Part shown: positions 1 through 64,000 of the stretch, piece after piece
Position numbering within the stretch: position 1 is the stretch's first letter
Layout: every line of letters starts with the position of its first letter
NCBI GenBank assembly: GCA_036490295.1
Contig: DASXED010000126.1
Location: 1,718-65,717, forward strand
Reading direction: 5' to 3'
DNA from: Verrucomicrobiia bacterium
Lineage (GTDB): Bacteria > Verrucomicrobiota > Verrucomicrobiia > Limisphaerales > UBA11358
DNA: 64,000 bases
Notes under the pieces: generated by a model
Told to the model about the DNA's origin: nothing
The model's input: only the letters and a program-made list of their open reading frames with translations
Databases searched by the model: none
Program-made: the position numbers and the translations under genes

Positions 1-561
1 ACCTGTTTTGAATCCACGTTTCCTTTGATTGCAAAGGATATTTTTGCAAAATACATACCCTTTTTCAGCGGAGAAAAATATCTCCGCCACGTTGGTTATC
101 TATTCACTTATGCAGGTCTTTGGGCTGCGGCTGTGCAAGGCGTCATCGGCAAACTCGTCAAAAAATTCGGCGAGCCAAAATTGATTTTTATCAGCTTAAT
201 TGTTTTCGCCGTCGGCCTCGCCGGATTGCCGTTCGCAAATAATTTGCCGGAAATCTTGATTGTCCTCGCGCTTCTGGCAATTGGTTCGGGATTAAACCGC
301 CCGCCGGTTTTTGGAATGATTTCCTTGAGTTCATCGCCGCACGAACAGGGCGCAAACCTTGGCGTCGCCCAAAGCTTCGGCAGCCTCGCGCGGATTCTCG
401 GCCCGATTTTTGCCGGCGTTTTATTTTTCGTGAAACCGTCGCTGCCTTATTTGATTTGCGGCGGCATCGCGCTGTTGACCGCTTTGTTCGCGCGGCGATT
501 TCTCTGCAAAAACCGAACGCCTGAATCCTCCGAAGAAACGCAAAAGACGAACAACGCTTGA
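1..561 (+). CDS. MFS-type transporter, C-terminal part (5' end lies outside the window)
   Basis: Frame 1 is open from base 1. The product is several hydrophobic helices with the loop 'GLNRPPVFGMIS' typical of the second half of MFS proteins. Stop at 559-561. Confidence 0.65.
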   Translation, partial: TCFESTFPLIAKDIFAKYIPFFSGEKYLRHVGYLFTYAGLWAAAVQGVIGKLVKKFGEPKLIFISLIVFAVGLAGLPFANNLPEILIVLALLAIGSGLNRPPVFGMISLSSSPHEQGANLGVAQSFGSLARILGPIFAGVLFFVKPSLPYLICGGIALLTALFARRFLCKNRTPESSEETQKTNNA

Positions 562-657
562 TTTTTCACCTTGAGACTCAACTCAACTAAAATCACGCCT
601 CATGCGCTTCTCGCAGCCCGCTTTTCCGGGACAAGGCCAGTTTACTGATTTTGAAAA

Positions 658-3600
658 TCACGCCGCCGCCGGATTGGTTCCGGTTTGAACGGCCATTCGT
701 TTTGAGCGTTTGCGGGTCGTCCATTCGCGGAATTTTTCCATGTAAAGATAAATCACCGGCGTGATGTAAAGCGTCAGCGACTGCGAAACGATGAGTCCGC
801 CGACGACGGTCAGGCCGAGGATGCGGCGGGATGAGCCGCCCGAGCCGAGGCCGAGCGCGATGGGCAGCGTGGCCATGAGCGCGGACATCGTGGTCATCAT
901 GATTGGACGGAAACGCAACAGGCAACCTTCGTGAATCGCGTCAAAGGCTTTTTTTCCATGCTCGCGCTGCGCGACGATGGCGAAGTCAATCATCATAATC
1001 GCATTTTTTTTCACGATGCCCACGAGCATGAGCAGGCCGACATCGGCGTAAATGTTCAAATCAATGTGAAAAATCATCAGCGTCAACAACGCGCCAAACG
1101 CTGCGGACGGCAAACCGGATAAAATCGTGAGTGGATGGATGAAACTTTCGTAAAGGATTCCGAGGATGATGTAGATGATGAAAATGGAAGCGGCCAGCAA
1201 CATGCCCATTCCTTGAAGGGATGATTGAAAAACCTGCGCCGCGCCTTGAAAGCCGCCGGAGATGGTGTCGGGCAAATTCGTCTGGCTTTTGATTTTATTG
1301 ATTTCGTCCACGGCAGTTCCGAGCGAAACGCCGGGCGCGAGGTTGAAGGAAATGGTGACGGCGGGCAACTGGCCGACGTGTGAAATGGTGGTCGGGCCGA
1401 GATTGCTGGTGAGTTTGGCAACGGCGCTCAACGGGATTAATTTCGACATTCCGTTGGTGTCGGTGAATGAACTGGTGATGTAAAGCCGCGAGAGCGCGCC
1501 GGGATCGAGTTGAAATTGCGGCAGCACTTCAAACACGACCCAGTATTCGGCGATGTCGCTATAAATCGTGGACGATTGTCGTTCGCCGAAAGCGTCATAG
1601 AGCGCGTTTTCCACCTGCTCGGGCGTGACGCCAAGCGCGGCGGCTTTGTCGCGGTCAATGTCCACGTTGACCTGCGGGCTTTTGATCTGCAAATCGCTGG
1701 TCACATCCTGAAACACGGATTTGTCGGCGGCGATTTTATTCATCAAAACTGGTGCCTTTTGAAACAGTTCATTCACGTCCGTGTCCGCGAGGCTGTATTG
1801 GTAGAGCGATTTGGAGGCGTGGCCGCCGATGTTGATGAGCGGCGGATTTTGCATGAAGACGTTGATGCCGGGAAGCTGCGCGAGTTTCCCGCGCAATTCC
1901 TGAATGATCTGGTCGGCATTCAATTTGCGCTTTTCTTTCAGGCTCATGAACATCCGTCCCTGGTTCAAACTGGCGGACGAACCGCTCGCGCCGATGGCGG
2001 ACATGAAGCCGGCCACGTTGGGGTCGGCGGCGATTATTTTTGCGGTGGCCAGTTGATGTTTTTCCATCGCGTCAAAAGAAATGTCTTCCGACGCCTCGGT
2101 GGTCACGGAAATCTGGCCGGTGTCTTCGTTCGGAAAAAATCCCTTGGGAATGATGACGAACAAAAAGATTGTCAGGATCAAAATCACAAACGAAAGCATC
2201 AGCGTGGCGAAACGATGGCGCAACGTGACTTGCAGCGAGCGGTCGTAGCCGTCGCGCACCCGGTCGAAAAACCGCTCGAAGGCGTTGTAAATTTTGCTGT
2301 GCTTTTTTCCTTTTTCCGAATGCACAAAACGGCTGCACATCATCGGCGTGAGCGTCAGCGAAACAAAACCGGACGCCAAAACCGCGACGACAATCGTCAC
2401 GGCAAATTCGTGCAGCAGCCGTCCAAGCAGCCCGCCCATGAACAAAACCGGAATGAAAACCGCCGAAAGCGAAAGCGTCATTGAAACGATTGTGAAGCCG
2501 ATTTCTTTCGCGCCTTTGAACGACGCCTCCATCGGCGGCTCGCCCATTTCCATGTGGCGCACGATGTTTTCGAGCATGACAATCGCATCGTCCACCACGA
2601 AACCCACGCAGAGCGTCAGAGCCATGAGTGAAAGATTATCAAGGCTGTAATTGAGCAGCGCCATCACCGCGAACGTGCCGATGATGCACATCGGCAGCGC
2701 GAGGCTCGGAATGACGGTCGCCGACAAATTGCGCAGGAAAATAAAAATCACCAGCACGACGAGGCAGATGGCGAGGAACAAAGTGCTTTCCACATCGTCC
2801 ACGGATTTGCGGATGGATTGCGAGCGGTCGAACAAAATGTCCAGATGCACTCCCGCCGGAAGCCGCTCGTGAAATTGCGGCAGCATTTTTTTGATGTTGT
2901 CCACCACGGCCACCGTGTTGGCGTCCGGCTGGCGTTGAATGGCCAGCACAATCGCACGCGTGCTGTTTGTGCCCGCGTAATACCACGCGGCGACTTTGTC
3001 ATTTTGCACGCTGTCCAGAACGTTTCCCAATTCTTCGAGCCGCACCGGATTTCCGTTGCGATAGGCGACAATCATCGGGCGAAACGCCGCCGCATTTTCA
3101 AGCTGCCCGTTCGCCAAAACGGTGAACGCCTGATGCGGACCGTAAAGCGTGCCGAGCGGTTGATTGACATTGCCCGCTTCAACGGCCTGTTCGACTTGAT
3201 CAATTCCCAATCCGTAAGCCGCCAGTTTGTTCGGATCCACTTGAATCCGCACCGCGTATTCCTGCGAGCCATAAACGGAAACCTGCGCGACGCCGCTGAC
3301 CGTCGAAATTTGCTGCGCAAGCATATTTTCCGCGTAATCGTCCACTTTGGAAAGCGGCATCGTCGTCGAGGACATCGCCAGAAACAAAATCGGCGCGTCC
3401 GCCGGATTGACTTTCCGGTAACTCGGCGGCGTCGGCATATTCGGCGGCAATTGTTTCGCCGCGCGCGCGATGGCCGCGTTCACGTCTTCAGCCGCCGCGT
3501 CAATGTCGCGGTCGAGCGAAAATTGAATTGTGATTTGAACCGACCCCAGTGAACTGACGGACGACATGGAATCCACGCCGGGAATGATGGAGATTTGTTT

Positions 3601-3804
3601 TTCCAGCGGCGTGGCCACGGCGGCCGCCATCGTTTCGGGACTTGCGCCAGATAAACTGGCGGAGACGTTAATGGTCGGATAATCCACGCTCGGCAAGGCG
3701 CTCACCGGCAATTCGCGATAGCCGATGACGCCGAATAGCAAAATGCCGGCCATGACCAGCGTGGTCATCACTGGGCGGCGGATGAAAAGTTCGGGAACGC
3801 TCAT
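658..3804 (-). CDS. RND efflux transporter permease (AcrB/MdtB/HAE1-like)
   Basis: 1048 aa with a typical RND N-terminus 'ELFIRRPVMTTLVMAGILLFG..YRELPVSALP', a 12-TM layout and two large periplasmic loops. ATGA overlap with the upstream adaptor gene. Confidence 0.95.
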   Translation of the reverse strand: MSVPELFIRRPVMTTLVMAGILLFGVIGYRELPVSALPSVDYPTINVSASLSGASPETMAAAVATPLEKQISIIPGVDSMSSVSSLGSVQITIQFSLDRDIDAAAEDVNAAIARAAKQLPPNMPTPPSYRKVNPADAPILFLAMSSTTMPLSKVDDYAENMLAQQISTVSGVAQVSVYGSQEYAVRIQVDPNKLAAYGLGIDQVEQAVEAGNVNQPLGTLYGPHQAFTVLANGQLENAAAFRPMIVAYRNGNPVRLEELGNVLDSVQNDKVAAWYYAGTNSTRAIVLAIQRQPDANTVAVVDNIKKMLPQFHERLPAGVHLDILFDRSQSIRKSVDDVESTLFLAICLVVLVIFIFLRNLSATVIPSLALPMCIIGTFAVMALLNYSLDNLSLMALTLCVGFVVDDAIVMLENIVRHMEMGEPPMEASFKGAKEIGFTIVSMTLSLSAVFIPVLFMGGLLGRLLHEFAVTIVVAVLASGFVSLTLTPMMCSRFVHSEKGKKHSKIYNAFERFFDRVRDGYDRSLQVTLRHRFATLMLSFVILILTIFLFVIIPKGFFPNEDTGQISVTTEASEDISFDAMEKHQLATAKIIAADPNVAGFMSAIGASGSSASLNQGRMFMSLKEKRKLNADQIIQELRGKLAQLPGINVFMQNPPLINIGGHASKSLYQYSLADTDVNELFQKAPVLMNKIAADKSVFQDVTSDLQIKSPQVNVDIDRDKAAALGVTPEQVENALYDAFGERQSSTIYSDIAEYWVVFEVLPQFQLDPGALSRLYITSSFTDTNGMSKLIPLSAVAKLTSNLGPTTISHVGQLPAVTISFNLAPGVSLGTAVDEINKIKSQTNLPDTISGGFQGAAQVFQSSLQGMGMLLAASIFIIYIILGILYESFIHPLTILSGLPSAAFGALLTLMIFHIDLNIYADVGLLMLVGIVKKNAIMMIDFAIVAQREHGKKAFDAIHEGCLLRFRPIMMTTMSALMATLPIALGLGSGGSSRRILGLTVVGGLIVSQSLTLYITPVIYLYMEKFREWTTRKRSKRMAVQTGTNPAAA

Positions 3805-4946
3805 GGCGCGTTGGTGGACGAGTTCGCGCTCTTGACGCTGACCTTCACGTTCGGCGCAAGCCGCAACTGCCCGTCCGTCACGACCGTTTCGCCGGCCTTC
3901 AACCCTTTTTCAACGACCGTTTCGTCGTCATACGAAATGCCGATTGTCACCGGGCGTTCTTCAACCACTTGAACGGCGGCGTTCGTCGGGTTTGATTTCA
4001 CGACATAAATGAACTGGTTGGTCTGCCCCGTTTGCACCGCCTGCGTCGGAACGACAATGGCATTCGTCAATTCCGAAAGCGTCAATTCCACCGTCACATA
4101 TTGTCCCGGCCACAACGCGCTGTTCTCATTCGGGAAAGTTCCGCGCAATTGGATCGTGCCGGTCGTTTCATCAACGCTGTTGTCAACGAAAGTCAGTTCA
4201 CCCTGCTCCGGCGGCCCATCCATGTTTTGAAAAGCCGCCGACACCTTCAGCGTCTTCGTGCGCATTTCCTTTTTGATTTCCGGCAGATATTGCTCCGGCA
4301 CGGCGAACTGGACATAAACCGGATGAATCTGGTTGATGGTCAGCAGCGCGTCGTCCGGCGCTTTGACGACATTGCCCACATAAGATTGCAGGCCGCCCGT
4401 CACGCCATCCACGGGCGAATCAATGTGGCAAAACTCCAGGTTCAACGTCGCGTTCGTGATGGCCGCCTGGTCCGCCGACACCGTGCCGAGCAAAGCGTCG
4501 AGGCTCGCCTTGTTCGTGTCCAGTTCATCCTGTGAAATCAATTTCTGATCGAACAATTTTTGCTCGCGCGCAAAATTGATTTTGGCGTATTCCAAATTTG
4601 CCCCGTCACGTTCCAAGTCCGCCTTTGCCTGGTCCAGCGCCGCCTGCGTCGGGCGCGGATCAATCGTGAACAGCAAGTCGCCCTTTTTGACTTCCTGCCC
4701 TTCCTTGAAATGCACTTCGCTGATCATGCCCTGGATTTGCGAATGAACCGTCACCGTCGAATACGCCATCACATGGCCGTCCGGCGGCGGATCAATCAGC
4801 ACCGGCACGTTGGTCGCGAAGGATTTTGCGACGAGCACCGGCACGCCGGAAGGCGCGCTGTTTTTTTTGTGCGAACAGCCGCCGGTCAAAATGGCCGCCG
4901 CCAGCGCGAGCGCAAAGAGAAGGAATGTTTTTTTCATGGCAATCAT
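3801..4946 (-). CDS. RND efflux periplasmic adaptor (membrane fusion protein), lipoprotein
   Basis: Lipobox 'LTGGCS', coiled-coil hairpin region and beta-barrel motifs of the HlyD/AcrA family. Overlaps the TetR stop and the RND start by 4 nt each. Confidence 0.9.
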   Translation of the reverse strand: MIAMKKTFLLFALALAAAILTGGCSHKKNSAPSGVPVLVAKSFATNVPVLIDPPPDGHVMAYSTVTVHSQIQGMISEVHFKEGQEVKKGDLLFTIDPRPTQAALDQAKADLERDGANLEYAKINFAREQKLFDQKLISQDELDTNKASLDALLGTVSADQAAITNATLNLEFCHIDSPVDGVTGGLQSYVGNVVKAPDDALLTINQIHPVYVQFAVPEQYLPEIKKEMRTKTLKVSAAFQNMDGPPEQGELTFVDNSVDETTGTIQLRGTFPNENSALWPGQYVTVELTLSELTNAIVVPTQAVQTGQTNQFIYVVKSNPTNAAVQVVEERPVTIGISYDDETVVEKGLKAGETVVTDGQLRLAPNVKVSVKSANSSTNAP

Positions 4947-5590
4947 TTCATAAAATTGATTTTGACCTGCTGGCCCTGCGCAGGTCGAAACACTGCGGCG
5001 AATTTTTTCAAAAACGCCATCCGCTCCCTTTGAAACTTTGGATCAAAAACCGACCTGCCGGTGATGAGCCGCGTCAATTGCGGGAACGCGACGGGAAACA
5101 TCGTGAGCGACCGCATCGCCAGCATCACGTGGCGCGGGTCGAATCCGGCGGAAATCTGCCCGCGCGCCTGCCGCTGCCGGATGCGGTTCATTCCGCGCGC
5201 CGTCGCCGCGCGCCGCTCTTTTTCGTCAATCGGCTTTTGCGCGTCGCCTTGCAGCGCCTCCCATTCGAGCATCCGAACCCAGTCCACGTCCTTGCACGCG
5301 GCTTCGAACCAAAATTGCAAACTTTCGGCCGGGTCGCCGGACAAGTTGTCGGCCCACGCCTGGCGCTGGGAAATTTTCCGGCGCAAAACGGCCTTGAACA
5401 AGCCCTCCTTGTCGCCGAAATAATGGTAAAGCATCCGCTTGTTGATGGCCGCGCGTCGCGCGATGGCGTCCACGCGCGCGCCGGCAAAGCCGTGCGCCGC
5501 GAATTCCTTGAGCGCGGCGGTCAAAATGCGCTCGCGCGTGCGTTCGGGATTGCGCGTCGCGCTGCTGTCGGTTTTGGCGGGTGCGGTCAT
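4943..5590 (-). CDS. TetR/AcrR-family transcriptional regulator
   Basis: N-terminal HTH 'RERILTAALKEFAAHGFAGARVDAIARRAAINKRMLYHYFGDKEGLF'. It is the first gene of the efflux operon. Confidence 0.9.
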   Translation of the reverse strand: MTAPAKTDSSATRNPERTRERILTAALKEFAAHGFAGARVDAIARRAAINKRMLYHYFGDKEGLFKAVLRRKISQRQAWADNLSGDPAESLQFWFEAACKDVDWVRMLEWEALQGDAQKPIDEKERRAATARGMNRIRQRQARGQISAGFDPRHVMLAMRSLTMFPVAFPQLTRLITGRSVFDPKFQRERMAFLKKFAAVFRPAQGQQVKINFMK

Positions 5591-5599
5591 GCGTTCCGG

Positions 5600-5623
5600 T
5601 TAAGTAACCATCAAGTTACTTGG
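5600..5623. promoter_or_regulatory. Putative TetR operator palindrome
   Basis: AAGTAAC (5602-5608) and GTTACTT (5615-5621) are perfect 7-bp inverted repeats with a 6-nt spacer, lying 12 nt upstream of the TetR start codon. Confidence 0.35.
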
Positions 5624-5663
5624 AGCGCAAGCGTATTTATTCGTTCAAATTCCGGCCAGTCCG

Positions 5664-6482
5664 TCATGGCGGGTTTGGCGGCGCATGGGATTTCTGGATT
5701 TCCCGCACCATTTTCGACGCCGCTTCCTGCGACATCCCGTGCGTGACGGAGAAGCCAAAGCGGCGATGCAGGTATTCGTCCATGCGGATCCATTCGCCCT
5801 CATGTTTCACCTGACCGGTCCAGGCGCAAACCGTGACGATTTGCTGCAATTTTTCGAGCCGGATCAGGATGAACACAACGGCGACCAGCGCCATGGCGGT
5901 CAGTCCCACAAGAATGAACGACGCGGTCTGGTTGAAAAGAAATTTGGCCTCGGCGTCTTGCTGCCGCGCCGTCAGCAAATCCGCCTCGTGCGCGCGCATC
6001 TGGAACAACACGCTGCGGATTTGGTTCATGGTGTCCCAGCCCTGGTCGGTCAAGGCCACCGCCAGCGAGCTGGCGGAATTGGTTTTGCCGGAGGCAGCAA
6101 TTCCGGGATCAAGGGATAATCGCCGGGTGACCATATTTTGCAGGTCATTGAGGTTGGTCTGTTGAACCGGGTTGTCGCGGAGAATGGCTTTCAACTGCTG
6201 GATGTTATTGTTGACGTCTCCGATGGCAGTGTCGTAAGTGGCGAAATAATCCTTGCGTCCGGTCAGAAAATAGCCGCGCTGGCCGGTTTCGGCGTCGGCG
6301 GCGTGCGCCTGGGTATCCTCGATAATGTTCAGGACTTTGTAAGTGCGGGTCACCAGGGCAAACGTGCCGTTGAACTGGCCGCTCGTTTCATGCGCGAGCC
6401 AGCTCGTCGCCAGCAACCCGGCCGTGGGCACGGCCAGTCCCAGCCAAAACACAGCTTTACGGATGCGTTGAGCCGGCATCAT
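5664..6482 (-). CDS. CHASE3-domain membrane sensor with no recognisable output domain
   Basis: N-terminal TM helix, then a periplasmic CHASE3-like block ('ETGQRGYFLTGRKDYFATYDTA'), a second TM helix and a roughly 65-aa cytoplasmic tail. Confidence 0.65.
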   Translation of the reverse strand: MMPAQRIRKAVFWLGLAVPTAGLLATSWLAHETSGQFNGTFALVTRTYKVLNIIEDTQAHAADAETGQRGYFLTGRKDYFATYDTAIGDVNNNIQQLKAILRDNPVQQTNLNDLQNMVTRRLSLDPGIAASGKTNSASSLAVALTDQGWDTMNQIRSVLFQMRAHEADLLTARQQDAEAKFLFNQTASFILVGLTAMALVAVVFILIRLEKLQQIVTVCAWTGQVKHEGEWIRMDEYLHRRFGFSVTHGMSQEAASKMVREIQKSHAPPNPP

Positions 6483-6497
6483 ATTGGTTTTTCTGAT

Positions 6498-7964
6498 TCA
6501 AATTGTGGCGGGCCTTTCCTTATGCCACGACGTATTTTTCTCAAAAGCATGGGCGATGCGCAAGAGCGTTTCCTCGCCGAACGGCCTGCCGAGCAATTGC
6601 AAGCCGACGGGCAGTTTTGGCGATTTGGTGAATCCGCACGGAATACTGATGCCGCAATTGCCCGCAAGGTTGCATGAAATCGTGAAAATGTCGGACAAAT
6701 ACATTTGCAGCGGGTCGTCGGATTTCTCGCCGATTTTGAAAGCGGCGGTCGGCGTGGTCGGCGTCACAATCGCGTCCACGGTTTCAAACGCCTTGAGAAA
6801 ATCGTTGCGGATCAAAGTGCGGACTTTTTGCGCGCGCAGATAATAAGCGTCGTAATAACCGCTGCTCAAAACGTAAGTGCCCAGAATGATCCTGCGCTTC
6901 ACTTCGTCGCCGAAGCCCGCGCCGCGAGTTTTGCTGTAAAGTTCCGCCGGATCATTTCCGTCCACGCGCAGGCCGTAACGGATGCCGTCGAACCGCGCAA
7001 GATTTGCCGACGCCTCTGCCGTCGCAATGATGTAATATGTGGCGACCGCATAATCCGTGTGCGGCAAAGAAATTTCCACAACTTCCGCGCCAAGTTCCTG
7101 AAATTTTTTCACGGCGGCGTCCACGGCGGCTTTCACTTCCGCGTCAAGTCCGCCAATCATGTATTCTTTCGGCAAACCGAGTTTGAGGCCGCGAATGTTT
7201 CCATCGAGCGCGGCGGCATAATTTGGAACCGGCTGCGGCACGCTCGTTGAATCGCGCGGGTCAACGCCGCTCAAAACTCCGAGCAACGTCGCCATGTCCG
7301 AAACATCCTTTGTCAACGGACCGACCTGGTCTAGCGATGATGCGAATGCGACAAGGCCGTAGCGCGAAATACGGCCGTAACTCGGCTTCAAGCCGACACA
7401 GCCGCACATCGCCGCCGGCTGGCGGGTTGAGCCGCCGGTTTCCGAGCCAAGGGCAGCGATGCACTCGTCCGCCACGACCGCCGCCGCCGAGCCGCCGGAC
7501 GAGCCGCCGGGAATCCGCGAAATGTCCCACGGATTTTTTGTCGCGCCAAACGCGGAATTTTCAGTCGAACTGCCCATCGCAAATTCGTCCATGTTGCACC
7601 GGCCAAAAACAATTGCGCCCGCCGCCTTCAATTTTTCAACAACAGTTGCGTCGTAGGGTGAAATGAATTTGCCGAGGATTTTTGACGCGCAATTAAGCGG
7701 CTGGTTTTTGACGGCCAGAACGTCTTTGATGGCGACTGGAATTCCGAGCAGCGGCTTTTGCGCGTGAGTTGCGCCGGAAGAAATTTCCTTGTCCGCCGCA
7801 TCCGCTTGCGCGAGCGCATCCGCAGAATCATAACTGATGAACGCGTGGATTTTCCCATCCACGCACGCAATCTGGTCGAGACACGACTGCACGGCTTCGC
7901 GCGCGGAAATTTCGCGGCCGGCCAGTTTCGCGGCAAGTTCGGAAATGGTGAGTTGATTTAACAT
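6498..7964 (-). CDS. gatA: Glu-tRNA(Gln)/Asp-tRNA(Asn) amidotransferase subunit A
   Basis: Amidase signature '[11 protein letters not shown]' and full-length GatA-like sequence. Start placed at [10 protein letters not shown] (ATG at 7964) rather than the longer track ORF. Confidence 0.95.
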
Positions 7965-8091
7965 ATGAGACCTCTGCAAAAGGGGCGTAGCGGCTTTCGG
8001 CAGAAAGCCGCATTCTTTAATTTCCAAGGTTTTGCGGCGCTCTGCCGAGACGCCGCTACGGTGGATGGTTGGTTTTGCAGAGGTCTCATAT
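7963..8091. repeat. Foldback REP/MITE-like element, family 1, copy 1
   Basis: Perfect 19-bp outer inverted repeat ATATGAGACCTCTGCAAAA (7963-7981) / TTTTGCAGAGGTCTCATAT (8073-8091). It encloses an imperfect inner inverted pair CGTAGCGGCTTTCGGCAGAAAGCCGC (7986-8011) / GCGGCGCTCTGCCGAGACGCCGCTACG (8034-8060). A second copy lies at 44371-44492. Confidence 0.75.
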
Positions 8092-8113
8092 ATTCAAATC
8101 GCCGGCATAAAAT

Positions 8114-8896
8114 TCAGTTGTGAATTTGCGCGCGCAATTTTTCAAACCGGGCTTTCCCGGCCAGCGACTGGTCTTCCTCTGCCGACGGAAATTTGTTCAA
8201 GACCGCCTGCGCCGCGGCTTTTTTCCCGTCGGCCAGCTTAAGGGAGGCCACGATATAGGCCTGCTCGCTTTCCGTGACTTCGGCCTGCATATAGGGTTTC
8301 ATCCAGTCCGCCGCGTCCGCCGCGCGGTTCTCGTCCAAAAGCATGATCGCAAAAAGCTTGGTCGCGCTCCAAAGATATGTTCCATCAGCCGACGCCGCCT
8401 GAAGCAGCGGAACCGCGTTGCTTTTTTGTCCCTGGGTGAAAAAATACAATCCTTCATAAAAATTCTCAAAGGAAGTGCGGCTGCCCTTGCGCATGGACGC
8501 GGCCTTTGCAATCAATGACTCGCCGTCGTCCGGTTTTCCCAGATACAGCAGGCAAAATCCTTCTTCACCCAGCGTGTCGGGATTTTTCCAGTATTCCGAC
8601 GACGTTTCAAACAGCGAAAGCGATTGCAAAAGCCTGTTCTCGTGGAAGGCTTCCATTCCATAATGCGAATAAAGAGAAGCGAGGCTTTGACGCATGGAAA
8701 AATATCCGATGGCGCACGCGATTCCAGTCGCCAGGCAGGCCAGAAATAAATTCTTCAGTTTGTCCGCAGCGAAACCCTTCGTCTGCCTGCACCAGAGCCG
8801 GATCGCCAGGACGGCAAACAGCACCAGGGCGAAATACTTGCCCGTTTCGCCGAGAACCAGTTCCGTGGTCTCCGTGTAATTGGCTATGTCCGGCAT
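8114..8896 (-). CDS. Hypothetical membrane protein with a TPR-like helical C-terminal region
   Basis: 260-aa ORF with two predicted N-terminal TM helices and a helical repeat-like remainder. It lies between gatC and gatA on the same strand. Confidence 0.55.
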   Translation of the reverse strand: MPDIANYTETTELVLGETGKYFALVLFAVLAIRLWCRQTKGFAADKLKNLFLACLATGIACAIGYFSMRQSLASLYSHYGMEAFHENRLLQSLSLFETSSEYWKNPDTLGEEGFCLLYLGKPDDGESLIAKAASMRKGSRTSFENFYEGLYFFTQGQKSNAVPLLQAASADGTYLWSATKLFAIMLLDENRAADAADWMKPYMQAEVTESEQAYIVASLKLADGKKAAAQAVLNKFPSAEEDQSLAGKARFEKLRAQIHN

Positions 8897-8899
8897 GGT

Positions 8900-9187
8900 T
8901 TAGTCCACGATTTTTGGAACGATGAAAAGTCCGCTGACCTGTTTGGGCGCGTTGCGCATGGCTTCTTCGTGCGTAAGCGACGGGCGGATTTCGTCGGCGC
9001 GCGTGACATTGACCATCGGCACGGCGTGCGCGGTCGGCTCGACGTTCGTCACGTCAAGCTCCTTCAACTTTTCGATGTAGCCGAGGATGTGGCCGAGTTG
9101 CGCGGCGAGTTTTTTTTCCTCGTCGGGCGTGAGCGCGATGCGTGCGAGATGCGCGACGTATTTGATGTCTAAATCACTTGCTGCCAT
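8900..9187 (-). CDS. gatC: Glu-tRNA(Gln)/Asp-tRNA(Asn) amidotransferase subunit C
   Basis: 'VAHLARIALTPDEEKKLAAQLGHILGYIEKLKELDV..VEPTAH' is typical of GatC. Start placed at the ATG at 9187 (MAASDLDIKYV). Confidence 0.9.
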   Translation of the reverse strand: MAASDLDIKYVAHLARIALTPDEEKKLAAQLGHILGYIEKLKELDVTNVEPTAHAVPMVNVTRADEIRPSLTHEEAMRNAPKQVSGLFIVPKIVD

Positions 9188-9194
9188 TCGCGGA

Positions 9195-9228
9195 GTTTCA
9201 AGTTTCAAGTTTCAAGTTTCAAGTTCAA
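9195..9228. repeat. Tandem heptamer repeat (GTTTCAA x4 plus a partial copy)
   Basis: Four perfect GTTTCAA copies at 9195-9222 followed by GTTCAA. On the gene strand these read TTGAAAC x4 and end 7 nt upstream of the gatC ATG. Confidence 0.9.
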
Positions 9229-9271
9229 CCTGCAATTAAAAAACCCGGCGATGAAGCCGCCGCAACCGGAT

Positions 9272-10264
9272 TCAAGGCTCAAACTTCACGGCGGTCGGCA
9301 TTTCCTTTTGATTGGAAATCCGCTCGCCCGGCCAATGGCGCAATAGAAAATCATTCAGAAAATACGCCGCCGGGGCGAAGACGAAAGCGCCCACGACATC
9401 TATGAAATAGTGATAGCGCAAATAAAGGGTGGCGCAACACATGAGCGCAACATAGACGAGCGAAGGAATAAACGTTTTTTTCCGGTAATCACGCAGATAA
9501 AACGAGATCAGCAGCGGAATCCCGACGTGAAGCGACGGAAAACAATCGTAAGTGACGCGCCCGGCGCTTATGATATAGGCCACGCTCCGGCTGATCGCTT
9601 GTCCCTGCAAATCACGGGTGAATTGATCGGCAAAGAATTTTTCAGGGCCTGCGGCCGGAAAAAGTATGTAGCTGGCGATTCCCATCAGCATGAGTGTGAG
9701 ATAACCCATCATCAATCGCCGGAATGGTTTCATCTCCTTTTTCAGATAAAAATACAAGGCGACTCCCGGGAAAAAAAGCACATGGGAAAAATAAACAAGG
9801 TTTAGAAAGTCGGTGACCCATGAATATATCCATGGTTCCAGAAGAATGGACACCTGGTTTCCAAAAATGGCGGCGTCAATCTTTGACAGAAACGGATCCA
9901 CCACGCGGGGATTGACCCGTAAAATCAGGTTGCTATACAGGGAATAATAGCAGGCGCTCAACAGCAAAAACGGAAACCAATCATGGAAGATTTTCAGGAA
10001 GGGATGGAAAAAAGAGCCGAGATATTTTGCGAGTCCGGCGGTTTCTTCAGATTCCGGCTCCGATGCCAATAGAAGCTGCAAAAGGTTTTTCACGCCCAAG
10101 ATTCCAATGGGCAGCAGGATGAAACGAAAATCAAGCAGCATAAAACTAAATGACCGGAACAGGCGGGTGGTGCAGAAGAGGACCAGCAGCACGGTGGAAA
10201 CTCCGACGGCCATGACATCTTCCAGCCGGCAGCGCAGGATGAAGGAAAAACATTTTCGCATCAT
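9272..10264 (-). CDS. PAP2-superfamily integral membrane protein (lipid phosphatase / phosphotransferase-like)
   Basis: Polytopic membrane protein with PAP2-like motifs 'CFPSLHVG' and 'LRYHYFIDVVGA' near the C-terminus. Confidence 0.65.
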   Translation of the reverse strand: MMRKCFSFILRCRLEDVMAVGVSTVLLVLFCTTRLFRSFSFMLLDFRFILLPIGILGVKNLLQLLLASEPESEETAGLAKYLGSFFHPFLKIFHDWFPFLLLSACYYSLYSNLILRVNPRVVDPFLSKIDAAIFGNQVSILLEPWIYSWVTDFLNLVYFSHVLFFPGVALYFYLKKEMKPFRRLMMGYLTLMLMGIASYILFPAAGPEKFFADQFTRDLQGQAISRSVAYIISAGRVTYDCFPSLHVGIPLLISFYLRDYRKKTFIPSLVYVALMCCATLYLRYHYFIDVVGAFVFAPAAYFLNDFLLRHWPGERISNQKEMPTAVKFEP

Positions 10265-10351
10265 GCAGATTGGTCTGGCATTGTAATCCTGCCGCGCCGC
10301 AATCCGCCTTGCGAGAGCCGCGCTGTTTTATCCACAATCACCTTAAGCCGC

Positions 10352-10657
10352 TCATTCCTCGTCGAACTTCCGTTTGACGAGCGCCTCGATTTCGGTGATG
10401 GCGGCTTGCGCGTCCGCGCCGCTGGCGTGGATGGTCAGTTTGCTGCCCGGCCCGGCGGCGAGCATCATCAGTCCCATGATGCTTTTGCCGTTGATTTTTT
10501 CGCCGTCCTTTTCCACGAAGATGTCGCACGCAAAGCGGTTGGCGGTCTTCACAAACATGGCGGCGGGCCGGGCGTGGATGCCCAGTTTGTTCAAAACCGT
10601 CAGTTCCCTTGAAAAGGCACTGCCGTCGGTTTTTTTTGCGCTCATCGGTTTGTTCAT
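10352..10657 (-). CDS. ptsH: HPr-family phosphocarrier protein
   Basis: 'LNKLGIHARPAAMFV' (active-site His region) and 'INGKSIMGLMMLAAGPGS' (regulatory Ser region). The start may instead be the internal ATG at 10645. Confidence 0.9.
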   Translation of the reverse strand: MNKPMSAKKTDGSAFSRELTVLNKLGIHARPAAMFVKTANRFACDIFVEKDGEKINGKSIMGLMMLAAGPGSKLTIHASGADAQAAITEIEALVKRKFDEE

Positions 10658-10698
10658 GACAAGGCTAGATTATGTGAAGGCAAAGTGCCATTGAATTT

Positions 10699-11652
10699 TC
10701 ACGCCGGCGGCGGATTGCCCGGATTCATGTGGGCGATGAGCCGTTCGTTCAATTCCTGCGCCGCGTTGTGGCCGGACATTTTCAATTTCGTCTGATACGC
10801 CGCGACTTCAATCAACCGCGCTAGATCGCGTCCCGGACGCACGGGAATCGTGATGTGCGGGATGTTCACGCCGAGGATTTTCACAAATTCCTGCTCCATG
10901 CCGATGCGGTCCACGTCGGGAACTTCTTCCCACGGCTTGAGCGAGACGGCGAGGTCAATTTTTTTTTCATCGCGGACGCTTTTGATGCCGAACATCGCCG
11001 CGACGTTGATGATGCCGATGCCGCGAATCTCCATGTGGTTGCGCGTCAGATCCGAACTCCTGCCGATCACGTCGCGCCCGTCCATCAAAATCACGCGCGT
11101 CACGTCGTCGGAAACAAGGCTGTAACCGCGCTCGATCAGCGCAAGAACCGCCTCGCTTTTGCCGATGCCGCTGTCGCCGCGAATCAATGCGCCCACGCCC
11201 AGAATATCCACCGTGCTGCCGATTTCCGTGCCGCGCGGCGCGAACATCATCTCCAGTTCGAGCGTCGCGTTGTTGATGAATTTCATCGTCACCATCGGCG
11301 TTTGAAAAACCGGCACGTTCGCCTTTTCGGCGGCGGCGAGAAACTCCTTGTCCGGTTTCAAGCCTCGGCTGAAGACGGCGCAGGGAATTTTGTAGGCGAA
11401 CAAATAGGCGTAGCGCGTCTCGCGCTGCTTGGCCGAAAGCGACCGCAGGTAAAAATATTCCGCGTGGCCGAAAACCTGGATGCGCTTGTAGGCGAAATAC
11501 TGCGTGAACCCGCTCAACGCCAGGCCGGGGCGGTTGACTGTCGGCTCGCGGATGATGCGCTTGAAGCTGCCGTCGCCGCTGATGAGCCGCATTTGCAGCG
11601 CCTCGCCGTGCGCCTTGAAAAATTGTTCGACCGTGATGGACGATTGTTGCAT
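10699..11652 (-). CDS. hprK: HPr kinase/phosphorylase
   Basis: Walker A 'GDSGIGKSE', 'LVSDDVT' and 'HMEIRGIGIINV' motifs. It lies directly upstream of the HPr gene. Confidence 0.95.
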   Translation of the reverse strand: MQQSSITVEQFFKAHGEALQMRLISGDGSFKRIIREPTVNRPGLALSGFTQYFAYKRIQVFGHAEYFYLRSLSAKQRETRYAYLFAYKIPCAVFSRGLKPDKEFLAAAEKANVPVFQTPMVTMKFINNATLELEMMFAPRGTEIGSTVDILGVGALIRGDSGIGKSEAVLALIERGYSLVSDDVTRVILMDGRDVIGRSSDLTRNHMEIRGIGIINVAAMFGIKSVRDEKKIDLAVSLKPWEEVPDVDRIGMEQEFVKILGVNIPHITIPVRPGRDLARLIEVAAYQTKLKMSGHNAAQELNERLIAHMNPGNPPPA

Positions 11653-11723
11653 GACTCCAGATTAAAACTTCCCCCGCCAAAAGTAAGGGAAAAATGCAGC
11701 CCAAACCAGCGGTATTTTTTCCT

Positions 11724-11862
11724 GGGATTATGCACATGACAAACAATGAGACAAAACTGGTAGGGCGGGCAGTCCTCTGCCCGCCGAACGCGTGGATTTA
11801 CAACCGGCGGCGCGCACAGAGTGACGCGCCCTACCCAGATTGTTTGTCATGTGCATAATCCC
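11724..11862. mobile_element. MITE-like non-autonomous element (family 2) with TIRs and a target-site duplication
   Basis: Perfect 24-bp terminal inverted repeats GGGATTATGCACATGACAAACAAT (11724-11747) / reverse complement (11839-11862). Flanked by the direct repeat ATTTTTTCCT (11714-11723 and 11863-11872). The inner part carries a 'GTAGGGCGGGCAGTCCTCTGCCCGCC' / 'GGCGGCGCGCACAGAGTGACGCGCCCTAC' REP-like inverted pair. No ORF. Confidence 0.8.
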
Positions 11863-11946
11863 ATTTTTTCCTGAATAATTGTTGACAGAAATGTCGGTTT
11901 CAGATTATTTTCTTTCCATTCCAGTAATTTGCAACCCAATGAAACT

Positions 11947-13137
11947 ATGAAAAAAACTTTTTTAAGCGGGACAATGGCATTCAGCCTGTTGGTGCTTTCA
12001 GCGACGGTTTCCCATGCTCAATCCACTTGGAACGGCGGCGGCGGCACAGACGGCAATTTTGGCACCGCCGCAAACTGGAACACACCGCCAACATCCAGTG
12101 CAGCCAACACTTTGGATTTTGCCGGAAGCGTCGGTCTAAACGCGACCAATAACATTACGCTGAACAGTGCCGACCAAACAATCAATTTCAACGCTGGCGC
12201 GTCCTCTTTCACCATCTGGCCATCAACTACTGCTAGTGCTTTTTACATAAGACTTGGAGGCGTGGCCAACAATTCTTCAGTGATCCAAACCATCATGCCA
12301 TCAACGGAAATAAACGGGACGCGAACTATTAACGTCGGAACTGCGGGACTCATATTGGGAGCACCCATTGGTTCCACCTCCACCAGCGGTCGCACTGCAA
12401 CCATAACTGGCACTGGCAACTTGATCATTCTCGGCGGCACTACAGTTTCAGGCGGTTCCAGCTATAATGTCACACAGGGCGGGCTGGTCTTTTCCAATGC
12501 GACTGCAGCCACTTTGGGCACCGGTGCCAACGGCGTGAGCCTGACTGCCAGCGGAACGACGCTTCAGTTTGACAATTCTGGAACACTTTCGATGAGCAAT
12601 GCTATTACCACAGTTGCCGGTTCGAGCATAACGCTTAACAACAGCGCAAACGTCGCCGTCACCAATGGAATCACGCTTACCGGAGCCAGTCTTACGGGAA
12701 CGGGCCATTTGATCAGCGCCGTTTCATCTGTAGGCGGCAGCATTGCTCCCGGTAATTCTGGAATTGGCACGATTTTCGTCACAAGCCTTTCGCTGGATGC
12801 AGCCTCGACAACGACAATGGAAATCAACCGCGCAGGCGAGAGTTCAGATTTGATTTCAGCCAGTGGCGCATTGACTTATGGCGGCACTTTGGACGTTGAT
12901 AACATTGGTGCGGCGCTTGAAGCGGGTGATTCTTTCGATTTGTTTAGCGGGACAATCAGCGGCACCTTTGCTTCAACAAGCCTGCCTTCACTTTCGGCCG
13001 GTTTGTCGTGGGATACCAGCCAACTCAACAGCGCGGGCATTATTGACGTCACGGCAGTTCCCGAACCCGCAACACTCGCGCTTCTCGGAATTGGCGGGCT
13101 TATGGCCGGCTGGCAGATCCGCCGCCGCAAAGCGTGA
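11947..13137 (+). CDS. PEP-CTERM-anchored secreted protein with autotransporter-associated beta-strand-like repeats
   Basis: Signal peptide 'MKKTFLSGTMAFSLLVLSATVSHA', 'WNGGGGTDGNFGTAANWN' repeat motifs, and a C-terminal 'VPEPATLALLGIGGLMAGWQIRRRKA' PEP-CTERM sorting signal. Confidence 0.85.
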   Translation: MKKTFLSGTMAFSLLVLSATVSHAQSTWNGGGGTDGNFGTAANWNTPPTSSAANTLDFAGSVGLNATNNITLNSADQTINFNAGASSFTIWPSTTASAFYIRLGGVANNSSVIQTIMPSTEINGTRTINVGTAGLILGAPIGSTSTSGRTATITGTGNLIILGGTTVSGGSSYNVTQGGLVFSNATAATLGTGANGVSLTASGTTLQFDNSGTLSMSNAITTVAGSSITLNNSANVAVTNGITLTGASLTGTGHLISAVSSVGGSIAPGNSGIGTIFVTSLSLDAASTTTMEINRAGESSDLISASGALTYGGTLDVDNIGAALEAGDSFDLFSGTISGTFASTSLPSLSAGLSWDTSQLNSAGIIDVTAVPEPATLALLGIGGLMAGWQIRRRKA

Positions 13138-13153
13138 CAGACTTGAATTTTCC

Positions 13154-13189
13154 AAAATCCCGGAGCGTGAAAATGCTTCGGGATTTTTT
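13154..13189. terminator. Bidirectional intrinsic terminator between convergent genes
   Basis: Stem ATCCCGGAGC / GCTTCGGGAT (one G-A position) with an 8-nt loop. It is flanked by an A-run on the left and TTTTTT on the right. Confidence 0.6.
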
Positions 13190-13192
13190 GTT

Positions 13193-13942
13193 TCACATAT
13201 TAAATTCCGGCCCCAGATAAATCTCCCGCGCCTTCGGGTCATTTGCCAGAAATTCCGCCGAGCCTTCGACCAGCACCTGGCCTTTGTGGATGATGTAACC
13301 GCGGTCAATCAATTTCAAAGTCTCGCGCACATTATGATCTGTGATTAAAATTCCCAAGCCGCGTTCTTTGAGCCGCCGGACGATTTTCTGGACTTCATAA
13401 ACCGCAATCGGATCAATTCCGCTGAACGGCTCGTCCAGCAAAAGCAATTTCGGACTCGTCACCAGCGCGCGTGTGATTTCCAGCCGCCGTTTTTCGCCGC
13501 CGCTCAATTGATACGCCCTGCTTTTGGCGACCGGCGTCAAATCCAGTTCTTCCAGCAAATATTTCAGGCGAACGGCACGCTCGTCGCTGGAAAGTTTGCA
13601 CGTTTCCAAAATCGCCAGAATATTTTCCGCAACCGTCAGCTTGCGAAACACCGACGGCTCCTGCGTCAAATAACCGATGCCCAGCCGTGCGCGCTTGTGC
13701 ATCGGCAGCGTTGTGATTTTGCGGTCTTGAAATTTTACAAAACCTCCGTCCGGTTTCACGACGCCGACGACCATGTTGAACGTCGTCGTCTTGCCCGCGC
13801 CGTTCGGGCCGAGCAGCCCGACGATTTCGCCCGCGCCCACGCCCACCGAAACGCCGTTGACCACGCGCCGTCCGCCGTATTCCTTCGCCAAATTTTCCGT
13901 GGCGAGCAGCAGGCCGTTCGATTGTGACGCGGTCGTTTCCAT
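13193..13942 (-). CDS. lptB: LPS export ABC transporter ATP-binding protein
   Basis: Walker A 'GPNGAGKTT', signature 'LSGGEKRR', Walker B 'LLLLDEP'. It is followed by lptA/lptC-like genes. Confidence 0.95.
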   Translation of the reverse strand: METTASQSNGLLLATENLAKEYGGRRVVNGVSVGVGAGEIVGLLGPNGAGKTTTFNMVVGVVKPDGGFVKFQDRKITTLPMHKRARLGIGYLTQEPSVFRKLTVAENILAILETCKLSSDERAVRLKYLLEELDLTPVAKSRAYQLSGGEKRRLEITRALVTSPKLLLLDEPFSGIDPIAVYEVQKIVRRLKERGLGILITDHNVRETLKLIDRGYIIHKGQVLVEGSAEFLANDPKAREIYLGPEFNM

Positions 13943-13949
13943 TTGAAAA

Positions 13950-14492
13950 TTATTTTGCCGGCGGCGAATTTGTGCCCGCTTTCATGCTGTCCAGATTCTG
14001 CCGGAAAATCATTTTTTGGTTCATCGCGGACAGGCTGTTGTTCGCGCGGTTCCAGATGATCGGCTCGCCCGTGAGCCAGCCCTGCGCGTTTTCCACCTTC
14101 GCATTGCCCGTGAGCGTGACCGTCTCGTTCGTCGCGCCGTTTTGCACTTCATAAACATAAACGGCCTTGTCGCTGGTCGCGTGCATGGTCTGGCCTTTTG
14201 CATCCGTGAAATCAATGACCACGTTCGTTTCGGCGACAATGTGGTTCGGGTGGCCGGCGTCCGGCGGCAAGTCCACGACAAGCTGCGCGCAGGTCAGTTT
14301 CATCTGCGGATCGTCCACGCGCACGTTGCCGTGATAAACCGCCCGCCGCCCGGTCATGTCGAAATCCACGCTGGCGGATTGAATCCGCGTCGCCGGGCGC
14401 GGCGCAGAACTGGCCGCTGTATTTGCGTTCGTCTGCGCCCGGACAGCCGAGGCGCACAGCGCGGCAACCGCGATGAGATTGAAAACTTTCAT
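13950..14492 (-). CDS. lptA: LptA/OstA-like periplasmic LPS transport protein
   Basis: Signal peptide plus OstA-like beta-jellyroll sequence ('AVYHGNVRVDDPQMKLTCAQLVVDL', 'TLTGNAKVENAQGWLTGEPIIW'). Position between the lptC-like gene and lptB. Confidence 0.7.
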   Translation of the reverse strand: MKVFNLIAVAALCASAVRAQTNANTAASSAPRPATRIQSASVDFDMTGRRAVYHGNVRVDDPQMKLTCAQLVVDLPPDAGHPNHIVAETNVVIDFTDAKGQTMHATSDKAVYVYEVQNGATNETVTLTGNAKVENAQGWLTGEPIIWNRANNSLSAMNQKMIFRQNLDSMKAGTNSPPAK

Positions 14493-14956
14493 GGTGTTGT
14501 TTTCTTTTCCGTCATGGGCGCGTTTTCAATGATGGTTTGCACGTTGTTCGAGATGGTGAGAAATGCAGCGTCCCGCCGCCACAAAAAACCGTCGCCCTCA
14601 ACCCGGAATTTTCCGTCGCCCGACGCCAGTTGCAAATGCCCGGACGAACTCGCCGTGCCGTTCAGCGTGTCATAAACGCAGTCCGGCGCTTTCACGACCA
14701 CGTTCAACGTGCCGTTCGTGTCAAACATTTCGAGCTTGAGCTGCTTGATGACGAGCAATCCGCCCGCCAGCGGCTGCGCTTCCGCGCCCGCCAGCCGCGT
14801 TTTCATCTGCTTTTCATTCGGCGCGTCATAATACTCGACCGAGGTGAAATCGCTCGCGTGGCCCGCGCCGTTTGGCTGCGCGTGGATGGCGGCAAAAAAT
14901 CCCAACGCCATCAAAGCAGACAAAATTAAAATGGCGCGGTTCAATTTAATTTTCAT
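14489..14956 (-). CDS. LptC-like membrane-anchored protein
   Basis: N-terminal anchor 'MKIKLNRAILILSALMALGFFAA' followed by an OstA/LptC-like beta-rich region. ATGA overlap with the kdsC stop. The call rests mainly on gene order. Confidence 0.5.
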   Translation of the reverse strand: MKIKLNRAILILSALMALGFFAAIHAQPNGAGHASDFTSVEYYDAPNEKQMKTRLAGAEAQPLAGGLLVIKQLKLEMFDTNGTLNVVVKAPDCVYDTLNGTASSSGHLQLASGDGKFRVEGDGFLWRRDAAFLTISNNVQTIIENAPMTEKKTTP

Positions 14957-15495
14957 TCCGAATAATGTTCGACGAACGAATCCCATTTTCCCTGCGCGCG
15001 CAAAATCATTTCAACCACCTCGCGGATCGCGCTGTGGCCGCCTGCGGCGCGCGTCGTGAAATGCGCCGCCGCTTTTGCCTCGCTGACTCCGTTCGCAACG
15101 GCGACGGCGAGACCCGCGCGTTTCAACGGTCCTAAATCAACAACGTCGTCGCCGACAAAACAAACCTCGTTCCAGCTTAAATTTTCCTTTGCCAGAAGTT
15201 TTTCAATCGCGTCGGTTTTGCTCAAGCGGTCGCCTTGCTGGACGAGAAAATCAATTTTCAATTCCTTCGCGCGCATTTTGGTCGCGAGCGACGGACGCGC
15301 CGAAACCCAGCCAATTTTGATTCCTGAACGGCGCAATAAAACCAATCCAAGTCCGTCTTGAATGTTGAATTGTTTGAACTCGCGCTCGCCGCCGATGAAA
15401 ATTGAGCCGTCCGTCAAAACGCCGTCCACGTCGCAAAGAAATAATTTAATGCGCGCGGCGCGTTGTCGAATGGCGGCTGAAATTTTTGCAGGCAT
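14953..15495 (-). CDS. kdsC: 3-deoxy-D-manno-octulosonate 8-phosphate phosphatase (HAD family)
   Basis: 'LFLCDVDGVLTDG' HAD motif I and 'FVGDDVVDL' motif. Typical KdsC length. Confidence 0.85.
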   Translation of the reverse strand: MPAKISAAIRQRAARIKLFLCDVDGVLTDGSIFIGGEREFKQFNIQDGLGLVLLRRSGIKIGWVSARPSLATKMRAKELKIDFLVQQGDRLSKTDAIEKLLAKENLSWNEVCFVGDDVVDLGPLKRAGLAVAVANGVSEAKAAAHFTTRAAGGHSAIREVVEMILRAQGKWDSFVEHYSE

Positions 15496-15522
15496 CGGGG
15501 ATTCAAAGGTGAATAGTATAAA

Positions 15523-15720
15523 TCAAGCTTCAACAGGTGTTCCCATCCACTTGACAACCCGCAAATTGCTCTGTGGATACTTCTCACGAAGTTCTTTTAG
15601 GATAATCAACGCCCGTTCCTCGCCCGGTCTCATAATCGAGTGAAACATGACCCAGCCGACAGACGTCTCAATTTCTATTGTGAATTTCTCCATAATGTAT
15701 TGTGTCTCGTGGCTCAACAT
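15523..15720 (-). CDS. Hypothetical small protein (65 aa)
   Basis: ORF only, in a visibly more AT-rich segment wedged between kdsA and kdsC. No recognisable motif. Confidence 0.3.
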   Translation of the reverse strand: MLSHETQYIMEKFTIEIETSVGWVMFHSIMRPGEERALIILKELREKYPQSNLRVVKWMGTPVEA

Positions 15721-15762
15721 CTGATTGAACTACGCGATGTGAATTCTTTGGCGTTGATTTTT

Positions 15763-16578
15763 TCATTTCGCGGCTTCGTAAATTTTCAACAACGAGCGTA
15801 ACACCGTTGCCATTTCGGCCAGCGGAATCATGTTCGGCCCGTCGCTCAAGGCTTTGTCCGGCTGCGGATGCGTTTCGAGAAAAATTCCGTTCGCGCCCGC
15901 CGACAAGGCGCAGCGCGCAAGAACCGGCGCAAATTCGCGCTGGCCGCCCGATTTGTCGCCGCCACCGCCGGGCAATTGCACGGAATGAGTCGCGTCAAAA
16001 ACAATTGGAAAACCAAACGATTTCATAATCGGAATCGAGCGCATATCGGCGACGAGATTATTGTAGCCAAACGTCGTGCCGCGTTCGGTGAGCAAAATTC
16101 TTTTTGTGCCGCCGCGTTTCGCCTTTTCGGCGGCGTGACCCATTTCCGTCGGCGAAAGAAATTGTCCCTTTTTTAAGTTCACAATTTTTCCCGTCGCTCC
16201 GGCTGCGTGAATCAAATCCGTCTGTCGGCAAAGAAACGCGGGAATTTGCAGGATGTCCACGACTTCGCCCGCAGCGGCGGCTTGCACTTCATTGTGAACG
16301 TCCGTCAAAACCGGCAACTCAAATTCCGCGCGGACTTTGGCGAGAATTTTCAGGCCGTTTTCAATTCCAAGTCCGCGAAAGGATTTCGCGGAAGTGCGGT
16401 TGGCCTTGTCGAAGCTGGCCTTGAAGACGTAAAAAATGCCGAGCGACGCGCAGGTTTTTTTGAGCGAGGCGGCGACTTGCAGGCACAGCTTTTCACTTTC
16501 AATCACGCACGGCCCGGCGATCAAAAACAACCGGCGCGGCGAATTGAGGTTTTTCCAGATGGCGGCGGCGTTAAGCAC
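15763..16578 (-). CDS. kdsA: 2-dehydro-3-deoxyphosphooctonate aldolase (KDO8P synthase)
   Basis: Full-length KdsA-like sequence ('[10 protein letters not shown]', '[12 protein letters not shown]', '[10 protein letters not shown]'). Confidence 0.95.
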
Positions 16579-16686
16579 GCGGAATTTTTAGCAGGGAGTT
16601 TGCCCAAAGTAAATCCATGAAAGCCATTTGGCGAAAGGTGACAGTCTTTTTTAATTGTAGCGGCGGTCGAAGAACTTGCGGACGCG

Positions 16687-16899
16687 CTAGGACGTCAGCT
16701 CGTTCGAAGTTCTGATGGGCTGGAGCAATCTGGCTTGTTTGAGCAGGCGGCAGAAATCTTTTTTGCTGGTGACGTGCCTTGTGCCTTCCTTGCTGCCGGG
16801 GTTGGGCATGGATTTATATTCCACTTCGAGCCGTTCGAGGTGCACGATGCGGATGTATTCCTTGTCCTTTTTCCAGACCTGGCCTTGGCACAGTTTCAT
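16687..16899 (-). CDS. Hypothetical small protein (70 aa)
   Basis: ORF only: 'GQVWKKDKEYIRIVHLERLEVEYK...'. No recognisable family. Confidence 0.35.
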   Translation of the reverse strand: MKLCQGQVWKKDKEYIRIVHLERLEVEYKSMPNPGSKEGTRHVTSKKDFCRLLKQARLLQPIRTSNELTS

Positions 16900-16986
16900 G
16901 GGACGAATATACGAACCGGTGAAATTTTTGGAAGAAATCTGTCCCTCCTGATTTTTGCATCAGGAGAAACAGCAGGAAACGGACGG

Positions 16987-17112
16987 TTACTTTTTCTTGG
17001 CGGCGGCGGATTTGGCGGCGGCGGCTGCACTTTTCCTGGCGTTGTCGCCGCTGGTTTTGGATTGTTTCTGTGAGGATTTCTTCTGGTTGGATTTCGGGGA
17101 TTTATCGCCCAT
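16987..17112 (-). CDS. Putative 41-aa Lys/Ser/Ala-rich basic peptide (below the ORF-track length cutoff)
   Basis: My own translation gives MGDKSPKSNQKKSSQKQSKTSGDNARKSAAAAAKSAAAKKK*. ATG at 17112, TAA at 16987-16989. It is preceded by a three-segment alternative-hairpin motif. Confidence 0.35.
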   Translation of the reverse strand: MGDKSPKSNQKKSSQKQSKTSGDNARKSAAAAAKSAAAKKK

Positions 17113-17333
17113 AATTTTATTTTTCCGCAGGTTGACTTGCCTGCGGAATTTTAGTTTCTCCGCAGGAAACCCTGCATCATGCGCGCCGGACGGGTCATTG
17201 TAAATGGCGGACGCAAAATCATTTGGCGCGTGCGCGCAGCGTTTGCCTCCAAAAAATAGTTGCCGATAGTTGTGGCTATTCCGGCAAAGGGTGCGACAAT
17301 TGGAGCGTCTGTTGGATAGCTTGTTTCTTTCAA

Positions 17334-17436
17334 GGCATGGTAATCCTCAAGTGAACTTGTTTCAGTGATGATTTTAGACCCGGTTTTCGGGAACAGTCTG
17401 TGGAAAGCGCCGGTTTGTCGGACAGTAAAACATCAC
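17334..17436 (+). promoter_or_regulatory. Conserved 5' leader of RRM-protein gene, copy A
   Basis: About 100 nt upstream of the ATG aligns along its length with 19082-19186. Shared blocks are GGCATGGT, TCAAGTGAAC, TTCAGTGATGATTT, CGGGAACAGTCTG and GGACAGTAAA(A)CATCAC-ATG. Confidence 0.55.
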
Positions 17437-17757
17437 ATGAGCAATAAATTATTCGTAGGAAATCTTTCCTTCAATACAACCGAGAACAGCCTGAACGACG
17501 CGTTCGCCGCGTTCGGCACGGTCACGGAAACCAACCTGATGATGGACCGGGAAACCGGCCGTCCGCGCGGTTTCGGATTCATCACCATGAGTTCCGCCGA
17601 GGAAGCCCAGAAAGCCATCGAAGGCATGAACGGCAAGGACATGGACGGTCGCGCACTCACAGTCAACGTCGCCAAGCCGCGTGAAGAACGCGCGCCCGGC
17701 GGTGGCGGTGGAGGTCGTCGTGAATACGGCGGCGGTGGCGGCGGTCGCCGTTATTGA
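17437..17757 (+). CDS. RRM-type RNA-binding protein with a Gly/Arg-rich tail
   Basis: RNP2 'LFVGNLSF', RNP1 'RGFGFITM', C-terminal 'GGGGGGRREYGGGGGGRRY'. Start placed at MSNKLF. Confidence 0.9.
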   Translation: MSNKLFVGNLSFNTTENSLNDAFAAFGTVTETNLMMDRETGRPRGFGFITMSSAEEAQKAIEGMNGKDMDGRALTVNVAKPREERAPGGGGGGRREYGGGGGGRRY

Positions 17758-17776
17758 GCGCAAGTAAGTTTTCGCA

Positions 17777-17813
17777 GCGGGGCTTGGAGAAATCCAAGTC
17801 CTGCTTTTTTATT
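17777..17813 (+). terminator. Intrinsic terminator after RRM gene A
   Basis: Imperfect stem GCGGGGCTTGGA / TCCAAGTCCTGC with a GAAA loop, followed by TTTTTTATTTT. Confidence 0.6.
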
Positions 17814-17935
17814 TTCGAAAATGTTTTAGCTCTTGCGGATGTAAATATTTTTAGGAAAATTGAGTGATGGCCGAAGAAATAGTGTGGCCGATTGTCTCCT
17901 ATTGGAATTAGACAACACAGCTTCGGCTCAATACA

Positions 17936-18253
17936 ATGTATCCACGCTTTCGCATGAAAGAAACTTTGCAAGATGCCGCATACAAGCTAGCCAAAGAAAA
18001 TTATGGAGTTGCTTTGTTTGCGACTAGGGAGAGTCTTGAGCGGATGTTTTCGTCCGCTGGTTTTGATGCAGCATTTCATGCAGCGGAGCGTGGTATGCAG
18101 TTTCACTTAGCAGCCCATCGTTTCGCTGAAAGAGTTTGGGCGAAGGAGTTGCCATACGAGAAGGCCGAGTCTTCACTGCGAAAGCAGTTCCACGAGTTTT
18201 CCGAGAAGACTTGCCAGAAGGCATTCAGCGAGGCATACACAGAGACTCGGTGA
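17936..18253 (+). CDS. Hypothetical protein (105 aa)
   Basis: ORF only, in a more AT-rich segment between the two RRM genes. The predicted product is helical with no recognisable motif. Confidence 0.35.
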   Translation: MYPRFRMKETLQDAAYKLAKENYGVALFATRESLERMFSSAGFDAAFHAAERGMQFHLAAHRFAERVWAKELPYEKAESSLRKQFHEFSEKTCQKAFSEAYTETR

Positions 18254-18274
18254 CACGTCAGCCTAATACCCCAA

Positions 18275-18826
18275 TCATTTCCTCGACACGAACAGATTGC
18301 CCTTGATGTAAAATCGCAAATGCCGCCGCGCCCAATGCTTCGCGTAATCCACGCCAATGCGCGGACGTTTGACGATTGAAAATGATTCCGCTTCGTCCGG
18401 CTCGGCGATGAAAAAATTGTCGCTCAACAAATCATGGCCGTTGAGTTTCCTGTCAATTTTCATCGCGCGGCAAAGCAACCCCGGCCCGCAAGTCCGGCCT
18501 TCGAGATTTTTCACCGGCTCAATCGCGCGCAACAAAACCGCCGACGCATGGCCTTCGCGCTCCGTTACGACGTTCATGCAGAAATACATTCCGTAAATGA
18601 AATAAACGTAGGCGTGTCCCGGCGGGCCGAACATTATTTTTGTCCGCGCCGTCAATCCTTTGGAAGAATGCGCCGCAAGGTCGTGCGGGCCGAGATACGC
18701 CTCGGTCTCGACAATTTTCCCGACGCGCTCCATGCCGCGCGATTTGTGAACCAGAAATTTTCCGAGCAATTCCTTCGCGACGGCAATCGTGTCGCGGTCG
18801 TAAAATGCGCGCGGCAGTTTTTTCAT
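18275..18826 (-). CDS. mpg: DNA-3-methyladenine glycosylase (Mpg/AAG family)
   Basis: 'FYDRDTIAVAKELLGKFLV', 'IVETEAYLGPHDLAAHS', 'GHAYVYFIYGMYFCMNVV', 'VLLRAIEP'. Start placed at MKKLPRAF (ATG at 18826). Confidence 0.9.
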   Translation of the reverse strand: MKKLPRAFYDRDTIAVAKELLGKFLVHKSRGMERVGKIVETEAYLGPHDLAAHSSKGLTARTKIMFGPPGHAYVYFIYGMYFCMNVVTEREGHASAVLLRAIEPVKNLEGRTCGPGLLCRAMKIDRKLNGHDLLSDNFFIAEPDEAESFSIVKRPRIGVDYAKHWARRHLRFYIKGNLFVSRK

Positions 18827-19081
18827 TTCTGCAATAATACTCTTTGAAATAATTCTGCATGATTCTGCAAATTCTGTCTCTTGATTTTGCCGAAGAAAAT
18901 CCGGCAGTGCCCTGATTTCGGAACGCGGCATTTATGACGCTTCACCGTTCAAAGCAATTGGGGCGCTGAAACGGGCTAAAGTCCGCGTTCCATCCGCAAA
19001 TTAGGACGCCGCAGAAAAATCTTGCCATTTCCGCAAAAGCTGCGATTCTTCGCTTGTCTGTAGATAGCACAGAGCTACCAC

Positions 19082-19186
19082 GGCATGGTGAATCTTCAAG
19101 TGAACCTGGTTCAGTGATGATTTGAAATCCGATTAACGGGAACAGTCTGGTCAAAGCAAAGTTCGGTCTAGGACAGTAAACATCAC
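19082..19186 (+). promoter_or_regulatory. Conserved 5' leader of RRM-protein gene, copy B
   Basis: Paralogous to 17334-17436 (same conserved blocks). The short hairpin CCG-ATTAA-CGG occupies the position of CCCG-GTTTT-CGGG in copy A. Confidence 0.55.
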
Positions 19187-19537
19187 ATGAGCAATAAATT
19201 GTTTGTCGGGAATCTATCCTTCGACACCACAGAAAACGACCTGCAGGACGCCTTTGCGGCGCACGGCACGGTCACGGAAACCAACCTGATGATGGACCGC
19301 ATGAGCGGCCGTCCCCGTGGATTCGGTTTCGTCACCATGAGCACGCCGGAAGAAGCTGAAAAAGCCATTCAAGCATTGAACGGCGCCCAGCTTGGCGGTC
19401 GCGCCCTCACGGTCAACATCGCGCGTCCGCGCGAAGATCGTCCGCCCGGCGGCGGCGGTGGCGGCAGCCGCGGACCTCGTCGTGAATTCGGCGGCGGCGG
19501 CAGCGGTGGCGGCGGCGGTCGTCGTGATCGCTATTAA
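19187..19537 (+). CDS. RRM-type RNA-binding protein with a Gly/Arg-rich tail (paralog)
   Basis: RNP2 'LFVGNLSF', RNP1 'RGFGFVTM', and a GGGGG/RR tail. Confidence 0.9.
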
Positions 19538-19555
19538 GCAATAGACTTTTACACA

Positions 19556-19590
19556 GCGAGGCCCGGTTTTATCGGGCCTCGCTTTTTTGT
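19556..19590 (+). terminator. Intrinsic terminator after RRM gene B
   Basis: Perfect 10-bp stem GCGAGGCCCG / CGGGCCTCGC (19556-19565 / 19573-19582) with a 7-nt loop, followed by TTTTTTGTTTTTTG. Confidence 0.8.
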
Positions 19591-19763
19591 TTTTTGTTCC
19601 GGCCCTGTAAATTTCAGGTTGAAGCCGTTTCATTTTACGTCAACATCTTTGGCGGACAGCATGGCGGAATTGCTGGCCGGCAACACCATGCCACATTGTC
19701 CGTCGCTCGGCTTAAGCAGCAAACTGACGTGCTTCAATTTGCGGCGGGTGATTCCGTGAAAGC

Positions 19764-20864
19764 CTAATTTTTCGGCTGTTTCCAGTAAAAGCTCACAACT
19801 TCGACGTCGGTTGGCGAGTTGCGGAAGATGATGGCGACGAACTCGCGCTTGTAATCGCCGACTTGCGCGGTGACGTGGACTTCAAAGGTGCGGCTGTGCA
19901 CGTCGCAGAGACTGCCCAGGCTTGCCCGGGCTTGCGGCGGGACAAGGCCGTTCAACTGGCCGACAGAGCGGAACGGCGTGTCATCGTCGGTTCCATCCAC
20001 GCCGTCGGGCCCGGCGCGTTGCTGGACGATGCTGGCGGCGATCTGGGGATCCACGCCGGGAAGCAGTTGGAGCACGTTGGTGCCGGCGGTGTTGACATTG
20101 ATGCGCCCGGAGGAAATGGGCGTGAAGACATCCTTCAATCCGAACGGATAATCCGGCGGCTGGCCGGGAGAAGTTCCGAAGCCTAGCTTGTGTTGAAAGG
20201 TGGCGGGCGTGTGGTTCGCCGCGCTGCCGCCCCAGTAGATTTCCGGCTGGTCCGAAATTCCCCTGACCAGCAGCAATTCGGACAAGTCGTCAATCGGCGC
20301 GTTCTTGGCGTGATAAGGCGGATTCAATCCCTGATAATAATCGTTCTCCGCGCCGGCAAGGCGGGGCGCATCGTCGGCATCAATCCAGTCTTGGATTGAA
20401 TCGGACACGACGGAAATGTTATCCGCGTCCACACCCATGAGCGTGAGCGCCTGCTGGATTTCCGGCGTGTTGGCGGTGTTGATGTTTGCGAAGCGTTCGA
20501 GGTCAATGATTTTCCAGGAAACCGTGCCGTTTCCAATAGTGTAATTGTCCTGCGAAATTCCGGTCAGCACGCTGTTGCTTTCGCCCATGCTGCATTGCCC
20601 GCTGGCCCAAAACTGATTCAGCGAATCATAAGGCTCGTTTGGAATTGAGGCTGATTGCGCCAGAATCCAGCGTGTCAATTCCACGCCCGAACGGCCGAGC
20701 CAGAGCAATTGCTGGTCGGAATCCGCGTTTTGCGCGAGCTTGGTCTCGACTTTCATCGAATATGCGAAGCCCGCCGCCAGCATGGACAGCACCAAAATCG
20801 CGATCATCGCGATGATGAGCGCGATGCCGTCGCGGGAATTTTGGCGGGTGGAAAATTTCATCAT
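19764..20864 (-). CDS. gspK: Type II secretion minor pseudopilin GspK-like
   Basis: 'RDGIALIIAMIAILVLSMLAAGFAYSM' N-terminus, typical GspK size, C-terminal helix-hairpin-helix-like region. Last gene of the pseudopilin operon. Confidence 0.8.
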   Translation of the reverse strand: MMKFSTRQNSRDGIALIIAMIAILVLSMLAAGFAYSMKVETKLAQNADSDQQLLWLGRSGVELTRWILAQSASIPNEPYDSLNQFWASGQCSMGESNSVLTGISQDNYTIGNGTVSWKIIDLERFANINTANTPEIQQALTLMGVDADNISVVSDSIQDWIDADDAPRLAGAENDYYQGLNPPYHAKNAPIDDLSELLLVRGISDQPEIYWGGSAANHTPATFQHKLGFGTSPGQPPDYPFGLKDVFTPISSGRINVNTAGTNVLQLLPGVDPQIAASIVQQRAGPDGVDGTDDDTPFRSVGQLNGLVPPQARASLGSLCDVHSRTFEVHVTAQVGDYKREFVAIIFRNSPTDVEVVSFYWKQPKN

Positions 20865-21658
20865 TGGCCGGGCAGTTTTATCTGGTTAATCGGGCCACCA
20901 CGGTTCGCCCCCGGCATTTGCACCACTGACGGCAGCGTTTGCGAGGGCATTGAAACCACGCGCGTGACCGTCCGCACCGGGGCGGTGCCGCCAAAACTGT
21001 TGTTGTTGCCGCCGAGCGAAAGGCTGACGCGCACCATTGTCGGAATCGAATTCGTGTCGTCCCATTCATTGTCCCACGCCATTGCGTTCGTGTCCCAGCA
21101 CTCGACGACAAAGCTCTGCACGTTGCGCGCCAGCAGGAGCGGGGTTTGCTGCTCGTCCGCGTCCATGTCCATGAGGATCGGATTCTGGCGCAGCACCAAA
21201 TCTTTTTCCGAATCGGTCCCCGGCTCGACGCTGAACGTGACGCGCCGCACGTTGAAACCGCCGAATTTTCCGTTGCGGAGAAAATCATCCGGCAGCCGCG
21301 CGGTGAAACTTAACGACGGCAGGTCGCCGTTGGTGATGTCGAAAACGTAATACTGCATGGACGCCTGGAACGACTGGATGCACGTCAGCGAATCCTCGAT
21401 GGTGCGGATGGCGACGCGCTGGCGCTGCACCTGCGCGGCGGCTTCCTGCCCGACCCGCGCCGCGCGCATGATCATCAGCCACGTCGAGTAAATCGCCGCC
21501 ATCACGAGGCTGAAAACCGTGATGGCAATCAACACTTCAATCAGCGTGAAGGCGAGTCGTCGAGGGTCGAGGGCCGGGAGCCGAGAGCCGCCGCGCGCAA
21601 CGCGAAATGTTTTCCGCCCTCGACTCTCGGCTCTCGACTTTCGACAAAGAGTTTTCAT
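20861..21658 (-). CDS. Prepilin-type N-terminal methylation-domain protein, GspJ-like
   Basis: 'A|FTLIEVLIAITVFSLVMAAIYS' class III signal motif preceded by a 36-aa Arg-rich leader. The GspJ assignment rests on size and position. Confidence 0.7.
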   Translation of the reverse strand: MKTLCRKSRAESRGRKTFRVARGGSRLPALDPRRLAFTLIEVLIAITVFSLVMAAIYSTWLMIMRAARVGQEAAAQVQRQRVAIRTIEDSLTCIQSFQASMQYYVFDITNGDLPSLSFTARLPDDFLRNGKFGGFNVRRVTFSVEPGTDSEKDLVLRQNPILMDMDADEQQTPLLLARNVQSFVVECWDTNAMAWDNEWDDTNSIPTMVRVSLSLGGNNNSFGGTAPVRTVTRVVSMPSQTLPSVVQMPGANRGGPINQIKLPGQ

Positions 21659-22146
21659 CTTGCCACCGTTGCCCCTTCCAGGCTGCCCGCCGGCGACTGG
21701 GGCCGGTAAAACAAGACGCTCATTTTGGAAATGACGGCGGTATTGCGGTCCACTTCAAAATCCACCTGAAAAAGTTTGTTCGACTGCACTTCCGTGATGT
21801 CGCGCGTCCAGCTGTAGCCGCTGTAGGAATCGCCGAGCAGTTCGCCAAGGTCGCCGGATTCCGTGCCTTCGACGAGTTGATTGGTCAGCGAAAGTTCCGC
21901 CGCCACCAATCCCGCGTCCACCGTGGGACGCTGCAACCGGCGCGCGTTGTCAATGGATTGCGAAACCAGCGCCAGGATGGAAAACGACGCCGTGAAAAAA
22001 ATGACCACGGCGAACATGACTTCGATCAGCGTGAAGGCGCAGGCGCGTCGAGGGTCGAGGGTCGAGGGTCGAGAGAAATTGCGCGCCGCGCGAAATGTTT
22101 TCCGCCTTCGACTCCCGACTCTCGACTTTCGGCAAAGAATTTTCAT
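21655..22146 (-). CDS. Prepilin-type N-terminal methylation-domain protein, GspI-like
   Basis: 'A|FTLIEVMFAVVIFFTA' preceded by a 37-aa Arg-rich leader. Start at the ATG at 22146 (ATGA overlap with the upstream stop). No other in-frame start codon before FTLIE. Confidence 0.7.
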   Translation of the reverse strand: MKILCRKSRVGSRRRKTFRAARNFSRPSTLDPRRACAFTLIEVMFAVVIFFTASFSILALVSQSIDNARRLQRPTVDAGLVAAELSLTNQLVEGTESGDLGELLGDSYSGYSWTRDITEVQSNKLFQVDFEVDRNTAVISKMSVLFYRPQSPAGSLEGATVAR

Positions 22147-22706
22147 TTCATCGGACCGACGGATGCCAGGGCGGTGGTCACTTCGAGCGTGATTTTCCGC
22201 CACTGATCGCCGGAATGAAGCACCAGCGTCATTTCATCGCTCGTGCCGTTCGGAAAAAACCGCACGGGCGGCGCCTCGTCCGCGTCCTTGTATTCCACCA
22301 GATTGATGTCGAGCGCCTCGATGATGATGCTGTCGTCGAACTGCGCCGAATTCACCGGCTTTGAATTAATCCGGGTTGACGGCGCGGACGAATCCACGAC
22401 GCCGCTGAATTCAATCTGATGTGCCTGCGGGTGAAAAACCACCGTGGTCGTCTGGCCGTGCAAAATCGCCTGCGCGCGCGCGTGGCTGCAAATCTCCAGC
22501 GAGTCATTGACCGCCTTGCGCAGCGGTTCTTCTCGAAACGCGCTCAAAATGGATGGAACGCCCATGGCCGCGACGAGGCCGATGATGGCGGCGACCATCA
22601 TGATTTCAATGAGCGTGAAAGCGCTGGCGCGTCGAGGGCAGGAAAAATTTCGCGCGCGTGACTGCGTTCGACCCTCGACTTTCGACTCTCGACTGCTTCG
22701 CATCAT
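22143..22706 (-). CDS. Prepilin-type N-terminal methylation-domain protein, GspH/FimT-like
   Basis: 'A|FTLIEIMMVAAIIGLVAAMGVP' preceded by a 29-aa leader 'MMRSSRESKVEGRTQSRARNFSCPRRAS'. Overlaps the gspF stop. Confidence 0.7.
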   Translation of the reverse strand: MMRSSRESKVEGRTQSRARNFSCPRRASAFTLIEIMMVAAIIGLVAAMGVPSILSAFREEPLRKAVNDSLEICSHARAQAILHGQTTTVVFHPQAHQIEFSGVVDSSAPSTRINSKPVNSAQFDDSIIIEALDINLVEYKDADEAPPVRFFPNGTSDEMTLVLHSGDQWRKITLEVTTALASVGPMK

Positions 22707-23995
22707 TGTCCTCCCGCCGAACTGCCGATGCTCGAAACCATCGAGAACATCGCGCCCAGCACGGCCACCAGCAGGAAGCCGACCATCGCGGCAATGCCGA
22801 CAATCAGGATCGGCTCAATCGTGTTCATCAGCACGCGCAGGGCGATGTTCAATTCGTTTTCATAAGTCTGCGCCACGTTGTTCAGCGCGTCTGGCACGTT
22901 GCCGGTTTCCTCGCCGATTTTCACCAAATCTATCATGAGCCGGGGAAACACCTTGCTCGCCGCCAGCGGCTGCGCGAGCGATTTGCCGTCCGTCACCGCC
23001 TCGCGCGTCTTGGCCGTGGCTTCCTTGATGACGCGGTTGGGAATGACCTGCTCCGTGATTTTCAGCGCGGTGAGCACCGGCACGCCGTTTTGCAGCAGCG
23101 TGCAGAGCGTGCGCGCAAACTGCCCGTAAAGATTCAGGCACATGACCTTTCCAAAAATCGGAGCCTTCATTTTCCACACGTCAATTTTCCGCTTGCCCGT
23201 TTCCGTCGCCTGGAAACGCTTGAACAAAATCACCGCCACGATTGCGACCAGCGCCATCAGCCACCAATAATGCCGGAACGTGTTGCTGATGCCGATCAAC
23301 AGCATCGTCATCGCCGGCAGGTGGGTGAACCCGATGTCGCCGAAGAGCGACATGAATTTCGGCAGGATGAACGTCATGAAAAAAATCACCATGCCGATGC
23401 CCGCGCAAAACACGATGGCCGGATAAACCAGCGCGGATGTGAACTTCGCCTGCACCTGCGCGAATTTGTCAAAGTGATCTGCCATGCGCCGGAGCACGTC
23501 CACCAGCGCGCCGCTCTGCTCGCCCGCGCGCACCATGTTGACATACAAATCCGAAAACACGCGCGGCTGCTTGGCCATCGCGTCGGACAAACTCCTGCCC
23601 TCGGTCACTTCCTGCTTGAGTTCGCGGCTCACGTCCGACGGAATTCCCTTCGTCTCCAGATACGTCATGCTGTTGAGCGCCGTTGACAGCGGCATCCCGG
23701 CCTGGAGCAAATTCGCCAGTTGCTGCGTGAACGTCGCCAGCTCCTGCAACTTCGGCTTGCGCTTCTGCTGCATCTGCGCGCGCAACGTCGGCGGCAGAAA
23801 CGAAGCCAGGCTGAATTTTTGACCGTCGCGTTTTCCGGCGGCGATTGCCGCGCCGCCCTTGCTCGCGTCCACGGCGATTGGAAAAAGCCCGAGGCGCGTG
23901 ATTTGCGCCAGCGCCGCCGGACGGTCGGCCACTTCGAGGACGCCCTCGACCAGTTCGCCGCTGCGCCGGCGCGCTTTGTAGGAAAATTCCGCCAT
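22703..23995 (-). CDS. gspF: Type II secretion / type IV pilus platform protein (GspF/PilC family)
   Basis: 430 aa with duplicated GspF domains ('LATFTQQLANLLQAGMPLSTAL', 'QFARTLCTLLQNGVPVLTAL') and three TM segments. Confidence 0.9.
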   Translation of the reverse strand: MAEFSYKARRRSGELVEGVLEVADRPAALAQITRLGLFPIAVDASKGGAAIAAGKRDGQKFSLASFLPPTLRAQMQQKRKPKLQELATFTQQLANLLQAGMPLSTALNSMTYLETKGIPSDVSRELKQEVTEGRSLSDAMAKQPRVFSDLYVNMVRAGEQSGALVDVLRRMADHFDKFAQVQAKFTSALVYPAIVFCAGIGMVIFFMTFILPKFMSLFGDIGFTHLPAMTMLLIGISNTFRHYWWLMALVAIVAVILFKRFQATETGKRKIDVWKMKAPIFGKVMCLNLYGQFARTLCTLLQNGVPVLTALKITEQVIPNRVIKEATAKTREAVTDGKSLAQPLAASKVFPRLMIDLVKIGEETGNVPDALNNVAQTYENELNIALRVLMNTIEPILIVGIAAMVGFLLVAVLGAMFSMVSSIGSSAGGQ

Positions 23996-24180
23996 AACTT
24001 GATTATCATCTAAAACCGTCCGCCGGCAAAAGTTTCAATCAAGTGCGGTTCAAAGACAAACAGCCGGAACAATTTTCTTGCTCCGGCTGACGAGGCAACG
24101 CCACACCAACGTCTGGCCAGCCTTCAAAAGTATTCGTCCGTCCGTTTGACATCTCCTTGTTTTAAGGCAATGTGAGAACG

Positions 24181-25413
24181 ATGAAATTCTACACCTTTTG
24201 TCTGCTGGTCGCGCTGACAACTTTTGGTTGGTTGGCCGTTGAAGTCCAAGCGCAAACTTATACGAATTTTACGACGATTGATGAGCCGCTGGCCGAGGCG
24301 GGCAGTCTTTATGGCACTTATGTCGAAGGCATTTCAGGCAATGTCGTCGTCGGCTACTATTACAACAGCCAGGGCCGGCATGGATTTTATCACACGCTCG
24401 GCACGACGAATTACACGACGCTGGACGTTCCGGCCGGCACCAGCAGCACGTCTTTCAGCACCGCCGCTTATGGCATCTCCGGCAATAACATTGTTGGTTG
24501 GTATTCCGCGACCAATTTTACCGGCACTTATGGTTTTATCTACAACATCGGCACGGGCGCTTATGCGACATTGGATGATCCAGCCGGTGTCGAAGAAGGC
24601 GTGAGCAGCACGGAAGCTTATGGCATTGATGGAAACAATGTCGTCGGCTCCGAATCAGACAATAGTCTTCCCGCCGGCAGCGTCTTTGGTTTTTTATGCA
24701 CGCCGGCAGCGGGACAGCCTGGCGTGTATTCTTTTGCCTCGTTTTATATTCCCATTCCCTACCGCATCAATGTCAGCGAGTTCTCCACCACCAATTACAT
24801 CACGCTGCCCTATGGCATTTCCGGCGACAATGTCGTCGGGATGGCCAGAGATACGGATGGCTACTCTCACGGCTTTGCCTACAACCTCAACACGACCAGC
24901 CTCACGTTGCTGACGAATTCAGACGGCGGCTTCCTCTGGCCTTACGGCATTGATGGCAACAATGTGGTCGGCTATTTCTCCGACCCCAATAATGATTACA
25001 ACGACAGCGGTTTTCTTTGCGCCATCGGCTCGACTAATTTGACGACGCTGCGCGATCCTTTGGGTGTTGGCGGCACTTTTGCGCAAGGCATCTCCGGCAA
25101 TGCGATTGTCGGATATTATCGCGACACAAGCGGCGCGCCGCACGGCTTCGTGGTGGGAATGCCGACGGTTTCAATCTCGCCGCCAGTCATCAGCGCGTTC
25201 AGTCTGGCGGGAGAAGAATACACTTTGAGCGGAACCAACGGCGTGCCGGGCGCGCCTTATGCAATTCTGGCCACGACCAACGTCGCGCTGCCGTTGAATG
25301 AATGGACGATCGTGGATACCAATTCCTTTGATGGCAACGGCGCTTTCACTTTTTCCAGCGCGGTTGATCCAGCCGCGCCACAGATGTTTTACCGGTTGCA
25401 AGAATCGCAATAG
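24181..25413 (+). CDS. Secreted repeat protein (HAF-like extracellular repeats)
   Basis: Signal peptide, then about 8 repeats of the pattern 'A/P-YGISGNN-VVG-Y...-HGF-Y'. Start placed at MKFYTF (ATG at 24181). Confidence 0.6.
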   Translation: MKFYTFCLLVALTTFGWLAVEVQAQTYTNFTTIDEPLAEAGSLYGTYVEGISGNVVVGYYYNSQGRHGFYHTLGTTNYTTLDVPAGTSSTSFSTAAYGISGNNIVGWYSATNFTGTYGFIYNIGTGAYATLDDPAGVEEGVSSTEAYGIDGNNVVGSESDNSLPAGSVFGFLCTPAAGQPGVYSFASFYIPIPYRINVSEFSTTNYITLPYGISGDNVVGMARDTDGYSHGFAYNLNTTSLTLLTNSDGGFLWPYGIDGNNVVGYFSDPNNDYNDSGFLCAIGSTNLTTLRDPLGVGGTFAQGISGNAIVGYYRDTSGAPHGFVVGMPTVSISPPVISAFSLAGEEYTLSGTNGVPGAPYAILATTNVALPLNEWTIVDTNSFDGNGAFTFSSAVDPAAPQMFYRLQESQ

Positions 25414-25485
25414 GCGGCGCTCTTAAAAATGAAAATGCGAATCGTGCTTGACGCGGGCGGCGATTTTGATTGCACTGTGTCCATT

Positions 25486-25881
25486 ATGAAAACGAAAATT
25501 TTTGCGGCGTTTGCCGGGATTGCCATTGTCACCGCCGGTTGCGTCAGCACCGTGAGCGGGACGCACACGGCGGCTGTGCCGTTTGAAAAGGACAGCGTGT
25601 CTGGCCGTTATGAGCGGACGGTGGATCAGGTTTATCAGGCTTCGGTGCAGGTCGTTCAAAACAATGGCGTGGTCATCACGGAATTCATTCCGCACGACAC
25701 GACGAACAGCGTGCGCTCGCTGCTCGGCAAGGTGAACCAGGGCAAAGTCTGGGTGCGCGTCGAGGCGGTGGATCCGAAAATCACGCAGGTCACCGTCCAG
25801 GCCCGCACGCAACATGGCGGCAGCAACCTGGATGTCGCGCACCAGTTGGAGAAGGAAATCGCGCTACAACTGGCGCGGTGA
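25486..25881 (+). CDS. Small lipoprotein, function unknown
   Basis: Lipobox 'VTAGC' after 'MKTKIFAAFAGIAI'. 131 aa. Confidence 0.6.
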   Translation: MKTKIFAAFAGIAIVTAGCVSTVSGTHTAAVPFEKDSVSGRYERTVDQVYQASVQVVQNNGVVITEFIPHDTTNSVRSLLGKVNQGKVWVRVEAVDPKITQVTVQARTQHGGSNLDVAHQLEKEIALQLAR

Positions 25882-25890
25882 TTTCGCCCC

Positions 25891-26949
25891 TCATCTTTGC
25901 GGAATGATCCTGTCCGGATGCCGCGCGCGGCTGACCGCCGTGTCGTAGCTGATCTGGCATTTGCAATACAGGTCGTAAAGGCAATTGTCCATCAGCAGCA
26001 TTCCCTCCTTGCGCCCGGTCTGAATCGTGTTTTCCAAATGGTGAAGCTGGTTTTCCCGAATCTGGTTGCGGACGGCTCCGTTGGCGATCAGCAATTCATA
26101 GGCGAGAATCCGGCGCGACCTGTCCGCCGCCGGCAGCAAATCCTGCGAGATGATTCCCTGAAGCGCGTTGGCAAGTTGTAAAATAATCTGCCGCTGCGCG
26201 TTGCCGTCAAAAACGCCGATGATGCGCTCGACTGCGTGCGAGACGTTCGGCGAGTGCATCGTGGCGAGAACCAGATGGCCGGTTTCCGCCGCCGTCAACG
26301 CCGTGGAAATCGCCTCGTGATCGCGCATCTCGCCCACGACAATCACGTCGGGGTCCTGCCGCAAAACGTGGATGAGAGCGCGGTTGAACGAACGCACGTC
26401 CGTTAAAACTTCCTGCTGCACGACGATGGCGCGCTTGTTTTGGTGGACGAATTCAATCGGGTCTTCAATCGTGACGATTTTGCAGCGGCGCTCGCTGTTG
26501 ACGAGGTCAACGAGATAATTGAGCGTCGTGGTCTTGCCCGCGCCGGTCGGGCCGGTGATGAGGACGAGTCCATTCGGCTTGCGCGCGAGTTCCTCGATTT
26601 TTTTGGGAAGGCCAAGCTCGTCGCGCGTGGCGATTTTGTCGCCGCAAAAGCGGAAGCTCATTTCAGGATGCCCGTTGCGGCGGTAAAAAGTCATGCGGAC
26701 GCGCCCGGCCGCGCTGTGCAGCAGCGAAATGCAAAGCTCCCAATCCTGCTCGAATTTTTTCCTCTGCTGTTCGTTCAACAGGCTGTCCGTCATGGCCGTG
26801 ATGTCCTCGATGGTCAATGCGTCCTCATCCGCGATGATGATTTCTCCGTTGACGCGAAACGCGGGCGGAACGCCGGTCACGAGATGAAGGTCGGAGGCGT
26901 CAAAGTCATTGACGGCGGATAAAAGGCGGTCCAAAAGCGGCGTGCTCAT
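25891..26949 (-). CDS. PilT/PilU-family hexameric ATPase (352 aa)
   Basis: 'ASDLHLVTGVPPAFRVNG', Walker A 'GPTGAGKTT', 'IVTIEDPIEF', 'ALRQDPDVIVVGEMRD', 'TGHLVLATMHS'. Start at MSTPLLDRL (ATG at 26949; ATGA overlap with the TPR gene). The 445-aa track ORF is an N-terminal over-extension. Confidence 0.9.
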   Translation of the reverse strand: MSTPLLDRLLSAVNDFDASDLHLVTGVPPAFRVNGEIIIADEDALTIEDITAMTDSLLNEQQRKKFEQDWELCISLLHSAAGRVRMTFYRRNGHPEMSFRFCGDKIATRDELGLPKKIEELARKPNGLVLITGPTGAGKTTTLNYLVDLVNSERRCKIVTIEDPIEFVHQNKRAIVVQQEVLTDVRSFNRALIHVLRQDPDVIVVGEMRDHEAISTALTAAETGHLVLATMHSPNVSHAVERIIGVFDGNAQRQIILQLANALQGIISQDLLPAADRSRRILAYELLIANGAVRNQIRENQLHHLENTIQTGRKEGMLLMDNCLYDLYCKCQISYDTAVSRARHPDRIIPQR

Positions 26950-27725
26950 CGTTTGAAAAGTTGCCGCAACCAGTCGCGCGTGCGCGGCCAGAACCCGGCT
27001 TGGGAAAGCCGGACGAGCGCGAGGTCGGCTTCGCGGCAATTCCGGTTCAACTGCAACGCCTGTGTGAAAGAGGTCTCGGCGACGCTGACCAAACCGAGTG
27101 CCTGCTGGCATTGGCCGAGTTCGAGCCACAGCAGAAAATGGCCGGCGTTCCATTCGACGGCTTGTTGCAGCAATTTCAGCGCGAGCACAAATTGACTGTA
27201 ATAAAAACGGATGCGCGACGCCAGCCATGCCGTGAACCAGTCTTTTGGCGCGAGCAGCAGCGCTTTCTCAAAACAATAATCTGCGCGATGCTCTTTGCGC
27301 GCGAGCATCACGTCGCCGCGCGCGAGCCAGACGTAGGGCGTGTCGCCGCGCTCTTCAATCGAGGCGTCGGAAAATGCCAGCGCGCCCTGCAAGTCGCCGC
27401 TGCGCGCGAGGGCGACGGCTTTGGCGGCGAGCAATTCGGGATATTGCGGAAAGCGTTCCAGCGCCTTGTCCGCCCACAATTTTGCCTCGCGGAATTCTCC
27501 GAGTTCGACCAGCATCCGCACCTGCGCCGTCCACGCGGCGGCATTTTGCGGATTGTATTCCAGGACTTTCGAGTAAAAACGCAGCGCCTGCTCAAAGTCG
27601 CCGTTCTCAAACGCCGCGCGCGCCTCGCCGAAATAATAAGCCTCGTCCTTGGCCGGCAGTTTTTGTTCCTGCTGCCACTGGTCTTCGGACTCGCCGCCCA
27701 ATTCAAGATTTCCAAAACGGCTCAT
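26946..27725 (-). CDS. TPR-repeat protein
   Basis: Several TPR-like units ('AYYFGEARAAFENGDFEQALRFYSKVLEYNPQNAAAW...'). Start at MSRFGNLELGG (ATG at 27725; ATGA overlap with the upstream stop). Confidence 0.8.
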   Translation of the reverse strand: MSRFGNLELGGESEDQWQQEQKLPAKDEAYYFGEARAAFENGDFEQALRFYSKVLEYNPQNAAAWTAQVRMLVELGEFREAKLWADKALERFPQYPELLAAKAVALARSGDLQGALAFSDASIEERGDTPYVWLARGDVMLARKEHRADYCFEKALLLAPKDWFTAWLASRIRFYYSQFVLALKLLQQAVEWNAGHFLLWLELGQCQQALGLVSVAETSFTQALQLNRNCREADLALVRLSQAGFWPRTRDWLRQLFKR

Positions 27726-28609
27726 GGTAAAATTTGTTGCCGCCAGAACCAGTGTTTGAACGGTTTGCCGACAAATTGTTTTTCCGGAACATTTGCCATT
27801 TGCAGCATGGCGGATGAAATGTCCGCTTCGCCCACGTTCCAATTACCGCTTATGGCAATATTTGGCCAGATGAACCAGTGATTTTCCGGCACAAGCCAAT
27901 TTCCCGATGTCGGCATGTGCGGCAGAAGCGGCTGCGGAACGCCGTTCACGGTGAAACTATTCGTCGAAAATTCCACGCGGTCGCCGGCCATTGCCAGCAC
28001 CGGACCCAAGCCCAAACTGGTCCGGTTCAAAACGCCATTGCCTCTGTGGTTTGAAAAATAATATCCTGAAAGCCTGTAAGCGACCCGGTCGCCGCGTTTG
28101 ATGTCATGAGCCGGAACGAATTTTTCAACGATGACTGCATGGCCGTTCACGCGCAGAGGCAGCAGCCAGTGTGTCCGCAGCGGCGTATAAAGGAACAAGC
28201 CCAAAACCAACATCGCTCCGATTGTAAAAAGAATGCGGGATTGAAATGGTTCATGGTTCAGCCACGGGCTGCAATAATAAACCAGGCCGGTGACATGAAT
28301 CGAAAGCAAAAGTCCGAACGCGTAATTGCCAACTGGATAGCCGAGCCAGACAATGAAGCAAAGGAAAAGCAGCGCGCACGCGGCCAGCGCGGCCTTTCCG
28401 TAAAGTCGCGGGCCGCGAAGATAAACCGCAAGGCCGGGAACCAAAACGCCTCCGACGAGTCCGCCGACCGTGATTTCATTTGGAAGACGAATGCGATCCA
28501 GCGCAAGCCCGTGGCGCACCGCAGAGCCAAGATAAAAAATGCGGGCATACCATCGCGCGCGACGCGGATAGTAGGGCGAAGTCATTTTTTCGCTGGAGTT
28601 CAACGCCAT
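27722..28609 (-). CDS. Polytopic membrane protein with a C-terminal signal-peptidase-I-like (S26/S24 fold) domain, copy 1
   Basis: Four or five TM helices, then 'IKRGDRVAY...GPVLAMAGDRVEF..FTVNGVP...VPENHWFIWPN...VPEKQFVGKPF'. This follows the S26 sequence pattern, but I see no SM/K catalytic dyad. Confidence 0.5.
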   Translation of the reverse strand: MALNSSEKMTSPYYPRRARWYARIFYLGSAVRHGLALDRIRLPNEITVGGLVGGVLVPGLAVYLRGPRLYGKAALAACALLFLCFIVWLGYPVGNYAFGLLLSIHVTGLVYYCSPWLNHEPFQSRILFTIGAMLVLGLFLYTPLRTHWLLPLRVNGHAVIVEKFVPAHDIKRGDRVAYRLSGYYFSNHRGNGVLNRTSLGLGPVLAMAGDRVEFSTNSFTVNGVPQPLLPHMPTSGNWLVPENHWFIWPNIAISGNWNVGEADISSAMLQMANVPEKQFVGKPFKHWFWRQQILP

Positions 28610-28659
28610 TGGTCAATGTTGTAATGCGCCGCCAATCCAAGATTTCCAAAACGGTTCAT
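28600..28659 (-). pseudogene. Chimeric duplication-junction ORF (TPR-gene 5' end fused to DUF2997-gene 3' end)
   Basis: Translates to MNRFGNLGLAAHYNIDQWR*. The first 7 codons match the TPR start MSRFGNLELGG (27725 downward). The last codons match the end of the DUF2997 gene '..RYNIDQRH*' (29548-29588). The ATGA overlap with the upstream stop is retained. Confidence 0.65.
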
Positions 28660-29501
28660 GGTAAAATTTGTTTCCGAAAAAACCATCGTTTGAACGGGCG
28701 TCCGACAAATTCCTCGCGCGACACAATCGTCGGCACAATCGTCATTTGCTGGGTGACATCGCCTTGGGTTGCAAAGATTCCAAACGTTGCAAAGATTCCA
28801 AACCCTTCATGTCTATAATATCTGGAAAACTGCGCCCGCATGAGCCAGTGCTTTTCCGGCACGTCCACGGAATCCACATGGTCGCCGCCAAGCCCGATCA
28901 CGGGACCGAGAATAAACCCGGCATCCTTCACTTCATGGCCGCCGAAGCTGGCGGAACTTCTAAACGCCGCCCAATCGCCGAGCTTGAGCGAATCCGGCGT
29001 TGTCCTGACTGAAACAACTATCACGCGATCGCCCACGCGCAACGGCATCAGCCAGTGATTTTGAATTGTGCCGCGCAGTGGCGTGTAAATTGCCAGACCC
29101 AAAATCAGCATCGTTCCGACGGTAAAAAGAATCCGGTAACGAAACGGCTCATGGTTCAGCCACGGGCTGCAATAATAAACCAGACCCGTGGTGTGAATCG
29201 AAAGCATCAGGCCGAACGCAAGGTTCGCGGCGGGATAACCGAGCCATACGATGAAAATGGTCAACAGCAGCGCGCAACCGGCCATCGCCATCTTTCCCCA
29301 AAGTCGCGGCCCGCGAAGATAAACCGCCAGGCCGGGAATCAAAATGCCGCCAATAAGCCCGCCGATGGTAATTTCTTTTGGCAAACAAATGCGATCCAGC
29401 GCGAGCCGGTGGCGCACCGCGAGTCCCAAATAAAAAACGCGGCAATACCATCGCGCGCGGCGCGGATAGTAAGGCGAGTTAAATTTTTCGCTGGAGTTCA
29501 A
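28656..29501 (-). CDS. Polytopic membrane protein with a degenerate S26-like C-terminal domain, copy 2 (tandem paralog)
   Basis: The N-terminal roughly 150 aa are almost colinear with copy 1 ('SPYYPRRARWY..FYLG.AVRH.LALDRI.LP.EIT.GGL.GG.L.PGLAVYLRGPRL'). The C-terminal domain has diverged. The apparent start is TTG at 29501. Confidence 0.5.
   Translation of the reverse strand: MNSSEKFNSPYYPRRARWYCRVFYLGLAVRHRLALDRICLPKEITIGGLIGGILIPGLAVYLRGPRLWGKMAMAGCALLLTIFIVWLGYPAANLAFGLMLSIHTTGLVYYCSPWLNHEPFRYRILFTVGTMLILGLAIYTPLRGTIQNHWLMPLRVGDRVIVVSVRTTPDSLKLGDWAAFRSSASFGGHEVKDAGFILGPVIGLGGDHVDSVDVPEKHWLMRAQFSRYYRHEGFGIFATFGIFATQGDVTQQMTIVPTIVSREEFVGRPFKRWFFRKQILP
28768..28803. repeat. Perfect 18-bp tandem duplication inside paralog copy 2
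   Basis: GTTGCAAAGATTCCAAAC x2 (28768-28785 and 28786-28803). It is in frame and gives 'FGIFATFGIFAT'. Confidence 0.9.
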
Positions 29502-29547
29502 GCTTCAGCCTGTTTGTTTCGGACAAGCTGAAGCTTGGACTCCGGCT

Positions 29548-29748
29548 TCAATGCCGCTGGTCAATGTTGTAACGCACCACTTCTTCCGGCTCATAAAATT
29601 CGCCCGTCTTCTGTTCTGATTTCAGTTCGCCGACGATCTGCTCGAACATTTTCATCGCTTCGAGGCAGCCCTTGCCTTTGTAGCCCTTGACGTGCAACTC
29701 CACGCTGCCGTCCTTGCCGATGGTGATGTCAAATTCGCGCTGGGGCAT
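29548..29748 (-). CDS. DUF2997-like small protein (66 aa)
   Basis: 'MPQREFDITIGKDGSVELHVKGYKGKGCLEAMKMFEQIVGELKSEQKTGEFYEPEE' matches my recollection of the DUF2997 pattern (I-x-x-DG-x-V-x-x-x-V-x-G-x-x-G-x-x-C ... T-x-E-Y). Confidence 0.55.
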   Translation of the reverse strand: MPQREFDITIGKDGSVELHVKGYKGKGCLEAMKMFEQIVGELKSEQKTGEFYEPEEVVRYNIDQRH

Positions 29749-29910
29749 AAAATTAGTTTTGAAAACTGATCTCTGGATAATGTTTGGATAAAAAGTGGCG
29801 GCATGAACTGCGATTACCCGGACAAATATGCTTCGAAAGCTGGCGCGCGTGTTCAACAAAATCCGCTGGCGACGCGCCAGCCTTGATGAGGCGAGAAATG
29901 CAAGTAGGCA

Positions 29911-30312
29911 TCATGGCTTGGCCTTTTGTAAAACCATGTCCTTATCTATACCATCCCACCTCACAACCAAATCATCATTGTTCAAACTAACAATGCGCCC
30001 ATGCAAGCCGTGCGCCATCAATGTCGCGTTTGTCCGGCTGTCGTTTGTAACCGTGATAATCAAATCTCCATCTTTGGCCAGCAATGTCCCTTCTTCTTTG
30101 ACCGTAATGCCATTCGTGAGGCCGGTAATCTCGAAATCGAAGTTGCCGGATGGACTCACAGCTCTCGTGCTTCGGAAACTGTCGCCCTTCTCAACCCATG
30201 TCCCTGTCAATTGCCGCTGAATCTTTGCATCGCTGCGACCGCATCCCGTCAATAGCAAACCCAAGAATATAAATATGAAACAGTTGAATGTTGAATGTTC
30301 GATGTTTTGCAT
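29911..30312 (-). CDS. Lipoprotein, function unknown (133 aa)
   Basis: Lipobox 'LLLTGCG'. The gene is more AT-rich than its neighbours and lies 4 nt downstream of the DUF1257-like stop. Confidence 0.6.
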   Translation of the reverse strand: MQNIEHSTFNCFIFIFLGLLLTGCGRSDAKIQRQLTGTWVEKGDSFRSTRAVSPSGNFDFEITGLTNGITVKEEGTLLAKDGDLIITVTNDSRTNATLMAHGLHGRIVSLNNDDLVVRWDGIDKDMVLQKAKP

Positions 30313-30316
30313 AATT

Positions 30317-30790
30317 TCAATTCTCCCAATGCCGGACTTTCAACCGTATCGAACGGTCTTGATTTGTTTCTTCCTCGACGACGTTGAATCCTTTTGCCCG
30401 CATCTCATCCATCAGCTTTTGATAAACATATTTTTGGACGACGCACTGGCTCATTTCCTCGCCCATCGCTCGCAACTCATCATTGCTGTGGCCGTTGCCC
30501 GTCACGCAGAGCGCCGCCTTGCCGCGCGCGTCGCGCGAAAACGTGATGGTCACGCCGTCGCGCGTCACGGCAATGCGCTGTTCGCGGCCAAGCTGGTTCG
30601 TGACGACCTCGCTGTTCTCGATTTCAAGCTGAACCTTGTTGGAACTTTTCTCCGCAACCGCATTTTTGGTCAGATCAGCGGCTTCAGTGGCAATTTGATA
30701 GCCGAGCGACGCCGATGCCGCCACTACCGCCGCGCTGAAGGCCGGCCACGCCGCGATCACCACCGGAGTCAATATGCAGACACAGCTCAT
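30317..30790 (-). CDS. DUF1257 (Ycf35)-like protein with an added N-terminal hydrophobic segment
   Basis: The C-terminus 'VVQKYVYQKLMDEMRAKGFNVVEEETNQDRSIRLKVRHWE' resembles the DUF1257 C-terminal signature. The N-terminus 'MSCVCILTPVVIAAWPAFSAAVVAASASL' is hydrophobic. ATGA overlap with the upstream gene. Confidence 0.5.
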   Translation of the reverse strand: MSCVCILTPVVIAAWPAFSAAVVAASASLGYQIATEAADLTKNAVAEKSSNKVQLEIENSEVVTNQLGREQRIAVTRDGVTITFSRDARGKAALCVTGNGHSNDELRAMGEEMSQCVVQKYVYQKLMDEMRAKGFNVVEEETNQDRSIRLKVRHWEN

Positions 30791-31101
30791 CTTTTGCTTT
30801 TGTTCACCAGTTTTGACCGGGCTTTGCGGATTTCGTCACGCGACATTTCCTGCCGCTGGAATTTGTTCCTGCGCCGCGCCCGCGTCTTGCGGATTGCCCG
30901 CCAAACCAGCGCAATGATGAGAATGCCAACTCCCGGCAGCACCTGTAGAAAATATGCCTGGATATTGGAATCGTCGATCATTCCACAAACGCCCGCCACC
31001 AAAACGATCAAAATGAGCGAGGCAAAAAATGTGGCGAAAAAAAGAAACGCGTAACGGCGGTCTTTGAAACTGTCATACAAATTGCTCCAGATTGAATTCA
31101 T
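30787..31101 (-). CDS. Small two-TM membrane protein with a basic C-terminal tail
   Basis: 'YAFLFFATFFASLILIVLVAGV' and 'VLPGVGILIIALVW' helices, then 'RKTRARRRNKFQRQEMSRDEIRKARSKL'. The ATG at 31101 is preferred over the TTG at 31116. Confidence 0.5.
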   Translation of the reverse strand: MNSIWSNLYDSFKDRRYAFLFFATFFASLILIVLVAGVCGMIDDSNIQAYFLQVLPGVGILIIALVWRAIRKTRARRRNKFQRQEMSRDEIRKARSKLVNKSKR

Positions 31102-31112
31102 CGGGTATTCAG

Positions 31113-32678
31113 TCAAAATTCCATCCGCCGCACGGTGTCGCCTTTCTTGGCGTCGCGCGCCACACTGGCGTTGCGCGCGCGGCCTTCGGCCCAGCTTCGC
31201 AGCCGGTTGATTTGTTCGTCCATCGTTTTGGCCAGCGGCACGGTTTGCGACAATGCCGTTTTCACATCGTCCATCGTCATTTCCTGCTTGGCGTAAAAAG
31301 CGTCGTAAAGCGCGCTGTTGATCGCCTCCTCGATTTCCGCGCCGCTGAATTCCGCGCTGCCATTCGCCAAAGTTTCCAAATCAAACTTCGTCGCGTCGCG
31401 CTTGCGCTTCGTGATGTGAATCCGAAAAATTTCCTTCCGCTCTTCGGGACTCGGCAAATCCACGAAGAAAATTTCGTCCAATCGTCCTTTGCGCAGCAAT
31501 TCCGGCGGCAGTTGCGAAATGTCATTCGCCGTCGCCACGACAAAAACCGGCGCGGTTTTTTCCGAAAGCCACGTCAGAAAAGTTCCGAACACGCGCGCCG
31601 TCGTGCCGCCGTCCGTCGAGCCGGAGCCTTGCGAACCCGCGAACGCCTTGTCAATTTCGTCCACCCACAAAATCGCGGGCGCGACCGATTCCGCCACCGC
31701 AATCGCACGGCGCACATTTTCTTCCGACGAACCGACCAGGCTGCCGAACATCCGCCCCATGTCGAACCGCAGCAGCGGCAATTGCCACAAGTTTGAAACC
31801 GCCTTCGCGCACAAACTTTTTCCGCAGCCTTGCACGCCGAGCATCAAAATTCCTTTCGGAAACGGCAGGCCGAACGCGCGCGCCTCGTTCGTGAACGCGA
31901 TGGAACGTTTGCCCAGCCAGTCTTTCAGCACGCTCATGCCGCCGACATTCGTGAAGCTTTCATCCGTCGCGTAATACTCCAGCAGGCCGCTTTTGCGGAT
32001 GATCTGCTGTTTCTCGGCAAAAACGTCGTTCACGTCCTCGGCGCTCAACCGCTCATCCTTCACGATGATTTTTGCGAAAACATTTTCCGCCTCGCCGAGC
32101 GTCAGGCCGAGCGCGGCTTGCAGCAACCGTTCGCGCCCCGCGTCGTCCAATTCGATTTTCACCTGATGAAACTGCTTCACGTCAGCGATGATTTTGTCGA
32201 GCAACACGGCGAGGTCGTCGCGCGACGGCAGCGGATGATTGAGCAGCGTGATTTCCTTTTCCAATTCCGTCGGGATTTCCATCACGGGCGAGACCAGCAC
32301 GATGGTCTTGAAACTGTTCTTCAAGTGCAGCGCGATCTCCTTGAGCTTGCGCGTCACGGCAAAATTATTTTTCGTCAGGAACGGGTGAAAATCCTTGAAA
32401 ATGAAAATCGCCGGCTCGACCTGCTCGATGACCTGATCCAGCGCCATCAACGGGTCTTTCGTCGCCGCGTTGCGATGCTTTTGCGACTGGATGGAAGTCC
32501 CCGCCGGCACGATGCCCGTGCTGTAACTCCACTCAAAAACTTTTTTCTGGCGCTTCTGCGCGATCTCGACGATCAGGCTTTGGACGCGCGACTCCTCGCT
32601 GCTCAAAATGTAAAGGATCGGATAGCGCGCGCGGATGAGCGTTTCGAGTTCGGTTTGGAAATTTACGATTGTTTGCAT
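31113..32678 (-). CDS. AAA+ ATPase, Ycf46-like (single AAA module with a long N-terminal domain)
   Basis: Walker A '[14 protein letters not shown]', Walker B '[11 protein letters not shown]', '[29 protein letters not shown]'. The N-terminus '[13 protein letters not shown]' is typical of the Ycf46 group. Confidence 0.9.
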
Positions 32679-32863
32679 ATTTTTTGACCCGAGTTTCGCC
32701 GGCTGCCAATTCCTGCGCGCTGGCGCATCAATTTATCCTCTGGATTCAATTCCGACAACAATTTGGCCATCGTCGGCGTGATATTTTGCGCGAGGATTCT
32801 GCCGTCTGGCAAAATAAGCAATTCGGACAAACCGATTTCAGCCTCACGATGTTTGTTTTTCAT
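32663..32863 (-). CDS. Hypothetical small protein (66 aa)
   Basis: ORF only. It fills the gap between the 318-aa gene and the AAA+ gene and overlaps both (by 20 nt and 16 nt). Confidence 0.35.
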   Translation of the reverse strand: MKNKHREAEIGLSELLILPDGRILAQNITPTMAKLLSELNPEDKLMRQRAGIGSRRNSGQKICKQS

Positions 32864-33800
32864 ACTTTATTCCCAAGCTCTTATTTTTGGCCTCAACTTC
32901 TTCTTCGGTCATCCAAGCCAAGCCTGCATAAGTAGGATGTCCGCTGTAAGGGAGATTAAGGCGATACCGCGTGTCGGTAATGCGCGTTTTCTTCGTTAGT
33001 TCCGGCACAAATGAAAAGTTTTGCAAAGGATGAACAGCCTGAATCTTGGCCTCAACTGTATAACTTACGGTGCACTTGGCTTCGCCCCCTACCGGCCAGT
33101 TGGGGCCAAACACCGTTAATTTGAAACCACTTGGCATACGCATTTTGGAAAAACTGATCCAATCTGTCGTTTCAAAATTGGCATGAAGAAAACCAGCATC
33201 AAATGGCGGCGGATATTTTTTCAGCCGACTACCACCTTCGTTCACATGGAGATATATGCCTTCGGAATGCCAGGCTATTTCGCTGATGAAATTTGAGTCA
33301 TTTAGTTTCCATTTGGCGGGCAAAGACAACGTCGTCGGAACGGCATCGAGAAAAGAATTAATTATGATAAACAGTGGAGCGGCGATTCGATTGTCCTTCC
33401 GAGAAAGAAAGTAGCTGGACGAGCAATAGGCAATCCAGAGCGGATAGATAAAATCTAAATTCAAACCCACGAGCGCATTGCCATGTCGCACTCGGCCTTG
33501 AGCAGTGAGAATGTCTTTAACATTGGAAAATTCCGGGTTGTTTTCGTCAAAACTTTTTAGTTCATAAATTGTCGCTCCATCACAGCCCATCTCATCATAT
33601 TTAATGCCATTTGCAACCTCATCCTCATGGAGATTTGTCGTCCGAATTTTCCACTGCTGTCCTTTTCTGGCGACGACGAAGTGTCTTGAATGTTTAACCT
33701 GTTCTGTCCCGAACTGGCTGCGACATTCAGTCAAATAAACAATGTTCCCTTCCATTTGGAACTCTGGCTCGTAGCCGTTGGTTTGATTTGGAATTTTCAT
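32844..33800 (-). CDS. Hypothetical protein (318 aa), no recognisable domain
   Basis: Long ORF in a visibly AT-richer segment. ATGA overlap with the radical SAM stop. No signal peptide or TM helix obvious. Confidence 0.6.
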   Translation of the reverse strand: MKIPNQTNGYEPEFQMEGNIVYLTECRSQFGTEQVKHSRHFVVARKGQQWKIRTTNLHEDEVANGIKYDEMGCDGATIYELKSFDENNPEFSNVKDILTAQGRVRHGNALVGLNLDFIYPLWIAYCSSSYFLSRKDNRIAAPLFIIINSFLDAVPTTLSLPAKWKLNDSNFISEIAWHSEGIYLHVNEGGSRLKKYPPPFDAGFLHANFETTDWISFSKMRMPSGFKLTVFGPNWPVGGEAKCTVSYTVEAKIQAVHPLQNFSFVPELTKKTRITDTRYRLNLPYSGHPTYAGLAWMTEEEVEAKNKSLGIKYEKQTS

Positions 33801-34666
33801 TCAATTAAATTTAGTCCGCATTCTTTGGCAATCTCGTTGGCGCGTTCCGTTTCGGCTCTCGAAATCGGGCTTGATAATTCTTTATGCCGCCGCGCATGCC
33901 GCGCCGGCCAGAAACCGGAGCGCAAGTTCACTTTGACGCCGGGCAGATTTTCCGCGATCCATTCCGCAACCGGCCTCCAGCAGCAATCAATGTGTCTAGG
34001 CATGAGCAGATGGCGCACAATCAATTCGCTGTGCTCGTTCGCCCAAAGTAGATTTTCCTGAACGACGCGGACGTAATCTGAAATTTTCGCCAGCCGCCGC
34101 GCGCAATCGTCGTTGCCGAATTTGAAATCCGCCAGCCAGACATCGAACATTCCGTCGAGCAATTCGCGCGCCTGCGCCGAGCCGTGCGCGTTCGTTTTCC
34201 AAATCAAGCGCGCCGAGTCCGGCAATTCGGCGACCAATTCCAGCGCGGCGGGCAGATGAATCGTCGGCTCGCCGCCGAGAACCATGATTGTCCGCGCGCC
34301 GTTCCGCAAAGCCGCTCTTGCTTTCGCCGCCATTTCATTTGCATCGAAATTTTCACCGGCGCGCGGATTCCAGCTTTCCGCGCCGGTGATGCAAAAATCG
34401 CAGCGCAAATCGCATCCGCTCAACGCGATTGCAAACGTCGGGATCAATTCCAGTTCGTCCGAGACTTCCAATTGCGCGGAAAAAAATCGCGGCGCGGCTC
34501 CGGCGCGGCACAGGCCAAATTCTCCCGCGAGCCGGTTGACGCCGCAATCGTGCGCACAAAACCGGCAGTCGGCCAGCATCGCGCGCGCAATCGCCGCGCG
34601 TTCCCGCGCGATGGAAGCGCGGGTCAAAATCTTCGCCTCCGGTTGAATTGTTTCAGCGCAAATCAT
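33797..34666 (-). CDS. Radical SAM enzyme, PflX/activase-like (COG1313-type)
   Basis: CX3CX2C 'CDLRCDFC', an additional N-terminal Cys cluster 'CRFCAHDCGVNRLAGEFGLC', 'WLADFKFGNDDCA', 'LIVRHLLMP'. Confidence 0.8.
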   Translation of the reverse strand: MICAETIQPEAKILTRASIARERAAIARAMLADCRFCAHDCGVNRLAGEFGLCRAGAAPRFFSAQLEVSDELELIPTFAIALSGCDLRCDFCITGAESWNPRAGENFDANEMAAKARAALRNGARTIMVLGGEPTIHLPAALELVAELPDSARLIWKTNAHGSAQARELLDGMFDVWLADFKFGNDDCARRLAKISDYVRVVQENLLWANEHSELIVRHLLMPRHIDCCWRPVAEWIAENLPGVKVNLRSGFWPARHARRHKELSSPISRAETERANEIAKECGLNLIE

Positions 34667-34687
34667 TTCTAAATAAATGGTGGTGTC

Positions 34688-34804
34688 TTAATTTGAAAAC
34701 GAGCGTGCCAACAAATTCAGGTAATGCCCTTTTATGCAAAAGCTGGCGAGAACCAGTATGGCAATCAGCAGCCAAATCAAAATTTTCCATTTTTGGACCG
34801 TCAT
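34688..34804 (-). CDS. Possible 38-aa single-TM peptide (below the ORF-track cutoff)
   Basis: My own translation gives MTVQKWKILIWLLIAILVLASFCIKGHYLNLLARSFSN*. Its ATG is 12 nt after the preceding stop. Confidence 0.3.
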   Translation of the reverse strand: MTVQKWKILIWLLIAILVLASFCIKGHYLNLLARSFSN

Positions 34805-34816
34805 ATCGAAATAAAT

Positions 34817-43630: not shown

Positions 43631-44314
43631 TTAACTTTCCCTCGGCCTTTTGACGACGACTTCGATTGGGGATTTGTTTTTCGCGATCATGTTCGCGGGC
43701 AAAATGCCGCGCCAGAAGACGTTCGGGTAAATCACCGCGCTGCGGCCGAGGATGCTGCCGGGGTTCAGCACGGCGTTGCAGCCGGCTTCCGCGCCGTCGC
43801 CCAGCAGCGCGCCGAACTTCCCCAGGCTGGTGTCAAAAGGTTGCCCGTCAATTTCCACAAAAATATTTCCCGCCAGCAGCTTGATGTTGGAAATCTTCAC
43901 GCCCGCGCCGAGGTGCGCCTTGTGGCCGAGGATGGAGTCGCCGATGTAATTGAAGTGCGGCGCGGCGGCTTGATTGAACAAAATTGAATTTTTTATTTCC
44001 GTAGAATTTCCGATAACGCAATCGTCGCCGATGATGACGTTCTCGCGGATGTAGGCGTTGTGGCGAATCTGGCAATTCTTCCCGATGATGGCCGGGCCTT
44101 TGATCATCGCGCCTGGTTCGACAACCGTTCCTTCGCCGATGAAAACTTTTTCGCCGATGCTCGCGCCGGGAAATCTTTTGGGCGGATTTTGTTTCGGCGC
44201 GCTGGCGAGATAGCTTTCAATTTTTTTGAGCGCGTCCCACGCGAATTTGCAATCGGCAAAAATCGCGGCGTGTTCGGTTTGGCTCAAATCAAACAGGTCG
44301 GCTGGCTTGAACAT
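43631..44314 (-). CDS. Left-handed beta-helix (hexapeptide-repeat) transferase, GlmU C-terminal-like
   Basis: Consecutive hexapeptide repeats ('IGEGTVVEPGAMIKGPAIIGKNCQIRHNAYIRENVIIGDDCVIGNSTEIKNS'). Confidence 0.7.
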   Translation of the reverse strand: MFKPADLFDLSQTEHAAIFADCKFAWDALKKIESYLASAPKQNPPKRFPGASIGEKVFIGEGTVVEPGAMIKGPAIIGKNCQIRHNAYIRENVIIGDDCVIGNSTEIKNSILFNQAAAPHFNYIGDSILGHKAHLGAGVKISNIKLLAGNIFVEIDGQPFDTSLGKFGALLGDGAEAGCNAVLNPGSILGRSAVIYPNVFWRGILPANMIAKNKSPIEVVVKRPRES

Positions 44315-44370
44315 GACGCGAGGTTAATGAATTTGTGCGCGGCGGCAAAGTGAAATGGTCATTTTACAGT

Positions 44371-44492
44371 TTAAGACTTCCGCAAAAGAAGTGTGGCGGA
44401 TTTTGGCAGAAAGCCGCATTTTTCAATTTCAAAGGGTTGCGGCGCTCTGCCGAGACGCCGCTACGACACATCGTTGTTTTTCGAAGCCTCAA
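44371..44492. repeat. Foldback REP/MITE-like element, family 1, copy 2
   Basis: The inner core GGCAGAAAGCCGCATT.TT.AATTTC.AAGG.TTGCGGCGCTCTGCCGAGACGCCGCTACG is nearly identical to 8000-8060. The imperfect outer inverted repeat TTAAGACTTCCGCAAAAGAA / TTGTTTTTCGAAGCCTCAA is related to the copy-1 arms. Confidence 0.7.
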
Positions 44493-44564
44493 TTTTGCCA
44501 AAGACATAGTCCCGGTTCGCCGAAAAAAGTTGAAGAAACGCGGATTCAGTGGTAGCCAGACAGC

Positions 44565-45104
44565 ATGAGAATTGCGCTGTTATTTGTTTTTGCCGTTTTG
44601 TCCGCACCGGCACAGACGAATTTTGCCGCGCCCGCAAACGCATTGGCGGCAGTTTCCAGTTCACCTTCGGCTGCGCAACGCTTCGAAAAAGTCCGGCTGG
44701 AGTGCATTCAAAACCGCCGGATGATTTGCGGCAAAATCCTGAAGGTGCTGCCGGACGGACTCGTGGTGGACAGCGGCTACACCAATTTAATGCGCGCGCC
44801 GTTGAACCGTTCGTGGCTCATTCCCGGCACCGCCGTGGCGACGCGCGCAACCAATTTGGTCGAAGCCAGCCAGCCGGACGCTGTTTGCATCGGCCTGGTT
44901 TTTGTGACCGACCTGCCGAAGTCGCCGGGTGCCAAGCCCAAGGTTTTTGATTACGTCAACATCGAAGGTTTTCCCGTCGGCTTATACACCTATGCTTCCG
45001 TCGGCACGCTTCAGCGGACTGTCCGGGAATTTTCCCACAAACTTGACAAGGCCGCCCAGTGGAATTTTGACCAAAGCGAAGGGCAAAACGCGCCGATGAA
45101 ATGA
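44565..45104 (+). CDS. Secreted hypothetical protein (179 aa)
   Basis: Signal peptide 'MRIALLFVFAVLSAPAQT'. ATGA overlap with the downstream di-heme protein gene. Confidence 0.5.
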   Translation: MRIALLFVFAVLSAPAQTNFAAPANALAAVSSSPSAAQRFEKVRLECIQNRRMICGKILKVLPDGLVVDSGYTNLMRAPLNRSWLIPGTAVATRATNLVEASQPDAVCIGLVFVTDLPKSPGAKPKVFDYVNIEGFPVGLYTYASVGTLQRTVREFSHKLDKAAQWNFDQSEGQNAPMK

Positions 45105-46480
45105 CGCCTGGATTCCGATCTGCAAAAAGTTTCTCCCGCAATGTTTTCTTCGCCGGAGTTTTGATCGTGCTTGGCGCGGCAATCATTTCCTGCGCCACGG
45201 GGAAAAAATCTCCCGCAATTTACGGATTGAATTCGCGGCTGCCGGCAAAACCGTTTTTGCAAATGCCCGGACTCGCGGACGGCGCGTTGCCAAAGTTACT
45301 TTCGCAAACCGGCGCGTTCAAAGACACGGCAAACCTCGTGCCAAACGCCGCGTTGATTCCCTACGATGTCATCGTTCCCTTCTGGTCCGATGGCGCGACG
45401 AAACTGCGCTGGATTTCCGTGCCGGATGAAAAAATAAAATTCGCACCGACGGGCGAATGGATTTTTCCGCGCGGAACGGTTTTTGTGAAAACATTCGAGC
45501 TGGCGACGAATGAAGCAAATCCAAATTTGAAACGCCGCCTCGAAACGCGTCTGCTCGTCTGTGATTCGGCGGGCGGCGTTTATGGCGTCACTTACAAATG
45601 GCGCGCGGACAACAACGACGCGGATTTGCTCGAAACAAATCTGGCCGAGGCAATTTCAATCCAGACCGCAACCGGCATTCGCACGCAACAATGGTATTAT
45701 CCGAGCCGCGCGGATTGCCTCGTCTGCCACACGGCGAATGCCGGTTTGGTTCTTGGCGTCAAAACGCGGCAGTTGAACCGCGACTTCGCCTATCCGCCCG
45801 GCGTGACCGACAACGAATTGCGCGCGTGGAATCACATTGGATTATTCGACACAAACCTGGACGAAGCGGATTTGAAAAATTTTCCACGGCTCGCGCGCCT
45901 CGACGACACAACGCGGACTTTGCAGGATCGCGCGCGTTCATATCTCGACGCGAACTGCGCGAATTGCCATCGCCCGCGCGGCACGGTCGCCTATTTTGAT
46001 GCGCGCTACGACACGCCGCTGGCGCGGCAAGGTTTGATTGACGGTCGCGTTTTAATTGACGAGCGCGTTGATAATTCGCGCGTCGTCGCGCCGAACGACA
46101 TCTGGCGTTCGATTCTTTTCATGCGGACGGACACGACCGAGGCTTTCAAAATGCCGCCGCTCGCGCGCAACCAGATTGACGAACAGGGAATGAAATTATT
46201 GCGGCAATGGATTGAAAGTCTGCCCGGCCCGCCGGTTTTGCCGCCGCCGGAAATTTCGCCGCGCGGCGGAAATTTTGACAAGCCGGTGCAAGCAAGCTTG
46301 AAAAGCGAGCCGGGCGCAAAAATTTATTACACTCTCGACGGAACCGTGCCGACAACTTCTGATTTGCTCTACGAAAATTCAATTCAACTTACTAGCCCAA
46401 CAATTCTTCGCGCAAAGGCGTTCAAGCCTGGCTTCACCAAAAGCATCACGACGCAGGAAATTTTCATCGTTGGGCAGTGA
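45101..46480 (+). CDS. Lipoprotein with a di-heme (2x CXXCH) domain and a chitobiase/Hex C-terminal-like domain
   Basis: 'AIISCATG' lipobox. 'CLVCH' and 'CANCH' heme-binding motifs. C-terminal 'AKIYYTLDGTVPTTSDLLYENSIQL..LRAKAFKPG'. Colinear with the C-terminal module of the giant protein (about 60800-62030). Confidence 0.75.
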   Translation: MTPGFRSAKSFSRNVFFAGVLIVLGAAIISCATGKKSPAIYGLNSRLPAKPFLQMPGLADGALPKLLSQTGAFKDTANLVPNAALIPYDVIVPFWSDGATKLRWISVPDEKIKFAPTGEWIFPRGTVFVKTFELATNEANPNLKRRLETRLLVCDSAGGVYGVTYKWRADNNDADLLETNLAEAISIQTATGIRTQQWYYPSRADCLVCHTANAGLVLGVKTRQLNRDFAYPPGVTDNELRAWNHIGLFDTNLDEADLKNFPRLARLDDTTRTLQDRARSYLDANCANCHRPRGTVAYFDARYDTPLARQGLIDGRVLIDERVDNSRVVAPNDIWRSILFMRTDTTEAFKMPPLARNQIDEQGMKLLRQWIESLPGPPVLPPPEISPRGGNFDKPVQASLKSEPGAKIYYTLDGTVPTTSDLLYENSIQLTSPTILRAKAFKPGFTKSITTQEIFIVGQ

Positions 46481-47570
46481 CAATTTTCAGTGATGCACTG
46501 GCGGTTCGATAAATCAAATTCTCATTTGCATCGGATTCAGCCAGTGCCTCGGCGATCAAATTGTGTCTTGGTGAAAGCGAACAAGCCGGATCGGTGACGG
46601 TGGCGTCGCCGGCCAGTAAAAATGCCTGGCAACGGCAACCGCCAAAATCAATTTCCTTGCGCGGACAACTTTGGCACGGCTCCGGCAGCCAGTCCGTGCC
46701 GCGAAATTTGCAAAACGATTCCGATTCAAACCAGATTTTTTCAAGGGAACGCTCGCGCACGTTGTCGAATTTCAATCCGCGAATCTCTCGCGCGGTCTGG
46801 CACGGCAGCACCGCGCCATCGGCGGCCACGGTCAAAAAAACGCGTCCCCAGCCGTGCAGGCAGGCTTTTGGAAATTGCCCGAAATAATCGGGCAGCACAT
46901 AAAGAATTTCCATGCGACCTTTGAGCCGCTCGCTCGCGGCACGCGCGACGACCGCCGCATTTTCCACCTGCGCGCGCGCCGGCAGCAGCGCCGCGCGATT
47001 TTTCAAGGCCCAACCGTTGAACTGCGTGTTCGCCAGTTCCAGCCGTTCCGCGCCGAGTTCTTCCGCCAGCGCGATGATGGCTTCGATGCGCCCGATGTTC
47101 TGGCGTTGCAACACCACGTTCAGCGTCAGCGAAAATCCGGTTTTTTTGACGAGCCGCGCCGCGCGGATTTTTTTTTCAAACGACGGCGCGCCGCCGGCCA
47201 TGCGGTCGGAATTTTCCGCGTCCGCGTCCTGGATGCTGACTTGCAAACTGTCCAATCCCGCGTCGCGCAATTGTCCGGCCAGTTTTTCTGTCAGCAAAGT
47301 TCCGCCGGTGCTCAAGTTGGTGTAAAGTCCCAACTCGCTCGCACGCCGGATGATTTGCGGCGCGTCGGCGCGCAGCAGCGGTTCGCCGCCGGAAAAATGC
47401 GCCTGCACGACGCCGAGCGCGGCGGCTTCGGTCAAAACGCGCTGCCATTCTTCCGTTGTCAATTCAGTTTTGTGGCGGGCGAAGTCGAGCGGATTGCTGC
47501 AATACGGACATTGCAACGGACAGCGATAAGTCAGTTCGCAAAGCAGTGAAAATGGGCGCGGCGTTTCCAT
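46464..47570 (-). CDS. pqqE: PQQ biosynthesis radical SAM/SPASM enzyme
   Basis: 'LLCELTYRCPLQCPYCSNP' and the C-terminal SPASM Cys clusters. Last gene of the pqq operon. Confidence 0.9.
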   Translation of the reverse strand: METPRPFSLLCELTYRCPLQCPYCSNPLDFARHKTELTTEEWQRVLTEAAALGVVQAHFSGGEPLLRADAPQIIRRASELGLYTNLSTGGTLLTEKLAGQLRDAGLDSLQVSIQDADAENSDRMAGGAPSFEKKIRAARLVKKTGFSLTLNVVLQRQNIGRIEAIIALAEELGAERLELANTQFNGWALKNRAALLPARAQVENAAVVARAASERLKGRMEILYVLPDYFGQFPKACLHGWGRVFLTVAADGAVLPCQTAREIRGLKFDNVRERSLEKIWFESESFCKFRGTDWLPEPCQSCPRKEIDFGGCRCQAFLLAGDATVTDPACSLSPRHNLIAEALAESDANENLIYRTASASLKIVTAQR

Positions 47571-47575
47571 CGGGT

Positions 47576-47860
47576 TCAGTCATCCAGCGTCACGAAAGTT
47601 TTTTGCGACAGCCTTTGCAAAATTTCTTTCACGTCTGCGTCAATTGCGTTTGCTTCGACTGCATATTGCGTGGCAAGCGTCTTGACAATTTCAGCAACCA
47701 TGCGTTGGCCGTCGCAAAGTGCGAGCACGTCGTGCGCGGTTTTGTTCAGCACGAGCACGCCTTCGGGAAAAAGCAGCAGATGTTTTTCGCGCACGGCGTC
47801 CCATTTCAACCGCGCCTTGTCGGCGAGGCGCGGTTTGGAAATGTCGGCGATGGCGGTCAT
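47576..47860 (-). CDS. pqqD: PQQ biosynthesis peptide chaperone
   Basis: 94 aa. 'LLLFPEGVLVLNKTAHDVLALCDGQRMVAEIV'. Position between pqqC and pqqE. Confidence 0.85.
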   Translation of the reverse strand: MTAIADISKPRLADKARLKWDAVREKHLLLFPEGVLVLNKTAHDVLALCDGQRMVAEIVKTLATQYAVEANAIDADVKEILQRLSQKTFVTLDD

Positions 47861-47861
47861 T

Positions 47862-48590
47862 TTATTTTGCCGGAGTCAAAACATACGCGAGGTGCATGGC
47901 GTCGAGCATGGCCCAGAGCAATTCGCATTTGAATTTCAACGCCGCCACGGCTTGTTCCTGCAATTCGCGGCTGCGGCAGCGTTCCACCACCAAGCGCAAA
48001 GTAAAATCCGTGTCGCGCGGCGCTTGCGTCAATCGTCCGCGAAAATAGCGCAGGCCTTCTTCTTTCACCCACGGATAATGTTGCTCGAACGCGGCGATGC
48101 GTCTGGCCATCAGCGACGGCGCAAATAATTCCGTGAGCGACGAAGCCATCGCGATGATCCACGGTTGCGCGCGGCAGAAATTGACATACGCATCCACGGC
48201 GTAACGGACGCCCGGCAGCAAATGCGTTTGCGCGAGCAATTCTTCGCGCGCCAGCCCGACGGCTTCGCCCAGCCGCAGCCATTTTTCGATGCCGCCGATT
48301 TCGGCGTCCGTGCCGTCGTGATCCAAAATGCGGTGAATCCATTCGCGCCGGATTTCGCGTTCGAGACAATTTGAAAGAATCGCCGCGTCCTTGATCGGAA
48401 TTTGCGCCTGATAATAAAAACGGTTGGCCACCCAGCCTTGAAGTTGAAACCGATTTAATTTGCCTTCGTTCATCAAGACGTGAAACGGATGCTTGTCGTG
48501 GTAAGTTTGATCGCCAACGGCGCGAAGGCGCGCAGTAAATTCTTCTGGCGGCCAGATTGAATCGCCGGAAATATTCCCGGAATTTTTCAT
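47862..48590 (-). CDS. pqqC: Pyrroloquinoline-quinone synthase
   Basis: '[32 protein letters not shown]' and full-length PqqC-like sequence. The overlapping 286-aa ORF in another frame is rejected. Confidence 0.95.
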
Positions 48591-49459
48591 GGGCGAATGT
48601 CCATTCCGTCGCGGGAAATTTCCACGCCCGCTCGCTCGACCATTTTTCGTTCGCGCGAGTTTTTTTGCAAAATTGGATTTGTATTGTTGATATGAGTGTA
48701 AATTTTACGCGGAACATTCAAGCTGCGCAACCATTCCAGGCTGCCGCCTGCGCCGTCAATTGGAACATGGCCCATCTCGCGCGCCGAGCGTTTGGACAGG
48801 CCGGGTGAAATCATTTCGCGCTCTGACCAAAATGTGCCGTCCACCAGCAGGCAGTCGCAGTCCTCAATGAAATCATTCACTGCCTTGTTGATCGCAGGCA
48901 GGCCGGGAAGATAAACAAAACTCTTGCGATTTGCTTCAAGCCGGAGGCCGACGACTTCGCCGCGTCGCACCGGACAGCGGGAATATGGTGGTGCTTTTTT
49001 GGTTTTCAATTCCAGCGCTGAAATGCGAATCCCCGCAATCTGAACCGGAAAAGTTGAATGACGAATCCGGCAATACTTTTCCAAAGTCGGCAGCAATGGA
49101 AACTGGCGGGTCAGTAAATTTTTAACCGCGCCTGTGCAAATCAATCGCAAGGATTTTTGCTCGCGCAACGAAAGAAGCCCGGCGACGTGATCCATTTCTC
49201 CGTCGGTCAAAATCACGGCCTGAACCGCGCTGCCGCGCAGTTTTCCGCCATGTTGCGTGAGTGATGGAAACGTGGCGAACTGAAAAACCAAATCCGGCGA
49301 GGCGTTGAGCAGCAGCCAATTTTTACCGTCACTGGAAACAGCCGCTGAAGATTGAGTCAGGAAATTTCCGCTCTTGCGGGCGGCACGGCAATTTTGACAG
49401 TTACAATTCCATTGCGGAACGCCGCCGCCCGCCGCAGAACCAAGCACTCGAATTTGCAC
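48587..49459 (-). CDS. pqqB: PQQ biosynthesis protein B (metallo-beta-lactamase fold)
   Basis: '[22 protein letters not shown]' N-terminus, '[13 protein letters not shown]'. 4-nt overlap with pqqC. Confidence 0.9.
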
Positions 49460-49517
49460 GGCTGCTAAAGAAGTCGGCTTTGAATTGCGCCGCAGTTTCT
49501 TTCAGCGGCTGCGATCC

Positions 49518-49595
49518 TTATTTGCCGGCGTTCACATAGGCCGTGACTTCCATGCTCAAGCTGATTTCTTCAAATTCAGGTTTGATCCAGTTCAT
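49518..49595 (-). CDS. pqqA: PQQ precursor peptide (25 aa; not in the ORF track)
   Basis: My own translation gives MNWIKPEFEEISLSMEVTAYVNAGK*. It has the conserved W near the N-terminus and the E-X3-Y core (EVTAY). It lies 58 nt upstream of pqqB. Confidence 0.85.
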   Translation of the reverse strand: MNWIKPEFEEISLSMEVTAYVNAGK

Positions 49596-49701
49596 ATTTT
49601 TATTTTTGTTTGATTGTTCGGCAAAGAATATCAGTCCTGCGTTGTTAATTCAAGAAAAATTTTGAGTTTCGGGTTTCAGCGGTTGCTGTTAGCCTGATTT
49701 C

Positions 49702-50778
49702 ATGCGCGTGCAATCTTTGGATTTTCTGCGGACTTTGGTCAACACCCCAAGCCCGACCGGATTTGAAACCCGCGGCCAGCGGGTCTGGCTCGATTACGTC
49801 AAATCATTTGCCGGCGAAACTTTTTCCGACACCTACGGAAACTGCGTCGCCGTGCTGAACAAGGGCGGCTCGCCACGATTGATGCTCGCCGCGCACGCCG
49901 ATGAAATCGCCATGACGGTCAATTACATTGACGACGCGGGATTTGTTTATGTGCGCAAAATGGGCGGCGTGGATGCGTCCATCATGCGCGCGCAACGCGT
50001 GGTCATCCACTCGCGGCGCGGCGAGGTCAAGGGCGTGGTCGCAAACATCGCGCCGCATTTGACGCGCGAGAATGACAAGGAACCCAAGCCGCCGAAAATT
50101 CACGAACTGTTTTTGGACATCGGCGCGGCCAGCCGCAAGGAAGCGGAAAAACTCATTCAGATTGGCGATCCGATCACGCTCGACAGTGAATTTGCCGTGC
50201 TGCGAAATGAGCAGGTCGTGGCGCGCGCGCTCGACAATCGCGTCGGCACTTTCGCCGTGGCCGAGGCGTTGCGGCTGTTGAAAGAATCTGGAAAAAAACT
50301 GCACGCGGAAATTTGCGCCGTCTCAAACGTGCAGGAAGAAGTCGGATTGATGGGTGTGCGGCAGATCGCCTATTCGCTCAAGCCTGATATTGCGCTGATC
50401 GTGGACGTGACGCACGCGACGGATTGCCCGACGATCAGCAAGCCGCAACATGGCGACGTGAAAATCGGCGGCGGCCCGGCGATCACCCACGGCGGCTGCA
50501 ACCAGGCGGAAGTCGTCGCGCGGATCGAGCAGGTGGCGAAGGCGAAAAAAATTCCGCTGCAACACGAGGCTGTCTCGACTTCAAGCGGCACGGATGCCAG
50601 CGCGGTTTATTGGACTCGCGGCGGCATCGCCAGCGCGCTGATCGGCCTGCCGTGCCGTTATATGCACTCGCCGGTGGAAATGGCCAGCCTGAAGGATTTG
50701 GAAAAAATCCCCGAATTGCTGTCCGGCTTCGCGCAGTCCTTGAAGACGGGCGAACAATTCAAGGCGAACATTATTTGA
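49702..50778 (+). CDS. M42-family metallopeptidase (glutamyl aminopeptidase / endoglucanase-like)
   Basis: 'LRTLVNTPSPTGFE', 'MLAAHADEIA', 'ALDNRVG', 'SNVQEEVGLMG'. 358 aa. Confidence 0.85.
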   Translation: MRVQSLDFLRTLVNTPSPTGFETRGQRVWLDYVKSFAGETFSDTYGNCVAVLNKGGSPRLMLAAHADEIAMTVNYIDDAGFVYVRKMGGVDASIMRAQRVVIHSRRGEVKGVVANIAPHLTRENDKEPKPPKIHELFLDIGAASRKEAEKLIQIGDPITLDSEFAVLRNEQVVARALDNRVGTFAVAEALRLLKESGKKLHAEICAVSNVQEEVGLMGVRQIAYSLKPDIALIVDVTHATDCPTISKPQHGDVKIGGGPAITHGGCNQAEVVARIEQVAKAKKIPLQHEAVSTSSGTDASAVYWTRGGIASALIGLPCRYMHSPVEMASLKDLEKIPELLSGFAQSLKTGEQFKANII

Positions 50779-50822
50779 CCGTCAGCAAACAACGAAATGC
50801 CGATGCCAGCAACGTATGACGT

Positions 50823-51509
50823 ATGCAAAAGCCAAGCCTGCTCCAAATCAGTTTTTGCGTTTCGATTTTGTTTCACGTTGTTTTGTTGGGCGCGCTTGGG
50901 GTTTTTGGATTTGGCGCGAGCAAGCCTGCGCTTCAACAGGAAGACAATCTTGTCACGCTGACTTTGGTTGCCGCGCCGGATGAACCTGTCGCGCCCGCGC
51001 CGGTTGTCAAAGTTGTCGCGCCGGCAATTGTCCAACCATTGCCGGTGGAAAAAATTATTCCTGTCGAACCAATCAAACAACCAGTGCCGGAAATAAAACC
51101 AATAATTCCAATTCCGCAGCCAGTTCAAGTTGTCCTCGTCGCGAAGCCGGTTTCGAAAACGGAATCTCAAGGCGACGCGAGTTCGGCCAAGCCGGGAACG
51201 GATGCCATCACCGTGCAAGCGCAGCCGGACGTGGAGGCAAAACCGAATTACCTGAAAAATCCAGAGCCGGTTTATCCAGAATTGGCGCGACGCCGCCATC
51301 AGGAAGGTTTGGTTTTGCTGGCGGTGAAAATAACGGCGCAAGGCCGCGCCGGACGCGTCGAAATAAAAAAATCCTCCGGGTTTTCGCTGCTCGACAACGC
51401 CGCCGTTGAAGCCGTGCGCGACTGGGAATTTCAACCCGCCAGGATCGGCTCGCTCGCGCTTGAATCGGAAATTGAAGTGCCAGTGCGTTTTGAATTGAAA
51501 TCGCAATAA
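50823..51509 (+). CDS. TonB-family energy transducer
   Basis: N-terminal anchor, a Pro-rich spacer ('PVPEIKPIIPIPQPV'), and the C-terminal TonB domain 'PEPVYPELARRRHQEGLVLLAVKITAQGRAGRVEIKKSSGFSLLDNAAVEAVRDWEFQPA'. Confidence 0.85.
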   Translation: MQKPSLLQISFCVSILFHVVLLGALGVFGFGASKPALQQEDNLVTLTLVAAPDEPVAPAPVVKVVAPAIVQPLPVEKIIPVEPIKQPVPEIKPIIPIPQPVQVVLVAKPVSKTESQGDASSAKPGTDAITVQAQPDVEAKPNYLKNPEPVYPELARRRHQEGLVLLAVKITAQGRAGRVEIKKSSGFSLLDNAAVEAVRDWEFQPARIGSLALESEIEVPVRFELKSQ

Positions 51510-51613
51510 ATCGCAATCCGCCGACAATTTTTAGCAATTCACCGTTAGCAGTCGTTGGAACAGTTTTGCTAGTTTGTCAGGGTTTCCGCATTTCCCGCAT
51601 AACCTGCGTAATT

Positions 51614-53785
51614 ATGAAGGCCAGATTTGCATTTCAACAACTTGCCGCGTTAATCGTCGTGCAGAGCCTGATTACCATCGCGCACGCGCAATCCACCAAC
51701 CCTCCGCCCGCAAAGATTGCGAGCACGAACGCGATGACAACGCTTCCTGAAATTACCGTGGTCGGCCAGCCGGTGCCGGATTCGCTCACTTCGCCATCCG
51801 CCGAAAAAGCAGCCGGGCAAAACAAGGAAATCCCCGGAGGCTTCACGGTCAAAACGGCTGATGAAATGAAAAAAGGGCGCACGTCAAATTTCATGGATTT
51901 GCTTCAGGACGTGCCCGGCCTGTTCATGCAAAGCGAAAATGGCGTGGAAATTTCCAAGGTTTCCATTCGCGGTTCGGGCATTGAATCGGACGACGAACCG
52001 CTGGGCGTGGAATTTCTGCTCGACGGAATCAGTTTTGACCAGGGCGACGGCGAGACGATCATTGAAGACTTTGACGTGAGCACGCTGAAATACGCGGAGG
52101 TTTATCGCGGCGCGGATGCTTTCAAATACGGTTCGTTGACGATGGGCGGCGCGATCAATCTCGTGCCGTTCACGGGTTACGATGCCCCGCCGTATCAAAT
52201 CCAGATGCAAGGCGGCAGTTACGGTTTCGTGCGCGGCGAGGCCAGCGCCGCCGGCGTTGACGGGCCGGTTGATTATTATGCCTCGGTGTCGGGACGTTAT
52301 CGCGACGGCTATCGCGCGCACAGCCAGGAGAACACCGAGCTTTTATTCGCGGACTTGGGATATAAAATCAACGACAACCTTGAAAACCGTTTTTACCTGA
52401 CGGTGGATCAGGAGAATCGCCAACTGCCCGGCGGATTGACGCAATCGCAAATGCAGGCCGATCCGCAGCAGGCCGATCCGCTGGCCGCTCCGCAGGATTA
52501 CAGCAAGCAATGGTATTATATGCGGCTCGCCGACAAAATCAGCTACGAAAAAGACGGCCACGAACTGGACGCCTCGATTTATTGGTGGCATCGCGAGTTG
52601 TTGGAGAAAGGTTTTTTTGACCCGAGCGATTATGAACAGGGCATCCAGAACTATCATGCGGACGATGGAGGTATCAACTTGAATTCCGTCACCCACGGCG
52701 AACTTTTTGGGCAGCAAAACATTCTCACAGTGGGCTTCAGCCCTGCGTTTGAAACCGAGCAGGATCACAATTATGCAAATAATGGCGGTCAAGAAGGCAT
52801 GACCATCGCCAAGGATCTTGAACTGGCGGTCAATGTGCCGCTGTATTTGGAAAACCAGCATTATCTCACGGAAAAGCTTTCGTTGCTGACCGGCGTTCAG
52901 GCGATTTATGTGGTGCGCCATTTTTATGACTACTTCAACAATACTTTGGACGGCGACCAATCCCACAAAAATGTTTATCTCGGTTTGGATCCAAAAATCG
53001 GGTTGCTTTACGAAATCACTGATGACAGCCAGCTCTTCGTTAATTTCAGCCGAACCTTTCAGCCGCCTTCATTCGACAACATGGTTGATTTTGACGATGA
53101 CAACGATCCCGGCGGCAGCCTCGCTTATACACCTCTGGCGCCGCAAAGCGCCTGGACAATCGAACTCGGCACGCGCGGCAAACAGGGACGTTTTGACTGG
53201 GATTTGGCGCTTTACCATTCCTGGGTCCACGACGAACTGCAGGACCTTTTCGATGATGTGGGACAAGACCGTGGTGATGTCAATGTCGCCCATTCTTACC
53301 ATCAGGGCATTGAAGCCGGCCTCGGCGTCGAATTGTGGAACTCAAAAAAAGTCGGCGACGAAACCGGACAATCGCTGAAATTAAACCAGACTTACACGCT
53401 CAACGATTTTCATTTCGTGAACGATCCGGTCTACGGCGACAATCGGCTGGCCGCAATTCCCGTCCACGTTTATGAGGCGGACTTGATGTATGAAGCGCCG
53501 TGCGGTTTCTACGCCGGGCCGAATGTCCAATGCAATCTTTCAAGCTATCCGGTTGACCAGGCAAACACGCTTTACGCCGGCGCTTACGCGCTGCTTGGAT
53601 TCAAAATCGGTTATGCCACCGACTGGGGAAAATCAAAAATTTCAGTTTTTCTCGAAGCGAAAAATTTGACGGACGAAAATTACGCCGCCGCAGTTGACCC
53701 GATTGGAGACGGCGACGCCACTTCGCAAGTTTTTCACCCGGGCGACGGACGCTCCTTTTACGGCGGCGTGACGTGGAGATGCTGA
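51614..53785 (+). CDS. TonB-dependent outer-membrane receptor
   Basis: Signal peptide, TonB-box-like 'LPEITVVG', plug motifs ('LLQDVPGLFMQS','IRGSG'), and a roughly 600-aa beta-barrel region. Start at MKARFAF (ATG at 51614). Confidence 0.9.
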   Translation: MKARFAFQQLAALIVVQSLITIAHAQSTNPPPAKIASTNAMTTLPEITVVGQPVPDSLTSPSAEKAAGQNKEIPGGFTVKTADEMKKGRTSNFMDLLQDVPGLFMQSENGVEISKVSIRGSGIESDDEPLGVEFLLDGISFDQGDGETIIEDFDVSTLKYAEVYRGADAFKYGSLTMGGAINLVPFTGYDAPPYQIQMQGGSYGFVRGEASAAGVDGPVDYYASVSGRYRDGYRAHSQENTELLFADLGYKINDNLENRFYLTVDQENRQLPGGLTQSQMQADPQQADPLAAPQDYSKQWYYMRLADKISYEKDGHELDASIYWWHRELLEKGFFDPSDYEQGIQNYHADDGGINLNSVTHGELFGQQNILTVGFSPAFETEQDHNYANNGGQEGMTIAKDLELAVNVPLYLENQHYLTEKLSLLTGVQAIYVVRHFYDYFNNTLDGDQSHKNVYLGLDPKIGLLYEITDDSQLFVNFSRTFQPPSFDNMVDFDDDNDPGGSLAYTPLAPQSAWTIELGTRGKQGRFDWDLALYHSWVHDELQDLFDDVGQDRGDVNVAHSYHQGIEAGLGVELWNSKKVGDETGQSLKLNQTYTLNDFHFVNDPVYGDNRLAAIPVHVYEADLMYEAPCGFYAGPNVQCNLSSYPVDQANTLYAGAYALLGFKIGYATDWGKSKISVFLEAKNLTDENYAAAVDPIGDGDATSQVFHPGDGRSFYGGVTWRC

Positions 53786-53791
53786 AAACTT

Positions 53792-54883
53792 TTACTTCAC
53801 GTCCGGCACGGCGACGACGCCCCACGGACTGCCGGGCGATTTGACGCGGGCGACTTCCTTTTCCGTCGCGAGGTCAACCACCGAGACATCATCCGACGGG
53901 CCGTTGGCGGCGAACAGATATTTTCCATCCGGCGAAAAGCAGATTCCCCACGGACGCTTGCCGACCGGAATCGTGTTCAGCACTTCGTAAGTGTTCGCGT
54001 CCACGACGACGACCGTGCCGCCGCGCCCGGTGCTGGCATAGACTTTTTTTCCGTCCGGCGAAACCAGCACGCATTGCGGGCGCGAACCTTTCGGCAGCGT
54101 GATGACTTTCAAAAGTTTCTGGTTCACCGTGTCAATCACGTTCAATTCGCCTACCGATTCCGACGGGACAAACGCGCGCGAACCGTCCGGCAAAAAAGCG
54201 ATGCTGCGCGGGCGCGGATGAACCACGATGTGGCCGATGATTTTGTAAGTTTCCGCGTCAATGGCGAAAACATCGCCGCCGGTTTCGCAGGTGATGTAGA
54301 AAACTTTTCCGTCGGGGCGGACGCCCGCGCCCTCGGGTTCGCGGGTGACGGGAATGAACGTCAGATTTTTTCCGGTCTCTGCGTCCAGGACGGTTGCGGC
54401 GCCAACGTCCTCATTGGAGATATAAATGCGCTTGCCATCCTTGCTGACGGCGAACTGTTCCGGGTCGGAGCCGACTGGGATTTTCCGCAGGAATTTTCTT
54501 TGAGCGACGTCCACGATGCCGAGACCGTCGGCGGCCTTGTCCGATTTCGCGTTGTCGTCGTCATCGTCGTCGTGGCCTTTTGCAAAAATCGGATTGCCGT
54601 TCGCGTCAAGTGTCGGCGGCGGTTCAATCGGCGTGCCGCTCAATGCGACATAAACCGTTTTGCCATCAGGGCTGGCATGGATGCCGCGCGGCCTTTTGCC
54701 GGCGGGAATGGTCGCGGTGACTTTGAAGTCGGCGCCGTTGATGACGGTGATGGTGCCGGAATGTTCGTTGGAGACAAAAATCTGGTAGCCGCCGCCCGTC
54801 TGGCTTTTGGCGGGGGCAGCCCACAAAAAGAGCGCGATGCAAAAAAATGTTGCCGGAAGAATCTGCCGAAAATGGATTTTCAT
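53792..54883 (-). CDS. YVTN-type seven-bladed beta-propeller protein (PQQ-associated beta-propeller-like)
   Basis: Repeated 'G..P.G...SPDGK.vYv' blades. There is an unusual Asp run 'GHDDDDDDN'. It resembles the family I recall as the 'PQQ-dependent catabolism-associated beta-propeller protein'. Confidence 0.75.
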   Translation of the reverse strand: MKIHFRQILPATFFCIALFLWAAPAKSQTGGGYQIFVSNEHSGTITVINGADFKVTATIPAGKRPRGIHASPDGKTVYVALSGTPIEPPPTLDANGNPIFAKGHDDDDDDNAKSDKAADGLGIVDVAQRKFLRKIPVGSDPEQFAVSKDGKRIYISNEDVGAATVLDAETGKNLTFIPVTREPEGAGVRPDGKVFYITCETGGDVFAIDAETYKIIGHIVVHPRPRSIAFLPDGSRAFVPSESVGELNVIDTVNQKLLKVITLPKGSRPQCVLVSPDGKKVYASTGRGGTVVVVDANTYEVLNTIPVGKRPWGICFSPDGKYLFAANGPSDDVSVVDLATEKEVARVKSPGSPWGVVAVPDVK

Positions 54884-54977
54884 GGGAACATTTATCTCAA
54901 AAATTTTTGCAAATGACCAGCGGGAATTTTTTGTCTTCAGTTGTAACTAAATAGTGACTAAAAACCCATTTGCGCGG

Positions 54978-55006
54978 TTGACCTGAAATTGAACCCATGA
55001 TAAACT
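54978..55006 (+). promoter_or_regulatory. Candidate sigma-70-type promoter of the giant surface-protein gene
   Basis: TTGACC (54978-54983), a 17-nt spacer, then TAAACT (55001-55006). This would give a roughly 190-nt 5' UTR containing the hairpin CCGGCTT...AAGCCGG. Confidence 0.3.
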
Positions 55007-55200
55007 GCCAGTGACCAACAGAGGCATAATTAAATGCTCAAACCGGCTTCCGAACACGATTGTGATTGTAAGCCGGGCGGCAAATTACTGGTTAAAATTT
55101 CATCGTGATTCAAGCGATTGTTTTTCAAAAATTGCCCGGCGATTCGTGTGACGCGAAACGGGAACGCACGTCCGTGCTGGATCGTGGCTTTCGGAAGGTG

Positions 55201-58200
55201 ATGAAAATCAAGTCCAGTTTCCTGCCTGTCCTTGCCGCAATCTTTGCCGCCAGTGTCAACCTCCATGCCGCCAGCGCCACTTGGAACGGCACGGCGGATT
55301 CGACTTGGGCGAACATTGCGAACTGGAGCGCGTCGCCGGTTCCGGGCTATACCGACACCGCCACGTTCAACAACGCAGGCGATGGCCGCACAACCATCTC
55401 CCTGGGTTCTGGCGTGCAGGTTGAAAACATCATCTTCAACACGGCAAATGGGGCGGCTTATACGATTGGTTCGGGAGCGGCCGGAAGCCAGACATTGAAC
55501 ATGAATGGCTCGGGCGAGTTCTCCGTGAACTCCACCGTCGTCAACAATGAGTTGTTCAATGCCAATCTCATCTTGAGTGCCGCCAACGGCGCCCGGACGC
55601 TGGCCTTTACCAACAACAGCACCGCCGCCGGCCAGAACCTGACCTTTGCCGGCGGGATGACCACCACCAACACCGGCACGAAAACGGTGGCGATCGGCGG
55701 CAATGGCAACACCACTATCAGCGGCAATATCACTGACGGTTCGGGACAACTGGCCTTGACCAAGAACGGCGCCGGCACGCTGACCTTGAGCGGCGTGGCG
55801 AACAATTACAGCGGCGCAACGATTGTCAATGCCGGCACGCTGGCGGTTGCAAGCATGGGTGGCAACACCGCAGCCCTGACGGTGGGCAACTTGGCGGGCA
55901 GTCCTGCCATCATGGACATTTTGACGGGAGCAAATGTCACCTACAACACTTTGGCGATTGGCGAAAATGCGACCGCTCCGGGCGCGGTGTTTCAAAGCGG
56001 CGGAACATTCACACTGGCTGACGCTGCGAACATAGCGGATTTCCGGATTGGCGATGGCACTTCGGGGTATGGTTACTACCAGCTTTCCGGCGGCGCATTG
56101 AACGCGAACGAAGTCGGCGTGGGCGGCGGCAATGGCGGCAACGCCACCGTGGGCGTCATGGACATCACCGGCGGCACATTCAACGACGCCGGCTGGATTA
56201 CCGTTGGCCGCGGCGGCACAACCAGTTCCGGCGTCCTGAATGTTTCCGGGAGCGGTTCAATTGTGTGTGCAGGCACGGTGGGCGGTTCGCACATCTCCTT
56301 CAACTGGGGCGGAACGGCGGGTGAAATTTCGGTGATTAATATCTTCAACGGCGGCGCAATTTACGGGCCGGCCAGCGCAACCTATGTGCTTGATTTGGCT
56401 GCGGCCAACACTGCGGGGACAATGGGCGTCGTCAATCTCGGCGGCAACGGCACGCTGGCCGTTGGCGGCGTTGTTCCGTCGAATCCAAACTCAACGTCTT
56501 TGCTTGATTTCAACGGCGGCACGCTGACGGCGACGATCAACAATGCCAACTTCCTGACGAGTGCGAATATTGATGGAGTCTACATCTACCCCGGCGGGGC
56601 GACAATCAACGATGGAGGTTTTAACATCACTGGCAGCGTCCCGTTGCAATCACCCGCAGGTTATGGCGTCAGTTCCATTGCAATGGCGGATGGCGGTTCG
56701 GGCTATGTCGGCGTGCCGCTGGTGGAAATCACCGGCGGCAGCGGCGTCGGCGCAACGGCGTCGGCGCAAGTCAATTTTGCGAGCGGAATCGTCACCAACA
56801 TTTTAATCACCAATCCGGGCAGCGGTTATGCCGGCGGCGACATTCTTGCCGTCACCTTCATCGGCGGCGGCGGCAACGGCGCTGTCGCCAACACTCCGGT
56901 CCTGGCCGCGAACAGCAGCGGTGGTTTGATTAAAACAGGCGCTGGCACATTGACTCTTTCCGGTGCGAACACTTACACCGGCGGCACAACGGTCAGCGGC
57001 GGCACACTGGCTTTGGACTTGGGCGGTTCACTTGCCAGCACAAACATCAACGTGAACAGCGGGGCGACGTTGGACGTGTCCGGCATCAGCTTTGCGTTGG
57101 GCGGAAATCAAAGTTTGTCCGGCAGCGGCACAATCACGGGATCGGTGAATGCGGTTTCCGGTTCAAAAATTTACGCGGGGACGGACGGCGGGTTCGGGAC
57201 GAACACTTTCAACAACAATCTGACCTTCGTTCCGGGCGCGTCCTGCTATTTTGACTTGGGCAGCACGGCCAGCGGTGCGAACGATGAGATCATCTTGAAT
57301 GGCGCGAACAGCGTCCTGACTTGCGGTGGCGCGAGCATCGGCATCAAGTGTGGCGCGACTTTGGATCAGACGAATGATTATACGCTCTTCAACCTGACCG
57401 GCGGATCAGCCGGCATCGCGGGCAGTTTCAATGCCACGCCGGTCTGGACGGGAACGACGCCGGCCAATGCCGGCGCCTTTTCCATCGTGACCGTGGGCAA
57501 CAAGGTCATCCTCCACTATTCCACCGGCGCCACGAATCTTCCGGCGGTGACGAATCTCGCCGCGTCAGCCGTTGCGTCCACGACCGCGACGTTGAACGGC
57601 CAGATGCTTTCGAACGGCGGACAATTTCCAACCGTCAAATTCTATTACGGCACGACTGATGGCGGAACAAATCCTGCGGCGTGGACGACGAATGTGTCGC
57701 TGGGTTTTCAAACCGGTTCATTTGCAGCGGCGGTTTCCAACCTGACTGCCAACACAACATATTATTTCGCAGCCGTCGCCACGAATTTGGCGGGCGCGGC
57801 CTGGGCCACGCCGTCGAGGTCGTTCACCACGCTGTCGCCGAATTTGGCGGTGGTGACGAACTTGCCGGCTTCAAATGTGCAGGGCAGTTCGGCAATCCTG
57901 AATGGCCGGGTGCTTGCGATTGGCAGCCAGACGCCGTCCGTCACTTTATATTACGGCACGAGCAATGGCGGCACGAACGCCGCCGCGTGGGCGAACAATA
58001 TTTATATCGGCCAGCAAAGCGGAAGTTATGCCATCACCGTCACCGGCCTGGCCACGAACACGGCATATTACTACACCGCCGCCGCCGCAAATCCCGATGG
58101 CACGGCGTGGGCGCAATCCGCGCAAACATTCACCACGTTGCCCACGGCTCCGGTGGTGTCGGTGCTGACCTATCACTATGACAATTTCCGCACCGGCGCG

Positions 58201-61200
58201 GACACCAACGAAACATTGCTGACACCGGCAACCGTCAACACCAACAACTTCGGGCTTTTGATTAAATATGTGACGGACGGGTATGTTTATACCGAGCCGT
58301 TGTATGTCCCAAGCGTGACCGTCCCAGGCCAGGGCACGCATAACATGGTGATCGTGGCGACCGAGCATGACAGTATTTATGCTTTCGATGCGGACAGCAA
58401 TGCGGGGACCAATGGCGGAGTGTTGTGGCATACCAATTTCGGCGTTTCGGCCATAAGCGCCAATCAAAATGAATTTGGCGCGCGATATTGCGGAGATTGT
58501 TATCCCGACATCGTCCCGGAAGTTGGCATCACCGGCACGCCGGTCATTGATCCCGCTACGGGGACAATCTATGTGGACGTGTTCACCCACGAAGGGGCGA
58601 ATTTTTATCATCGCATCCACGCCCTGAACATCACCAACGGAATGGAGCAACCCTACAGCCCGGTCGTCGTCAGCGGTTCAGTTCCGGGAACCGGCCGGGA
58701 CAGTTCTGGCGGCGTGATGACTTTCAACCCCACACAAAACAACCAGCGTCCCGCGCTGACGCTTGCCGGTGGAATTTTATACGTCGCCTACGCCGGTTAT
58801 GCGGACACCGATCCGTATCATGGCTGGGTCATCGGTTACAACGCCGCCAATCTCGCGCCGTTGACCAATTATGTTTTCAACAGCACGCCGAACGCGACGA
58901 CGGCGGCCTTTGGCGCCAACGCCGCTGAAGGCGGGGTTTGGATGGGTGGCAACGGATTATGCGTGGATGCAAACACCAACCTTTACTTTGAAACGGGCAA
59001 CGGAAGTTTCAGCGCGAACACCAACGGCGGGGATTATGCGGACAGTTTCATCAAACTTTCCACCACCAACAAGCTGGCTCTGTCCGACTATTTCACACCC
59101 TACAATCAACTCACGCTCGCAAACGACGACTTGGATCTCGCCGCGTGCGGCCCGGTGTTGCTGCCTGACTCGGTCGGGAGCACAAATCATCCGCATCTGC
59201 TTGTCGGAACCGGCAAGAGCGGGACGCTTTATCTTTTGGATCGCGACAACATGGGACGTTACAATGGCACCGATGGCGTCAACGGGAATGACAGCCAGAT
59301 CGTGCAATCCGTTATCGGCGCGACCGCCAGCACTTGGAGTTCACCCGCTTATTTTAACAACCAGATTTATCTGCAGGCGAGCAGCGCCGCGATGAAGGCG
59401 TTCACGATCACCAACGGACACATCGCCACCACGCCCGCCTCCACCGCCACGGCATCGGTTGGCACATACAACGGCGGGCCGGTCGTTTCCGCCAACGGCA
59501 CGAACAACGGGATTGTCTGGGTGCTGGATGGCGCCAGCGGCACCGGCACCGGGGTCTTGTATGCCTGCAACGCCACCAATCTCGCGCAGCAATTGTATAA
59601 CAGCAGCCAGCTTTCGCGCGACATTCCCGGCAGCGGGATCAAAATGACCACGCCCACGGTGGCCAACGGGAAGGTCTATGTCGGGGCGCAATATGCGCTG
59701 GCGGTCTACGGACTGACAACATTCCTGGCGACGCCGGTGATCACGCCCAACGGCGGGAGCTATGCCAATTCGGTGACGGTGACATTGTCGGACGCGACGC
59801 CTGGCACCGCCATCTACTACACTTTGGACGGGACCGTGCCCGGCACCGGTTCCACGCTTTACACTGGTCCGTTCGCGGTGACGACCACGCTGAATCTGCA
59901 AGCCGTCGCCGTCAAATCCGGCGCGGTCAACAGCGGCGTGGCCTCGGCGTCCTTCATCAACACCGCCGCCGCCGGGAATGGCGCTGGATTGCTGGGACAA
60001 TACTGGACGAACACCACCAGCACGGCCTTCACCAATGCATCGTTCAACACTCCGGCAACATTGACACGCACGGACGCCGTCGTGAATTTCAACTGGAGTT
60101 CAACCGGCCCGGCAACCACCATCGGCCAGAGTAATTTCACCGCCCGCTGGACCGGCGCGGTGCAGCCGCAATACAACGAGACCTACACCTTCACGACCAT
60201 CGCTGACGACGGCGTGCGCCTGTGGGTCAACGGCCGGTTGCTGGTGGATGACTGGACAACGCATTCATCTGCGGCCACCAACAGCGGCTCCATCACGCTC
60301 AACGCGCAGCAACTCTACAACATCCAGATGGATTACTTTCAAAGCAATGGCGATGCCGTGGCTCAATTGCTGTGGAGCAGTCCGTCCACCGCGCAGTCCA
60401 TCATCCCGCAAACTCAACTTTATGTTTTCACCAATCCGCCACCGACAATTGTCATGGCGAGTCCCGCCGCCGGTTCGACTTACACCGCCACTGCCAGCGT
60501 GACCATCGGCGCGAATGCCGACGCGCCCTACAACCCGGTCGGCAAAGTGGATTTTTACGCCAATGGCAATTTGCTTGGCTCATTGAGCAACAGCATTGAT
60601 GCGCCGCTTTATACGCTCACGGCGACTGGCTTGACCAACGGTGGTTATGCCCTGACCGCTGTCGCCACTGATGGCAGCGGCTTGAGCAGCACTTCAGCAC
60701 CGGTCAATATCATTGTCATCGCCGGCAGCGGACTTCCCTACGGCCTGACGAACAACGGCACGGTGACGGCATTTCTGAATATGCCCGCAGCCTACACCGG
60801 CACACTTCCGCCGCTGCTCTCCGGCACCGGCGCGTTTGCTGACACTCCCAACCGCACGCCGGCCGGCGGACTGATTCCGTATGCGCCCAACACGCCGTTG
60901 TGGTCGGATGCGGCGGTCAAGAGCCGTTACATGGCGTTGCCCAACAATGGCGGAACGATCACGCCTGACGAACAGATCGGATTTCTTCCGACAAACTCAT
61001 GGACGTTCCCGGCGGGAACCGTGTTCGTCAAAAATTTTGATCTCGTCGTGAATGAAACCAACGCGGGCGTTCCGCTGCGGCGACTGGAGACCCGGCTGCT
61101 GGTGCGCGACATCAACGGCGCGGTCTATGGCGTGACCTACAAATGGCGCGCGGACAACAGCGACGCCGACCTGCTTGATTCCAGTTTGAATGAAGACATT

Positions 61201-62247
61201 CTCATCACCAACGCCACCGGCGTGCGTACGCAGACGTGGTATTATCCAAGCCCGCAGGATTGCCTGACGTGCCACACACCCGTGGCCGGTTATGTGCTGG
61301 GCGTCAACGCGCGGCAGCTCAACGGCAACTTGAATTACCCCGCGACCAGCGTCACGGACAACCAGTTGCGCACGCTGAACCGGCTTGGGCTTTTCAATCC
61401 CGCCATCAATGAAGCGAACATCGCCAATTACGAGCGCCTCTCCGCGCTCACCAATTTGAGCGCGTCGCTCGAAGAACGCGCCCGCTCTTATCTGGACGCC
61501 AACTGCGCGCAGTGCCACCAGCCGGGCAACTCCATTGAGGCAAACTTTGACGCGCGCTACGACACGCCGCTGGCGCAGCAGAACATCACAAATTATCCGG
61601 CGCAGCATAATCTGGGAATTGACGGTGCCTGCGTCGTCAAGGCAAAGGACATCTGGCGTTCCGTGCTTTTGTATCGGATCAACACCAACGATCCATCCAT
61701 CAAAATGCCGCCGCTGGCGCGCAATGTCATTGACACCAACGCCGTGCAGGTCTTCACCGACTGGATCAACAGCCTGCCCGGCACGCCCGTGCTCGCGCCG
61801 CCGGCCATCACGCCGAACGGCGGCGGTTACATCGCCTCGGTTCACGTCACGTTGCAGTCGCCCGACACGAACGCGGCGATCTACTACACGCTTGACGGCT
61901 CGCTGCCCACGACCAATTCGTTCCTGTATTCCGGCGCGTTCAATTTGTTCACCAACGCCACCGTTTCGGCGAACGCCTTTGAAACCGACTACAACAACAG
62001 CATCGCCGCCACCGCGCTCTTCAACGTGCAGCCGCTGTATTTCACCTCGATGGGTTTTCTGGCGAACCGGCAGTTCCAACTCGGCTTCGCCGGCGTGGCC
62101 GGCAGCAATTATGTGCTGCAGGCGACGACCAATTTCTCGATCTGGACGCCCATCAGCACCAACACGGCGGTGACAAACCTGTTCAACCTGGTTGATCCCA
62201 ATGCGGCGAATTTTCCATATCGCTTCTATCGCGTCCTGCAACAATGA
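55201..62247 (+). CDS. Giant multidomain secreted surface protein (2348 aa)
   Basis: Signal peptide 'MKIKSSFLPVLAAIFAASVNLHA'. Autotransporter-associated beta-strand repeats ('GAGTLTLSGANTYTGGTTVSGGTL') to about 57500. Two tandem FN3-like units (about 57530-58140). A PQQ-like beta-propeller ('YHYDNFRTGAD..', about 58160-59720). A chitobiase-C-like domain (about 59730-59960). A PA14 domain ('GLLGQYW...DDGVRLWVNG', about 59985-60420). An Ig-like domain. A di-heme module (CLTCH, CAQCH) followed by a second chitobiase-C-like domain (about 60800-62030). Confidence 0.85.
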   Translation: MKIKSSFLPVLAAIFAASVNLHAASATWNGTADSTWANIANWSASPVPGYTDTATFNNAGDGRTTISLGSGVQVENIIFNTANGAAYTIGSGAAGSQTLNMNGSGEFSVNSTVVNNELFNANLILSAANGARTLAFTNNSTAAGQNLTFAGGMTTTNTGTKTVAIGGNGNTTISGNITDGSGQLALTKNGAGTLTLSGVANNYSGATIVNAGTLAVASMGGNTAALTVGNLAGSPAIMDILTGANVTYNTLAIGENATAPGAVFQSGGTFTLADAANIADFRIGDGTSGYGYYQLSGGALNANEVGVGGGNGGNATVGVMDITGGTFNDAGWITVGRGGTTSSGVLNVSGSGSIVCAGTVGGSHISFNWGGTAGEISVINIFNGGAIYGPASATYVLDLAAANTAGTMGVVNLGGNGTLAVGGVVPSNPNSTSLLDFNGGTLTATINNANFLTSANIDGVYIYPGGATINDGGFNITGSVPLQSPAGYGVSSIAMADGGSGYVGVPLVEITGGSGVGATASAQVNFASGIVTNILITNPGSGYAGGDILAVTFIGGGGNGAVANTPVLAANSSGGLIKTGAGTLTLSGANTYTGGTTVSGGTLALDLGGSLASTNINVNSGATLDVSGISFALGGNQSLSGSGTITGSVNAVSGSKIYAGTDGGFGTNTFNNNLTFVPGASCYFDLGSTASGANDEIILNGANSVLTCGGASIGIKCGATLDQTNDYTLFNLTGGSAGIAGSFNATPVWTGTTPANAGAFSIVTVGNKVILHYSTGATNLPAVTNLAASAVASTTATLNGQMLSNGGQFPTVKFYYGTTDGGTNPAAWTTNVSLGFQTGSFAAAVSNLTANTTYYFAAVATNLAGAAWATPSRSFTTLSPNLAVVTNLPASNVQGSSAILNGRVLAIGSQTPSVTLYYGTSNGGTNAAAWANNIYIGQQSGSYAITVTGLATNTAYYYTAAAANPDGTAWAQSAQTFTTLPTAPVVSVLTYHYDNFRTGADTNETLLTPATVNTNNFGLLIKYVTDGYVYTEPLYVPSVTVPGQGTHNMVIVATEHDSIYAFDADSNAGTNGGVLWHTNFGVSAISANQNEFGARYCGDCYPDIVPEVGITGTPVIDPATGTIYVDVFTHEGANFYHRIHALNITNGMEQPYSPVVVSGSVPGTGRDSSGGVMTFNPTQNNQRPALTLAGGILYVAYAGYADTDPYHGWVIGYNAANLAPLTNYVFNSTPNATTAAFGANAAEGGVWMGGNGLCVDANTNLYFETGNGSFSANTNGGDYADSFIKLSTTNKLALSDYFTPYNQLTLANDDLDLAACGPVLLPDSVGSTNHPHLLVGTGKSGTLYLLDRDNMGRYNGTDGVNGNDSQIVQSVIGATASTWSSPAYFNNQIYLQASSAAMKAFTITNGHIATTPASTATASVGTYNGGPVVSANGTNNGIVWVLDGASGTGTGVLYACNATNLAQQLYNSSQLSRDIPGSGIKMTTPTVANGKVYVGAQYALAVYGLTTFLATPVITPNGGSYANSVTVTLSDATPGTAIYYTLDGTVPGTGSTLYTGPFAVTTTLNLQAVAVKSGAVNSGVASASFINTAAAGNGAGLLGQYWTNTTSTAFTNASFNTPATLTRTDAVVNFNWSSTGPATTIGQSNFTARWTGAVQPQYNETYTFTTIADDGVRLWVNGRLLVDDWTTHSSAATNSGSITLNAQQLYNIQMDYFQSNGDAVAQLLWSSPSTAQSIIPQTQLYVFTNPPPTIVMASPAAGSTYTATASVTIGANADAPYNPVGKVDFYANGNLLGSLSNSIDAPLYTLTATGLTNGGYALTAVATDGSGLSSTSAPVNIIVIAGSGLPYGLTNNGTVTAFLNMPAAYTGTLPPLLSGTGAFADTPNRTPAGGLIPYAPNTPLWSDAAVKSRYMALPNNGGTITPDEQIGFLPTNSWTFPAGTVFVKNFDLVVNETNAGVPLRRLETRLLVRDINGAVYGVTYKWRADNSDADLLDSSLNEDILITNATGVRTQTWYYPSPQDCLTCHTPVAGYVLGVNARQLNGNLNYPATSVTDNQLRTLNRLGLFNPAINEANIANYERLSALTNLSASLEERARSYLDANCAQCHQPGNSIEANFDARYDTPLAQQNITNYPAQHNLGIDGACVVKAKDIWRSVLLYRINTNDPSIKMPPLARNVIDTNAVQVFTDWINSLPGTPVLAPPAITPNGGGYIASVHVTLQSPDTNAAIYYTLDGSLPTTNSFLYSGAFNLFTNATVSANAFETDYNNSIAATALFNVQPLYFTSMGFLANRQFQLGFAGVAGSNYVLQATTNFSIWTPISTNTAVTNLFNLVDPNAANFPYRFYRVLQQ

Positions 62248-62290
62248 ACCGCCATTCAAAACAAGTTGATTCAAAAGGACGGCTTTGGAA

Positions 62291-63061
62291 TCATCTGTTT
62301 TTCTTCCGGTAATCTCCCCGGCTGAAGTATTTTTCCAGCCAGATGTAGAGGCAGATGAAAAGGTAACGGCTGCCCATTTCGCGCATCATCAGTTTCGCCT
62401 CGCCGGAACGGCGGTTGCGCCAGGTGACGGGAATGACGATCCATGAAAATCCGCGCACGACGGCCTTGAGCGGCAGCTCGACGGTGAGATTGAAGTGCGG
62501 CGAAATCAGCGGACGGCAACCGTCAATGACTTCGCGCCGGTAGGCCTTGAACGCGTTCGTCGTGTCGTTCAGGCGGATGGCAAAAAGGGTTTTGAGAAAA
62601 AGATTGGCGATGCGATTGACCATCCATTTGATTTTTGGATAGTCAACCGTGCCGCCGCCTTTCATGAAGCGGCTGCCGAACACACAGTCCACGCCTTTGT
62701 TCAATTCGTCCCAATAGCGGACGACGTCGCGGCAATCGTCGGATTCATCCGCCATCATTATGACCACGGCGTCGCCCTTCGCATGGTCGAGGCCGCAGAC
62801 AATCGCGCGGCCAAAACCGTGCAGGTTTTCATTTTTTATCGGAACGAGTTGGGACAATCTGGTTTTAAGATCGGCCAGCAATTCCCACGTCCGATCAGTG
62901 CTGCCATCGTCAACGACGATGATTTCGTGCGGCACATTGCGCAACCGCAGTTCAACATGAAGATGCTCGACGGTGGAACAGATGCAACCTTCCTCGTTGA
63001 GTGCAGGAATGACCACCGACAACAGTGAAAGCGGGCGCGGTTGTGGAGCCGGAGAGTTCAT
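62291..63061 (-). CDS. Family 2 glycosyltransferase (dolichol-phosphate mannosyltransferase-like)
   Basis: 'LSVVIPALNEE', 'IIVVDDGSTDRT', 'VVIMMADESDD', and a C-terminal TM helix. Start at MNSPAPQ (ATG at 63061; ATGA overlap with the upstream stop). The 411-aa track ORF is an over-extension. Confidence 0.85.
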   Translation of the reverse strand: MNSPAPQPRPLSLLSVVIPALNEEGCICSTVEHLHVELRLRNVPHEIIVVDDGSTDRTWELLADLKTRLSQLVPIKNENLHGFGRAIVCGLDHAKGDAVVIMMADESDDCRDVVRYWDELNKGVDCVFGSRFMKGGGTVDYPKIKWMVNRIANLFLKTLFAIRLNDTTNAFKAYRREVIDGCRPLISPHFNLTVELPLKAVVRGFSWIVIPVTWRNRRSGEAKLMMREMGSRYLFICLYIWLEKYFSRGDYRKKNR

Positions 63062-64000
63062 GCGCCGTTGGACAAGTCCAGCCACTCTGGATGCGATTCC
63101 GCGTGGCGGGCGATTTCGTCGAGAATGTTTTCCAGTTTCACAGCCGGACGCCAATTCCATTCCGCCGTCGCGCGCGCGGAGTCGAGCACGAGCCAAGGCA
63201 CATCGTAACGCCGCACGGCAGAATCGCTTTTTATTTTGTGCCGGCCAAAACGGCTGGCGCACCATTTGCTCAATTGCGCGAGCGACATACTGTTCGCCAA
63301 ACCGCCGCTGACGTTGAGCACGCTTCCCGATTTTTTCGGCTGGCGCATTTGCTTCGCAATCAGTGCGGCCAGATCGCGCGGATGCAGGCAATCCCGCACC
63401 TGATGGCCCATGCCGCCAAAGCCGATATATTTCAACGGTCGCTTCCAGCGGCATGAATGAATCCAAAATGTAAAAATTCCTTGATCGGGTTTTCCAAATT
63501 GTCCCGCGCCCGCGAGGACGCCGCAACGGTTCACAAATGTCGGAAAATCGAATGCGAGTCCGTATTCGAGAATTAAAATTTCCGACGCCAGCTTCGCGCT
63601 GCCATAAAGCGACAGCGGTGGCTGGGTCGAAAAATCTTCCGTCAAACCCGCCGGTGAAAATCCCGGCTCGCGCGCCCCGGCAAATTGCGGAACGAACGCT
63701 TCGTTTTTCACCTTCATCGGCAAAGCCGAAAGCCGTGCGGCGGAATAAACGCGGCTGGTGCTGACCATCACAAAACCCGCGCCATGCCGTTTGCAGTATT
63801 CGAGAAGGTTGATGGTGCCGATGAGATTATGCTCCATCAATTGCCGGCTGCTCGTCGCGCCTGAAACTCCGGCCAGGACGCTCGGATTTGCCGCCGCATC
63901 AATGACCCAGTCCACTTTCGGCAAATCTTCAAGGTCGCTCGGATTGCGGATGTCGCCGTGCCGGAAAATAATATCCGACTGCTTGAAACGATGACGATTC
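63058..64000 (-). CDS. NAD-dependent epimerase/dehydratase (SDR family), 5' end outside the window
   Basis: 'VIDAAANPSV', 'STSRVYS', 'YGSAKLASE' (YxxxK). The frame stays open to base 64000. Confidence 0.8.
   Translation of the reverse strand, partial: NRHRFKQSDIIFRHGDIRNPSDLEDLPKVDWVIDAAANPSVLAGVSGATSSRQLMEHNLIGTINLLEYCKRHGAGFVMVSTSRVYSAARLSALPMKVKNEAFVPQFAGAREPGFSPAGLTEDFSTQPPLSLYGSAKLASEILILEYGLAFDFPTFVNRCGVLAGAGQFGKPDQGIFTFWIHSCRWKRPLKYIGFGGMGHQVRDCLHPRDLAALIAKQMRQPKKSGSVLNVSGGLANSMSLAQLSKWCASRFGRHKIKSDSAVRRYDVPWLVLDSARATAEWNWRPAVKLENILDEIARHAESHPEWLDLSNGA

Follow-up and report, generated by a model that had tools for sequence, protein, structure and literature searches.

In phyla without Hfq, CsrA or a classical cold-shock system, Bacteroidota and cyanobacteria among them, RRM proteins are coming to be seen as the RNA chaperones and post-transcriptional regulators of the bacterial cell. 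To our knowledge, how the levels of these proteins are controlled is largely unknown. The closest described systems are 5' leaders of RNA-chaperone genes. The Chlorobi-RRM RNA motif (RF01697) is a lineage-restricted cis-regulatory candidate that was detected by comparative genomics and whose mechanism is untested (Weinberg et al. 2010; PMC2864571). In Bacteroides thetaiotaomicron, the genes rbpA, rbpB and rbpC have 5' UTRs of 122–155 nt, and redundant feedback among the paralogs acts partly at the post-transcriptional level via the 5' UTR; this organism is largely without Shine-Dalgarno-led initiation and requires its Rbp proteins in the cold (bioRxiv 2026; PMC13370968). The Escherichia coli cspA 5' UTR, in the account given in the same source, is an RNA-chaperone leader whose alternative folds alter the accessibility of the start site and through which the family autoregulates (PMC13370968). 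In Synechocystis, rbp1 rises upon deletion of rbp2 and rbp3, and the paralogs cross-compensate (PMC12232666). In Anabaena the rbpA1 5' UTR is cited as controlling low-temperature accumulation (Ehira, Ohmori and Sato 2005, cited in PMC4152365).

The Verrucomicrobiota locus described here lies in a window of 64 kb (the whole stretch of DNA that was analysed) and contains two RRM genes, each with a long predicted leader and a terminator:

17307..17436, + strand: leader A, a 130-nt predicted 5' UTR that runs from the predicted transcription start up to the last base ahead of the ATG
17437..17757, + strand: RRM gene A, 106 aa, RRM_1 domain and Gly/Arg-rich tail, start codon at 17437
17776..17815, + strand: intrinsic terminator of gene A, consisting of a 13-bp stem and a downstream T run
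19056..19186, + strand: leader B, the 131-nt predicted 5' UTR of RRM gene B
19187..19537, + strand: RRM gene B, 116 aa, RRM_1 domain and Gly/Arg-rich tail, start codon at 19187
19555..19593, + strand: intrinsic terminator of gene B

Pfam assigns both products to RRM_1 (E = 8e-23 for gene A and 3e-22 for gene B). Both genes are monocistronic, each with a strong intrinsic terminator at its end, and the differences between the terminator stems of the two paralogs are paired changes. Between them lie an unrelated 105-aa ORF and, on the opposite strand, a methylpurine-DNA glycosylase gene. The genome as a whole is Shine-Dalgarno-poor, the motif being present at 4 of 48 long ORFs on crude start calls.

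Like the Chlorobi-RRM motif, the Verrucomicrobiota leader is a lineage-restricted candidate in the 5' UTRs of bacterial RRM genes that was found by comparative genomics. However, the former belongs to the phylum Chlorobi and matches the leader in neither sequence nor structure; RF01697 was not reported by cmscan for either leader (Rfam 15, E up to 10), and the two motifs are probably independent. Compared by description, the B. thetaiotaomicron rbp genes share with this locus a long 5' UTR (130–131 nt here), several single-RRM paralogs and a paucity of Shine-Dalgarno sequences, but they belong to another phylum and their regulation was demonstrated by experiment, whereas here it is proposed from sequence. 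The likeness to cspA consists in a long RNA-chaperone leader with alternative folds that affect access to the start (predicted here); in contrast, the cspA protein has a cold-shock domain rather than an RRM, cspA has a Shine-Dalgarno sequence, and the Verrucomicrobiota leader displays no temperature trend in silico. As in cyanobacterial rbpA1, a 5' UTR precedes a gene for a glycine-rich RRM protein and paralogs are present. We know of no sequence blocks shared with a cyanobacterial rbp 5' UTR. The mechanism in the cyanobacterial rbpA1 study is reportedly largely transcriptional derepression together with mRNA stability.

The sequence-only reading expected an analogous element in this lineage to be new; in line with this, no Rfam 15 family was matched in cmscan searches of 15000–22000 and 17280–17470 (E up to 10, permissive filters). 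Matches within the leader were at chance level only (E 0.4–8, 11–17 bits compared with gathering scores of 31–64), C/D snoRNA models included, and no description of the RRM leader motif was found in literature searches and two recent large motif surveys. The leader thus resembles known RNA-chaperone leaders yet stands outside every curated family. Given that csp and rbp leaders of like type are known, it does not represent a new principle; sequence comparison suggests that the leader family is probably a control element of RRM-protein production that had not been described before.

Extent, conservation and distribution of the leader

Candidate promoters were located immediately upstream of both leaders:

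17273..17300, + strand: predicted sigma-70-type promoter of gene A, with -35 TGGCTA (17273–17278), a 16-nt spacer and extended -10 TGcGACAAT (17292–17300)
19022..19049, + strand: predicted promoter of gene B, with -35 TTGCCA (19022–19027) and extended -10 TGcGATTCT (19041–19049)

When 147 homologous upstream regions were stacked without gaps, with GTCTG as the anchor, they revealed the conserved promoter pattern TTGCnA-N16-(TGn)nAnnnT. Information peaks over TTGCnAT, over the G of TGn and, within the -10 hexamer, over A2 and T6. GTCTG follows 7 nt after the end of this hexamer; there conservation of the leader starts, to stop at the AUG. Because this conservation spans the interval from the predicted transcription start to the AUG, the conserved element corresponds to the whole predicted 5' UTR. 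The sequence-only reading had delimited an element of about 100 nt; this proved too short, since the full 5' UTR is about 130 nt and the conserved block begins at GTCTG (17307 and 19056), some 27 nt upstream of 17334. The covariance model scores leader A at 158.9 bits (E = 2e-36) and leader B at 139.4 bits. The block GGCATGGT, previously suggested as a possible extended -10, falls about 27 nt inside the predicted transcript and downstream of the conserved promoter, and in view of this position it is not a -10; it probably pairs with CAGUCUG in helix P1 (see below). A conserved direct repeat of ATAGTTG (two copies) adjoins the -35 of A-type promoters, making some transcriptional control likely.

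The upstream regions of A and B align over their whole length, as originally noted, and every block listed at that time is present. Identity between 17334–17436 and 19082–19186 is 84/102 (82%), compared with 76% for the RRM part of the coding sequence, 57% for third codon positions (50/87) and 20/38 for four-fold sites; the flanks are 60% and then 44% identical going further upstream, and 59% past the stop codon. A recent duplication that preserves flanking DNA to the same degree, against which the sequence-only reading had cautioned, was looked at and does not describe these figures (82% in the leader vs 44–60% in the flanks). The same contrast is seen across 144 leader-gene pairs, in which mean pairwise identity is 74% for the leader (with gaps scored as mismatches) and 56% for third positions, the leader being higher in 99%. 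As the leader exceeds the nearly neutral sites of the same duplication, its similarity is not a by-product of recent duplication, and these identities indicate that it is under purifying selection.

A protein-anchored scan with one genome per species was used to examine the distribution of the leader. The best 80 loci belong almost entirely to Verrucomicrobiota / Verrucomicrobiae / subdivision 3 / Limisphaerales / Pedosphaera. The leader is located directly upstream of the RRM gene at 78 of the 79 loci having upstream DNA (nhmmer, leader A alone or profile), and leader A alone gave 79 matches before an RRM gene (E 1e-29 to 6e-10). L057 is the sole locus of the 79 without a leader, and the second tandem paralog in L043 keeps just a degenerate 5' part. 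A leader-only DNA pattern, which demanded the conserved core and contained no coding sequence, matched at least 120 metagenome contigs; where sequence immediately downstream was present, 114 of 119 encode an M[SN]xKL[FY]VGNL RRM protein and the remainder have slightly different start contexts. Across the genome loci and metagenome contigs searched, the leader was found before RRM genes only. Profile and covariance-model searches recovered no further copies beyond A and B in the window and no additional ones elsewhere in the flanking DNA, about 0.5 Mb in all. Several genomes have two or three paralogs with a leader, arranged in tandem, divergently or at a distance. At least about 170 distinct leader copies were collected from related genomes and metagenomes, and the leader is common to about 75 species-level genomes; this sampling covers close relatives of the RRM protein (at least 87% identity in the protein search among the 120 matches listed). 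By these sequence comparisons, the leader is a conserved non-coding stretch that extends from promoter to start codon and is tied to one gene family, as is generally expected of a cis-regulatory 5' leader RNA. As a separate observation on the scan, a few metagenome-assembled genomes among the best 80 loci have obviously misassigned names.

Predicted folds of the leader

Structure was analysed with alignments of 78 leaders and then of 150 non-redundant leaders (MAFFT, and also a model-fitted version). RNAalifold yielded two hairpins from the 78 sequences and a nested fold from the 150 leaders with RIBOSUM scoring. The best-supported architecture from this modelling is nested, with P0 enclosing P1, which in turn encloses P2 and P3, and with the A-rich start region predicted to be free. 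Its elements are as follows:

17309..17324, + strand: P0 5' strand, CUGUUGGAUAGCUUGU, pairing with 17409–17425 (GCCGGUUUGUCGGACAG)
17327..17339, + strand: P1 5' strand, CUUUC and AGGCAUG, containing the GGCATGG block of the sequence-only reading
17342..17373, + strand: P2, imperfect hairpin AAUC-Y-UCA-RG-UGAA / UUCA-G-UGA-U-GAUU with a variable apical loop
17365..17370, + strand: GUGAUG, shared by the P2 3' strand and the start-occluding helix, in which it pairs with CAUCAC at 17431–17436
17379..17391, + strand: P3, CCCG-loop-CGGG with a variable loop; family form (C/U)CCG-loop-CGG(G/A)
17394..17407, + strand: P1 3' strand, CAGUCU(G)...GAAAG
17409..17425, + strand: P0 3' strand, carrying the conserved GUC..GGACAG block
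17426..17436, + strand: start-proximal A-rich segment, UAAAACAUCAC, without a Shine-Dalgarno sequence
Leader B helices, + strand: P0 at 19056–19070 and 19161–19174; P1 at 19074–19087 and 19143–19157; P2 at 19090–19123; P3 at 19128–19141
Leader B counterparts of the shared block, + strand: GUGAUG at 19114–19119 and CAUCAC at 19181–19186

In its general form, P0 pairs the 5' end, CUGUUAGAU, with GUC..GGACAG upstream of the start region, while P1 joins CAAGGCAUG to CAGUCUG and includes a short outer segment. In the MAFFT alignment of 150 leaders, the proportion of paired cells is 88% and 94% for P0, 82% and 93% for P1, 95–99% for P2 and 100% for P3. The 93% pairing of P1b includes GGC to GAU/GAC/GGU variants that remain compatible with GUC. 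P2 is nearly invariant among the 150 leaders, and its rare changes are compatible with pairing (A-U to G-U in eight sequences, U-A to U-G in eight and C-G to U-A in one). The small hairpin with differing loops that had been noticed between the two paralogs is upheld as P3, which is paired in 150/150 leaders with a closing pair of C-G (119), U-A (20) or U-G (11).

Co-variation was assessed against shuffles that ignore relatedness. Changes on both sides occur at ten pairs in the MAFFT alignment, compared with 7.0 in such shuffles (25/500 as high), and at twelve pairs in the model-fitted alignment, compared with 7.3 (3/500 as high); the latter, an alignment that leans towards the model, also contains 45 further pair types vs 35.8 in shuffles (0/500). 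The double changes are located in P0, P1a and the closing pair of P3, where the signal could be one or a few events splitting the paralog types. No informative double changes were found in P2 among the 150 leaders. The power to detect co-variation is low because the family is so conserved. By eye, P0 is kept with different sequences in divergent clades such as the L096 group (GUG[C]UUUUAGGC / GUCUAAGACAC) and L097 and L131 (GUUC.../...GAAC), and UUCGAU variants convert the consensus A-G mismatch into C-G. A further, alignment-free test set the duplex energies of strands from one and the same leader against those of mixed pairs; relatedness inflates its p-values. In this test, the cognate minus non-cognate energy is -0.49 kcal/mol for P0 (p = 5e-6), -0.25 kcal/mol for P1 (p = 0.03) and -0.12 kcal/mol for the start-occluding helix (p = 0.013); P2, being invariant, gives no signal, and neither do the controls. 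Single-sequence folding energies of leaders A and B do not differ significantly from shuffles (z = -0.63 and +0.35). Many conserved G-U pairs would become A-C if read from the opposite strand, which places the structure on the mRNA strand.

Several other pairings were considered and set aside. A local hairpin, P4, formed by the internal GUCUG and CGGAC, is 90% paired, but its cognate energy is +0.29 kcal/mol (not significant) and it competes with P0 and P1; it is retained only as part of a possible OFF fold. A local P1 hairpin (CUUG/CAAG) and a GAU/AUC pairing were rejected by eye, their variants being inconsistent. A kink-turn or C/D-box reading of GUGAUGA was likewise rejected, as snoRNA matches are at chance level only (E 3.6–8.1) and the helix geometry is unfit.

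The helix between GTGATG and CATCAC that had been proposed to cover the start survives in part. The complementarity is kept, but the helix can represent an alternative state only, because GTGATG is also the 3' strand of P2 and the two pairings are therefore mutually exclusive. The start-occluding helix is present in the minimum-free-energy folds of leaders A and B, 92% of GUGAUG/CAUCAC cells are paired across the 150 leaders, and at least 129/150 leaders (~86%) combine at least five of six helix pairs with an intact P2. About 10% of leaders are without CATCAC yet have GTGATGATTT, with GUGAUGAUUU unchanged. The one variable position of GUGAUG is U5, which is a bulge in P2 and pairs with A in the long-range helix, and its variation is without compensation; substitutions in CAUCAC are about half wobble-preserving, as expected from transitions alone. 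Loss of CAUCAC with the P2 block kept, the uncompensated U5 and the transition-like changes together identify P2 as the primary constraint.

Ensemble modelling of 129 leaders places the difference in free energy between P2 and the start helix (ddG) at a mean of about 0 kcal/mol with a standard deviation of 4, 43% of leaders favouring P2, and nearest-neighbour modelling gives no temperature trend from 5 to 37 °C across these leaders. Unconstrained base-pair probabilities are similarly split between the two folds. Given the wide spread, the apparent bistability may be an averaging effect. In the model of leader B with 45 nt of coding sequence, P2 and start pairing shift from 0.59 and 0.10 at 10 °C to 0.25 and 0.61 at 37 °C, and for leader A the prediction is a molecule locked OFF at every temperature modelled. 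Enforcing P2 recovers the whole nested fold in the model, with the start region wholly free, and enforcing the long-range helix places up to 15 bp over the AUG of leader B. Accordingly, the A-rich start segment is predicted to be single-stranded when the nested fold forms and paired when the alternative does. In a Shine-Dalgarno-poor genome, accessibility of this A-rich region is a plausible control point, and the modelled GUGAUG/CAUCAC helix is plausible as an OFF state that is less constrained than P2.

Proposed function and rival explanations

We interpret the element as a leader RNA that acts in cis and belongs to RRM-protein genes exclusively. Of the functions considered, the most likely is auto- or cross-regulation of translation by the RRM proteins, perhaps linked to cold and possibly with the nested fold as an ON state and the start-occluded fold as an OFF state, a reading to which we give a little under even credence. 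This interpretation is favoured by the exclusive linkage to RRM genes, the sharing of the leader by paralogs, the frozen sequence even in unpaired blocks, and the precedents; frozen unpaired blocks together with stems would also fit a trans-acting factor better than a pure thermometer. In this scheme, the leader would act as a binding platform through which RRM proteins, including paralogs, feed back on their own synthesis. Binding of an RRM protein, or loss of P2, would allow GUGAUG to pair with CAUCAC-AUG and thus hide the start codon. Conversely, when RRM proteins are titrated onto other RNAs, for example upon a cold shift, the nested fold with its free start would form and translation would increase. 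Here we infer the identity of the binder, the direction of regulation and any temperature link.

More speculatively, and with somewhat less confidence, the leader could be a two-state switch through which Shine-Dalgarno-poor Verrucomicrobia read the free RRM-chaperone pool, and thereby cold or RNA-folding stress, and adjust translation of the chaperones to it. Nearly every conserved block would then be two-partnered: GUGAUG would have the P2 5' strand and CAUCAC-AUG as its alternatives, and for GGACAG these would be the 5' end and the internal GUCUG. Two alternative partners per block would explain the frozen sequence. If true, bacterial RRM proteins would have here an autoregulatory RNA family that is new and arose independently. 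The leader is a sharply delimited, abundant RNA absent from Rfam, in which the predicted promoter, start, helices and candidate ON/OFF pair are placed to the base. It thus opens RRM-protein homeostasis to direct testing in Verrucomicrobiota, which are a major phylum of soil, peat and freshwater with almost no regulatory RNA annotation.

With respect to a riboswitch, the association with RRM chaperone genes only hints at no metabolite, and no known aptamer was matched in Rfam 15. A cspA-type cis-acting thermosensor, in which the fold changes with temperature (at equilibrium or during transcription) and exposes the start in the cold without any protein, is unlikely, though it would draw on the two mutually exclusive folds, one of them hiding the AUG, and on the modelled shift of leader B from P2 at 10 °C to start pairing at 37 °C. 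The 5' UTR is also similar in length to those of cspA (159 nt) and the Bacteroides rbp genes (PMC13370968), and relatives are cold-induced in cyanobacteria (PMC12232666). Against such a sensor, mean ddG stays at about 0 from 5 to 37 °C, 43% of the 129 leaders favour P2 at every temperature, and leader A is predicted to be locked OFF throughout. What RNA thermometers are known to conserve is their structure and not their sequence, but this leader has a nearly frozen primary sequence, unpaired blocks included; the Rfam cspA thermoregulator was also unmatched. Somewhat more improbable is a constitutive stabiliser and translation enhancer, in which P0 blocks 5'-end-dependent decay and an open start gives high chaperone expression without switching. 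P0 does sequester transcript nucleotides 3–15 and has the clearest co-variation of all helices, the nested fold keeps the start region open, and about 10% of leaders do without the start-occluding helix. However, a 5' hairpin would suffice for this purpose, leaving unexplained the 130 nt of near-invariant sequence with its invariant P2 and unpaired blocks, the CAUCAC complementarity in about 86% of leaders, and why RRM genes alone, of all highly expressed genes, should have it.

The very high sequence conservation with little co-variation, and the ATAGTTG repeat adjoining the A-type -35, would also suit a DNA-level operator array for a transcription factor downstream of the start, as proposed for repression of Anabaena rbpA1 via its 5' UTR region. 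This is very improbable here, as conservation runs exactly from the predicted +1 to the AUG, the hairpins have conserved stems with free loops and conserved G-U pairs, P0 and P3 change on both sides, and 130 bp far exceeds a typical operator. Scarcely credible is an artefact, whether as the remnant of a recent tandem duplication or as coding sequence (an N-terminal extension or upstream ORF). The former is contradicted by the divergence of four-fold sites (20/38) and flanks (44–60%) and by the presence of the leader in about 75 species-level genomes. The latter is suggested by the A-type frame, which is open from GTG 17365 into the gene, and by the many database entries for 129-aa proteins that include part of the leader. 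However, variation clusters in hairpin loops rather than at third positions, and the N-terminal extension or upstream ORF is ruled out by an in-frame TGA in paralog B (ATGATTTGA) and by 1- and 2-nt indels that disrupt the frame in homologs. This corrects gene calls in which the RRM ORF runs on into the leader.

Leader-bearing RRM paralogs

The RRM gene and its leader have evidently been copied repeatedly as one whole unit, given that both divergent (L084) and tandem (L063 and L115) pairs are found among the collected homologous loci. The leader is not universal among RRM paralogs, with exceptions at two further loci (L057 and L043).

L084:12265-12774, divergent pair of leader-bearing RRM genes, approximately 200 bp apart
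L063:2361-3133, tandem pair of RRM genes, both with the leader
L115:1918-2660, tandem pair of RRM genes, both with the leader
L057:2300-2530, RRM upstream region unrelated to the leader, with only AACATCATGTATG kept near the start
L043:2900-3260, second tandem paralog (MSNRLYVGNL...), in which the leader survives only as a degenerate 5' portion

Each of the two paralogs in the window is followed by a terminator stem. Several positions have changed between the two stems, though pairing is still complete in both; this is compensatory change that followed the duplication.

17776-17805, terminator stem of RRM gene A, AGCGGGGCTTGG...CCAAGTCCTGCT
19555-19583, terminator stem of RRM gene B, AGCGAGGCCCGG...CCGGGCCTCGCT

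Reading frame and translation initiation

In leaders resembling that of RRM gene A (A-type), a GTG or ATG within the leader reads in an open frame into the RRM gene, and many public gene calls give 129 aa rather than 106 aa.

17365-17757, + strand, open frame running from leader A (17365-17436) into RRM gene A

The 129-aa calls are probably over-extended annotations, as the leader of paralog B contains an in-frame TGA and the frame is broken by indels among homologous leaders. Shine-Dalgarno-like motifs are rare across the whole window: with crudely predicted starts, 4 of its 48 long ORFs carry one no more than 20 nt from the first start codon, and the upstream sequence of many is A-rich. Initiation in this organism appears to be largely Shine-Dalgarno-independent. 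Part of leader A (17360-17406) also gave weak Rfam matches (E 3.6-8.1) to C/D-box snoRNA models from eukaryotes and archaea, which arise because GUGAUGA looks like a C box; these were judged chance matches and the snoRNA reading was rejected.

Promoter-proximal repeat and neighbouring ORFs

17256-17272, tandem direct repeat ATAGTTG (17256-17262 and 17266-17272), abutting the predicted -35 of RRM gene A on its upstream side

When homologous upstream regions were stacked, this repeat was kept across most A-type promoters (consensus GATAGTTGCCGATAGTTGTTGCTAT) and was not found at the promoter of paralog B. It may be a UP-like element or the binding site of a transcription factor; either would imply an additional transcriptional layer confined to one paralog type.

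Beyond the two RRM genes, the 41-aa ORF may encode a real small basic protein, and the ORFs downstream of RRM gene B look like a pseudopilin cluster, of the type II secretion or type IV pilus minor-pilin kind.

16987-17112, - strand, 41-aa Lys/Ala/Ser-rich ORF (MGDKSPKSNQKKSSQKQSKTSGDNARKSAAAAAKSAAAKKK), lying a short way upstream of RRM gene A and in divergent orientation to it
16972-16939, - strand, terminator-like hairpin 3' of the 41-aa ORF
19764-22203, - strand, series of ORFs with prepilin-type N-termini (e.g. ...FTLIEVLIAITVFSLVMAAI...)

Follow-up and report, generated by a model that had tools for sequence, protein, structure and literature searches.

Dispersed heptamer-repeat palindromes as probable passengers in the long leaders of GspH-, GspI- and GspJ-like pseudopilins of a Limisphaerales bacterium

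Three consecutive minor pseudopilin genes of a soil Limisphaerales bacterium (Verrucomicrobiota) encode unusually long basic leaders whose DNA consists of tandem 7-nt units facing their complement. In our opinion, these leader elements are probably dispersed heptamer-repeat palindromes that are tolerated as passengers, rather than a dedicated signal or an RNA switch. The evidence comes from the open reading frames of the leaders, from the folding of their RNA, from their rapid divergence next to well-conserved mature proteins, and from the occurrence of similar repeats inside unrelated genes.

The operon and its pseudopilins

The window (the whole stretch of DNA analysed, 64 kb) carries a gspF-H-I-J-K operon on its minus strand, in which every gene junction (F/H, H/I, I/J and J/K) is a 4-nt ATGA overlap. 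The features considered below, with their coordinates in the window, are the following.

24002..24029, minus strand: sigma-70-like promoter match just upstream of gspF (TTGCCG-16-GATAAT, 9/12 matches; a consensus match only)
22703..23995, minus strand: gspF, inner-membrane platform protein, first gene of the operon (PF00482, 8e-59; TIGR02120, 3e-104)
22143..22706, minus strand: GspH-like minor pseudopilin, 187 aa (PF07963; PF12019; TIGR01708, 1e-12, under the curated cut-off)
22620..22706, minus strand: H leader-coding segment, 29 codons, MMRSSRESKVEGRTQSRARNFSCPRRASA; 5' arm 22667-22694 (four heptamers), middle 22639-22666, 3' arm of one unit 22631-22638
21655..22146, minus strand: GspI-like minor pseudopilin, 163 aa (TIGR01707, 2e-7; PF07963, 6e-4; both under the curated cut-offs)
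22036..22146, minus strand: I leader-coding segment, 37 codons; 5' arm 22105-22133, middle 22076-22104, 3' arm 22047-22075 (CTCTCGAC, then CCTCGAC three times)
20861..21658, minus strand: GspJ-like minor pseudopilin, 265 aa (PF07963, 1e-7; TIGR01711, 5e-8, under the cut-off)
21551..21658, minus strand: J leader-coding segment, 36 codons; 5' arm 21618-21645, middle 21588-21617, 3' arm 21559-21587
19764..20864, minus strand: gspK, last gene of the operon, sharing an ATGA overlap with J (NF037980, 1e-42, over the cut-off)

The promoter match is likely to mark the start of the F-H-I-J-K transcript. The stop codon of gspF overlaps the GspH-like start as ATGA, and a GGGAGGA Shine-Dalgarno-like run lies 5-6 nt 5' of that ATG. 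GspF and GspK are firmly identified, and related loci share the gene order within one operon. The top family matches of the three pseudopilins are GspH, GspI and GspJ, each being the best match yet remaining below its curated cut-off (TIGR01708 on H with 48 bits vs. 80, TIGR01707 on I with 31 vs. 44, TIGR01711 on J with 33 vs. 65), while PF12019 (GspH) passes on H with 23.8 bits vs. 21. The putative assignment of the GspI-like protein rests on best match and gene order. The GspJ-like protein has 1,545 homologues, many of them with a precomputed PF11612 (T2SSJ) match.

All three pseudopilins have the class III motif, FTLIE followed by a hydrophobic stretch, with Glu at +5. According to Pfam and NCBIfam, the N-methyl/prepilin motif spans residues 25-48 in H, 33-50 in I and 33-57 in J; PF07963 and TIGR02532 match H and J over their cut-offs, and PF07963 falls just short on I (19.7 bits vs. 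21.2). Position -1 is occupied by Ala, not by Gly, in H, I and J and in nearly all of the 120 homologues listed; Ala at -1 is apparently a trait of the clade and not particular to long leaders.

The leader elements

The sequence-only reading of this DNA had claimed that the A/FTLIE site is preceded by exceptionally long leaders built from 7-nt units, with complementary units in the opposite half and no alternative start in the parts of the leaders that it had read. These claims proved correct. The leaders of H, I and J comprise 29, 37 and 36 aa, respectively, including Ala at -1, with the peptides exactly as written in that reading; they are basic (net charge +6, +12 and +10), but exceed by far the length of the short basic leader of about 5-10 aa. 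Between the ATG and FTLIE, I and J lack any in-frame ATG, GTG or TTG, and H has only an adjacent second ATG. Tandem Repeats Finder detected period-7 arrays in all three leaders (21559-21590, 21619-21645, 22047-22073, 22109-22127 and 22667-22694). The complementary blocks quoted were found as well, GTCGAGAG lying at 22068-22075, one base away from where it had been placed.

The leaders turned out to be arrays of the heptamer GTCGAGR opposite their complement. With up to one mismatch, TCGAGRGTCGAG occurs 11 times in the 64 kb, in all cases within the three leaders; the expectation from shuffling is 0.31, and 11 occurrences were reached in 0 of 100 shuffles. The element consists of GTCGAGR heptamers in tandem, then a short middle rich in G+C and finally the complementary YCTCGAC heptamers; in each leader it follows the first few codons, keeps the reading frame and precedes the predicted Ala(-1)/Phe(+1) cleavage site. 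The H leader appears to be a truncated copy, most of the 3' arm being gone. It was also considered that the H copy is inverted relative to I and J, as its middle aligns with a score of 57 to the reverse complement of I vs. 49; this score is not relied on because the middle is itself nearly palindromic. gspK is free of the heptamer element. A JGI contig assembled independently (L001) is identical to the window across the 1,261 nt compared, so the leader repeats are not an assembly artefact.

Translation of the long leaders

Our survey covered the window and 80 related loci, the latter with about 4 kb of DNA on either side, and comprised 227 pseudopilin sites in total. An ATGA-overlap start is present at 181 of them. 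Leader length is bimodal: 154 leaders have at most 20 aa and 66 have 26-50 aa. About 70% of the orthologues have leaders of 10-20 aa without the element. The frame in use stays open through each of the 66 long leaders; the two remaining sense frames are open in 40 and 38 leaders and the antisense frames in 28-30. The ATGA overlap is found in 50/66 long and 127/154 short leaders, and another in-frame start 4-20 codons ahead of Phe+1 occurs in only 18/66 long ones. Because no leader is interrupted and the ATG overlapping the preceding stop codon is the sole usable start, ribosomes would have to read through the repeat. The open frame in every case and the ATGA starts thus support the earlier view that the long leaders are real; they are very probably translated from the ATG that overlaps the upstream stop, both translation and cleavage being predictions from the sequence. 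Net charge is positive in all 66 long leaders, from +1 to +12, the I (+12) and J (+10) leaders of the window being the extremes. This points to at least compositional selection on the leader peptide.

A different picture would emerge if the annotated starts were wrong, with the repeat being an untranslated intercistronic element and initiation occurring at a non-canonical codon beside FTLIE. The JGI caller did begin H and J at later codons on the identical contig. However, the JGI starts fall past FTLIE and would remove the conserved cleavage motif, I and J offer no start codon in between, the frame used is open in 66/66 cases vs. about 60% for the other sense frames, and the ATGA overlap is similarly frequent in long and short leaders. 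Wrong starts are therefore close to refuted as an explanation. P0002, a JGI protein of 100% identity that begins past FTLIE, was also tried as a candidate phase-off allele and rejected: L001 and the window agree in their DNA, and the difference lies in the gene call alone.

RNA structure

It had been proposed that each leader is also a potential mRNA structure. This stood for J and not for I and H. The J leader RNA folds with -61.9 kcal/mol (z = -3.69), and 0 of 200 shuffles are as good. The corresponding values are -48.6 kcal/mol (z = -1.10, 26/200) for I and -37.4 kcal/mol (z = +0.44, 134/200) for H. Self-complementarity hence exceeds chance in J only, the hairpin being marginal in I and absent in H. 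The J hairpin begins 14 nt past the start codon and might conceivably affect translation. A terminator scan revealed no terminator-like site at the leader hairpins on the minus (coding) strand. No Rfam 15 model reached its gathering score in the operon; the only hits were miRNA hairpin models with 22-29 bits vs. 64-97.

Across the 66 long leaders, the hairpin z-score ranges from -8.2 to +1.65, with a median of -1.4. Many orthologous copies fold no better than their shuffles. For 13 homologous leaders that align without gaps, no consensus helix was obtained (RNAalifold consensus of -0.48 kcal/mol). The same 13 leaders show no covariation of the 26-pair hairpin: 68.0% of the cells are paired vs. 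67.6% in shuffles, and 200 of 500 shuffles are as high.

Turnover and copying

Divergence at codon positions 1/2/3 is 0.38/0.40/0.44 in the leader vs. 0.20/0.11/0.38 in the mature part. The leader peptide thus diverges about as fast as synonymous positions of the mature part (0.38), and the near-equal divergence at the three positions argues against selection on the amino-acid sequence of the leader. When loci L002, L007 and L014 are compared with L013, L018, L022 and L027, the entire stretch of about 105 nt between ATGA and GCYTTCACG differs, though the mature J proteins are 94% identical and the flanks nearly so. Long leaders carry unrelated heptamer-palindrome families between such genomes, and their peptides are likewise unrelated (SRVESR.., KVTSDKWQ.., FQISNFKF.., RSAECG..). 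Where the mature nucleotides are 85-90% identical, the leaders are unrelated in 10/29 pairs for H, 12/45 for J and 0/37 for I.

The supposition that the element had been copied between the genes is borne out by the I and J leaders, which align without gaps from the ATG to the end of the second arm and are identical in 86 of 101 nt; outside this stretch the two genes are unrelated. This identity of 85% suggests local copying. Near-copies among the leaders of a single operon also occur in three related loci (L077, L080 and L038), and within-genome pairs between sites exceed the 95th percentile of the null in 10 of 53 cases vs. about 2.7 expected. Length variants differ by 21 nt, i.e., 3 units, and one 60-nt deletion derivative was found. 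The borders are sharp, with ATGA on one side and GCYTTCAC on the other in the leaders, and GAR/YTG and YTG/GCC in the LarE genes described below. No target-site duplication was established from short and long leaders of close relatives or from the LarE borders.

Dispersal beyond the pseudopilins

Tandem units of 7 nt are over-represented vs. other unit lengths in the loci studied (688 kb): there are 125 arrays of period 7, compared with 10, 33, 1 and 0 arrays of periods 8, 9, 10 and 11, respectively. Of the period-7 arrays, 61 lie in leaders and 64 elsewhere; for period 8 the numbers are 1 and 9. Neighbouring LarE genes (TIGR00268, 295 bits) carry an in-frame insert in 38/38 cases at one and the same site, between VRVRHHE and ARIEL, and the inserts are drawn from many repeat families. 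In a DNA pattern scan, at least 120 metagenome contigs (37-73% G+C) proved to contain (GTCGAGR)3 arrays, mostly single ones; copies with two arms lie between genes, within UbiD and in further prepilin leaders. The hosts of GTCGAGR arrays confirmed by Pfam are UbiD (three times), UvrC, TPR proteins, ABC ATPases, UDG and SpoU. Intergenic copies exist (in L043, L059, L047, L143, L184 and L194), but the three copies of the window and most of those in related loci are coding. These counts are based on period-7 arrays and site-specific analyses, as a hairpin finder (arms of at least 16 nt, 80% complementarity) is too noisy to split intergenic from coding copies.

Elements were counted in 23/73 gspH leaders, 36/77 gspJ leaders and 38/38 LarE sites, a density far above that of intergenic DNA in the same loci. 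Purely random insertion with neutral retention does not predict such density, which hints at targeting, at copying via the conserved FTLIE-coding flank, or at some benefit. A phmmer search with the 36-aa I leader against 1.84 billion representatives returned a single match, to an unrelated repeat protein, and a protein search with an idealised leader peptide of 51 aa gave no scoring match. With no covariation, no consensus helix, equal divergence of the codon positions and repeats elsewhere, the idea of a special leader or of a role-bearing mRNA structure at these genes was not upheld.

Relation to known repeats and leaders

The Rickettsia palindromic elements (RPEs) are small palindromic repeats that occur in frame in many unrelated genes and are translated at structurally permissive places (PMC10969869). 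Similarly, the repeats described here are multi-copy palindromes lying in frame in unrelated hosts, namely pseudopilin leaders, LarE, UbiD, UvrC and others. RPEs, however, are about 100-150 bp long with a defined consensus per family, have no tandem heptamers and are confined to Rickettsia, whereas the present elements measure about 70-100 nt, are composed of 7-nt units, are found in Verrucomicrobiota as well as in other phyla, and show unrelated families swapped at one orthologous site. They are thus set apart by organism, length and unit structure, and no membership in the RPE families is claimed.

Heptameric simple sequence repeats, such as the cyanobacterial STRR, GGGAATC of Xanthomonas and TAACTGA of Beggiatoaceae, are over-represented tandem 7-nt units, sometimes forming inverted stem-loop pairs, whose position is conserved while length and sequence vary between close relatives (PMC4692102; PMC4853749). 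The leader elements share the tandem 7-nt units, the inverted pairs and the variability among close relatives. Vioque reportedly described STRR arrays inside a gene, that for RNase P RNA, in 1997. In contrast to those repeats, which are intergenic or lie in an RNA gene, the elements reported here are of another phylum, have other units and would be read by ribosomes, so that only steps of 3 units (21 nt) survive.

Most REPs bear a terminal GTAG or CGTC tag (PMC3733652). Inspection of the arm ends of the window elements revealed neither GTAG nor CGTC. REP, REPIN and BIME sequences resemble the leader elements as short dispersed palindromes that form hairpins in operon transcripts, with several families per genome, but REPs are extragenic and linked to RAYT transposases, whereas the present elements are intragenic. 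In our literature search, no description of heptamer palindromes in Verrucomicrobia or in prepilin leaders was found.

Two further systems concern the leader itself. The opa genes of Neisseria have CTCTT repeats in the region coding for the signal peptide, in long arrays that vary within populations and act as on/off switches. There, too, the DNA for a cleaved N-terminal signal contains a tandem unit whose length is not divisible by 3; unlike in opa, the arrays here comprise 2-4 units, face a complementary arm and gave no out-of-frame alleles. The type IVb prepilins (TcpA, BfpA, CofA) have leaders of about 13-30 aa (TcpA, BfpA) instead of the usual 5-10 aa and are processed normally. Their class III leaders are likewise well over the usual length and compatible with prepilin peptidase, which is a prediction in the present case, but in type IVb prepilins this is a conserved trait of major pilins, whereas here it is sporadic, unconserved, derived from repeats and found on minor pseudopilins of the T2SS type.

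Origin of the elements and alternative explanations

The repeats belong to a dispersed class that Limisphaerales and other metagenomic bacteria carry both in intergenic DNA and, in frame, within unrelated genes. A repeat would be tolerated in the leader because prepilin peptidase is predicted to remove the leader as a whole. Until that cut the leader should stay cytoplasmic, with an open frame and no net negative charge as its only presumable requirements. Copies turn over fast and spread between adjacent pseudopilin leaders, unit slippage under the frame constraint leaving three-unit steps to survive, and an established copy conserves neither its hairpin nor its peptide sequence. J may be the most intact copy, I having been made from J, or the reverse, presumably by local gene conversion over the shared segment from the start to FTLIE. 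Effects on expression, e.g., of a hairpin right after a coupled start codon, would be a by-product and not the cause of its presence.

It has to be considered whether the hairpins following the coupled starts have a function in the mRNA, throttling independent initiation or blocking RNA decay and setting the ratio of GspF to the low-abundance GspH, GspI and GspJ. Upstream mRNA can gain stability from REP hairpins, as in the malEFG operon, and such a role is in keeping with the very stable hairpin (z = -3.69) at +14 of the J cistron, with the location of all three elements at ATGA-coupled junctions and with the enrichment in H and J leaders vs. nearby intergenic DNA. Nevertheless, the H hairpin is absent and the I hairpin marginal, about 70% of the orthologous leaders lack the element, and its presence and repeat family vary among close relatives. 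Moreover, the homologous family has neither covariation nor a consensus helix, many orthologous copies do not beat shuffles in folding, and like elements sit in the middle of LarE and UbiD, where there is no initiation; we regard this function as rather unlikely. A functional extended class III leader of the type IVb kind, in which the long Arg-rich peptide tunes membrane insertion or the timing of cleavage by the peptidase, seems very unlikely. Divergence of its codon positions (0.38/0.40/0.44) is nearly uniform and matches the synonymous rate in the mature part (0.38), unrelated peptides occur in genomes whose mature proteins are 94% identical, and 10-20 aa are enough for most orthologues, even though the leaders are always in frame and net positive, those of the window being the most basic of all, and the long leaders of type IVb prepilins are processed normally.

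The heptamer arrays might also be phase-variation switches modelled on opa of Neisseria, with the gain or loss of one 7-nt unit shifting the frame and silencing a minor pseudopilin. The unit length is indeed no multiple of 3, the arrays lie within the 5' coding region, and the number of units changes over evolutionary time, the survivors differing by 21 nt (3 units). The arrays, however, have just 2-4 units, many of them imperfect, and the same arrays reside in the housekeeping genes of LarE, UbiD and UvrC, where a switch-off would harm. Frame-switching polymorphism in unit number was not seen at the level of consensus assemblies, in which 0/66 long leaders are out of frame and the two independent assemblies of the organism are identical. 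Phase variation is therefore an extremely doubtful explanation. A tentative possibility, which we consider unlikely, is that the elements are undescribed self-propagating palindromes of tandem 7-nt units that home to, copy into or replace each other at fixed coding 'landing pads', directed by a hairpin or by single-stranded DNA and not by random insertion and decay. Such sites would include the class III leaders of gspH and gspJ, one loop of LarE and the interdomain linker of UbiD. This would explain the unrelated families at exactly the same borders within flanks that are 94-97% identical, as well as the chimeric arms and the dense occupancy of the sites vs. nearby intergenic DNA.

Implications for prepilin leaders and genome annotation

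If the elements are tolerated passengers, as we suppose, a class III leader may be stretched to 30-50 residues of essentially arbitrary basic sequence and apparently still work, and a wide tolerance of prepilin peptidase for its substrates would follow. A long leader alone should not be taken as a type IVb-like trait. Verrucomicrobiota join the few lineages known for abundant repeats with heptamer units, and heptamer repeats can now be seen to live in reading frames, where they survive by three-unit steps only. Unrelated repeat families replace each other rapidly and with site fidelity, occupying identical codon positions. Finally, the conflicting start assignments made by gene callers in these genes are explained by the repeat leaders; one program even lost FTLIE.

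Operon and Leader Anatomy

The three pseudopilin genes belong to a five-gene minus-strand operon, gspF-H-I-J-K, in which the start codon overlaps the preceding stop as ATGA at every junction. A sigma-70-like promoter match is found directly upstream of gspF, and a terminator scan of the operon region revealed no terminator-like site at the leader hairpins. The equivalog scores of H, I and J for the GspH, GspI and GspJ models are under the curated cut-offs. The nearest database proteins, as well as the 80 related loci, come from metagenome-assembled genomes of Limisphaerales (Verrucomicrobia subdivision 3).

22703-23995, minus strand: gspF, firmly identified
22143-22706, minus strand: GspH-like gene (N-methyl motif, best family match GspH)
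21655-22146, minus strand: GspI-like gene (N-methyl motif, best family match GspI)
20861-21658, minus strand: GspJ-like gene (N-methyl motif, best family match GspJ)
19764-20864, minus strand: gspK, firmly identified

Including Ala(-1), the leaders comprise 29 (H), 37 (I) and 36 (J) residues followed by FTLIE, exactly as the sequence-only reading had described them. It had also reported no alternative start in the parts read, and this holds: from the annotated ATG to FTLIE, neither the I nor the J leader has another in-frame ATG, GTG or TTG, and the sole further in-frame start in H is an adjacent second ATG. Tandem Repeats Finder likewise recovered the 7-nt make-up, with period-7 arrays in either half of every leader. 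With no more than one mismatch allowed, the 64 kb contain 11 copies of TCGAGRGTCGAG, all of them inside the three leaders, against a chance expectation of 0.31. The complementary block GTCGAGAG is present, although its coordinates had been one base off and are actually 22068-22075. An independently assembled JGI contig (L001) is identical to the window over the 1,261 nt compared, with no copy-number variant in that comparison; thus, the leaders are not an assembly artefact. On this contig, the gene caller starts H and J after FTLIE (2935-3393 and 4001-4675).

Leader arms (mRNA sense) and predicted RNA folds
Leader; 5' arm; middle; 3' arm; fold (kcal/mol); z; shuffles as good
J; 21618-21645; 21588-21617; 21559-21587; -61.9; -3.69; 0/200
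I; 22105-22133; 22076-22104; 22047-22075; -48.6; -1.10; 26/200
H; 22667-22694; 22639-22666; 22631-22638, one unit only; -37.4; +0.44; 134/200

The expectation that the leaders fold better than shuffled controls is therefore borne out for J, but not for I or H.

Ala rather than the canonical Gly precedes the cleavage site in nearly every prepilin-type protein of the clade (window 21553, 22038, 22622 and 40348, and nearly all of the 120 homologues listed). A fourth prepilin-type gene, with its F codon near 40348 on the minus strand, carries no repeat in its leader, which is no longer than 24 aa, so not all class III leaders of this genome are occupied.

Probable Translation of the Leaders

The analysis took in all FTLIE-type sites of the window and the 80 related loci; 227 have a start codon, which in 181 cases overlaps the preceding stop as ATGA. 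The distribution of leader lengths is bimodal, with 154 leaders of up to 20 aa and 66 of 26-50 aa. Each of the 66 long leaders has an open frame from a start codon at, or a few bases from, the upstream stop; 50/66 long and 127/154 short leaders use the ATGA overlap, and another in-frame start 4-20 codons before Phe+1 exists in only 18/66. The used frame is open in 66/66, the other sense frames in 40/66 and 38/66, and the antisense frames in 28-30/66. Because the used frame is always open and the others are often closed, the leader reading frame would be under selection, with ribosomes reading through the repeat. This comparative evidence agrees with the earlier view that the leaders are translated and are not a 5' UTR. 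Repeat-built leaders mislead automatic start prediction.

Leader Types among Relatives

GspJ homologues have leaders of two types, about 11 aa (e.g., MNFKKKSRRA ahead of FTLIE) or 30-41 aa, and the long peptides are wholly different between lineages. Examples, among others that occur, are SRVESR...STLDPRP, KVTSDKWQVTSD...SRVTRHP, FQISNFKF...LEIRNSKF, RSAECGxRS...FRIPRSAF and LRFAICDLRFA...IANRKSQI. Each is a translated tandem heptamer array followed by the reverse complement of that array. Long leaders are found in 23/73 GspH, 6/74 GspI and 36/77 GspJ genes, and the occupation of all three, as in the window, is unusual. The 66 long leaders are all net positive (+1 to +12), window I (+12) and J (+10) being the most basic.

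Conservation of Hairpin and Peptide

Hairpin z-scores of the 66 long leaders range from -8.2 to +1.65 (median -1.4, 38% below -2), as though fresh copies were mixed with decayed ones. Within the window family, thirteen leaders (12 GspJ and the window GspI) align without gaps over 100 nt and are thus homologous in register. RNAalifold found no consensus helix among them (-0.48 kcal/mol). A named 26-pair hairpin, taken from intact copies, has 68.0% of cells paired vs. 67.6% in column shuffles, 200/500 of which score as high, and no excess of double changes was seen in it across the 13 leaders. The true register stands above slid ones (32-48% paired), as expected of inherited complementarity when the structure was derived from sequences of the same alignment. 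The proposal that the leader is a functional mRNA structure is not supported by these data. The start codon of gspJ is translationally coupled, and the strong hairpin that begins 14 nt beyond it may make gspJ expression lower or tighter; the comparative data give no sign of selection for such an effect.

Nor does the leader behave as a functional peptide. Divergence by codon position is 0.38/0.40/0.44 in these leaders vs. 0.20/0.11/0.38 in the first 100 mature codons that follow them, so the leader peptide diverges about as fast as synonymous sites do. Long leaders keep an open frame and a net positive charge.

Repeats outside Pilin Leaders

Period-7 arrays are strongly over-represented in the related loci (125, vs. 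10 for period 8 and no more than one each for periods 10 and 11). About half are not in pilin leaders, and these lie mostly at one place, inside a LarE gene (TIGR00268, 295 bits) which in many genomes lies ahead of gspF. In each of the 38 LarE genes examined, 33-126 nt are inserted in frame at a fixed site between VRVRHHE and ARIEL. The inserts belong to many unrelated heptamer families, a few have 8-nt units, and some are one-armed, e.g., (AAATCCG)n in the related loci L006, L031 and L069. They are located about 2.3-2.7 kb upstream of the GspJ match in L002-L081 (e.g., L027 1272-1370).

When metagenome contigs were scanned for exact (GTCGAGR)3 matches, at least 120 contigs, of 37-73% G+C, carried one. 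The matches listed are mostly single arrays; two-armed copies among them lie in intergenic DNA, at an ORF 3' end just ahead of ftsY, within a UbiD gene, and in two other prepilin genes, again in the leader. Of the host ORFs, ten with recognisable motifs were chosen and checked against Pfam, which confirmed all ten: three UbiD, UvrC, two TPR-domain proteins, two ABC ATPases, a uracil-DNA glycosylase and a SpoU methylase. The three metagenomic UbiD genes (L093 2495-2571, L155 and L174) carry a GTCGAGR/CTCGAC repeat in the same UbiD_N-rift interdomain linker. Since prepilin leaders account for only 2/122 arrays among the matches listed, this class of repeat is not pilin-specific; related genomes, whose search had been proposed, have such elements in prepilin leaders and in LarE, and the metagenome contigs have them in UbiD, UvrC and others.

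The window itself holds a second heptamer family, a perfect (TGAAACT)x4.6 array (9194-9225, minus-strand reading) in a 5' untranslated or promoter position directly upstream of a gatC-like ORF (ATG near 9187), without a complementary arm nearby.

Turnover and Probable Origin of the Leader Inserts

The long leaders are best explained as tolerated repeat insertions, and not as a functional leader or RNA element. In this protein family, class III leaders are known to remain cytoplasmic and to be removed by the prepilin peptidase, which would make the site permissive. A heptamer-unit palindrome would have entered the leader-coding DNA of one pseudopilin gene, and its neighbours would then have received copies. 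Such an insert would be harmless provided that it kept the frame, contained no stop codon and was not acidic. Afterwards, arms would decay, the peptide would drift, units would be gained or lost by threes, and copies would be deleted or replaced.

Turnover is seen between related loci carrying the GTCGAGA family (L002, L007, L014) and the GTGACAG family (L013, L018, L022, L027): mature GspJ is 94% identical and the flanks nearly so, whereas the ~105 nt between ATGA(A/G) and GCYTTCACG have nothing in common. Of the gene pairs with mature parts 85-90% nt-identical, 10/29 for H, 12/45 for J and 0/37 for I have unrelated leaders. Length variants differ by 21 nt, i.e., three units (L002 vs. L007; LarE of L006/L069 vs. 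L031), as expected if slippage occurs and the reading frame filters its products. Among the "short" H leaders, one is a long leader minus an internal 60 nt.

That the element was copied between genes, as first suggested from the window, is upheld. Window I and J leaders are identical at 86/101 nt, ungapped, from the ATG through both arms, and similarity resumes in the FTLIE codons. This would fit a short gene-conversion tract because I leaders are rarely occupied elsewhere. Near-copies within one operon (local alignment scores: window I/J 63, L077 I/J 58, L080 H/J 51, L038 H/J 40) recur, and 10/53 within-genome leader pairs score above the 95th percentile of a between-genome null, vs. ~2.7 expected.

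Random insertion with neutral retention does not predict the following patterns. In the related loci, compared over ~4 kb on either side, occupancy is far higher in gspH/gspJ leaders and the LarE site than in the same loci's intergenic DNA, and close relatives carry unrelated families within exactly the same borders. Chimeric elements with arms of different families (the L025 J leader, ~4001-4150; LarE inserts of L040 and L061), such as an SRVESR-type arm with ...RTPHSALR or GTGACG units opposite CTCGAC units, also exist and point to either partial replacement or nested insertion. These patterns may reflect copying via the conserved FTLIE-coding flank, a mechanism targeting existing hairpins, or very fast in-place turnover by slippage and arm-to-arm templated correction.

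Comparison with Known Systems

Type IVb long leaders are conserved traits of major pilins, and opa CTCTT repeats are long, polymorphic switches; both are further from the present inserts, as are REP/REPIN elements, which are extragenic and tagged. Closest in behaviour are the Rickettsia palindromic elements, in-frame palindromic repeats in unrelated genes (PMC10969869). Closest in make-up are the heptameric repeats reported as over-represented in many bacteria (cyanobacterial STRR, GGGAATC of Xanthomonas, TAACTGA of Beggiatoaceae), which sometimes form inverted pairs and are conserved in position and variable in sequence between relatives (PMC4692102, PMC4853749). The literature searched yielded no account of such repeats from Verrucomicrobia or prepilin leaders. 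The turnover pattern is worth following in complete genomes.

Other Observations in the Window

A PilT-family ATPase ORF (25891-27228) has ~98 extra Arg-rich residues ahead of its TIGR01420-matching part; it is probably over-long, with the true start near MSTPLLDRLL. A hairpin at 29490-29546 (24-nt arms, 9-nt loop, AAGCTT core, no T-run after it) sits between two minus-strand genes. The region is flanked by genes for two small RRM-type RNA-binding proteins whose tails are Gly/Arg-rich (17365-17757 and 19187-19537), one of these genes being directly downstream of gspK on the opposite strand. Adjacent paralogous membrane proteins (27722-28609 and 28656-29501) have a common N-terminus, SPYYPRRARWY, and the second contains a perfect in-frame 18-nt tandem duplication, GTTGCAAAGATTCCAAAC x2, at 28768-28803.

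Follow-up and report, generated by a model that had tools for sequence, protein, structure and literature searches.

The two S26-like membrane-protein genes that lie in tandem in the window, i.e., the 64,000-nt stretch of Verrucomicrobiia DNA that was analyzed (DASXED010000126.1), probably constitute an old pair of paralogs with later exchange and turnover, rather than the recent duplicate proposed in the initial annotation. Comparison with related loci indicates that the tandem pair is old, that it is common to many lineages of the Verrucomicrobia, and that its members represent two distinct gene types. For these reasons, it would be part of an ordinary gene-family history and not the outcome of a recent event.

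Both genes are on the minus strand, in head-to-tail order. Copy 2, the "short" paralog (28656-29501), encodes a protein of 281 amino acids, and the TTG start codon that had been assigned to it agrees with the JGI gene calling, which gives the same length. Copy 1, the "long" paralog (27722-28609), starts with ATG and encodes 295 amino acids; 601 homologs of this protein were found. Copy 1 is modeled with four to five membrane helices and a C-terminal domain with an S26 fold (AlphaFold, pLDDT 83), and copy 2 with a polytopic membrane N-terminal half and a reduced S26-like C-terminal domain (pLDDT 75). The proteins align over their full length with 50% identity (E = 2e-90), which is far beyond chance. 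At the nucleotide level, direct repeats are found at offsets of 934 nt (27698-27777 and 28632-28711, 85% identity), 898 nt (28176-28603 and 29074-29501, 79-82%), and 948 nt (28599-28630 and 29547-29578, 84%). Local alignment of the copies yielded one chain of 806 aligned nt with 82% identity, confirming that the repeated blocks are colinear. Within copy 2, a perfect 18-nt in-frame tandem repeat (28768-28803, 100% in a repeat scan), encoding GFGIFAT x2, is a recent micro-duplication. It is missing from the closest relative, L156, and is located in a low-confidence loop of the copy 2 model.

The pair is flanked by the DUF2997 gene (29548-29748, minus strand; Pfam PF11211, E = 8.7e-14) and by the TPR gene (26946-27725, minus strand; Pfam TPR families), the start of which overlaps the stop codon of copy 1 (ATGA). 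The stop codon of the TPR gene, in turn, is overlapped by a gene for a PilT/PilU-family ATPase (25891-26949, minus strand; TIGR01420, 380 bits with a cut-off of 319), which forms the end of the conserved block and has the TPR gene before it in almost every locus. In the gene calls, most of the operon's junctions are 4-nt overlaps. The S26-like membrane-protein family evolves much faster than its neighbors in the block. A PADLOC search gave no match to a defense system, generic AAA similarity aside, and the literature on DUF2997 and DUF1257 yielded only mentions of gene clusters in cyanobacteria (Ycf35).

The probable origin of the pair can be read from a scar between the two copies, J1 (28600-28659, minus strand), which was delineated from the sequence and the repeats. 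It consists of a remnant of the TPR start (~28627-28659) and a remnant of the DUF2997 tail (~28600-28630). Its left half stems from the beginning of the TPR gene, ~10 codons here and as many as ~19 in related loci, which encodes an N-terminus, MSRFxNLE[LF]G, that is near-invariant in 123 distinct loci. Its right half stems from the 3' end of the DUF2997 gene, ~9 codons (RYNIDQRH and stop), where the tail repeat of 84% is found. A 19-codon ORF, MNRFGNLGLAAHYNIDQWR followed by a stop codon, reads through both remnants, and thus the chimeric junction that had been described, in which the first TPR codons are fused to the last DUF2997 codons, is indeed present, as are the TPR-type ATG codons at 27725 and 28659. 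The reported recurrence of the DUF2997 tail, TGGTCAATGTTGTAACGCACC, was also found, but the segment is located at 29558-29578 and not at 29568-29588. Repeats and junction together bear out a tandem segmental duplication with the DUF2997 tail and the TPR start as its ends.

It is the supposed youth of the duplication that did not withstand analysis. The two copies in the window are separated by a dS of 0.59 in the 5' half and 1.11 in the 3' half, the ranges obtained for such pairs being 0.59-0.68 and 1.11-1.17, with the caveat that estimates exceeding 1 are unreliable, as are those for a domain in which dN is 0.6; between orthologs of the window and L156, dS is 0.22-0.31. The C-terminal domains of copies 1 and 2 are 36% identical, which is in the range found between the short and long types in general (31-44%), and the short/long split in this domain was recovered in 199 of 200 bootstraps in neighbor-joining trees of ~140 columns. 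Each copy has its own orthologs, with 55-84% identity for copy 1 and 55-79% for copy 2, those of the latter being 257-271 amino acids long. In the alignment, the two subfamilies are set apart by a common deletion, as the short form lacks ~23 residues corresponding to a β-hairpin. Furthermore, J1 is not private to the lineage of the window: homologous junctions are present in L083, L087, L090, L092, L095, L076, and L156, and, in L083, the AAA ATPase shares only 78% identity with its counterpart in the window. The ω value is 0.35 for the short gene (against L156), 0.19 for the long gene, and 0.14 for the TPR gene, and both copies are under purifying selection.

A tandem duplication near its origin, with a current change in gene dosage, would fit with the nucleotide identity of 79-85% in the 5' half and at the ends of the unit, with the junction still being recognizable, and with the absence of copy 2 from the closest long-only relatives. 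Nevertheless, it is very improbable in view of the dS of 0.6-1.1 between the copies as compared with 0.2-0.3 to the closest relative, the low identity of the C-terminal domains, the separate families of orthologs, and the occurrence of the junction in distant lineages. Moreover, the parts with high identity are the conserved membrane half and a C-terminal motif, which are alike in all members of the family, and each copy is closer to orthologs elsewhere than to its partner. As to the gene-dosage or neofunctionalization dynamics that had been suggested, the former does not fit with two copies that are not interchangeable in sequence, whilst divergence into two functions is plausible, but would be ancient.

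The pair can also hardly be an artifact. The window derives from a metagenome-assembled genome, where wrong expansion of a repeat by the assembler does occur, but no specific support for such an error was found and its probability here is negligible. The copies differ at ~18% of the bases that can be aligned, and no alignment is possible over a further ~350 nt; therefore, they cannot be one sequence that was assembled twice. In addition, a separately catalogued JGI contig, Ga0376660_0002536, which may share reads with the window, is identical at all 12,888 compared bases and contains the same two genes, and the arrangement recurs in L156, which is from a different sample, in L076, and in over 10 further contigs that come from other samples.

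In contrast to the C-terminal domain, where the two types are clearly separated, nearby long genes match the N-terminal half of copy 2 with 75% identity and distant short genes with 61%, with a bootstrap value of 1.000, and the short/long split was recovered in 0 of 200 bootstraps for this half. Since it groups with the local long genes, the 5' half appears to have been exchanged at a later stage, to which its lower dS (0.59, compared with 1.11 in the 3' half) also points. A sliding-window analysis located the switch in type near residues 145-150 of copy 2, and the segment of the local long type, with 79-82% nucleotide identity to copy 1, thus extends over approximately 29060-29501 on the minus strand. 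Within the window's own clade, the 5' half has a mixture of informative sites that reveals no single clean crossover. Overall, these comparisons demonstrate, at the level of the sequence, that recombination or gene conversion exchanged the membrane-encoding 5' half among genes of the short and long types after these had diverged. Ongoing gene conversion since the split between the window and L156 was considered separately and rejected, as 5' identity within genomes (0.79 and 0.77) equals that between genomes (0.80 and 0.76). The locus resembles other tandem paralogs with partial concerted evolution in its domain-wise incongruence, in a chimeric single-copy gene with a clear crossover, and in the scars of two separate duplications (see below for the latter two). 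The process itself is nothing unusual, but the long-lasting, recognizable junction scar is slightly so.

The upstream regions of the two copies differ as well. Between the DUF2997 gene and the first S26-like gene, a conserved hairpin is found (29490-29546, minus strand), an inverted repeat with 24-nt arms that are 88% complementary, the 3' arm of which includes the TTG start codon of copy 2. It matches no Rfam family, and an Rfam search of the region revealed nothing relevant. The hairpin was found in many related loci, and its lower stem of 12 bp is kept in 18 sequences, with two compensatory pairs and G-U changes. It is probably ancestral, and the idea that it is special to the lineage of the window or to copy 2 was rejected because it is so widespread. 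As had been noted earlier, no counterpart is present upstream of copy 1. The accompanying proposal that a deletion created the ATG start of copy 1 is correct only in part: loss of the hairpin moved the remnant of the DUF2997 tail beside the reading frame, but the ATG itself arose by substitutions in this remnant. At the corresponding site, the DUF2997 gene reads CAGCGGCATTGA, and the junction reads CAATGGCGTTGA in the window and CCATGGCATTGA in other loci.

The comparison of single- and double-copy states that had been recommended was carried out on the related loci. Both states were found, most loci being long-only (125), with 13 short-long and 7 long-short arrays and, in addition, short-only loci. 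In the long-short loci, the junction differs from J1, as it consists of TPR codons 1-10 and ~9 nt from upstream of the gene start. Many genes of the family are preceded by a 50-nt "type B" spacer, which resembles the TPR start (P = 0.003-0.09) and the long-short junction (P < 0.001); part of the similarity is due to the shared start region, and the notion that this spacer is an older TPR-start scar is only a lead. In the single-copy locus L103, the upstream region and the first ~20 codons of the gene are 92-93% identical to the short gene of L095, and the sequence beyond is 90-93% identical to the long gene of L095. By these matches, the L103 gene is a clean short/long chimera in which the collapse of an array is directly seen. 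A similarly clean collapse was sought in the nearest single-copy relatives, L093, L001, and L003, where the informative sites were mixed; it was clean only in L103 versus L095.

These array states also bear on the question of whether the copies were ever identical. The short and long genes may have arisen as single genes in different lineages and may have been joined, already diverged, by unequal or illegitimate recombination, e.g., after DNA uptake, with the junction being created in one step. Such a scenario would explain why, in several lineages, loci with full flanks carry only a short gene (L089, L101, L158, L161, and L162), why the short C-terminal domain occurs with several unrelated 5' ends and upstream regions, and why short genes are patchily distributed, with relatives that have a 98% identical AAA ATPase carrying the long gene only. 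The neighboring genes are conserved enough to allow for homologous recombination between lineages. However, the topology of the junction is exactly as expected for the in-place tandem duplication of an operon segment, and the short-only genes are explained equally well as collapsed long-short arrays, collapse being exemplified by L103. Thus, joining of diverged genes is considered rather unlikely, and in-place duplication followed by divergence, exchange, and turnover remains the preferred reading.

According to the preferred reading, an ancestral single gene, the product of which was a polytopic membrane protein and had a catalytically dead S26 domain of the periplasmic type, would have been duplicated in tandem, as judged from the junction. 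The duplicated unit, bounded by the final ~9 DUF2997 codons on one side and the initial ~19 TPR codons on the other, would have left J1 as a scar, from which the intergenic hairpin was presumably lost afterwards. The C-terminal domains diverged into the long type, represented by copy 1, and the short type, represented by copy 2, in which the β-hairpin of ~23 residues is missing. In the lineage of the window, copy 2 has a 5' half of the local long type and an upstream region of the hairpin type. Remodeling of the array has continued: unequal crossing-over within its conserved 5' part reduces it to one gene, most lineages now have a single gene, and a second duplication with other breakpoints gave rise to the long-short arrays.

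Another issue is whether the ORF in the scar has a function. Its ATG shares bases with the copy 2 stop codon (ATGA), and its TGA does so with the copy 1 start. As it begins on the stop of one gene and ends on the start of the next, it may hand ribosomes over from gene to gene, within an operon whose genes mostly overlap by 4 nt. The overlaps of copy 2 stop and J1 start, of J1 stop and copy 1 start, and of copy 1 stop and TPR start are all similar to known ATGA translational coupling, but a relay via a mini-ORF derived from a scar would be a hypothetical extension thereof that did not receive statistical support. Selection on this ORF, either for making translation of the downstream copy dependent on that of the upstream copy or for a micro-peptide that keeps the TPR N-terminal motif, is a tentative and somewhat doubtful possibility. 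Consistent with it, 13 of the 17 distinct loci with two copies have an ORF that extends from the stop of gene 1 to an overlap with a candidate start codon for gene 2. The junctions vary in length from 28 to 215 nt. Longer homologs of J1 (30-33 codons) are found in L083, L087, L090, L092, and L095, and the short version, as in the window, in L156 and L076; indels among these versions preserve the frame (19, 30, 32, and 33 codons). Furthermore, nucleotide identity of the junction (0.70-0.87) exceeds that of four-fold sites (0.39-0.75) in 20 of 21 pairs, and the motif M-S/N-R-F-x-N-L-E-F, which matches the near-invariant N-terminus of the TPR protein, is retained in the older J1 group.

However, in a shuffling test, short junctions stayed open by chance (P = 0.28-0.92), with only junction ORFs of 60 and 37 codons being suggestive (P = 0.046 and 0.066), and a Fisher combination of these P values across junctions, calculated here, was not significant. 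In two J1 variants, early stop codons terminate the ORF 14 nt (L085) and 44 nt (L160) short of the start of gene 2, and the peptide of the window is poorly matched even in close relatives, among which it changes freely (MNRFGNLGL and MSRFEKSEL). Overlapping stop/start contexts, or gene conversion from the parental sequences, explain part of the conservation. The ORF may well be a by-product of the scar, and it seems unlikely that the scar was co-opted as a regulatory element kept across divergent Verrucomicrobia, whether for a ribosome relay by termination and re-initiation or for a micro-peptide with the TPR motif.

As to the function of the encoded proteins, Pfam Peptidase_S26 (PF10502) matched copy 1 with 22.5 bits, just below the cut-off of 22.9; copy 2 did not match it, and neither protein matched NCBIfam models. 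A Foldseek search with the copy 1 model retrieved SpsB (E = 1e-5), and also EF3073, LepB, and a Bacillus anthracis enzyme, with E values from 1e-5 to 0.1. However, the column of the catalytic Lys of SpsB (YVKRVIGVPGD) is occupied by an invariant Gly, and that of the Ser (SMxPT), in a weaker part of the alignment, by Trp. As modeled, the C-terminal domain adopts an S26 fold and lacks the Ser/Lys dyad. Type I signal peptidases (MEROPS S26; LepB and SpsB) are thus similar in the fold of the C-terminal domain, in the aligned, GD-containing boxes C and D, and in being membrane anchored, but they differ in having the dyad and one or two helices instead of four to five.

In a profile search of the PDB, the best matches were SipA/LepA of Streptococcus pyogenes (4n31 and 4k8w; E = 0.01 and 0.11). 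SipA, like the proteins of the window, is regarded as lacking the catalytic residues. Its gene adjoins genes for surface appendages, like the genes in the window, which are close to that for a PilT-family ATPase. SipA is presented in PMC4049620 as a signal-peptidase-like protein that is essential for pilus polymerization, and a chaperone role for the proteins of the window may be considered by analogy. However, the match is weak, and SipA functions in Gram-positive sortase pili, whereas the window proteins are encoded in an AAA/DUF1257/DUF2997/TPR/PilT operon of Verrucomicrobia. Probably, the two proteins are non-catalytic binding subunits with differing partner specificity in this block.

The case shows that high identity at the ends of a repeat and in one half of a gene can reflect constraint or later exchange, and not youth. 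The locus provides a tidy example of the evolution of a tandem pair, with divergence, exchange, chimeric collapse, and a second duplication being legible from junction scars. If the relay reading is true, the J1 mini-ORF would set the ratio of the two paralogous proteins. The proteins themselves, which are polytopic, signal-peptidase-like, and catalytically dead, represent a family not described before and are encoded in a strongly conserved block of the Verrucomicrobia, and, as putative specificity variants, the short and long types would offer a handle for the study of the AAA/DUF1257/DUF2997/TPR/PilT block.

The genes in this part of the window all lie on the minus strand. In the order of transcription, they encode an AAA ATPase (31113-32678), a small membrane protein, a DUF1257 protein (30317-30790), a lipoprotein-like ORF of 133 aa (slot 29749-30316), a DUF2997 protein (29548-29748), two S26-like membrane proteins, a TPR protein (26946-27725) and a PilT/PilU-family ATPase (25891-26949). 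The S26-like genes are designated copy 2 (28656-29501; TTG start, 281 aa) and copy 1 (27722-28609; ATG start, 295 aa). According to the gene calls, 4-nt overlaps are common among the operon genes. The operon around the S26-like gene or genes is strongly conserved in a survey of 156 related loci, which come from genomes of species representatives and from metagenomes; the block AAA ATPase/small membrane protein/DUF1257/DUF2997/S26-like/TPR/PilT-family ATPase (25891-33800 in the window) is found in loci L001-L155 of Verrucomicrobiota/Limisphaerales MAGs. The S26-like protein is only 77% identical where the AAA ATPase is 98% identical. The DUF2997 and DUF1257 (Ycf35) genes are neighbors in cyanobacteria as well (PMC4284462). 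The slot between them varies from ~5 nt to ~1.8 kb across loci and is occupied by unrelated genes, i.e., the lipoprotein-like ORF in the window and a peroxiredoxin-like gene in L160. The N-terminal peptide of the TPR protein is MSRFGNLELGGESEDQ; its first ~16 residues (MSRFxNLE[LF]G[GD]ESEDQ; 27678-27725) are nearly invariant in 123 distinct loci, and, since third codon positions vary, the constraint acts on the peptide.

The initial annotation described a recent tandem duplication at the S26-like genes. This observation is confirmed, and its interpretation is partly supported: a segment was duplicated in tandem and the junction is chimeric, but the event was not recent. The repeat is real and colinear, with blocks of 79-85% identity at offsets of 934, 898, and 948 nt, and the segments of copy 1 and copy 2 form one colinear chain of 806 alignable bases, which are 82% identical. 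The proteins show 50% identity over their full length (E = 2e-90). At the junction, the minus strand reads ...CAAATTTTACCATGAACCGTTTTGGAAATCTTGGATTGGCGGCGCATTACAACATTGACCAATGGCGTTGAACTCC..., in which the DUF2997 tail follows the TPR start; the product of the junction ORF is MNRFGNLGLAAHYNIDQWR, followed by a stop. The repeated DUF2997 tail is present, but at 29558-29578, 10 nt from the position first assigned to it. An assembly artefact is very unlikely, since a single sequence assembled twice would not yield copies this different. Moreover, a JGI contig catalogued separately equals the window at 12,888 of 12,888 compared bases, and the same arrangement is present on more than 10 contigs from other samples.

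The duplication is old. Between the copies, dS is 0.59 (5' half) and 1.11 (3' half; dN 0.61), as compared with 0.22-0.31 between the orthologues in the window and in L156, its closest relative. Hundreds of copy 1 homologues exist at 55-84% identity, whereas copy 2 is only 50% identical to copy 1 and has orthologues of its own (257-271 aa, 55-79% identity). Alignment resolves two subfamilies, of which the short one, including copy 2, is marked by a common deletion of ~23 residues and other diagnostic residues. The C-terminal domains are 31-44% identical between the short and long types and 52-84% identical within the short type, and the split between the types in this domain has a bootstrap support of 199/200. 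Both copies are under purifying selection (omega 0.35 for the short and 0.19 for the long one).

The genes have a mosaic structure. In the N-terminal half, the support for the short/long split is 0/200. Over this membrane half, copy 2 shares 75% identity with long genes from the window's clade, as against 61% with distant short genes (bootstrap 1.000). The switch of type lies around residue 145-150, where the last membrane helix ends. The nucleotide pattern agrees with this switch, with ~80% identity at 29073-29501 and poor alignment below. Copy 2 has a hairpin-type upstream region and long-type first few codons, while the short genes of L083-L095 have a different, 50-nt upstream region. The exchange is older than the split between the window and L156, because identities within and across the genomes are equal. 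The alternative 50-nt spacer, CATTGACCGGCGGGCAAATCTCAAACTGGCGGCGCATGAAC, is well conserved and takes the place of the hairpin upstream of the first S26-like gene in L083, L095, L077, L006, L100, L103, and L109. As it resembles both the TPR start and the long-short junction, it may be the scar of an even older duplication.

The arrays undergo remodelling. Most of the 156 loci (125) contain only a long gene, whilst 13 have the short-long order of the window and seven the long-short order; there are also loci with a short gene alone and both flanks present. In L083, a short-long locus, the AAA ATPase is only 78% identical to that of the window, while that of long-only relatives is up to 98% identical. 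Thus, the array predates these lineages, and the short gene was lost repeatedly. The long-short loci L004, L077, L078, L081, and L097 have another junction, consisting of TPR codons 1-10 plus ~9 nt from upstream of the gene start, so that duplication must have occurred at least twice. L103 has a single-copy gene that is 92-93% identical to the L095 short gene from the upstream region through about codon 20, and 90-93% identical to the L095 long gene beyond. This pattern would be the expected residue of unequal crossing-over in the conserved segment encoding YYPPRARWY; a clean crossover of this kind was not seen in the window's own single-copy relatives. In L049 (5001-5895), a long gene in three frame-shifted pieces adjoins an intact short gene, and is either a pseudogene or the result of long-read indel errors in the assembly. 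The gene calls of the contig carrying P0161, for which only calls are available, run from a short gene (246 aa) through a gene of 272 aa and an ORF of 29 aa to the TPR gene; in this other lineage, a small called ORF thus separates the second copy from the TPR gene.

The short-long loci L083, L087, L090, L092, and L095 have a longer junction built of the same two parts, ~19 TPR codons and ~9 DUF2997 codons (e.g., MSRFGNLEFVGESEDWLQQQPPDAPRCNFDPWH, followed by a stop). In the window, L156, and L076, this scar is shortened by an in-frame deletion in its interior. A deletion was initially thought to have created the ATG of copy 1, which sits inside the DUF2997-tail remnant. Loss of the hairpin did set this ATG next to the reading frame, but the ATG itself arose by substitution, as follows from comparing the DUF2997 tail (CAGCGGCATTGA) with the junction (CAATGGCGTTGA in the window, CCATGGCATTGA in other loci). 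The hairpin, which is long and conserved, is located at 29490-29546, and its 3' arm contains the TTG start of copy 2. Many single-copy loci have it between DUF2997 and the gene for the membrane protein, and it was found between DUF2997 and the next gene in L003, L011, L016, L021, L037, L076, L093, L096, L113, L116, L117, and L139. The lower stem (12 bp) has been retained by 18 sequences, in which G-U changes and two compensatory pairs occur; the loop varies. An Rfam search yielded no matching family. The hairpin may serve in translational control or as a processing site.

Among 17 distinct double-copy loci, with junctions of 28-215 nt, 13 contain an ORF that begins on the stop of the first gene and ends in overlap with a candidate start of the second. 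Junction identity (0.70-0.87) exceeds that at four-fold sites (0.39-0.75) in 20 of 21 pairs. The junction ORF, described earlier as preserved, does exist, but its preservation is treated as unproven, since frames this short remained open by chance in shuffles (P = 0.55 for the window; only two long junctions come to ~0.05), the ORFs of L085 and L160 contain premature stops, and the peptide of the window is not conserved in L156. A function of this ORF as a ribosome relay appears rather unlikely. The only truly recent duplication in the region is a perfect 18-nt in-frame tandem repeat in copy 2 (28768-28803; GTTGCAAAGATTCCAAAC twice, encoding GFGIFAT twice), which is absent from L156 and located in a low-confidence loop.

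The AlphaFold model of copy 1 (pLDDT 83) combines a beta domain with four to five membrane helices, and its Foldseek matches include the type I signal peptidases SpsB (E = 1e-5), EF3073, LepB, and the B. anthracis enzyme. In the short form, the beta domain is reduced, and the loop region with the 18-nt repeat is poorly predicted. Copy 1 scores just under the threshold of Pfam S26, copy 2 does not match it, and neither copy matches an NCBIfam model. The best PDB matches of the family profile are SipA and LepA of S. pyogenes; SipA is described as signal-peptidase-like and required for pilus polymerisation (PMC4049620). In alignments, the column of the catalytic Lys is an invariant Gly; that of the catalytic Ser is Trp in a weak alignment. 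By analogy, we infer that the copies may be non-catalytic binding subunits with different specificity. As a pair of old tandem paralogues in an uncharacterised operon of Verrucomicrobia, the locus is an ordinary, though nicely documented, case.

Follow-up and report, generated by a model that had tools for sequence, protein, structure and literature searches.

In cyanobacteria the triad of Ycf46-type AAA+ ATPase, DUF1257 and DUF2997 genes is split, with Ycf46 encoded alongside one DUF1257 protein and DUF2997 encoded elsewhere together with Ycf35 and Fed7 (PMC4284462). The cyanobacterial ycf46 gene belongs to a stress-induced operon, slr0373-slr0374(ycf46)-slr0376, found also as Synpcc7942_0416-0418. 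Canonical DUF1257 proteins carry an invariant N-terminal MSHF motif (PMC13060386). The locus analysed here places the three families in a longer co-directional array, and what is new is that this array is conserved in both Verrucomicrobiota and Planctomycetota, whereas the triad itself is not peculiar to the host organism.

Organization of the locus

The locus lies in a stretch of 64,000 nucleotides (the window) from a MAG recorded at NCBI as Verrucomicrobiae, with the array under tags VGH42_10400-10435. Reading of the open reading frames confirmed five within 29548-32678, all on the minus strand, three of which the NCBI record already labels as AAA family ATPase, DUF1257 domain-containing and DUF2997 domain-containing proteins; one hairpin is listed among them:

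31113..32678, minus strand: Ycf46-family AAA+ ATPase, 521 aa (PF00004, E=2.3e-27, aa 277-407)
30787..31116 (NCBI start 31101), minus strand: 2-TM protein, hydrophobic windows at aa 23-41 and 54-72, then a Lys/Arg-rich C-terminal tail
30317..30790, minus strand: long-form DUF1257 protein, 157 aa (PF06868, E=3e-7, 31.1 bits against a cutoff of 22.2, in a match spanning profile positions 60-102 only)
29911..30312, minus strand: lipoprotein-like gene, hydrophobic leader ending LTGC
29865..29881, minus strand: terminator-like GC-rich hairpin and T-run directly 3′ of the inserted lipoprotein gene, from a hairpin scan that taken whole is not above chance
29548..29748, minus strand: DUF2997 protein, 66 aa (PF11211, E=8.7e-14, 51.6 bits against a cutoff of 24.1)

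The array genes are tightly packed in one direction, with starts and stops overlapping or a few nucleotides apart, and the larger gaps inside the array measure 46-162 nt. Reading of the sequence places the TGA stop of the AAA gene over a TTG start of the 2-TM gene or, alternatively, 12 nt 5′ of the ATG chosen by NCBI, while the 2-TM stop and the DUF1257 start share an ATGA overlap. Five genes lie 5′ of the ATPase gene:

35041..35751, minus strand: ECF-type sigma-70 factor (Sigma70_r2 7e-15, Sigma70_r4_2 3e-10, TIGR02937 above cutoff)
34817..35044, minus strand: conserved 75-aa protein following the sigma gene, no TM segment and no Pfam match
33797..34666, minus strand: radical SAM enzyme of the activase-like group (PflA/NrdG/QueE/AmmeMemoRadiSam; PF04055 2.5e-12, Fer4_12 1.7e-7)
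32844..33800, minus strand: 318-aa protein without a family match, a lineage-specific insertion between the radical SAM and 66-aa genes
32663..32863, minus strand: p66, a conserved 66-aa protein directly 5′ of the AAA gene and overlapping it

The ECF sigma factor is the first array gene in Verrucomicrobia, its position being constant in all long verrucomicrobial loci; its start is probably 3′ of the listed TTG because the homologs are 186-200 aa long. The 75-aa protein keeps the motif EF.s.eELLR.DA.qT.VP in 13 genome loci, and its position next to the sigma gene suggests an anti-sigma role. The radical SAM enzyme has a CxxxCxxC motif and an N-terminal CxxCxxxC...C motif with weak NCBIfam matches only, and its gene is kept 5′ of the AAA gene in both Verrucomicrobia and Planctomycetes. 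The 318-aa protein found no match in Pfam, NCBIfam or PADLOC and has homologs at only two (L005 and L128) of 164 loci. The p66 core motif sELLiLPDGRIL..N.TP..A.lL is common to Verrucomicrobia and Planctomycetes, with the gene missing from the NCBI annotation and present in the JGI and Logan gene calls. Downstream of DUF2997 the array continues with four genes:

28656..29501, minus strand: S26-like polytopic membrane protein, paralog A, the diverged copy, which bears a deletion and a GIFATFGIFAT repeat, catalytically dead
27722..28609, minus strand: S26-like polytopic membrane protein, paralog B, the conserved copy (Peptidase_S26 1.2e-4), catalytically dead
26946..27728, minus strand: cytoplasmic TPR protein (TPR families 1e-12 to 1e-19), position kept in PVC loci
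25891..26946, minus strand: PilT/PilU-family hexameric ATPase (TIGR01420, 379.9 bits against a cutoff of 319.1), last array gene

A profile of the S26-like family matches SpsB (1.1e-8), SipA (1.3e-7) and LepA (5e-7), with no conserved Ser or Lys of the catalytic dyad at the aligned S26 positions, the signal peptidase motif KRVIGxPGD replaced by GPV(L/I)AxxGD, and an invariant His in a TM segment. The same hairpin scan places a terminator-like hairpin at 25877-25860, after the PilT gene.

The Ycf46-type ATPase

The ATPase consists of an N-domain of about 250 aa and one active-type C-terminal classic-clade AAA module, with AAA_lid_3 also matched in Pfam. On reading the sequence, Walker A (GVQGCGKS), Walker B (ILWVDE) and the Arg fingers are intact, the motif RKGRLDE being read there as well, and the protein is judged active from these features. 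The N-domain is possibly a degenerate AAA module, aligning to the AAA module at E=0.001 (hhalign). Pore loop 1 in this family is L-V-G, lacking the usual aromatic residue, so that threading by the ATPase is not certain.

Proteins of cyanobacterial operons (Nostoc, Microcystis, Thermosynechococcus, Leptolyngbya and others) are 48-51% identical to the ATPase across aa 10-521 by tblastn, and are probably Ycf46 as deduced from the published three-gene operon structure. At E<1e-30 the ATPase matches 5394 representative clusters, with near full-length alignment in all 150 of the 150 best representatives. The nearest PDB entry, p97 D2 (p97/Cdc48; 1e-51), covers the AAA module only. As Cdc48 the ATPase scores 99 bits against a cutoff of 803, as FtsH 97 against 600 and as PAN 97 against 500. 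The Ycf46-type assignment made in the earlier note is thus upheld by homology along the full length to the ATPase of the RHH-AAA-DUF1257 operon and by scores far below the FtsH, Cdc48 and PAN cutoffs.

Among 84 loci fetched via the ATPase, DUF1257 is encoded close by, on the same strand within a few kb, in 51 and DUF2997 nearby in 25, with DUF1257 immediately 3′ of the ATPase gene in the cyanobacterial loci. Many phyla encode the ATPase with neither gene nearby. As the ATPase often lacks these neighbours and some Verrucomicrobia have lost them, DUF1257 and DUF2997 are not obligatory subunits.

DUF1257, DUF2997 and the genes between them

The Pfam scores confirm the DUF1257 and DUF2997 memberships first proposed from motif resemblance. 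For the long DUF1257 protein an HMM built from non-PVC DUF1257 proteins alone gives E=1.3e-8, and the profile-profile probability is 96-98% (hhalign). The DUF2997 protein, in a 90% cluster of 43 members, keeps the single conserved Cys and the T-x-E-F/Y-Y motif of its family in the alignment.

In the long DUF1257 protein the domain is preceded by an N-terminal segment that is hydrophobic and invariant (aa 1-33) and then by a variable linker, which places the protein outside the canonical soluble form of about 105-135 aa. The protein begins MSCVCILTP and has no canonical MSHF. The N-terminal segment is the best-conserved part, with P9, W15, P16, A24 and G30 invariant in Verrucomicrobiota and Planctomycetota, and at aa 4-22 its mean Kyte-Doolittle value (2.02) equals that of the TM segments in the membrane proteins encoded nearby. 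With two invariant prolines and no flanking Lys or Arg it is atypical of a signal anchor. A hydrophobic DUF1257 N-terminus was seen only at loci that also have a gene for an S26-like polytopic protein, as every PVC locus with enough flank does, and none of the loci with a canonical DUF1257 has an S26-like gene. Two AlphaFold models (pLDDT 69 and 72), computed with no membrane represented and from shallow alignments, pack helix 15-29 on the domain and contain no spanning TM helix for the N-terminus. Of the membrane-anchored variant described in the earlier note, the hydrophobic N-terminus stands and is conserved, but its anchoring in the membrane is putative, with no TM helix in either AlphaFold model.

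The 2-TM gene, once seen as part of what sets this triad apart, is present between the ATPase and DUF1257 genes and coupled by the ATGA overlap, but it is limited to one clade: it occupies this position in 56 of 59 related metagenome loci and was found neither in Planctomycetes nor in three other Verrucomicrobia (L008, L010 and L012). It is an accessory confined to one verrucomicrobial clade. The lipoprotein-like gene between DUF1257 and DUF2997 is likewise real, but none of the 164 loci encodes a homolog of it, and it belongs to a 90% cluster of 4 members. The slot holds different genes in different strains, the lipoprotein gene being a strain-specific passenger, and for this reason it is no evidence on how the triad works. 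The slot is taken in at least 11 related loci, that of the closest genome (L005) among them, by an ORF of 47-48 aa whose N-terminal helix is of pilin type. Its Pfam N_methyl score of 19.5 stays under the cutoff of 21.2, and the ORF was not found in the window or in most loci.

Conservation of the array

The block common to Verrucomicrobiota and Planctomycetota runs radical SAM, p66, AAA+, long DUF1257, DUF2997, S26-like, TPR and PilT, with the ECF sigma pair added 5′ in Verrucomicrobia to give an array of ten genes. Its order is shared by Verrucomicrobia, Gimesia, Pirellula, Phycisphaerae and Planctomycetales and recurs in every long metagenome contig, 15 of which carry the whole array. The ATPase is 85-92% identical among more than 100 verrucomicrobial clusters, with synteny fixed. 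The suggestion that the triad forms the core of a longer array is supported, and that array is shared by two phyla. Several verrucomicrobial lineages jointly lack radical SAM, p66, DUF1257, DUF2997 and S26-like genes, keeping sigma and AAA, with TPR and PilT kept or not.

Outside the host phylum contiguous triads occur in Myxococcota, KSB1, Hodarchaeota (Asgard archaea), Planctomycetota and others, while it is the cyanobacterial triad that is split, so that the non-photosynthetic context, presented earlier as unusual, is not. Synteny within one superphylum such as PVC could partly reflect inheritance and not function.

Proposed function and alternative explanations

We tentatively favour the reading that the locus is the PVC-superphylum version of the Ycf46 module, a putative membrane-associated AAA+ remodeller inside a co-directional array. 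The Ycf46-type ATPase would presumably be a hexameric protein remodeller or unfoldase, with DUF1257 and DUF2997 acting as its adaptor or regulator or being its dedicated substrate. The hydrophobic N-terminus of the PVC DUF1257 may dock into or onto the membrane beside the S26-like protein, and via the docked DUF1257 the ATPase would be brought to the cytoplasmic membrane, where its targets would be proteins of the membrane or envelope. The array may be controlled by the ECF sigma factor, putatively of the envelope-stress type; stress regulation is proposed because an ECF sigma gene heads the array and the cyanobacterial operon is stress-induced. The radical SAM enzyme could modify one of the small proteins of the array.

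A rival account keeps the triad soluble and cytoplasmic, as in other phyla. The hydrophobic DUF1257 N-terminus would then be no membrane anchor but the equivalent of the canonical strand-helix-strand (MSHF...), with a surface made apolar by its burial in a contact between proteins, whether within an oligomer or with a partner such as p66 or DUF2997; we consider this account somewhat unlikely. In both AlphaFold models a strand, helix 15-29 and a further strand lie against the domain (pLDDT 76-86), the second model totalling eight strands and two helices, but these models lack a membrane and their alignments are shallow. A local profile alignment sets AAVVAASASLGYQI against canonical e.Lk.aL.dLgy.f, whereas the segment-wise comparison slightly favours an N-terminal extension, residues 47-78 (KVQLEIENSEVVTNQLG...) fitting the canonical N-terminus better (E=0.003 against 0.28) and in agreement with the Pfam register, with no large indel needed. 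The long form retains the N-terminal Met-Ser of the family and has no basic residues flanking its segment, and the normal-length DUF1257 proteins of Anaeromyxobacter show an N-terminus of the same layout that is hydrophobic in part; the variable linker, however, resembles a tether, and the segment is accompanied by a gene for a polytopic membrane partner in every full PVC locus.

The remaining explanations concern the array as a whole. Its gene order could simply have been inherited, the array being two or three unrelated operons with no joint function (sigma and small protein; radical SAM and triad; S26-like, TPR and PilT), the triad acting as Ycf46 does elsewhere. The array parts are separable, since some Verrucomicrobia retain sigma-AAA-TPR-PilT without the small proteins; triads outside PVC have no other array gene, and the 46-162 nt gaps and the hairpin at 29881-29865 permit internal transcription units. 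This explanation is nonetheless improbable to us, given that order and orientation are held across two phyla and all long contigs, several gene junctions overlap and the long DUF1257 and S26-like genes have identical distributions. A type IV pilus or type II secretion-like accessory, in which PilT, TPR and S26-like proteins deal with pilin-like proteins while quality control of these or their extraction from the membrane falls to the AAA+ triad, seems to us quite improbable. A genuine PilT-family ATPase does close the array in both phyla, SipA and LepA, inactive signal-peptidase homologs that streptococci need to assemble pili, are among the nearest relatives of known structure for the S26-like domain, the mini-pilin-type ORF occupies the slot in related loci, and GspF, pseudopilin and GspK genes lie 2-6 kb downstream in the window. 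Yet that ORF is sub-cutoff and missing from the window and from the majority of loci, none of the other loci inspected has the T2SS genes next to the array, and the conserved block has no PilB, PilC, PilM or secretin genes; PVC genomes are moreover very rich in pilin-like genes, which makes proximity weak evidence for a pilus link. Hardly credible is an IetAS-related anti-phage defence with changing effectors in the slot. The ATPase does draw matches from the IetA models of PADLOC (1e-23) and from NCBIfam IteA (1.6e-19), and the operon has a variable gene slot, but the matches span the generic AAA module only (IteA at 70 bits against a cutoff of 510), the array has no IetS protease, no other array protein matches PADLOC convincingly, and the conservation of the ATPase in fixed synteny is housekeeping-like.

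The membrane-associated remodeller can be extended, more doubtfully, to a PVC membrane-associated machine of nine to eleven genes under ECF sigma control, combining the triad with an inactive S26-like membrane platform, a protein-modifying radical SAM enzyme, a TPR protein as adaptor and PilT as motor. If true, the membrane would be a site where two distinct hexameric ATPases act together, and this would be the first mechanistic entry to ycf46/ycf35 function, unexplained since the first plastid genome was sequenced. The conserved array gives new handles on this old "ycf" puzzle.

Comparison with known systems

The PVC S26-like protein shares with SipA and LepA of streptococcal pilus loci an S26 fold without the Ser/Lys dyad, differing in its three or four N-terminal TM segments, its invariant His and the lack of a sortase pilus context, with the Planctomycetes protein additionally carrying an N-terminal zinc ribbon. 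The AAA module of the ATPase has the Walker A, Walker B and Arg-finger layout of p97/Cdc48, FtsH and PAN, from which the ATPase differs in an N-terminal region unrelated in sequence, the absence of a protease domain and of a TM segment, and the LVG pore loop 1.

The triads of Myxococcota and KSB1 consist of the PVC families, adjacent and co-directional in the order AAA-DUF1257-DUF2997, while in Hodarchaeota the same families, also adjacent and co-directional, stand in the order DUF1257-DUF2997-AAA. In all three groups DUF1257 has the canonical short form, unlike PVC, and other genes flank the triad, such as DUF4157-like and pentapeptide genes, Mre11/Rad50-like genes or three AAA paralogs in tandem.

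The cyanobacterial ycf46 operon encodes a soluble DUF1257 protein of 116 aa that starts MSHF, unlike the PVC long form, has an RHH/zinc-ribbon protein as its 5′ gene where Verrucomicrobia have an ECF sigma factor, and lacks radical SAM, S26-like, TPR and PilT genes, with ferredoxin Fed7, Ycf35 and DUF2997 encoded elsewhere (PMC4284462). It resembles the array in an ATPase homologous over its full length (48-51%), in DUF1257 directly 3′ and in a regulator gene 5′.

The Triad and Its ATPase

Five tightly packed ORFs lie on the minus strand at 29548-32678, three of them making up the triad of a Ycf46-type AAA+ ATPase, a DUF1257 protein and a DUF2997 protein.

Open reading frames at 29548-32678
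31113-32678, minus strand, AAA+ protein, 521 aa (Pfam PF00004 at aa 277-407, E=2.3e-27)
between the AAA+ and DUF1257 genes, minus strand, 2-TM protein, 104/109 aa, two hydrophobic segments followed by a Lys/Arg-rich tail
30317-30790, minus strand, DUF1257 protein, 157 aa (Pfam 31.1 bits, gathering score 22.2; profile positions 60-102 only)
between the DUF1257 and DUF2997 genes, minus strand, lipoprotein-like protein, 133 aa, hydrophobic leader with LTGC at its end
29548-29748, minus strand, DUF2997 protein, 66 aa (Pfam 51.6 bits, gathering score 24.1)

In this Verrucomicrobiae MAG the triad products are named by NCBI ‘AAA family ATPase’, ‘DUF1257 domain-containing’ and ‘DUF2997 domain-containing’. 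Both small proteins exceed their Pfam gathering scores, and for DUF1257 this agrees with an HMM built from non-PVC sequences alone, which matched the 157-aa protein at E=1.3e-8, and with profile-profile comparison (96-98% probability), such that the family assignments of the triad, made in the earlier note from motif resemblance, are very probably right. The gene junctions described there were likewise found in the sequence, with the ATPase stop codon TGA overlapping a TTG, or lying 12 nt ahead of the ATG chosen by NCBI, and the 2-TM stop and DUF1257 start sharing ATGA. For DUF1257, DUF2997 and the radical SAM enzyme, searching the PDB by sequence turned up no relative with a solved structure, Foldseek against the PDB gave nothing usable and the comparison of DUF2997 with the VRGYxG hairpin of canonical DUF1257 was not significant (hhalign E=0.013, 3% probability).

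The ATPase has an intact motif set and belongs to a very large family of approximately 500-aa proteins that align with it at full length; among 1.8 billion cluster representatives, 5394 clusters match at E<1e-30. Across many verrucomicrobial lineages the ATPase is 85-92% identical. When one genome per species was scanned, proteins of Nostoc, Microcystis, Thermosynechococcus, Leptolyngbya, Pseudanabaena and other cyanobacteria matched residues 10-521 with 48-51% identity, each encoded after an RHH/zinc-ribbon gene (110-135 aa) and before a 116-aa DUF1257 gene, which is the arrangement of the published three-gene stress operon slr0373-slr0374(ycf46)-slr0376 and Synpcc7942_0416-0418. The Ycf46 label is set by these homologs in the published operon. 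Curated models for Cdc48, FtsH and PAN gave 97-99 bits against cutoffs of 500-800, while the match to the closest solved relatives, p97 D2 (1e-51), was limited to the AAA module. Full-length homology to the cyanobacterial operon proteins and scores far below these cutoffs thus place the protein, as judged from sequence, with Ycf46 as had been proposed and not with FtsH, Cdc48 or PAN. Residues 1-250 (31929-32678) are weakly collinear with the AAA module of the same protein (hhalign E=0.001, probability 21%), the aligned parts being the Walker B strand, sensor-1 strand and lid with the Walker A motif absent; tentatively, the N-terminal 250 residues of Ycf46-type ATPases may represent a first AAA domain that has degenerated.

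Distribution of the Triad

Among 84 loci fetched through the ATPase, DUF1257 was found close by on the same strand in 51, directly 3′ of the ATPase gene in the cyanobacterial loci, with DUF2997 additionally present in 25 of the 84, none of them cyanobacterial. In cyanobacteria DUF2997 adjoins ycf35 and fed7 (PMC4284462). Contiguous triads occur in Myxococcota, KSB1, one Hodarchaeota MAG, Planctomycetota and Verrucomicrobiota. A non-photosynthetic context is thus normal for the triad, and the split arrangement is the cyanobacterial one; the triad is present here in such a context as the earlier note stated, without being unusual for it.

Several arrangements were seen in individual loci. Three Ycf46-like AAA paralogs (614-628 aa) are encoded in tandem in a KSB1 MAG (L050:3350-9621), the first being separated from the second by DUF1257 and DUF2997. 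A Hodarchaeota (Asgard) MAG (L057:929-5106) has the order DUF1257-DUF2997-AAA followed by genes with N-termini resembling, by eye, Mre11 and Rad50. In Anaeromyxobacter (L031:6268-6933) a zinc-ribbon protein is encoded between the AAA and DUF1257 genes.

The PVC Array

The triad is the core of a larger co-directional block, the PVC array, as had been suggested, with a gene order kept in both Verrucomicrobia and Planctomycetota: radical SAM, p66 (a conserved 66-aa protein, 32663-32863, minus strand, overlapping the ATPase gene), AAA+, DUF1257 (152-158 aa), DUF2997, S26-like, TPR and PilT (25891-26946). Planctomycetotal loci of this order come from Gimesia, Pirellula, Phycisphaerae and Planctomycetales, and in Verrucomicrobia the array begins further upstream, with an ECF sigma factor followed by a conserved 75-aa protein. 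The S26-like product is a polytopic membrane protein, and the last gene encodes a PilT-family ATPase (TIGR01420, 380 bits vs 319). Scanning metagenomes with the long DUF1257, the PVC form with a hydrophobic N-terminus, yielded 80 further loci, in which the order was the same in every sufficiently long contig and the whole sigma-to-PilT array was present in 15. In five verrucomicrobial loci (L009, L011, L013, L014, L019) radical SAM, p66, DUF1257, DUF2997 and S26-like are jointly missing; the ATPase is kept in all five, the sigma pair in four (not detected in L011) and TPR and/or PilT in three. Inherited synteny with no joint function is the rival reading of the conserved order, and it is joint presence together with joint loss that provides the main argument for the array genes working together.

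No paralogs of array genes were found elsewhere in the window. The radical SAM gene is separated from p66 by an inserted gene (32844-33800) whose 318-aa product matches no family; among the loci examined, homologs of this protein are limited to the closest genome (L005) and L128. Type II secretion-like genes (19764-23995) lie 2-6 kb downstream of PilT, beyond two plus-strand genes, an adjacency not seen in L001 or L003.

Type II secretion-like genes downstream of PilT
22703-23995, GspF
20861-21658, pseudopilin with N_methyl motif
19764-20864, GspK

Within a UPF0102-family ORF (35660-36340, 226 aa), 404 nt before the sigma start as listed (35751), lies a strong GC-rich hairpin (36155-36176; 9 bp, 8 GC). 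It has T-runs on both strands and may be a bidirectional terminator marking the upstream array boundary. A promoter/terminator scan gave counts at chance level, so that only single hairpins are noted, and Rfam had no match in 25000-36500. The window also holds two very large ORFs, at 36202-39915 (1237 aa) and 55105-62247 (2380 aa), the former with a Thr/Ser/Asn-rich product that looks like a secreted repeat protein.

The S26-Like Membrane Protein

The S26-like family profile matches Staphylococcus SpsB (1e-8) as well as SipA and LepA. The catalytic Ser/Lys dyad is unconserved in the family, in contrast to an invariant His located within a TM segment. Two copies lie in tandem in the window, of which that at 28656-29501, the upstream one, is degenerate with approximately 28 domain residues deleted and a short tandem repeat, GIFATFGIFAT; tandem duplicates were also seen in L090, L105, L124 and L125. 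The planctomycete proteins (L015, L016, L017, L018, L021) have an N-terminal zinc ribbon, MQCPSCxFxNMPG..C.RC.

The Hydrophobic N-Terminus of DUF1257

Canonical DUF1257 proteins begin MSHFSTLRTKI, a motif described previously (PMC13060386). The most conserved stretch of the long form is the N-terminal segment MSCVCILTPVVIAAWPAFSAAVVAASASLGYQ, in which P9, W15, P16, A24 and G30 are invariant in Verrucomicrobiota and Planctomycetota, followed by a linker variable in sequence and length. Global and local hhalign conflict on its canonical counterpart. That the segment is an added N-terminal anchor and tether is the reading towards which we lean by a small degree. Residues 47-78 fit the canonical N-terminus better than residues 1-40 (E=0.003 vs 0.28), which slightly favours it, no large indel is needed in the Pfam register, the hydrophobicity equals that of neighbouring TM segments and the long DUF1257 is found only alongside the S26-like membrane protein. 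Against this, the segment may be the canonical strand-helix-strand turned apolar, as its helix pairs with canonical helix 1 in local profile alignment, it has two invariant prolines and no flanking basic residues, and two AlphaFold runs (43 and 72 sequences; pLDDT 68.6 and 71.9) never produced a spanning helix, both packing helix 15-29 onto the domain (pLDDT ~80). For the module as a whole, the corresponding rival is a soluble one with a buried apolar interface. Of the membrane-anchored DUF1257 claimed in the earlier note the conserved hydrophobic N-terminus stands, while the absence of a spanning helix from the models and of basic residues flanking the segment speaks against the anchor. Under either reading the segment marks a new, conserved, PVC-specific predicted hydrophobic interface.

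Inserted Genes

Two inserted genes had been taken as further signs of a membrane role. The 2-TM protein, with a conserved N-terminal M-[ND]-[SP]-F-W motif and the tail LSRDE.RKARSKL, is present. Its gene, the stop of which overlaps the DUF1257 start here, stands between the ATPase gene and that for DUF1257 in 56 of the 59 related metagenome loci; being absent from Planctomycetes and other Verrucomicrobia among the loci examined, it is a clade-specific accessory. Of 67 loci, 41 have DUF1257 and DUF2997 abutting (-13 to +4 nt), and in 24 the junction is interrupted. This junction is a recurrent insertion slot occupied by unrelated genes in different strains (window 29749-30316; loci L086-L160), including an 83-aa family, an 85-94-aa family, 236-249-aa proteins, AhpC/thioredoxin-like proteins of 265-274 aa (L128, L135) and others. 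In at least 11 related loci the occupant is a 47-48-aa ORF, absent in the window, with a pilin-type N-terminal hydrophobic helix (..SWTLTELLCVMAIISILAA..) just below the Pfam N_methyl cutoff (19.5 vs 21.2).

Loci with the pilin-like ORF
L005:6021-6161 (closest genome)
L114:2784-2927
L110:1797-1940
L100:626-769
L117:1198-1341
further loci L091, L093, L097, L098, L088, L157

Since none of the 164 loci contains a homolog of the lipoprotein-like gene and unrelated genes fill the slot elsewhere, this gene is a passenger, directly followed by a terminator-like hairpin (29881-29865). Although present as reported, it says little about mechanism and is no evidence on a membrane function of the triad.

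Proposed Mechanism

The ATPase would act as a hexameric remodeller for which DUF1257 and DUF2997 would serve as adaptor, regulator or substrate. Its activity would be directed to the cytoplasmic membrane in PVC bacteria by the hydrophobic DUF1257 N-terminus together with the S26-like protein and, in loci that have it, the 2-TM protein. The ECF sigma factor would render the array stress-responsive, paralleling stress induction of the cyanobacterial operon, and the activase-like radical SAM enzyme would have one of the small proteins as its substrate. All aligned sequences of DUF2997 keep its Cys (Cys29), and in the long DUF1257 Cys95 is invariant across PVC; the cyanobacterial ferredoxin by DUF2997/Ycf35, the thioredoxin-like inserts of two verrucomicrobial loci and the Fe-S radical SAM enzyme are suggestive, and only that, of a redox thread. 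Taken as a whole the model is tentative, with slightly less than an even chance of being right. A pilus- or secretion-related role of the array, in which the terminal PilT would have a place, is a rival to it. A defence system was rejected because PADLOC gave generic AAA matches only.

Significance and Comparison With Known Systems

Ycf46 and Ycf35 (DUF1257) belong to the conserved ‘hypothetical chloroplast frames’, and clear stress phenotypes have been reported for both in cyanobacteria. The strong conservation of the module in non-photosynthetic Verrucomicrobia and Planctomycetes indicates that its core function cannot be photosynthesis-specific, and caution is needed where DUF1257/ycf genes are taken as photosynthesis markers in metagenome and metatranscriptome studies. 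With its membrane pseudo-peptidase, radical SAM enzyme and PilT, the array supplies concrete candidate partners, and planctomycetes that can be cultured, Gimesia among them, would allow these to be tested.

The triad and the ycf46 operon were already known as unexplained conserved genes. In the literature searched, DUF1257 or DUF2997 is mentioned in five papers, of which none deals with PVC bacteria. No description of the long form of DUF1257, or of the PVC array, was found, and both form and array, as read from sequence, appear to be new. Like SipA and LepA, which are inactive pilus-associated S26 homologs, the PVC S26-like protein is without a conserved catalytic dyad. The cyanobacterial ycf46 operon has no DUF2997 nearby, whereas the triads of PVC bacteria, Myxococcota, KSB1 and Hodarchaeota are contiguous.
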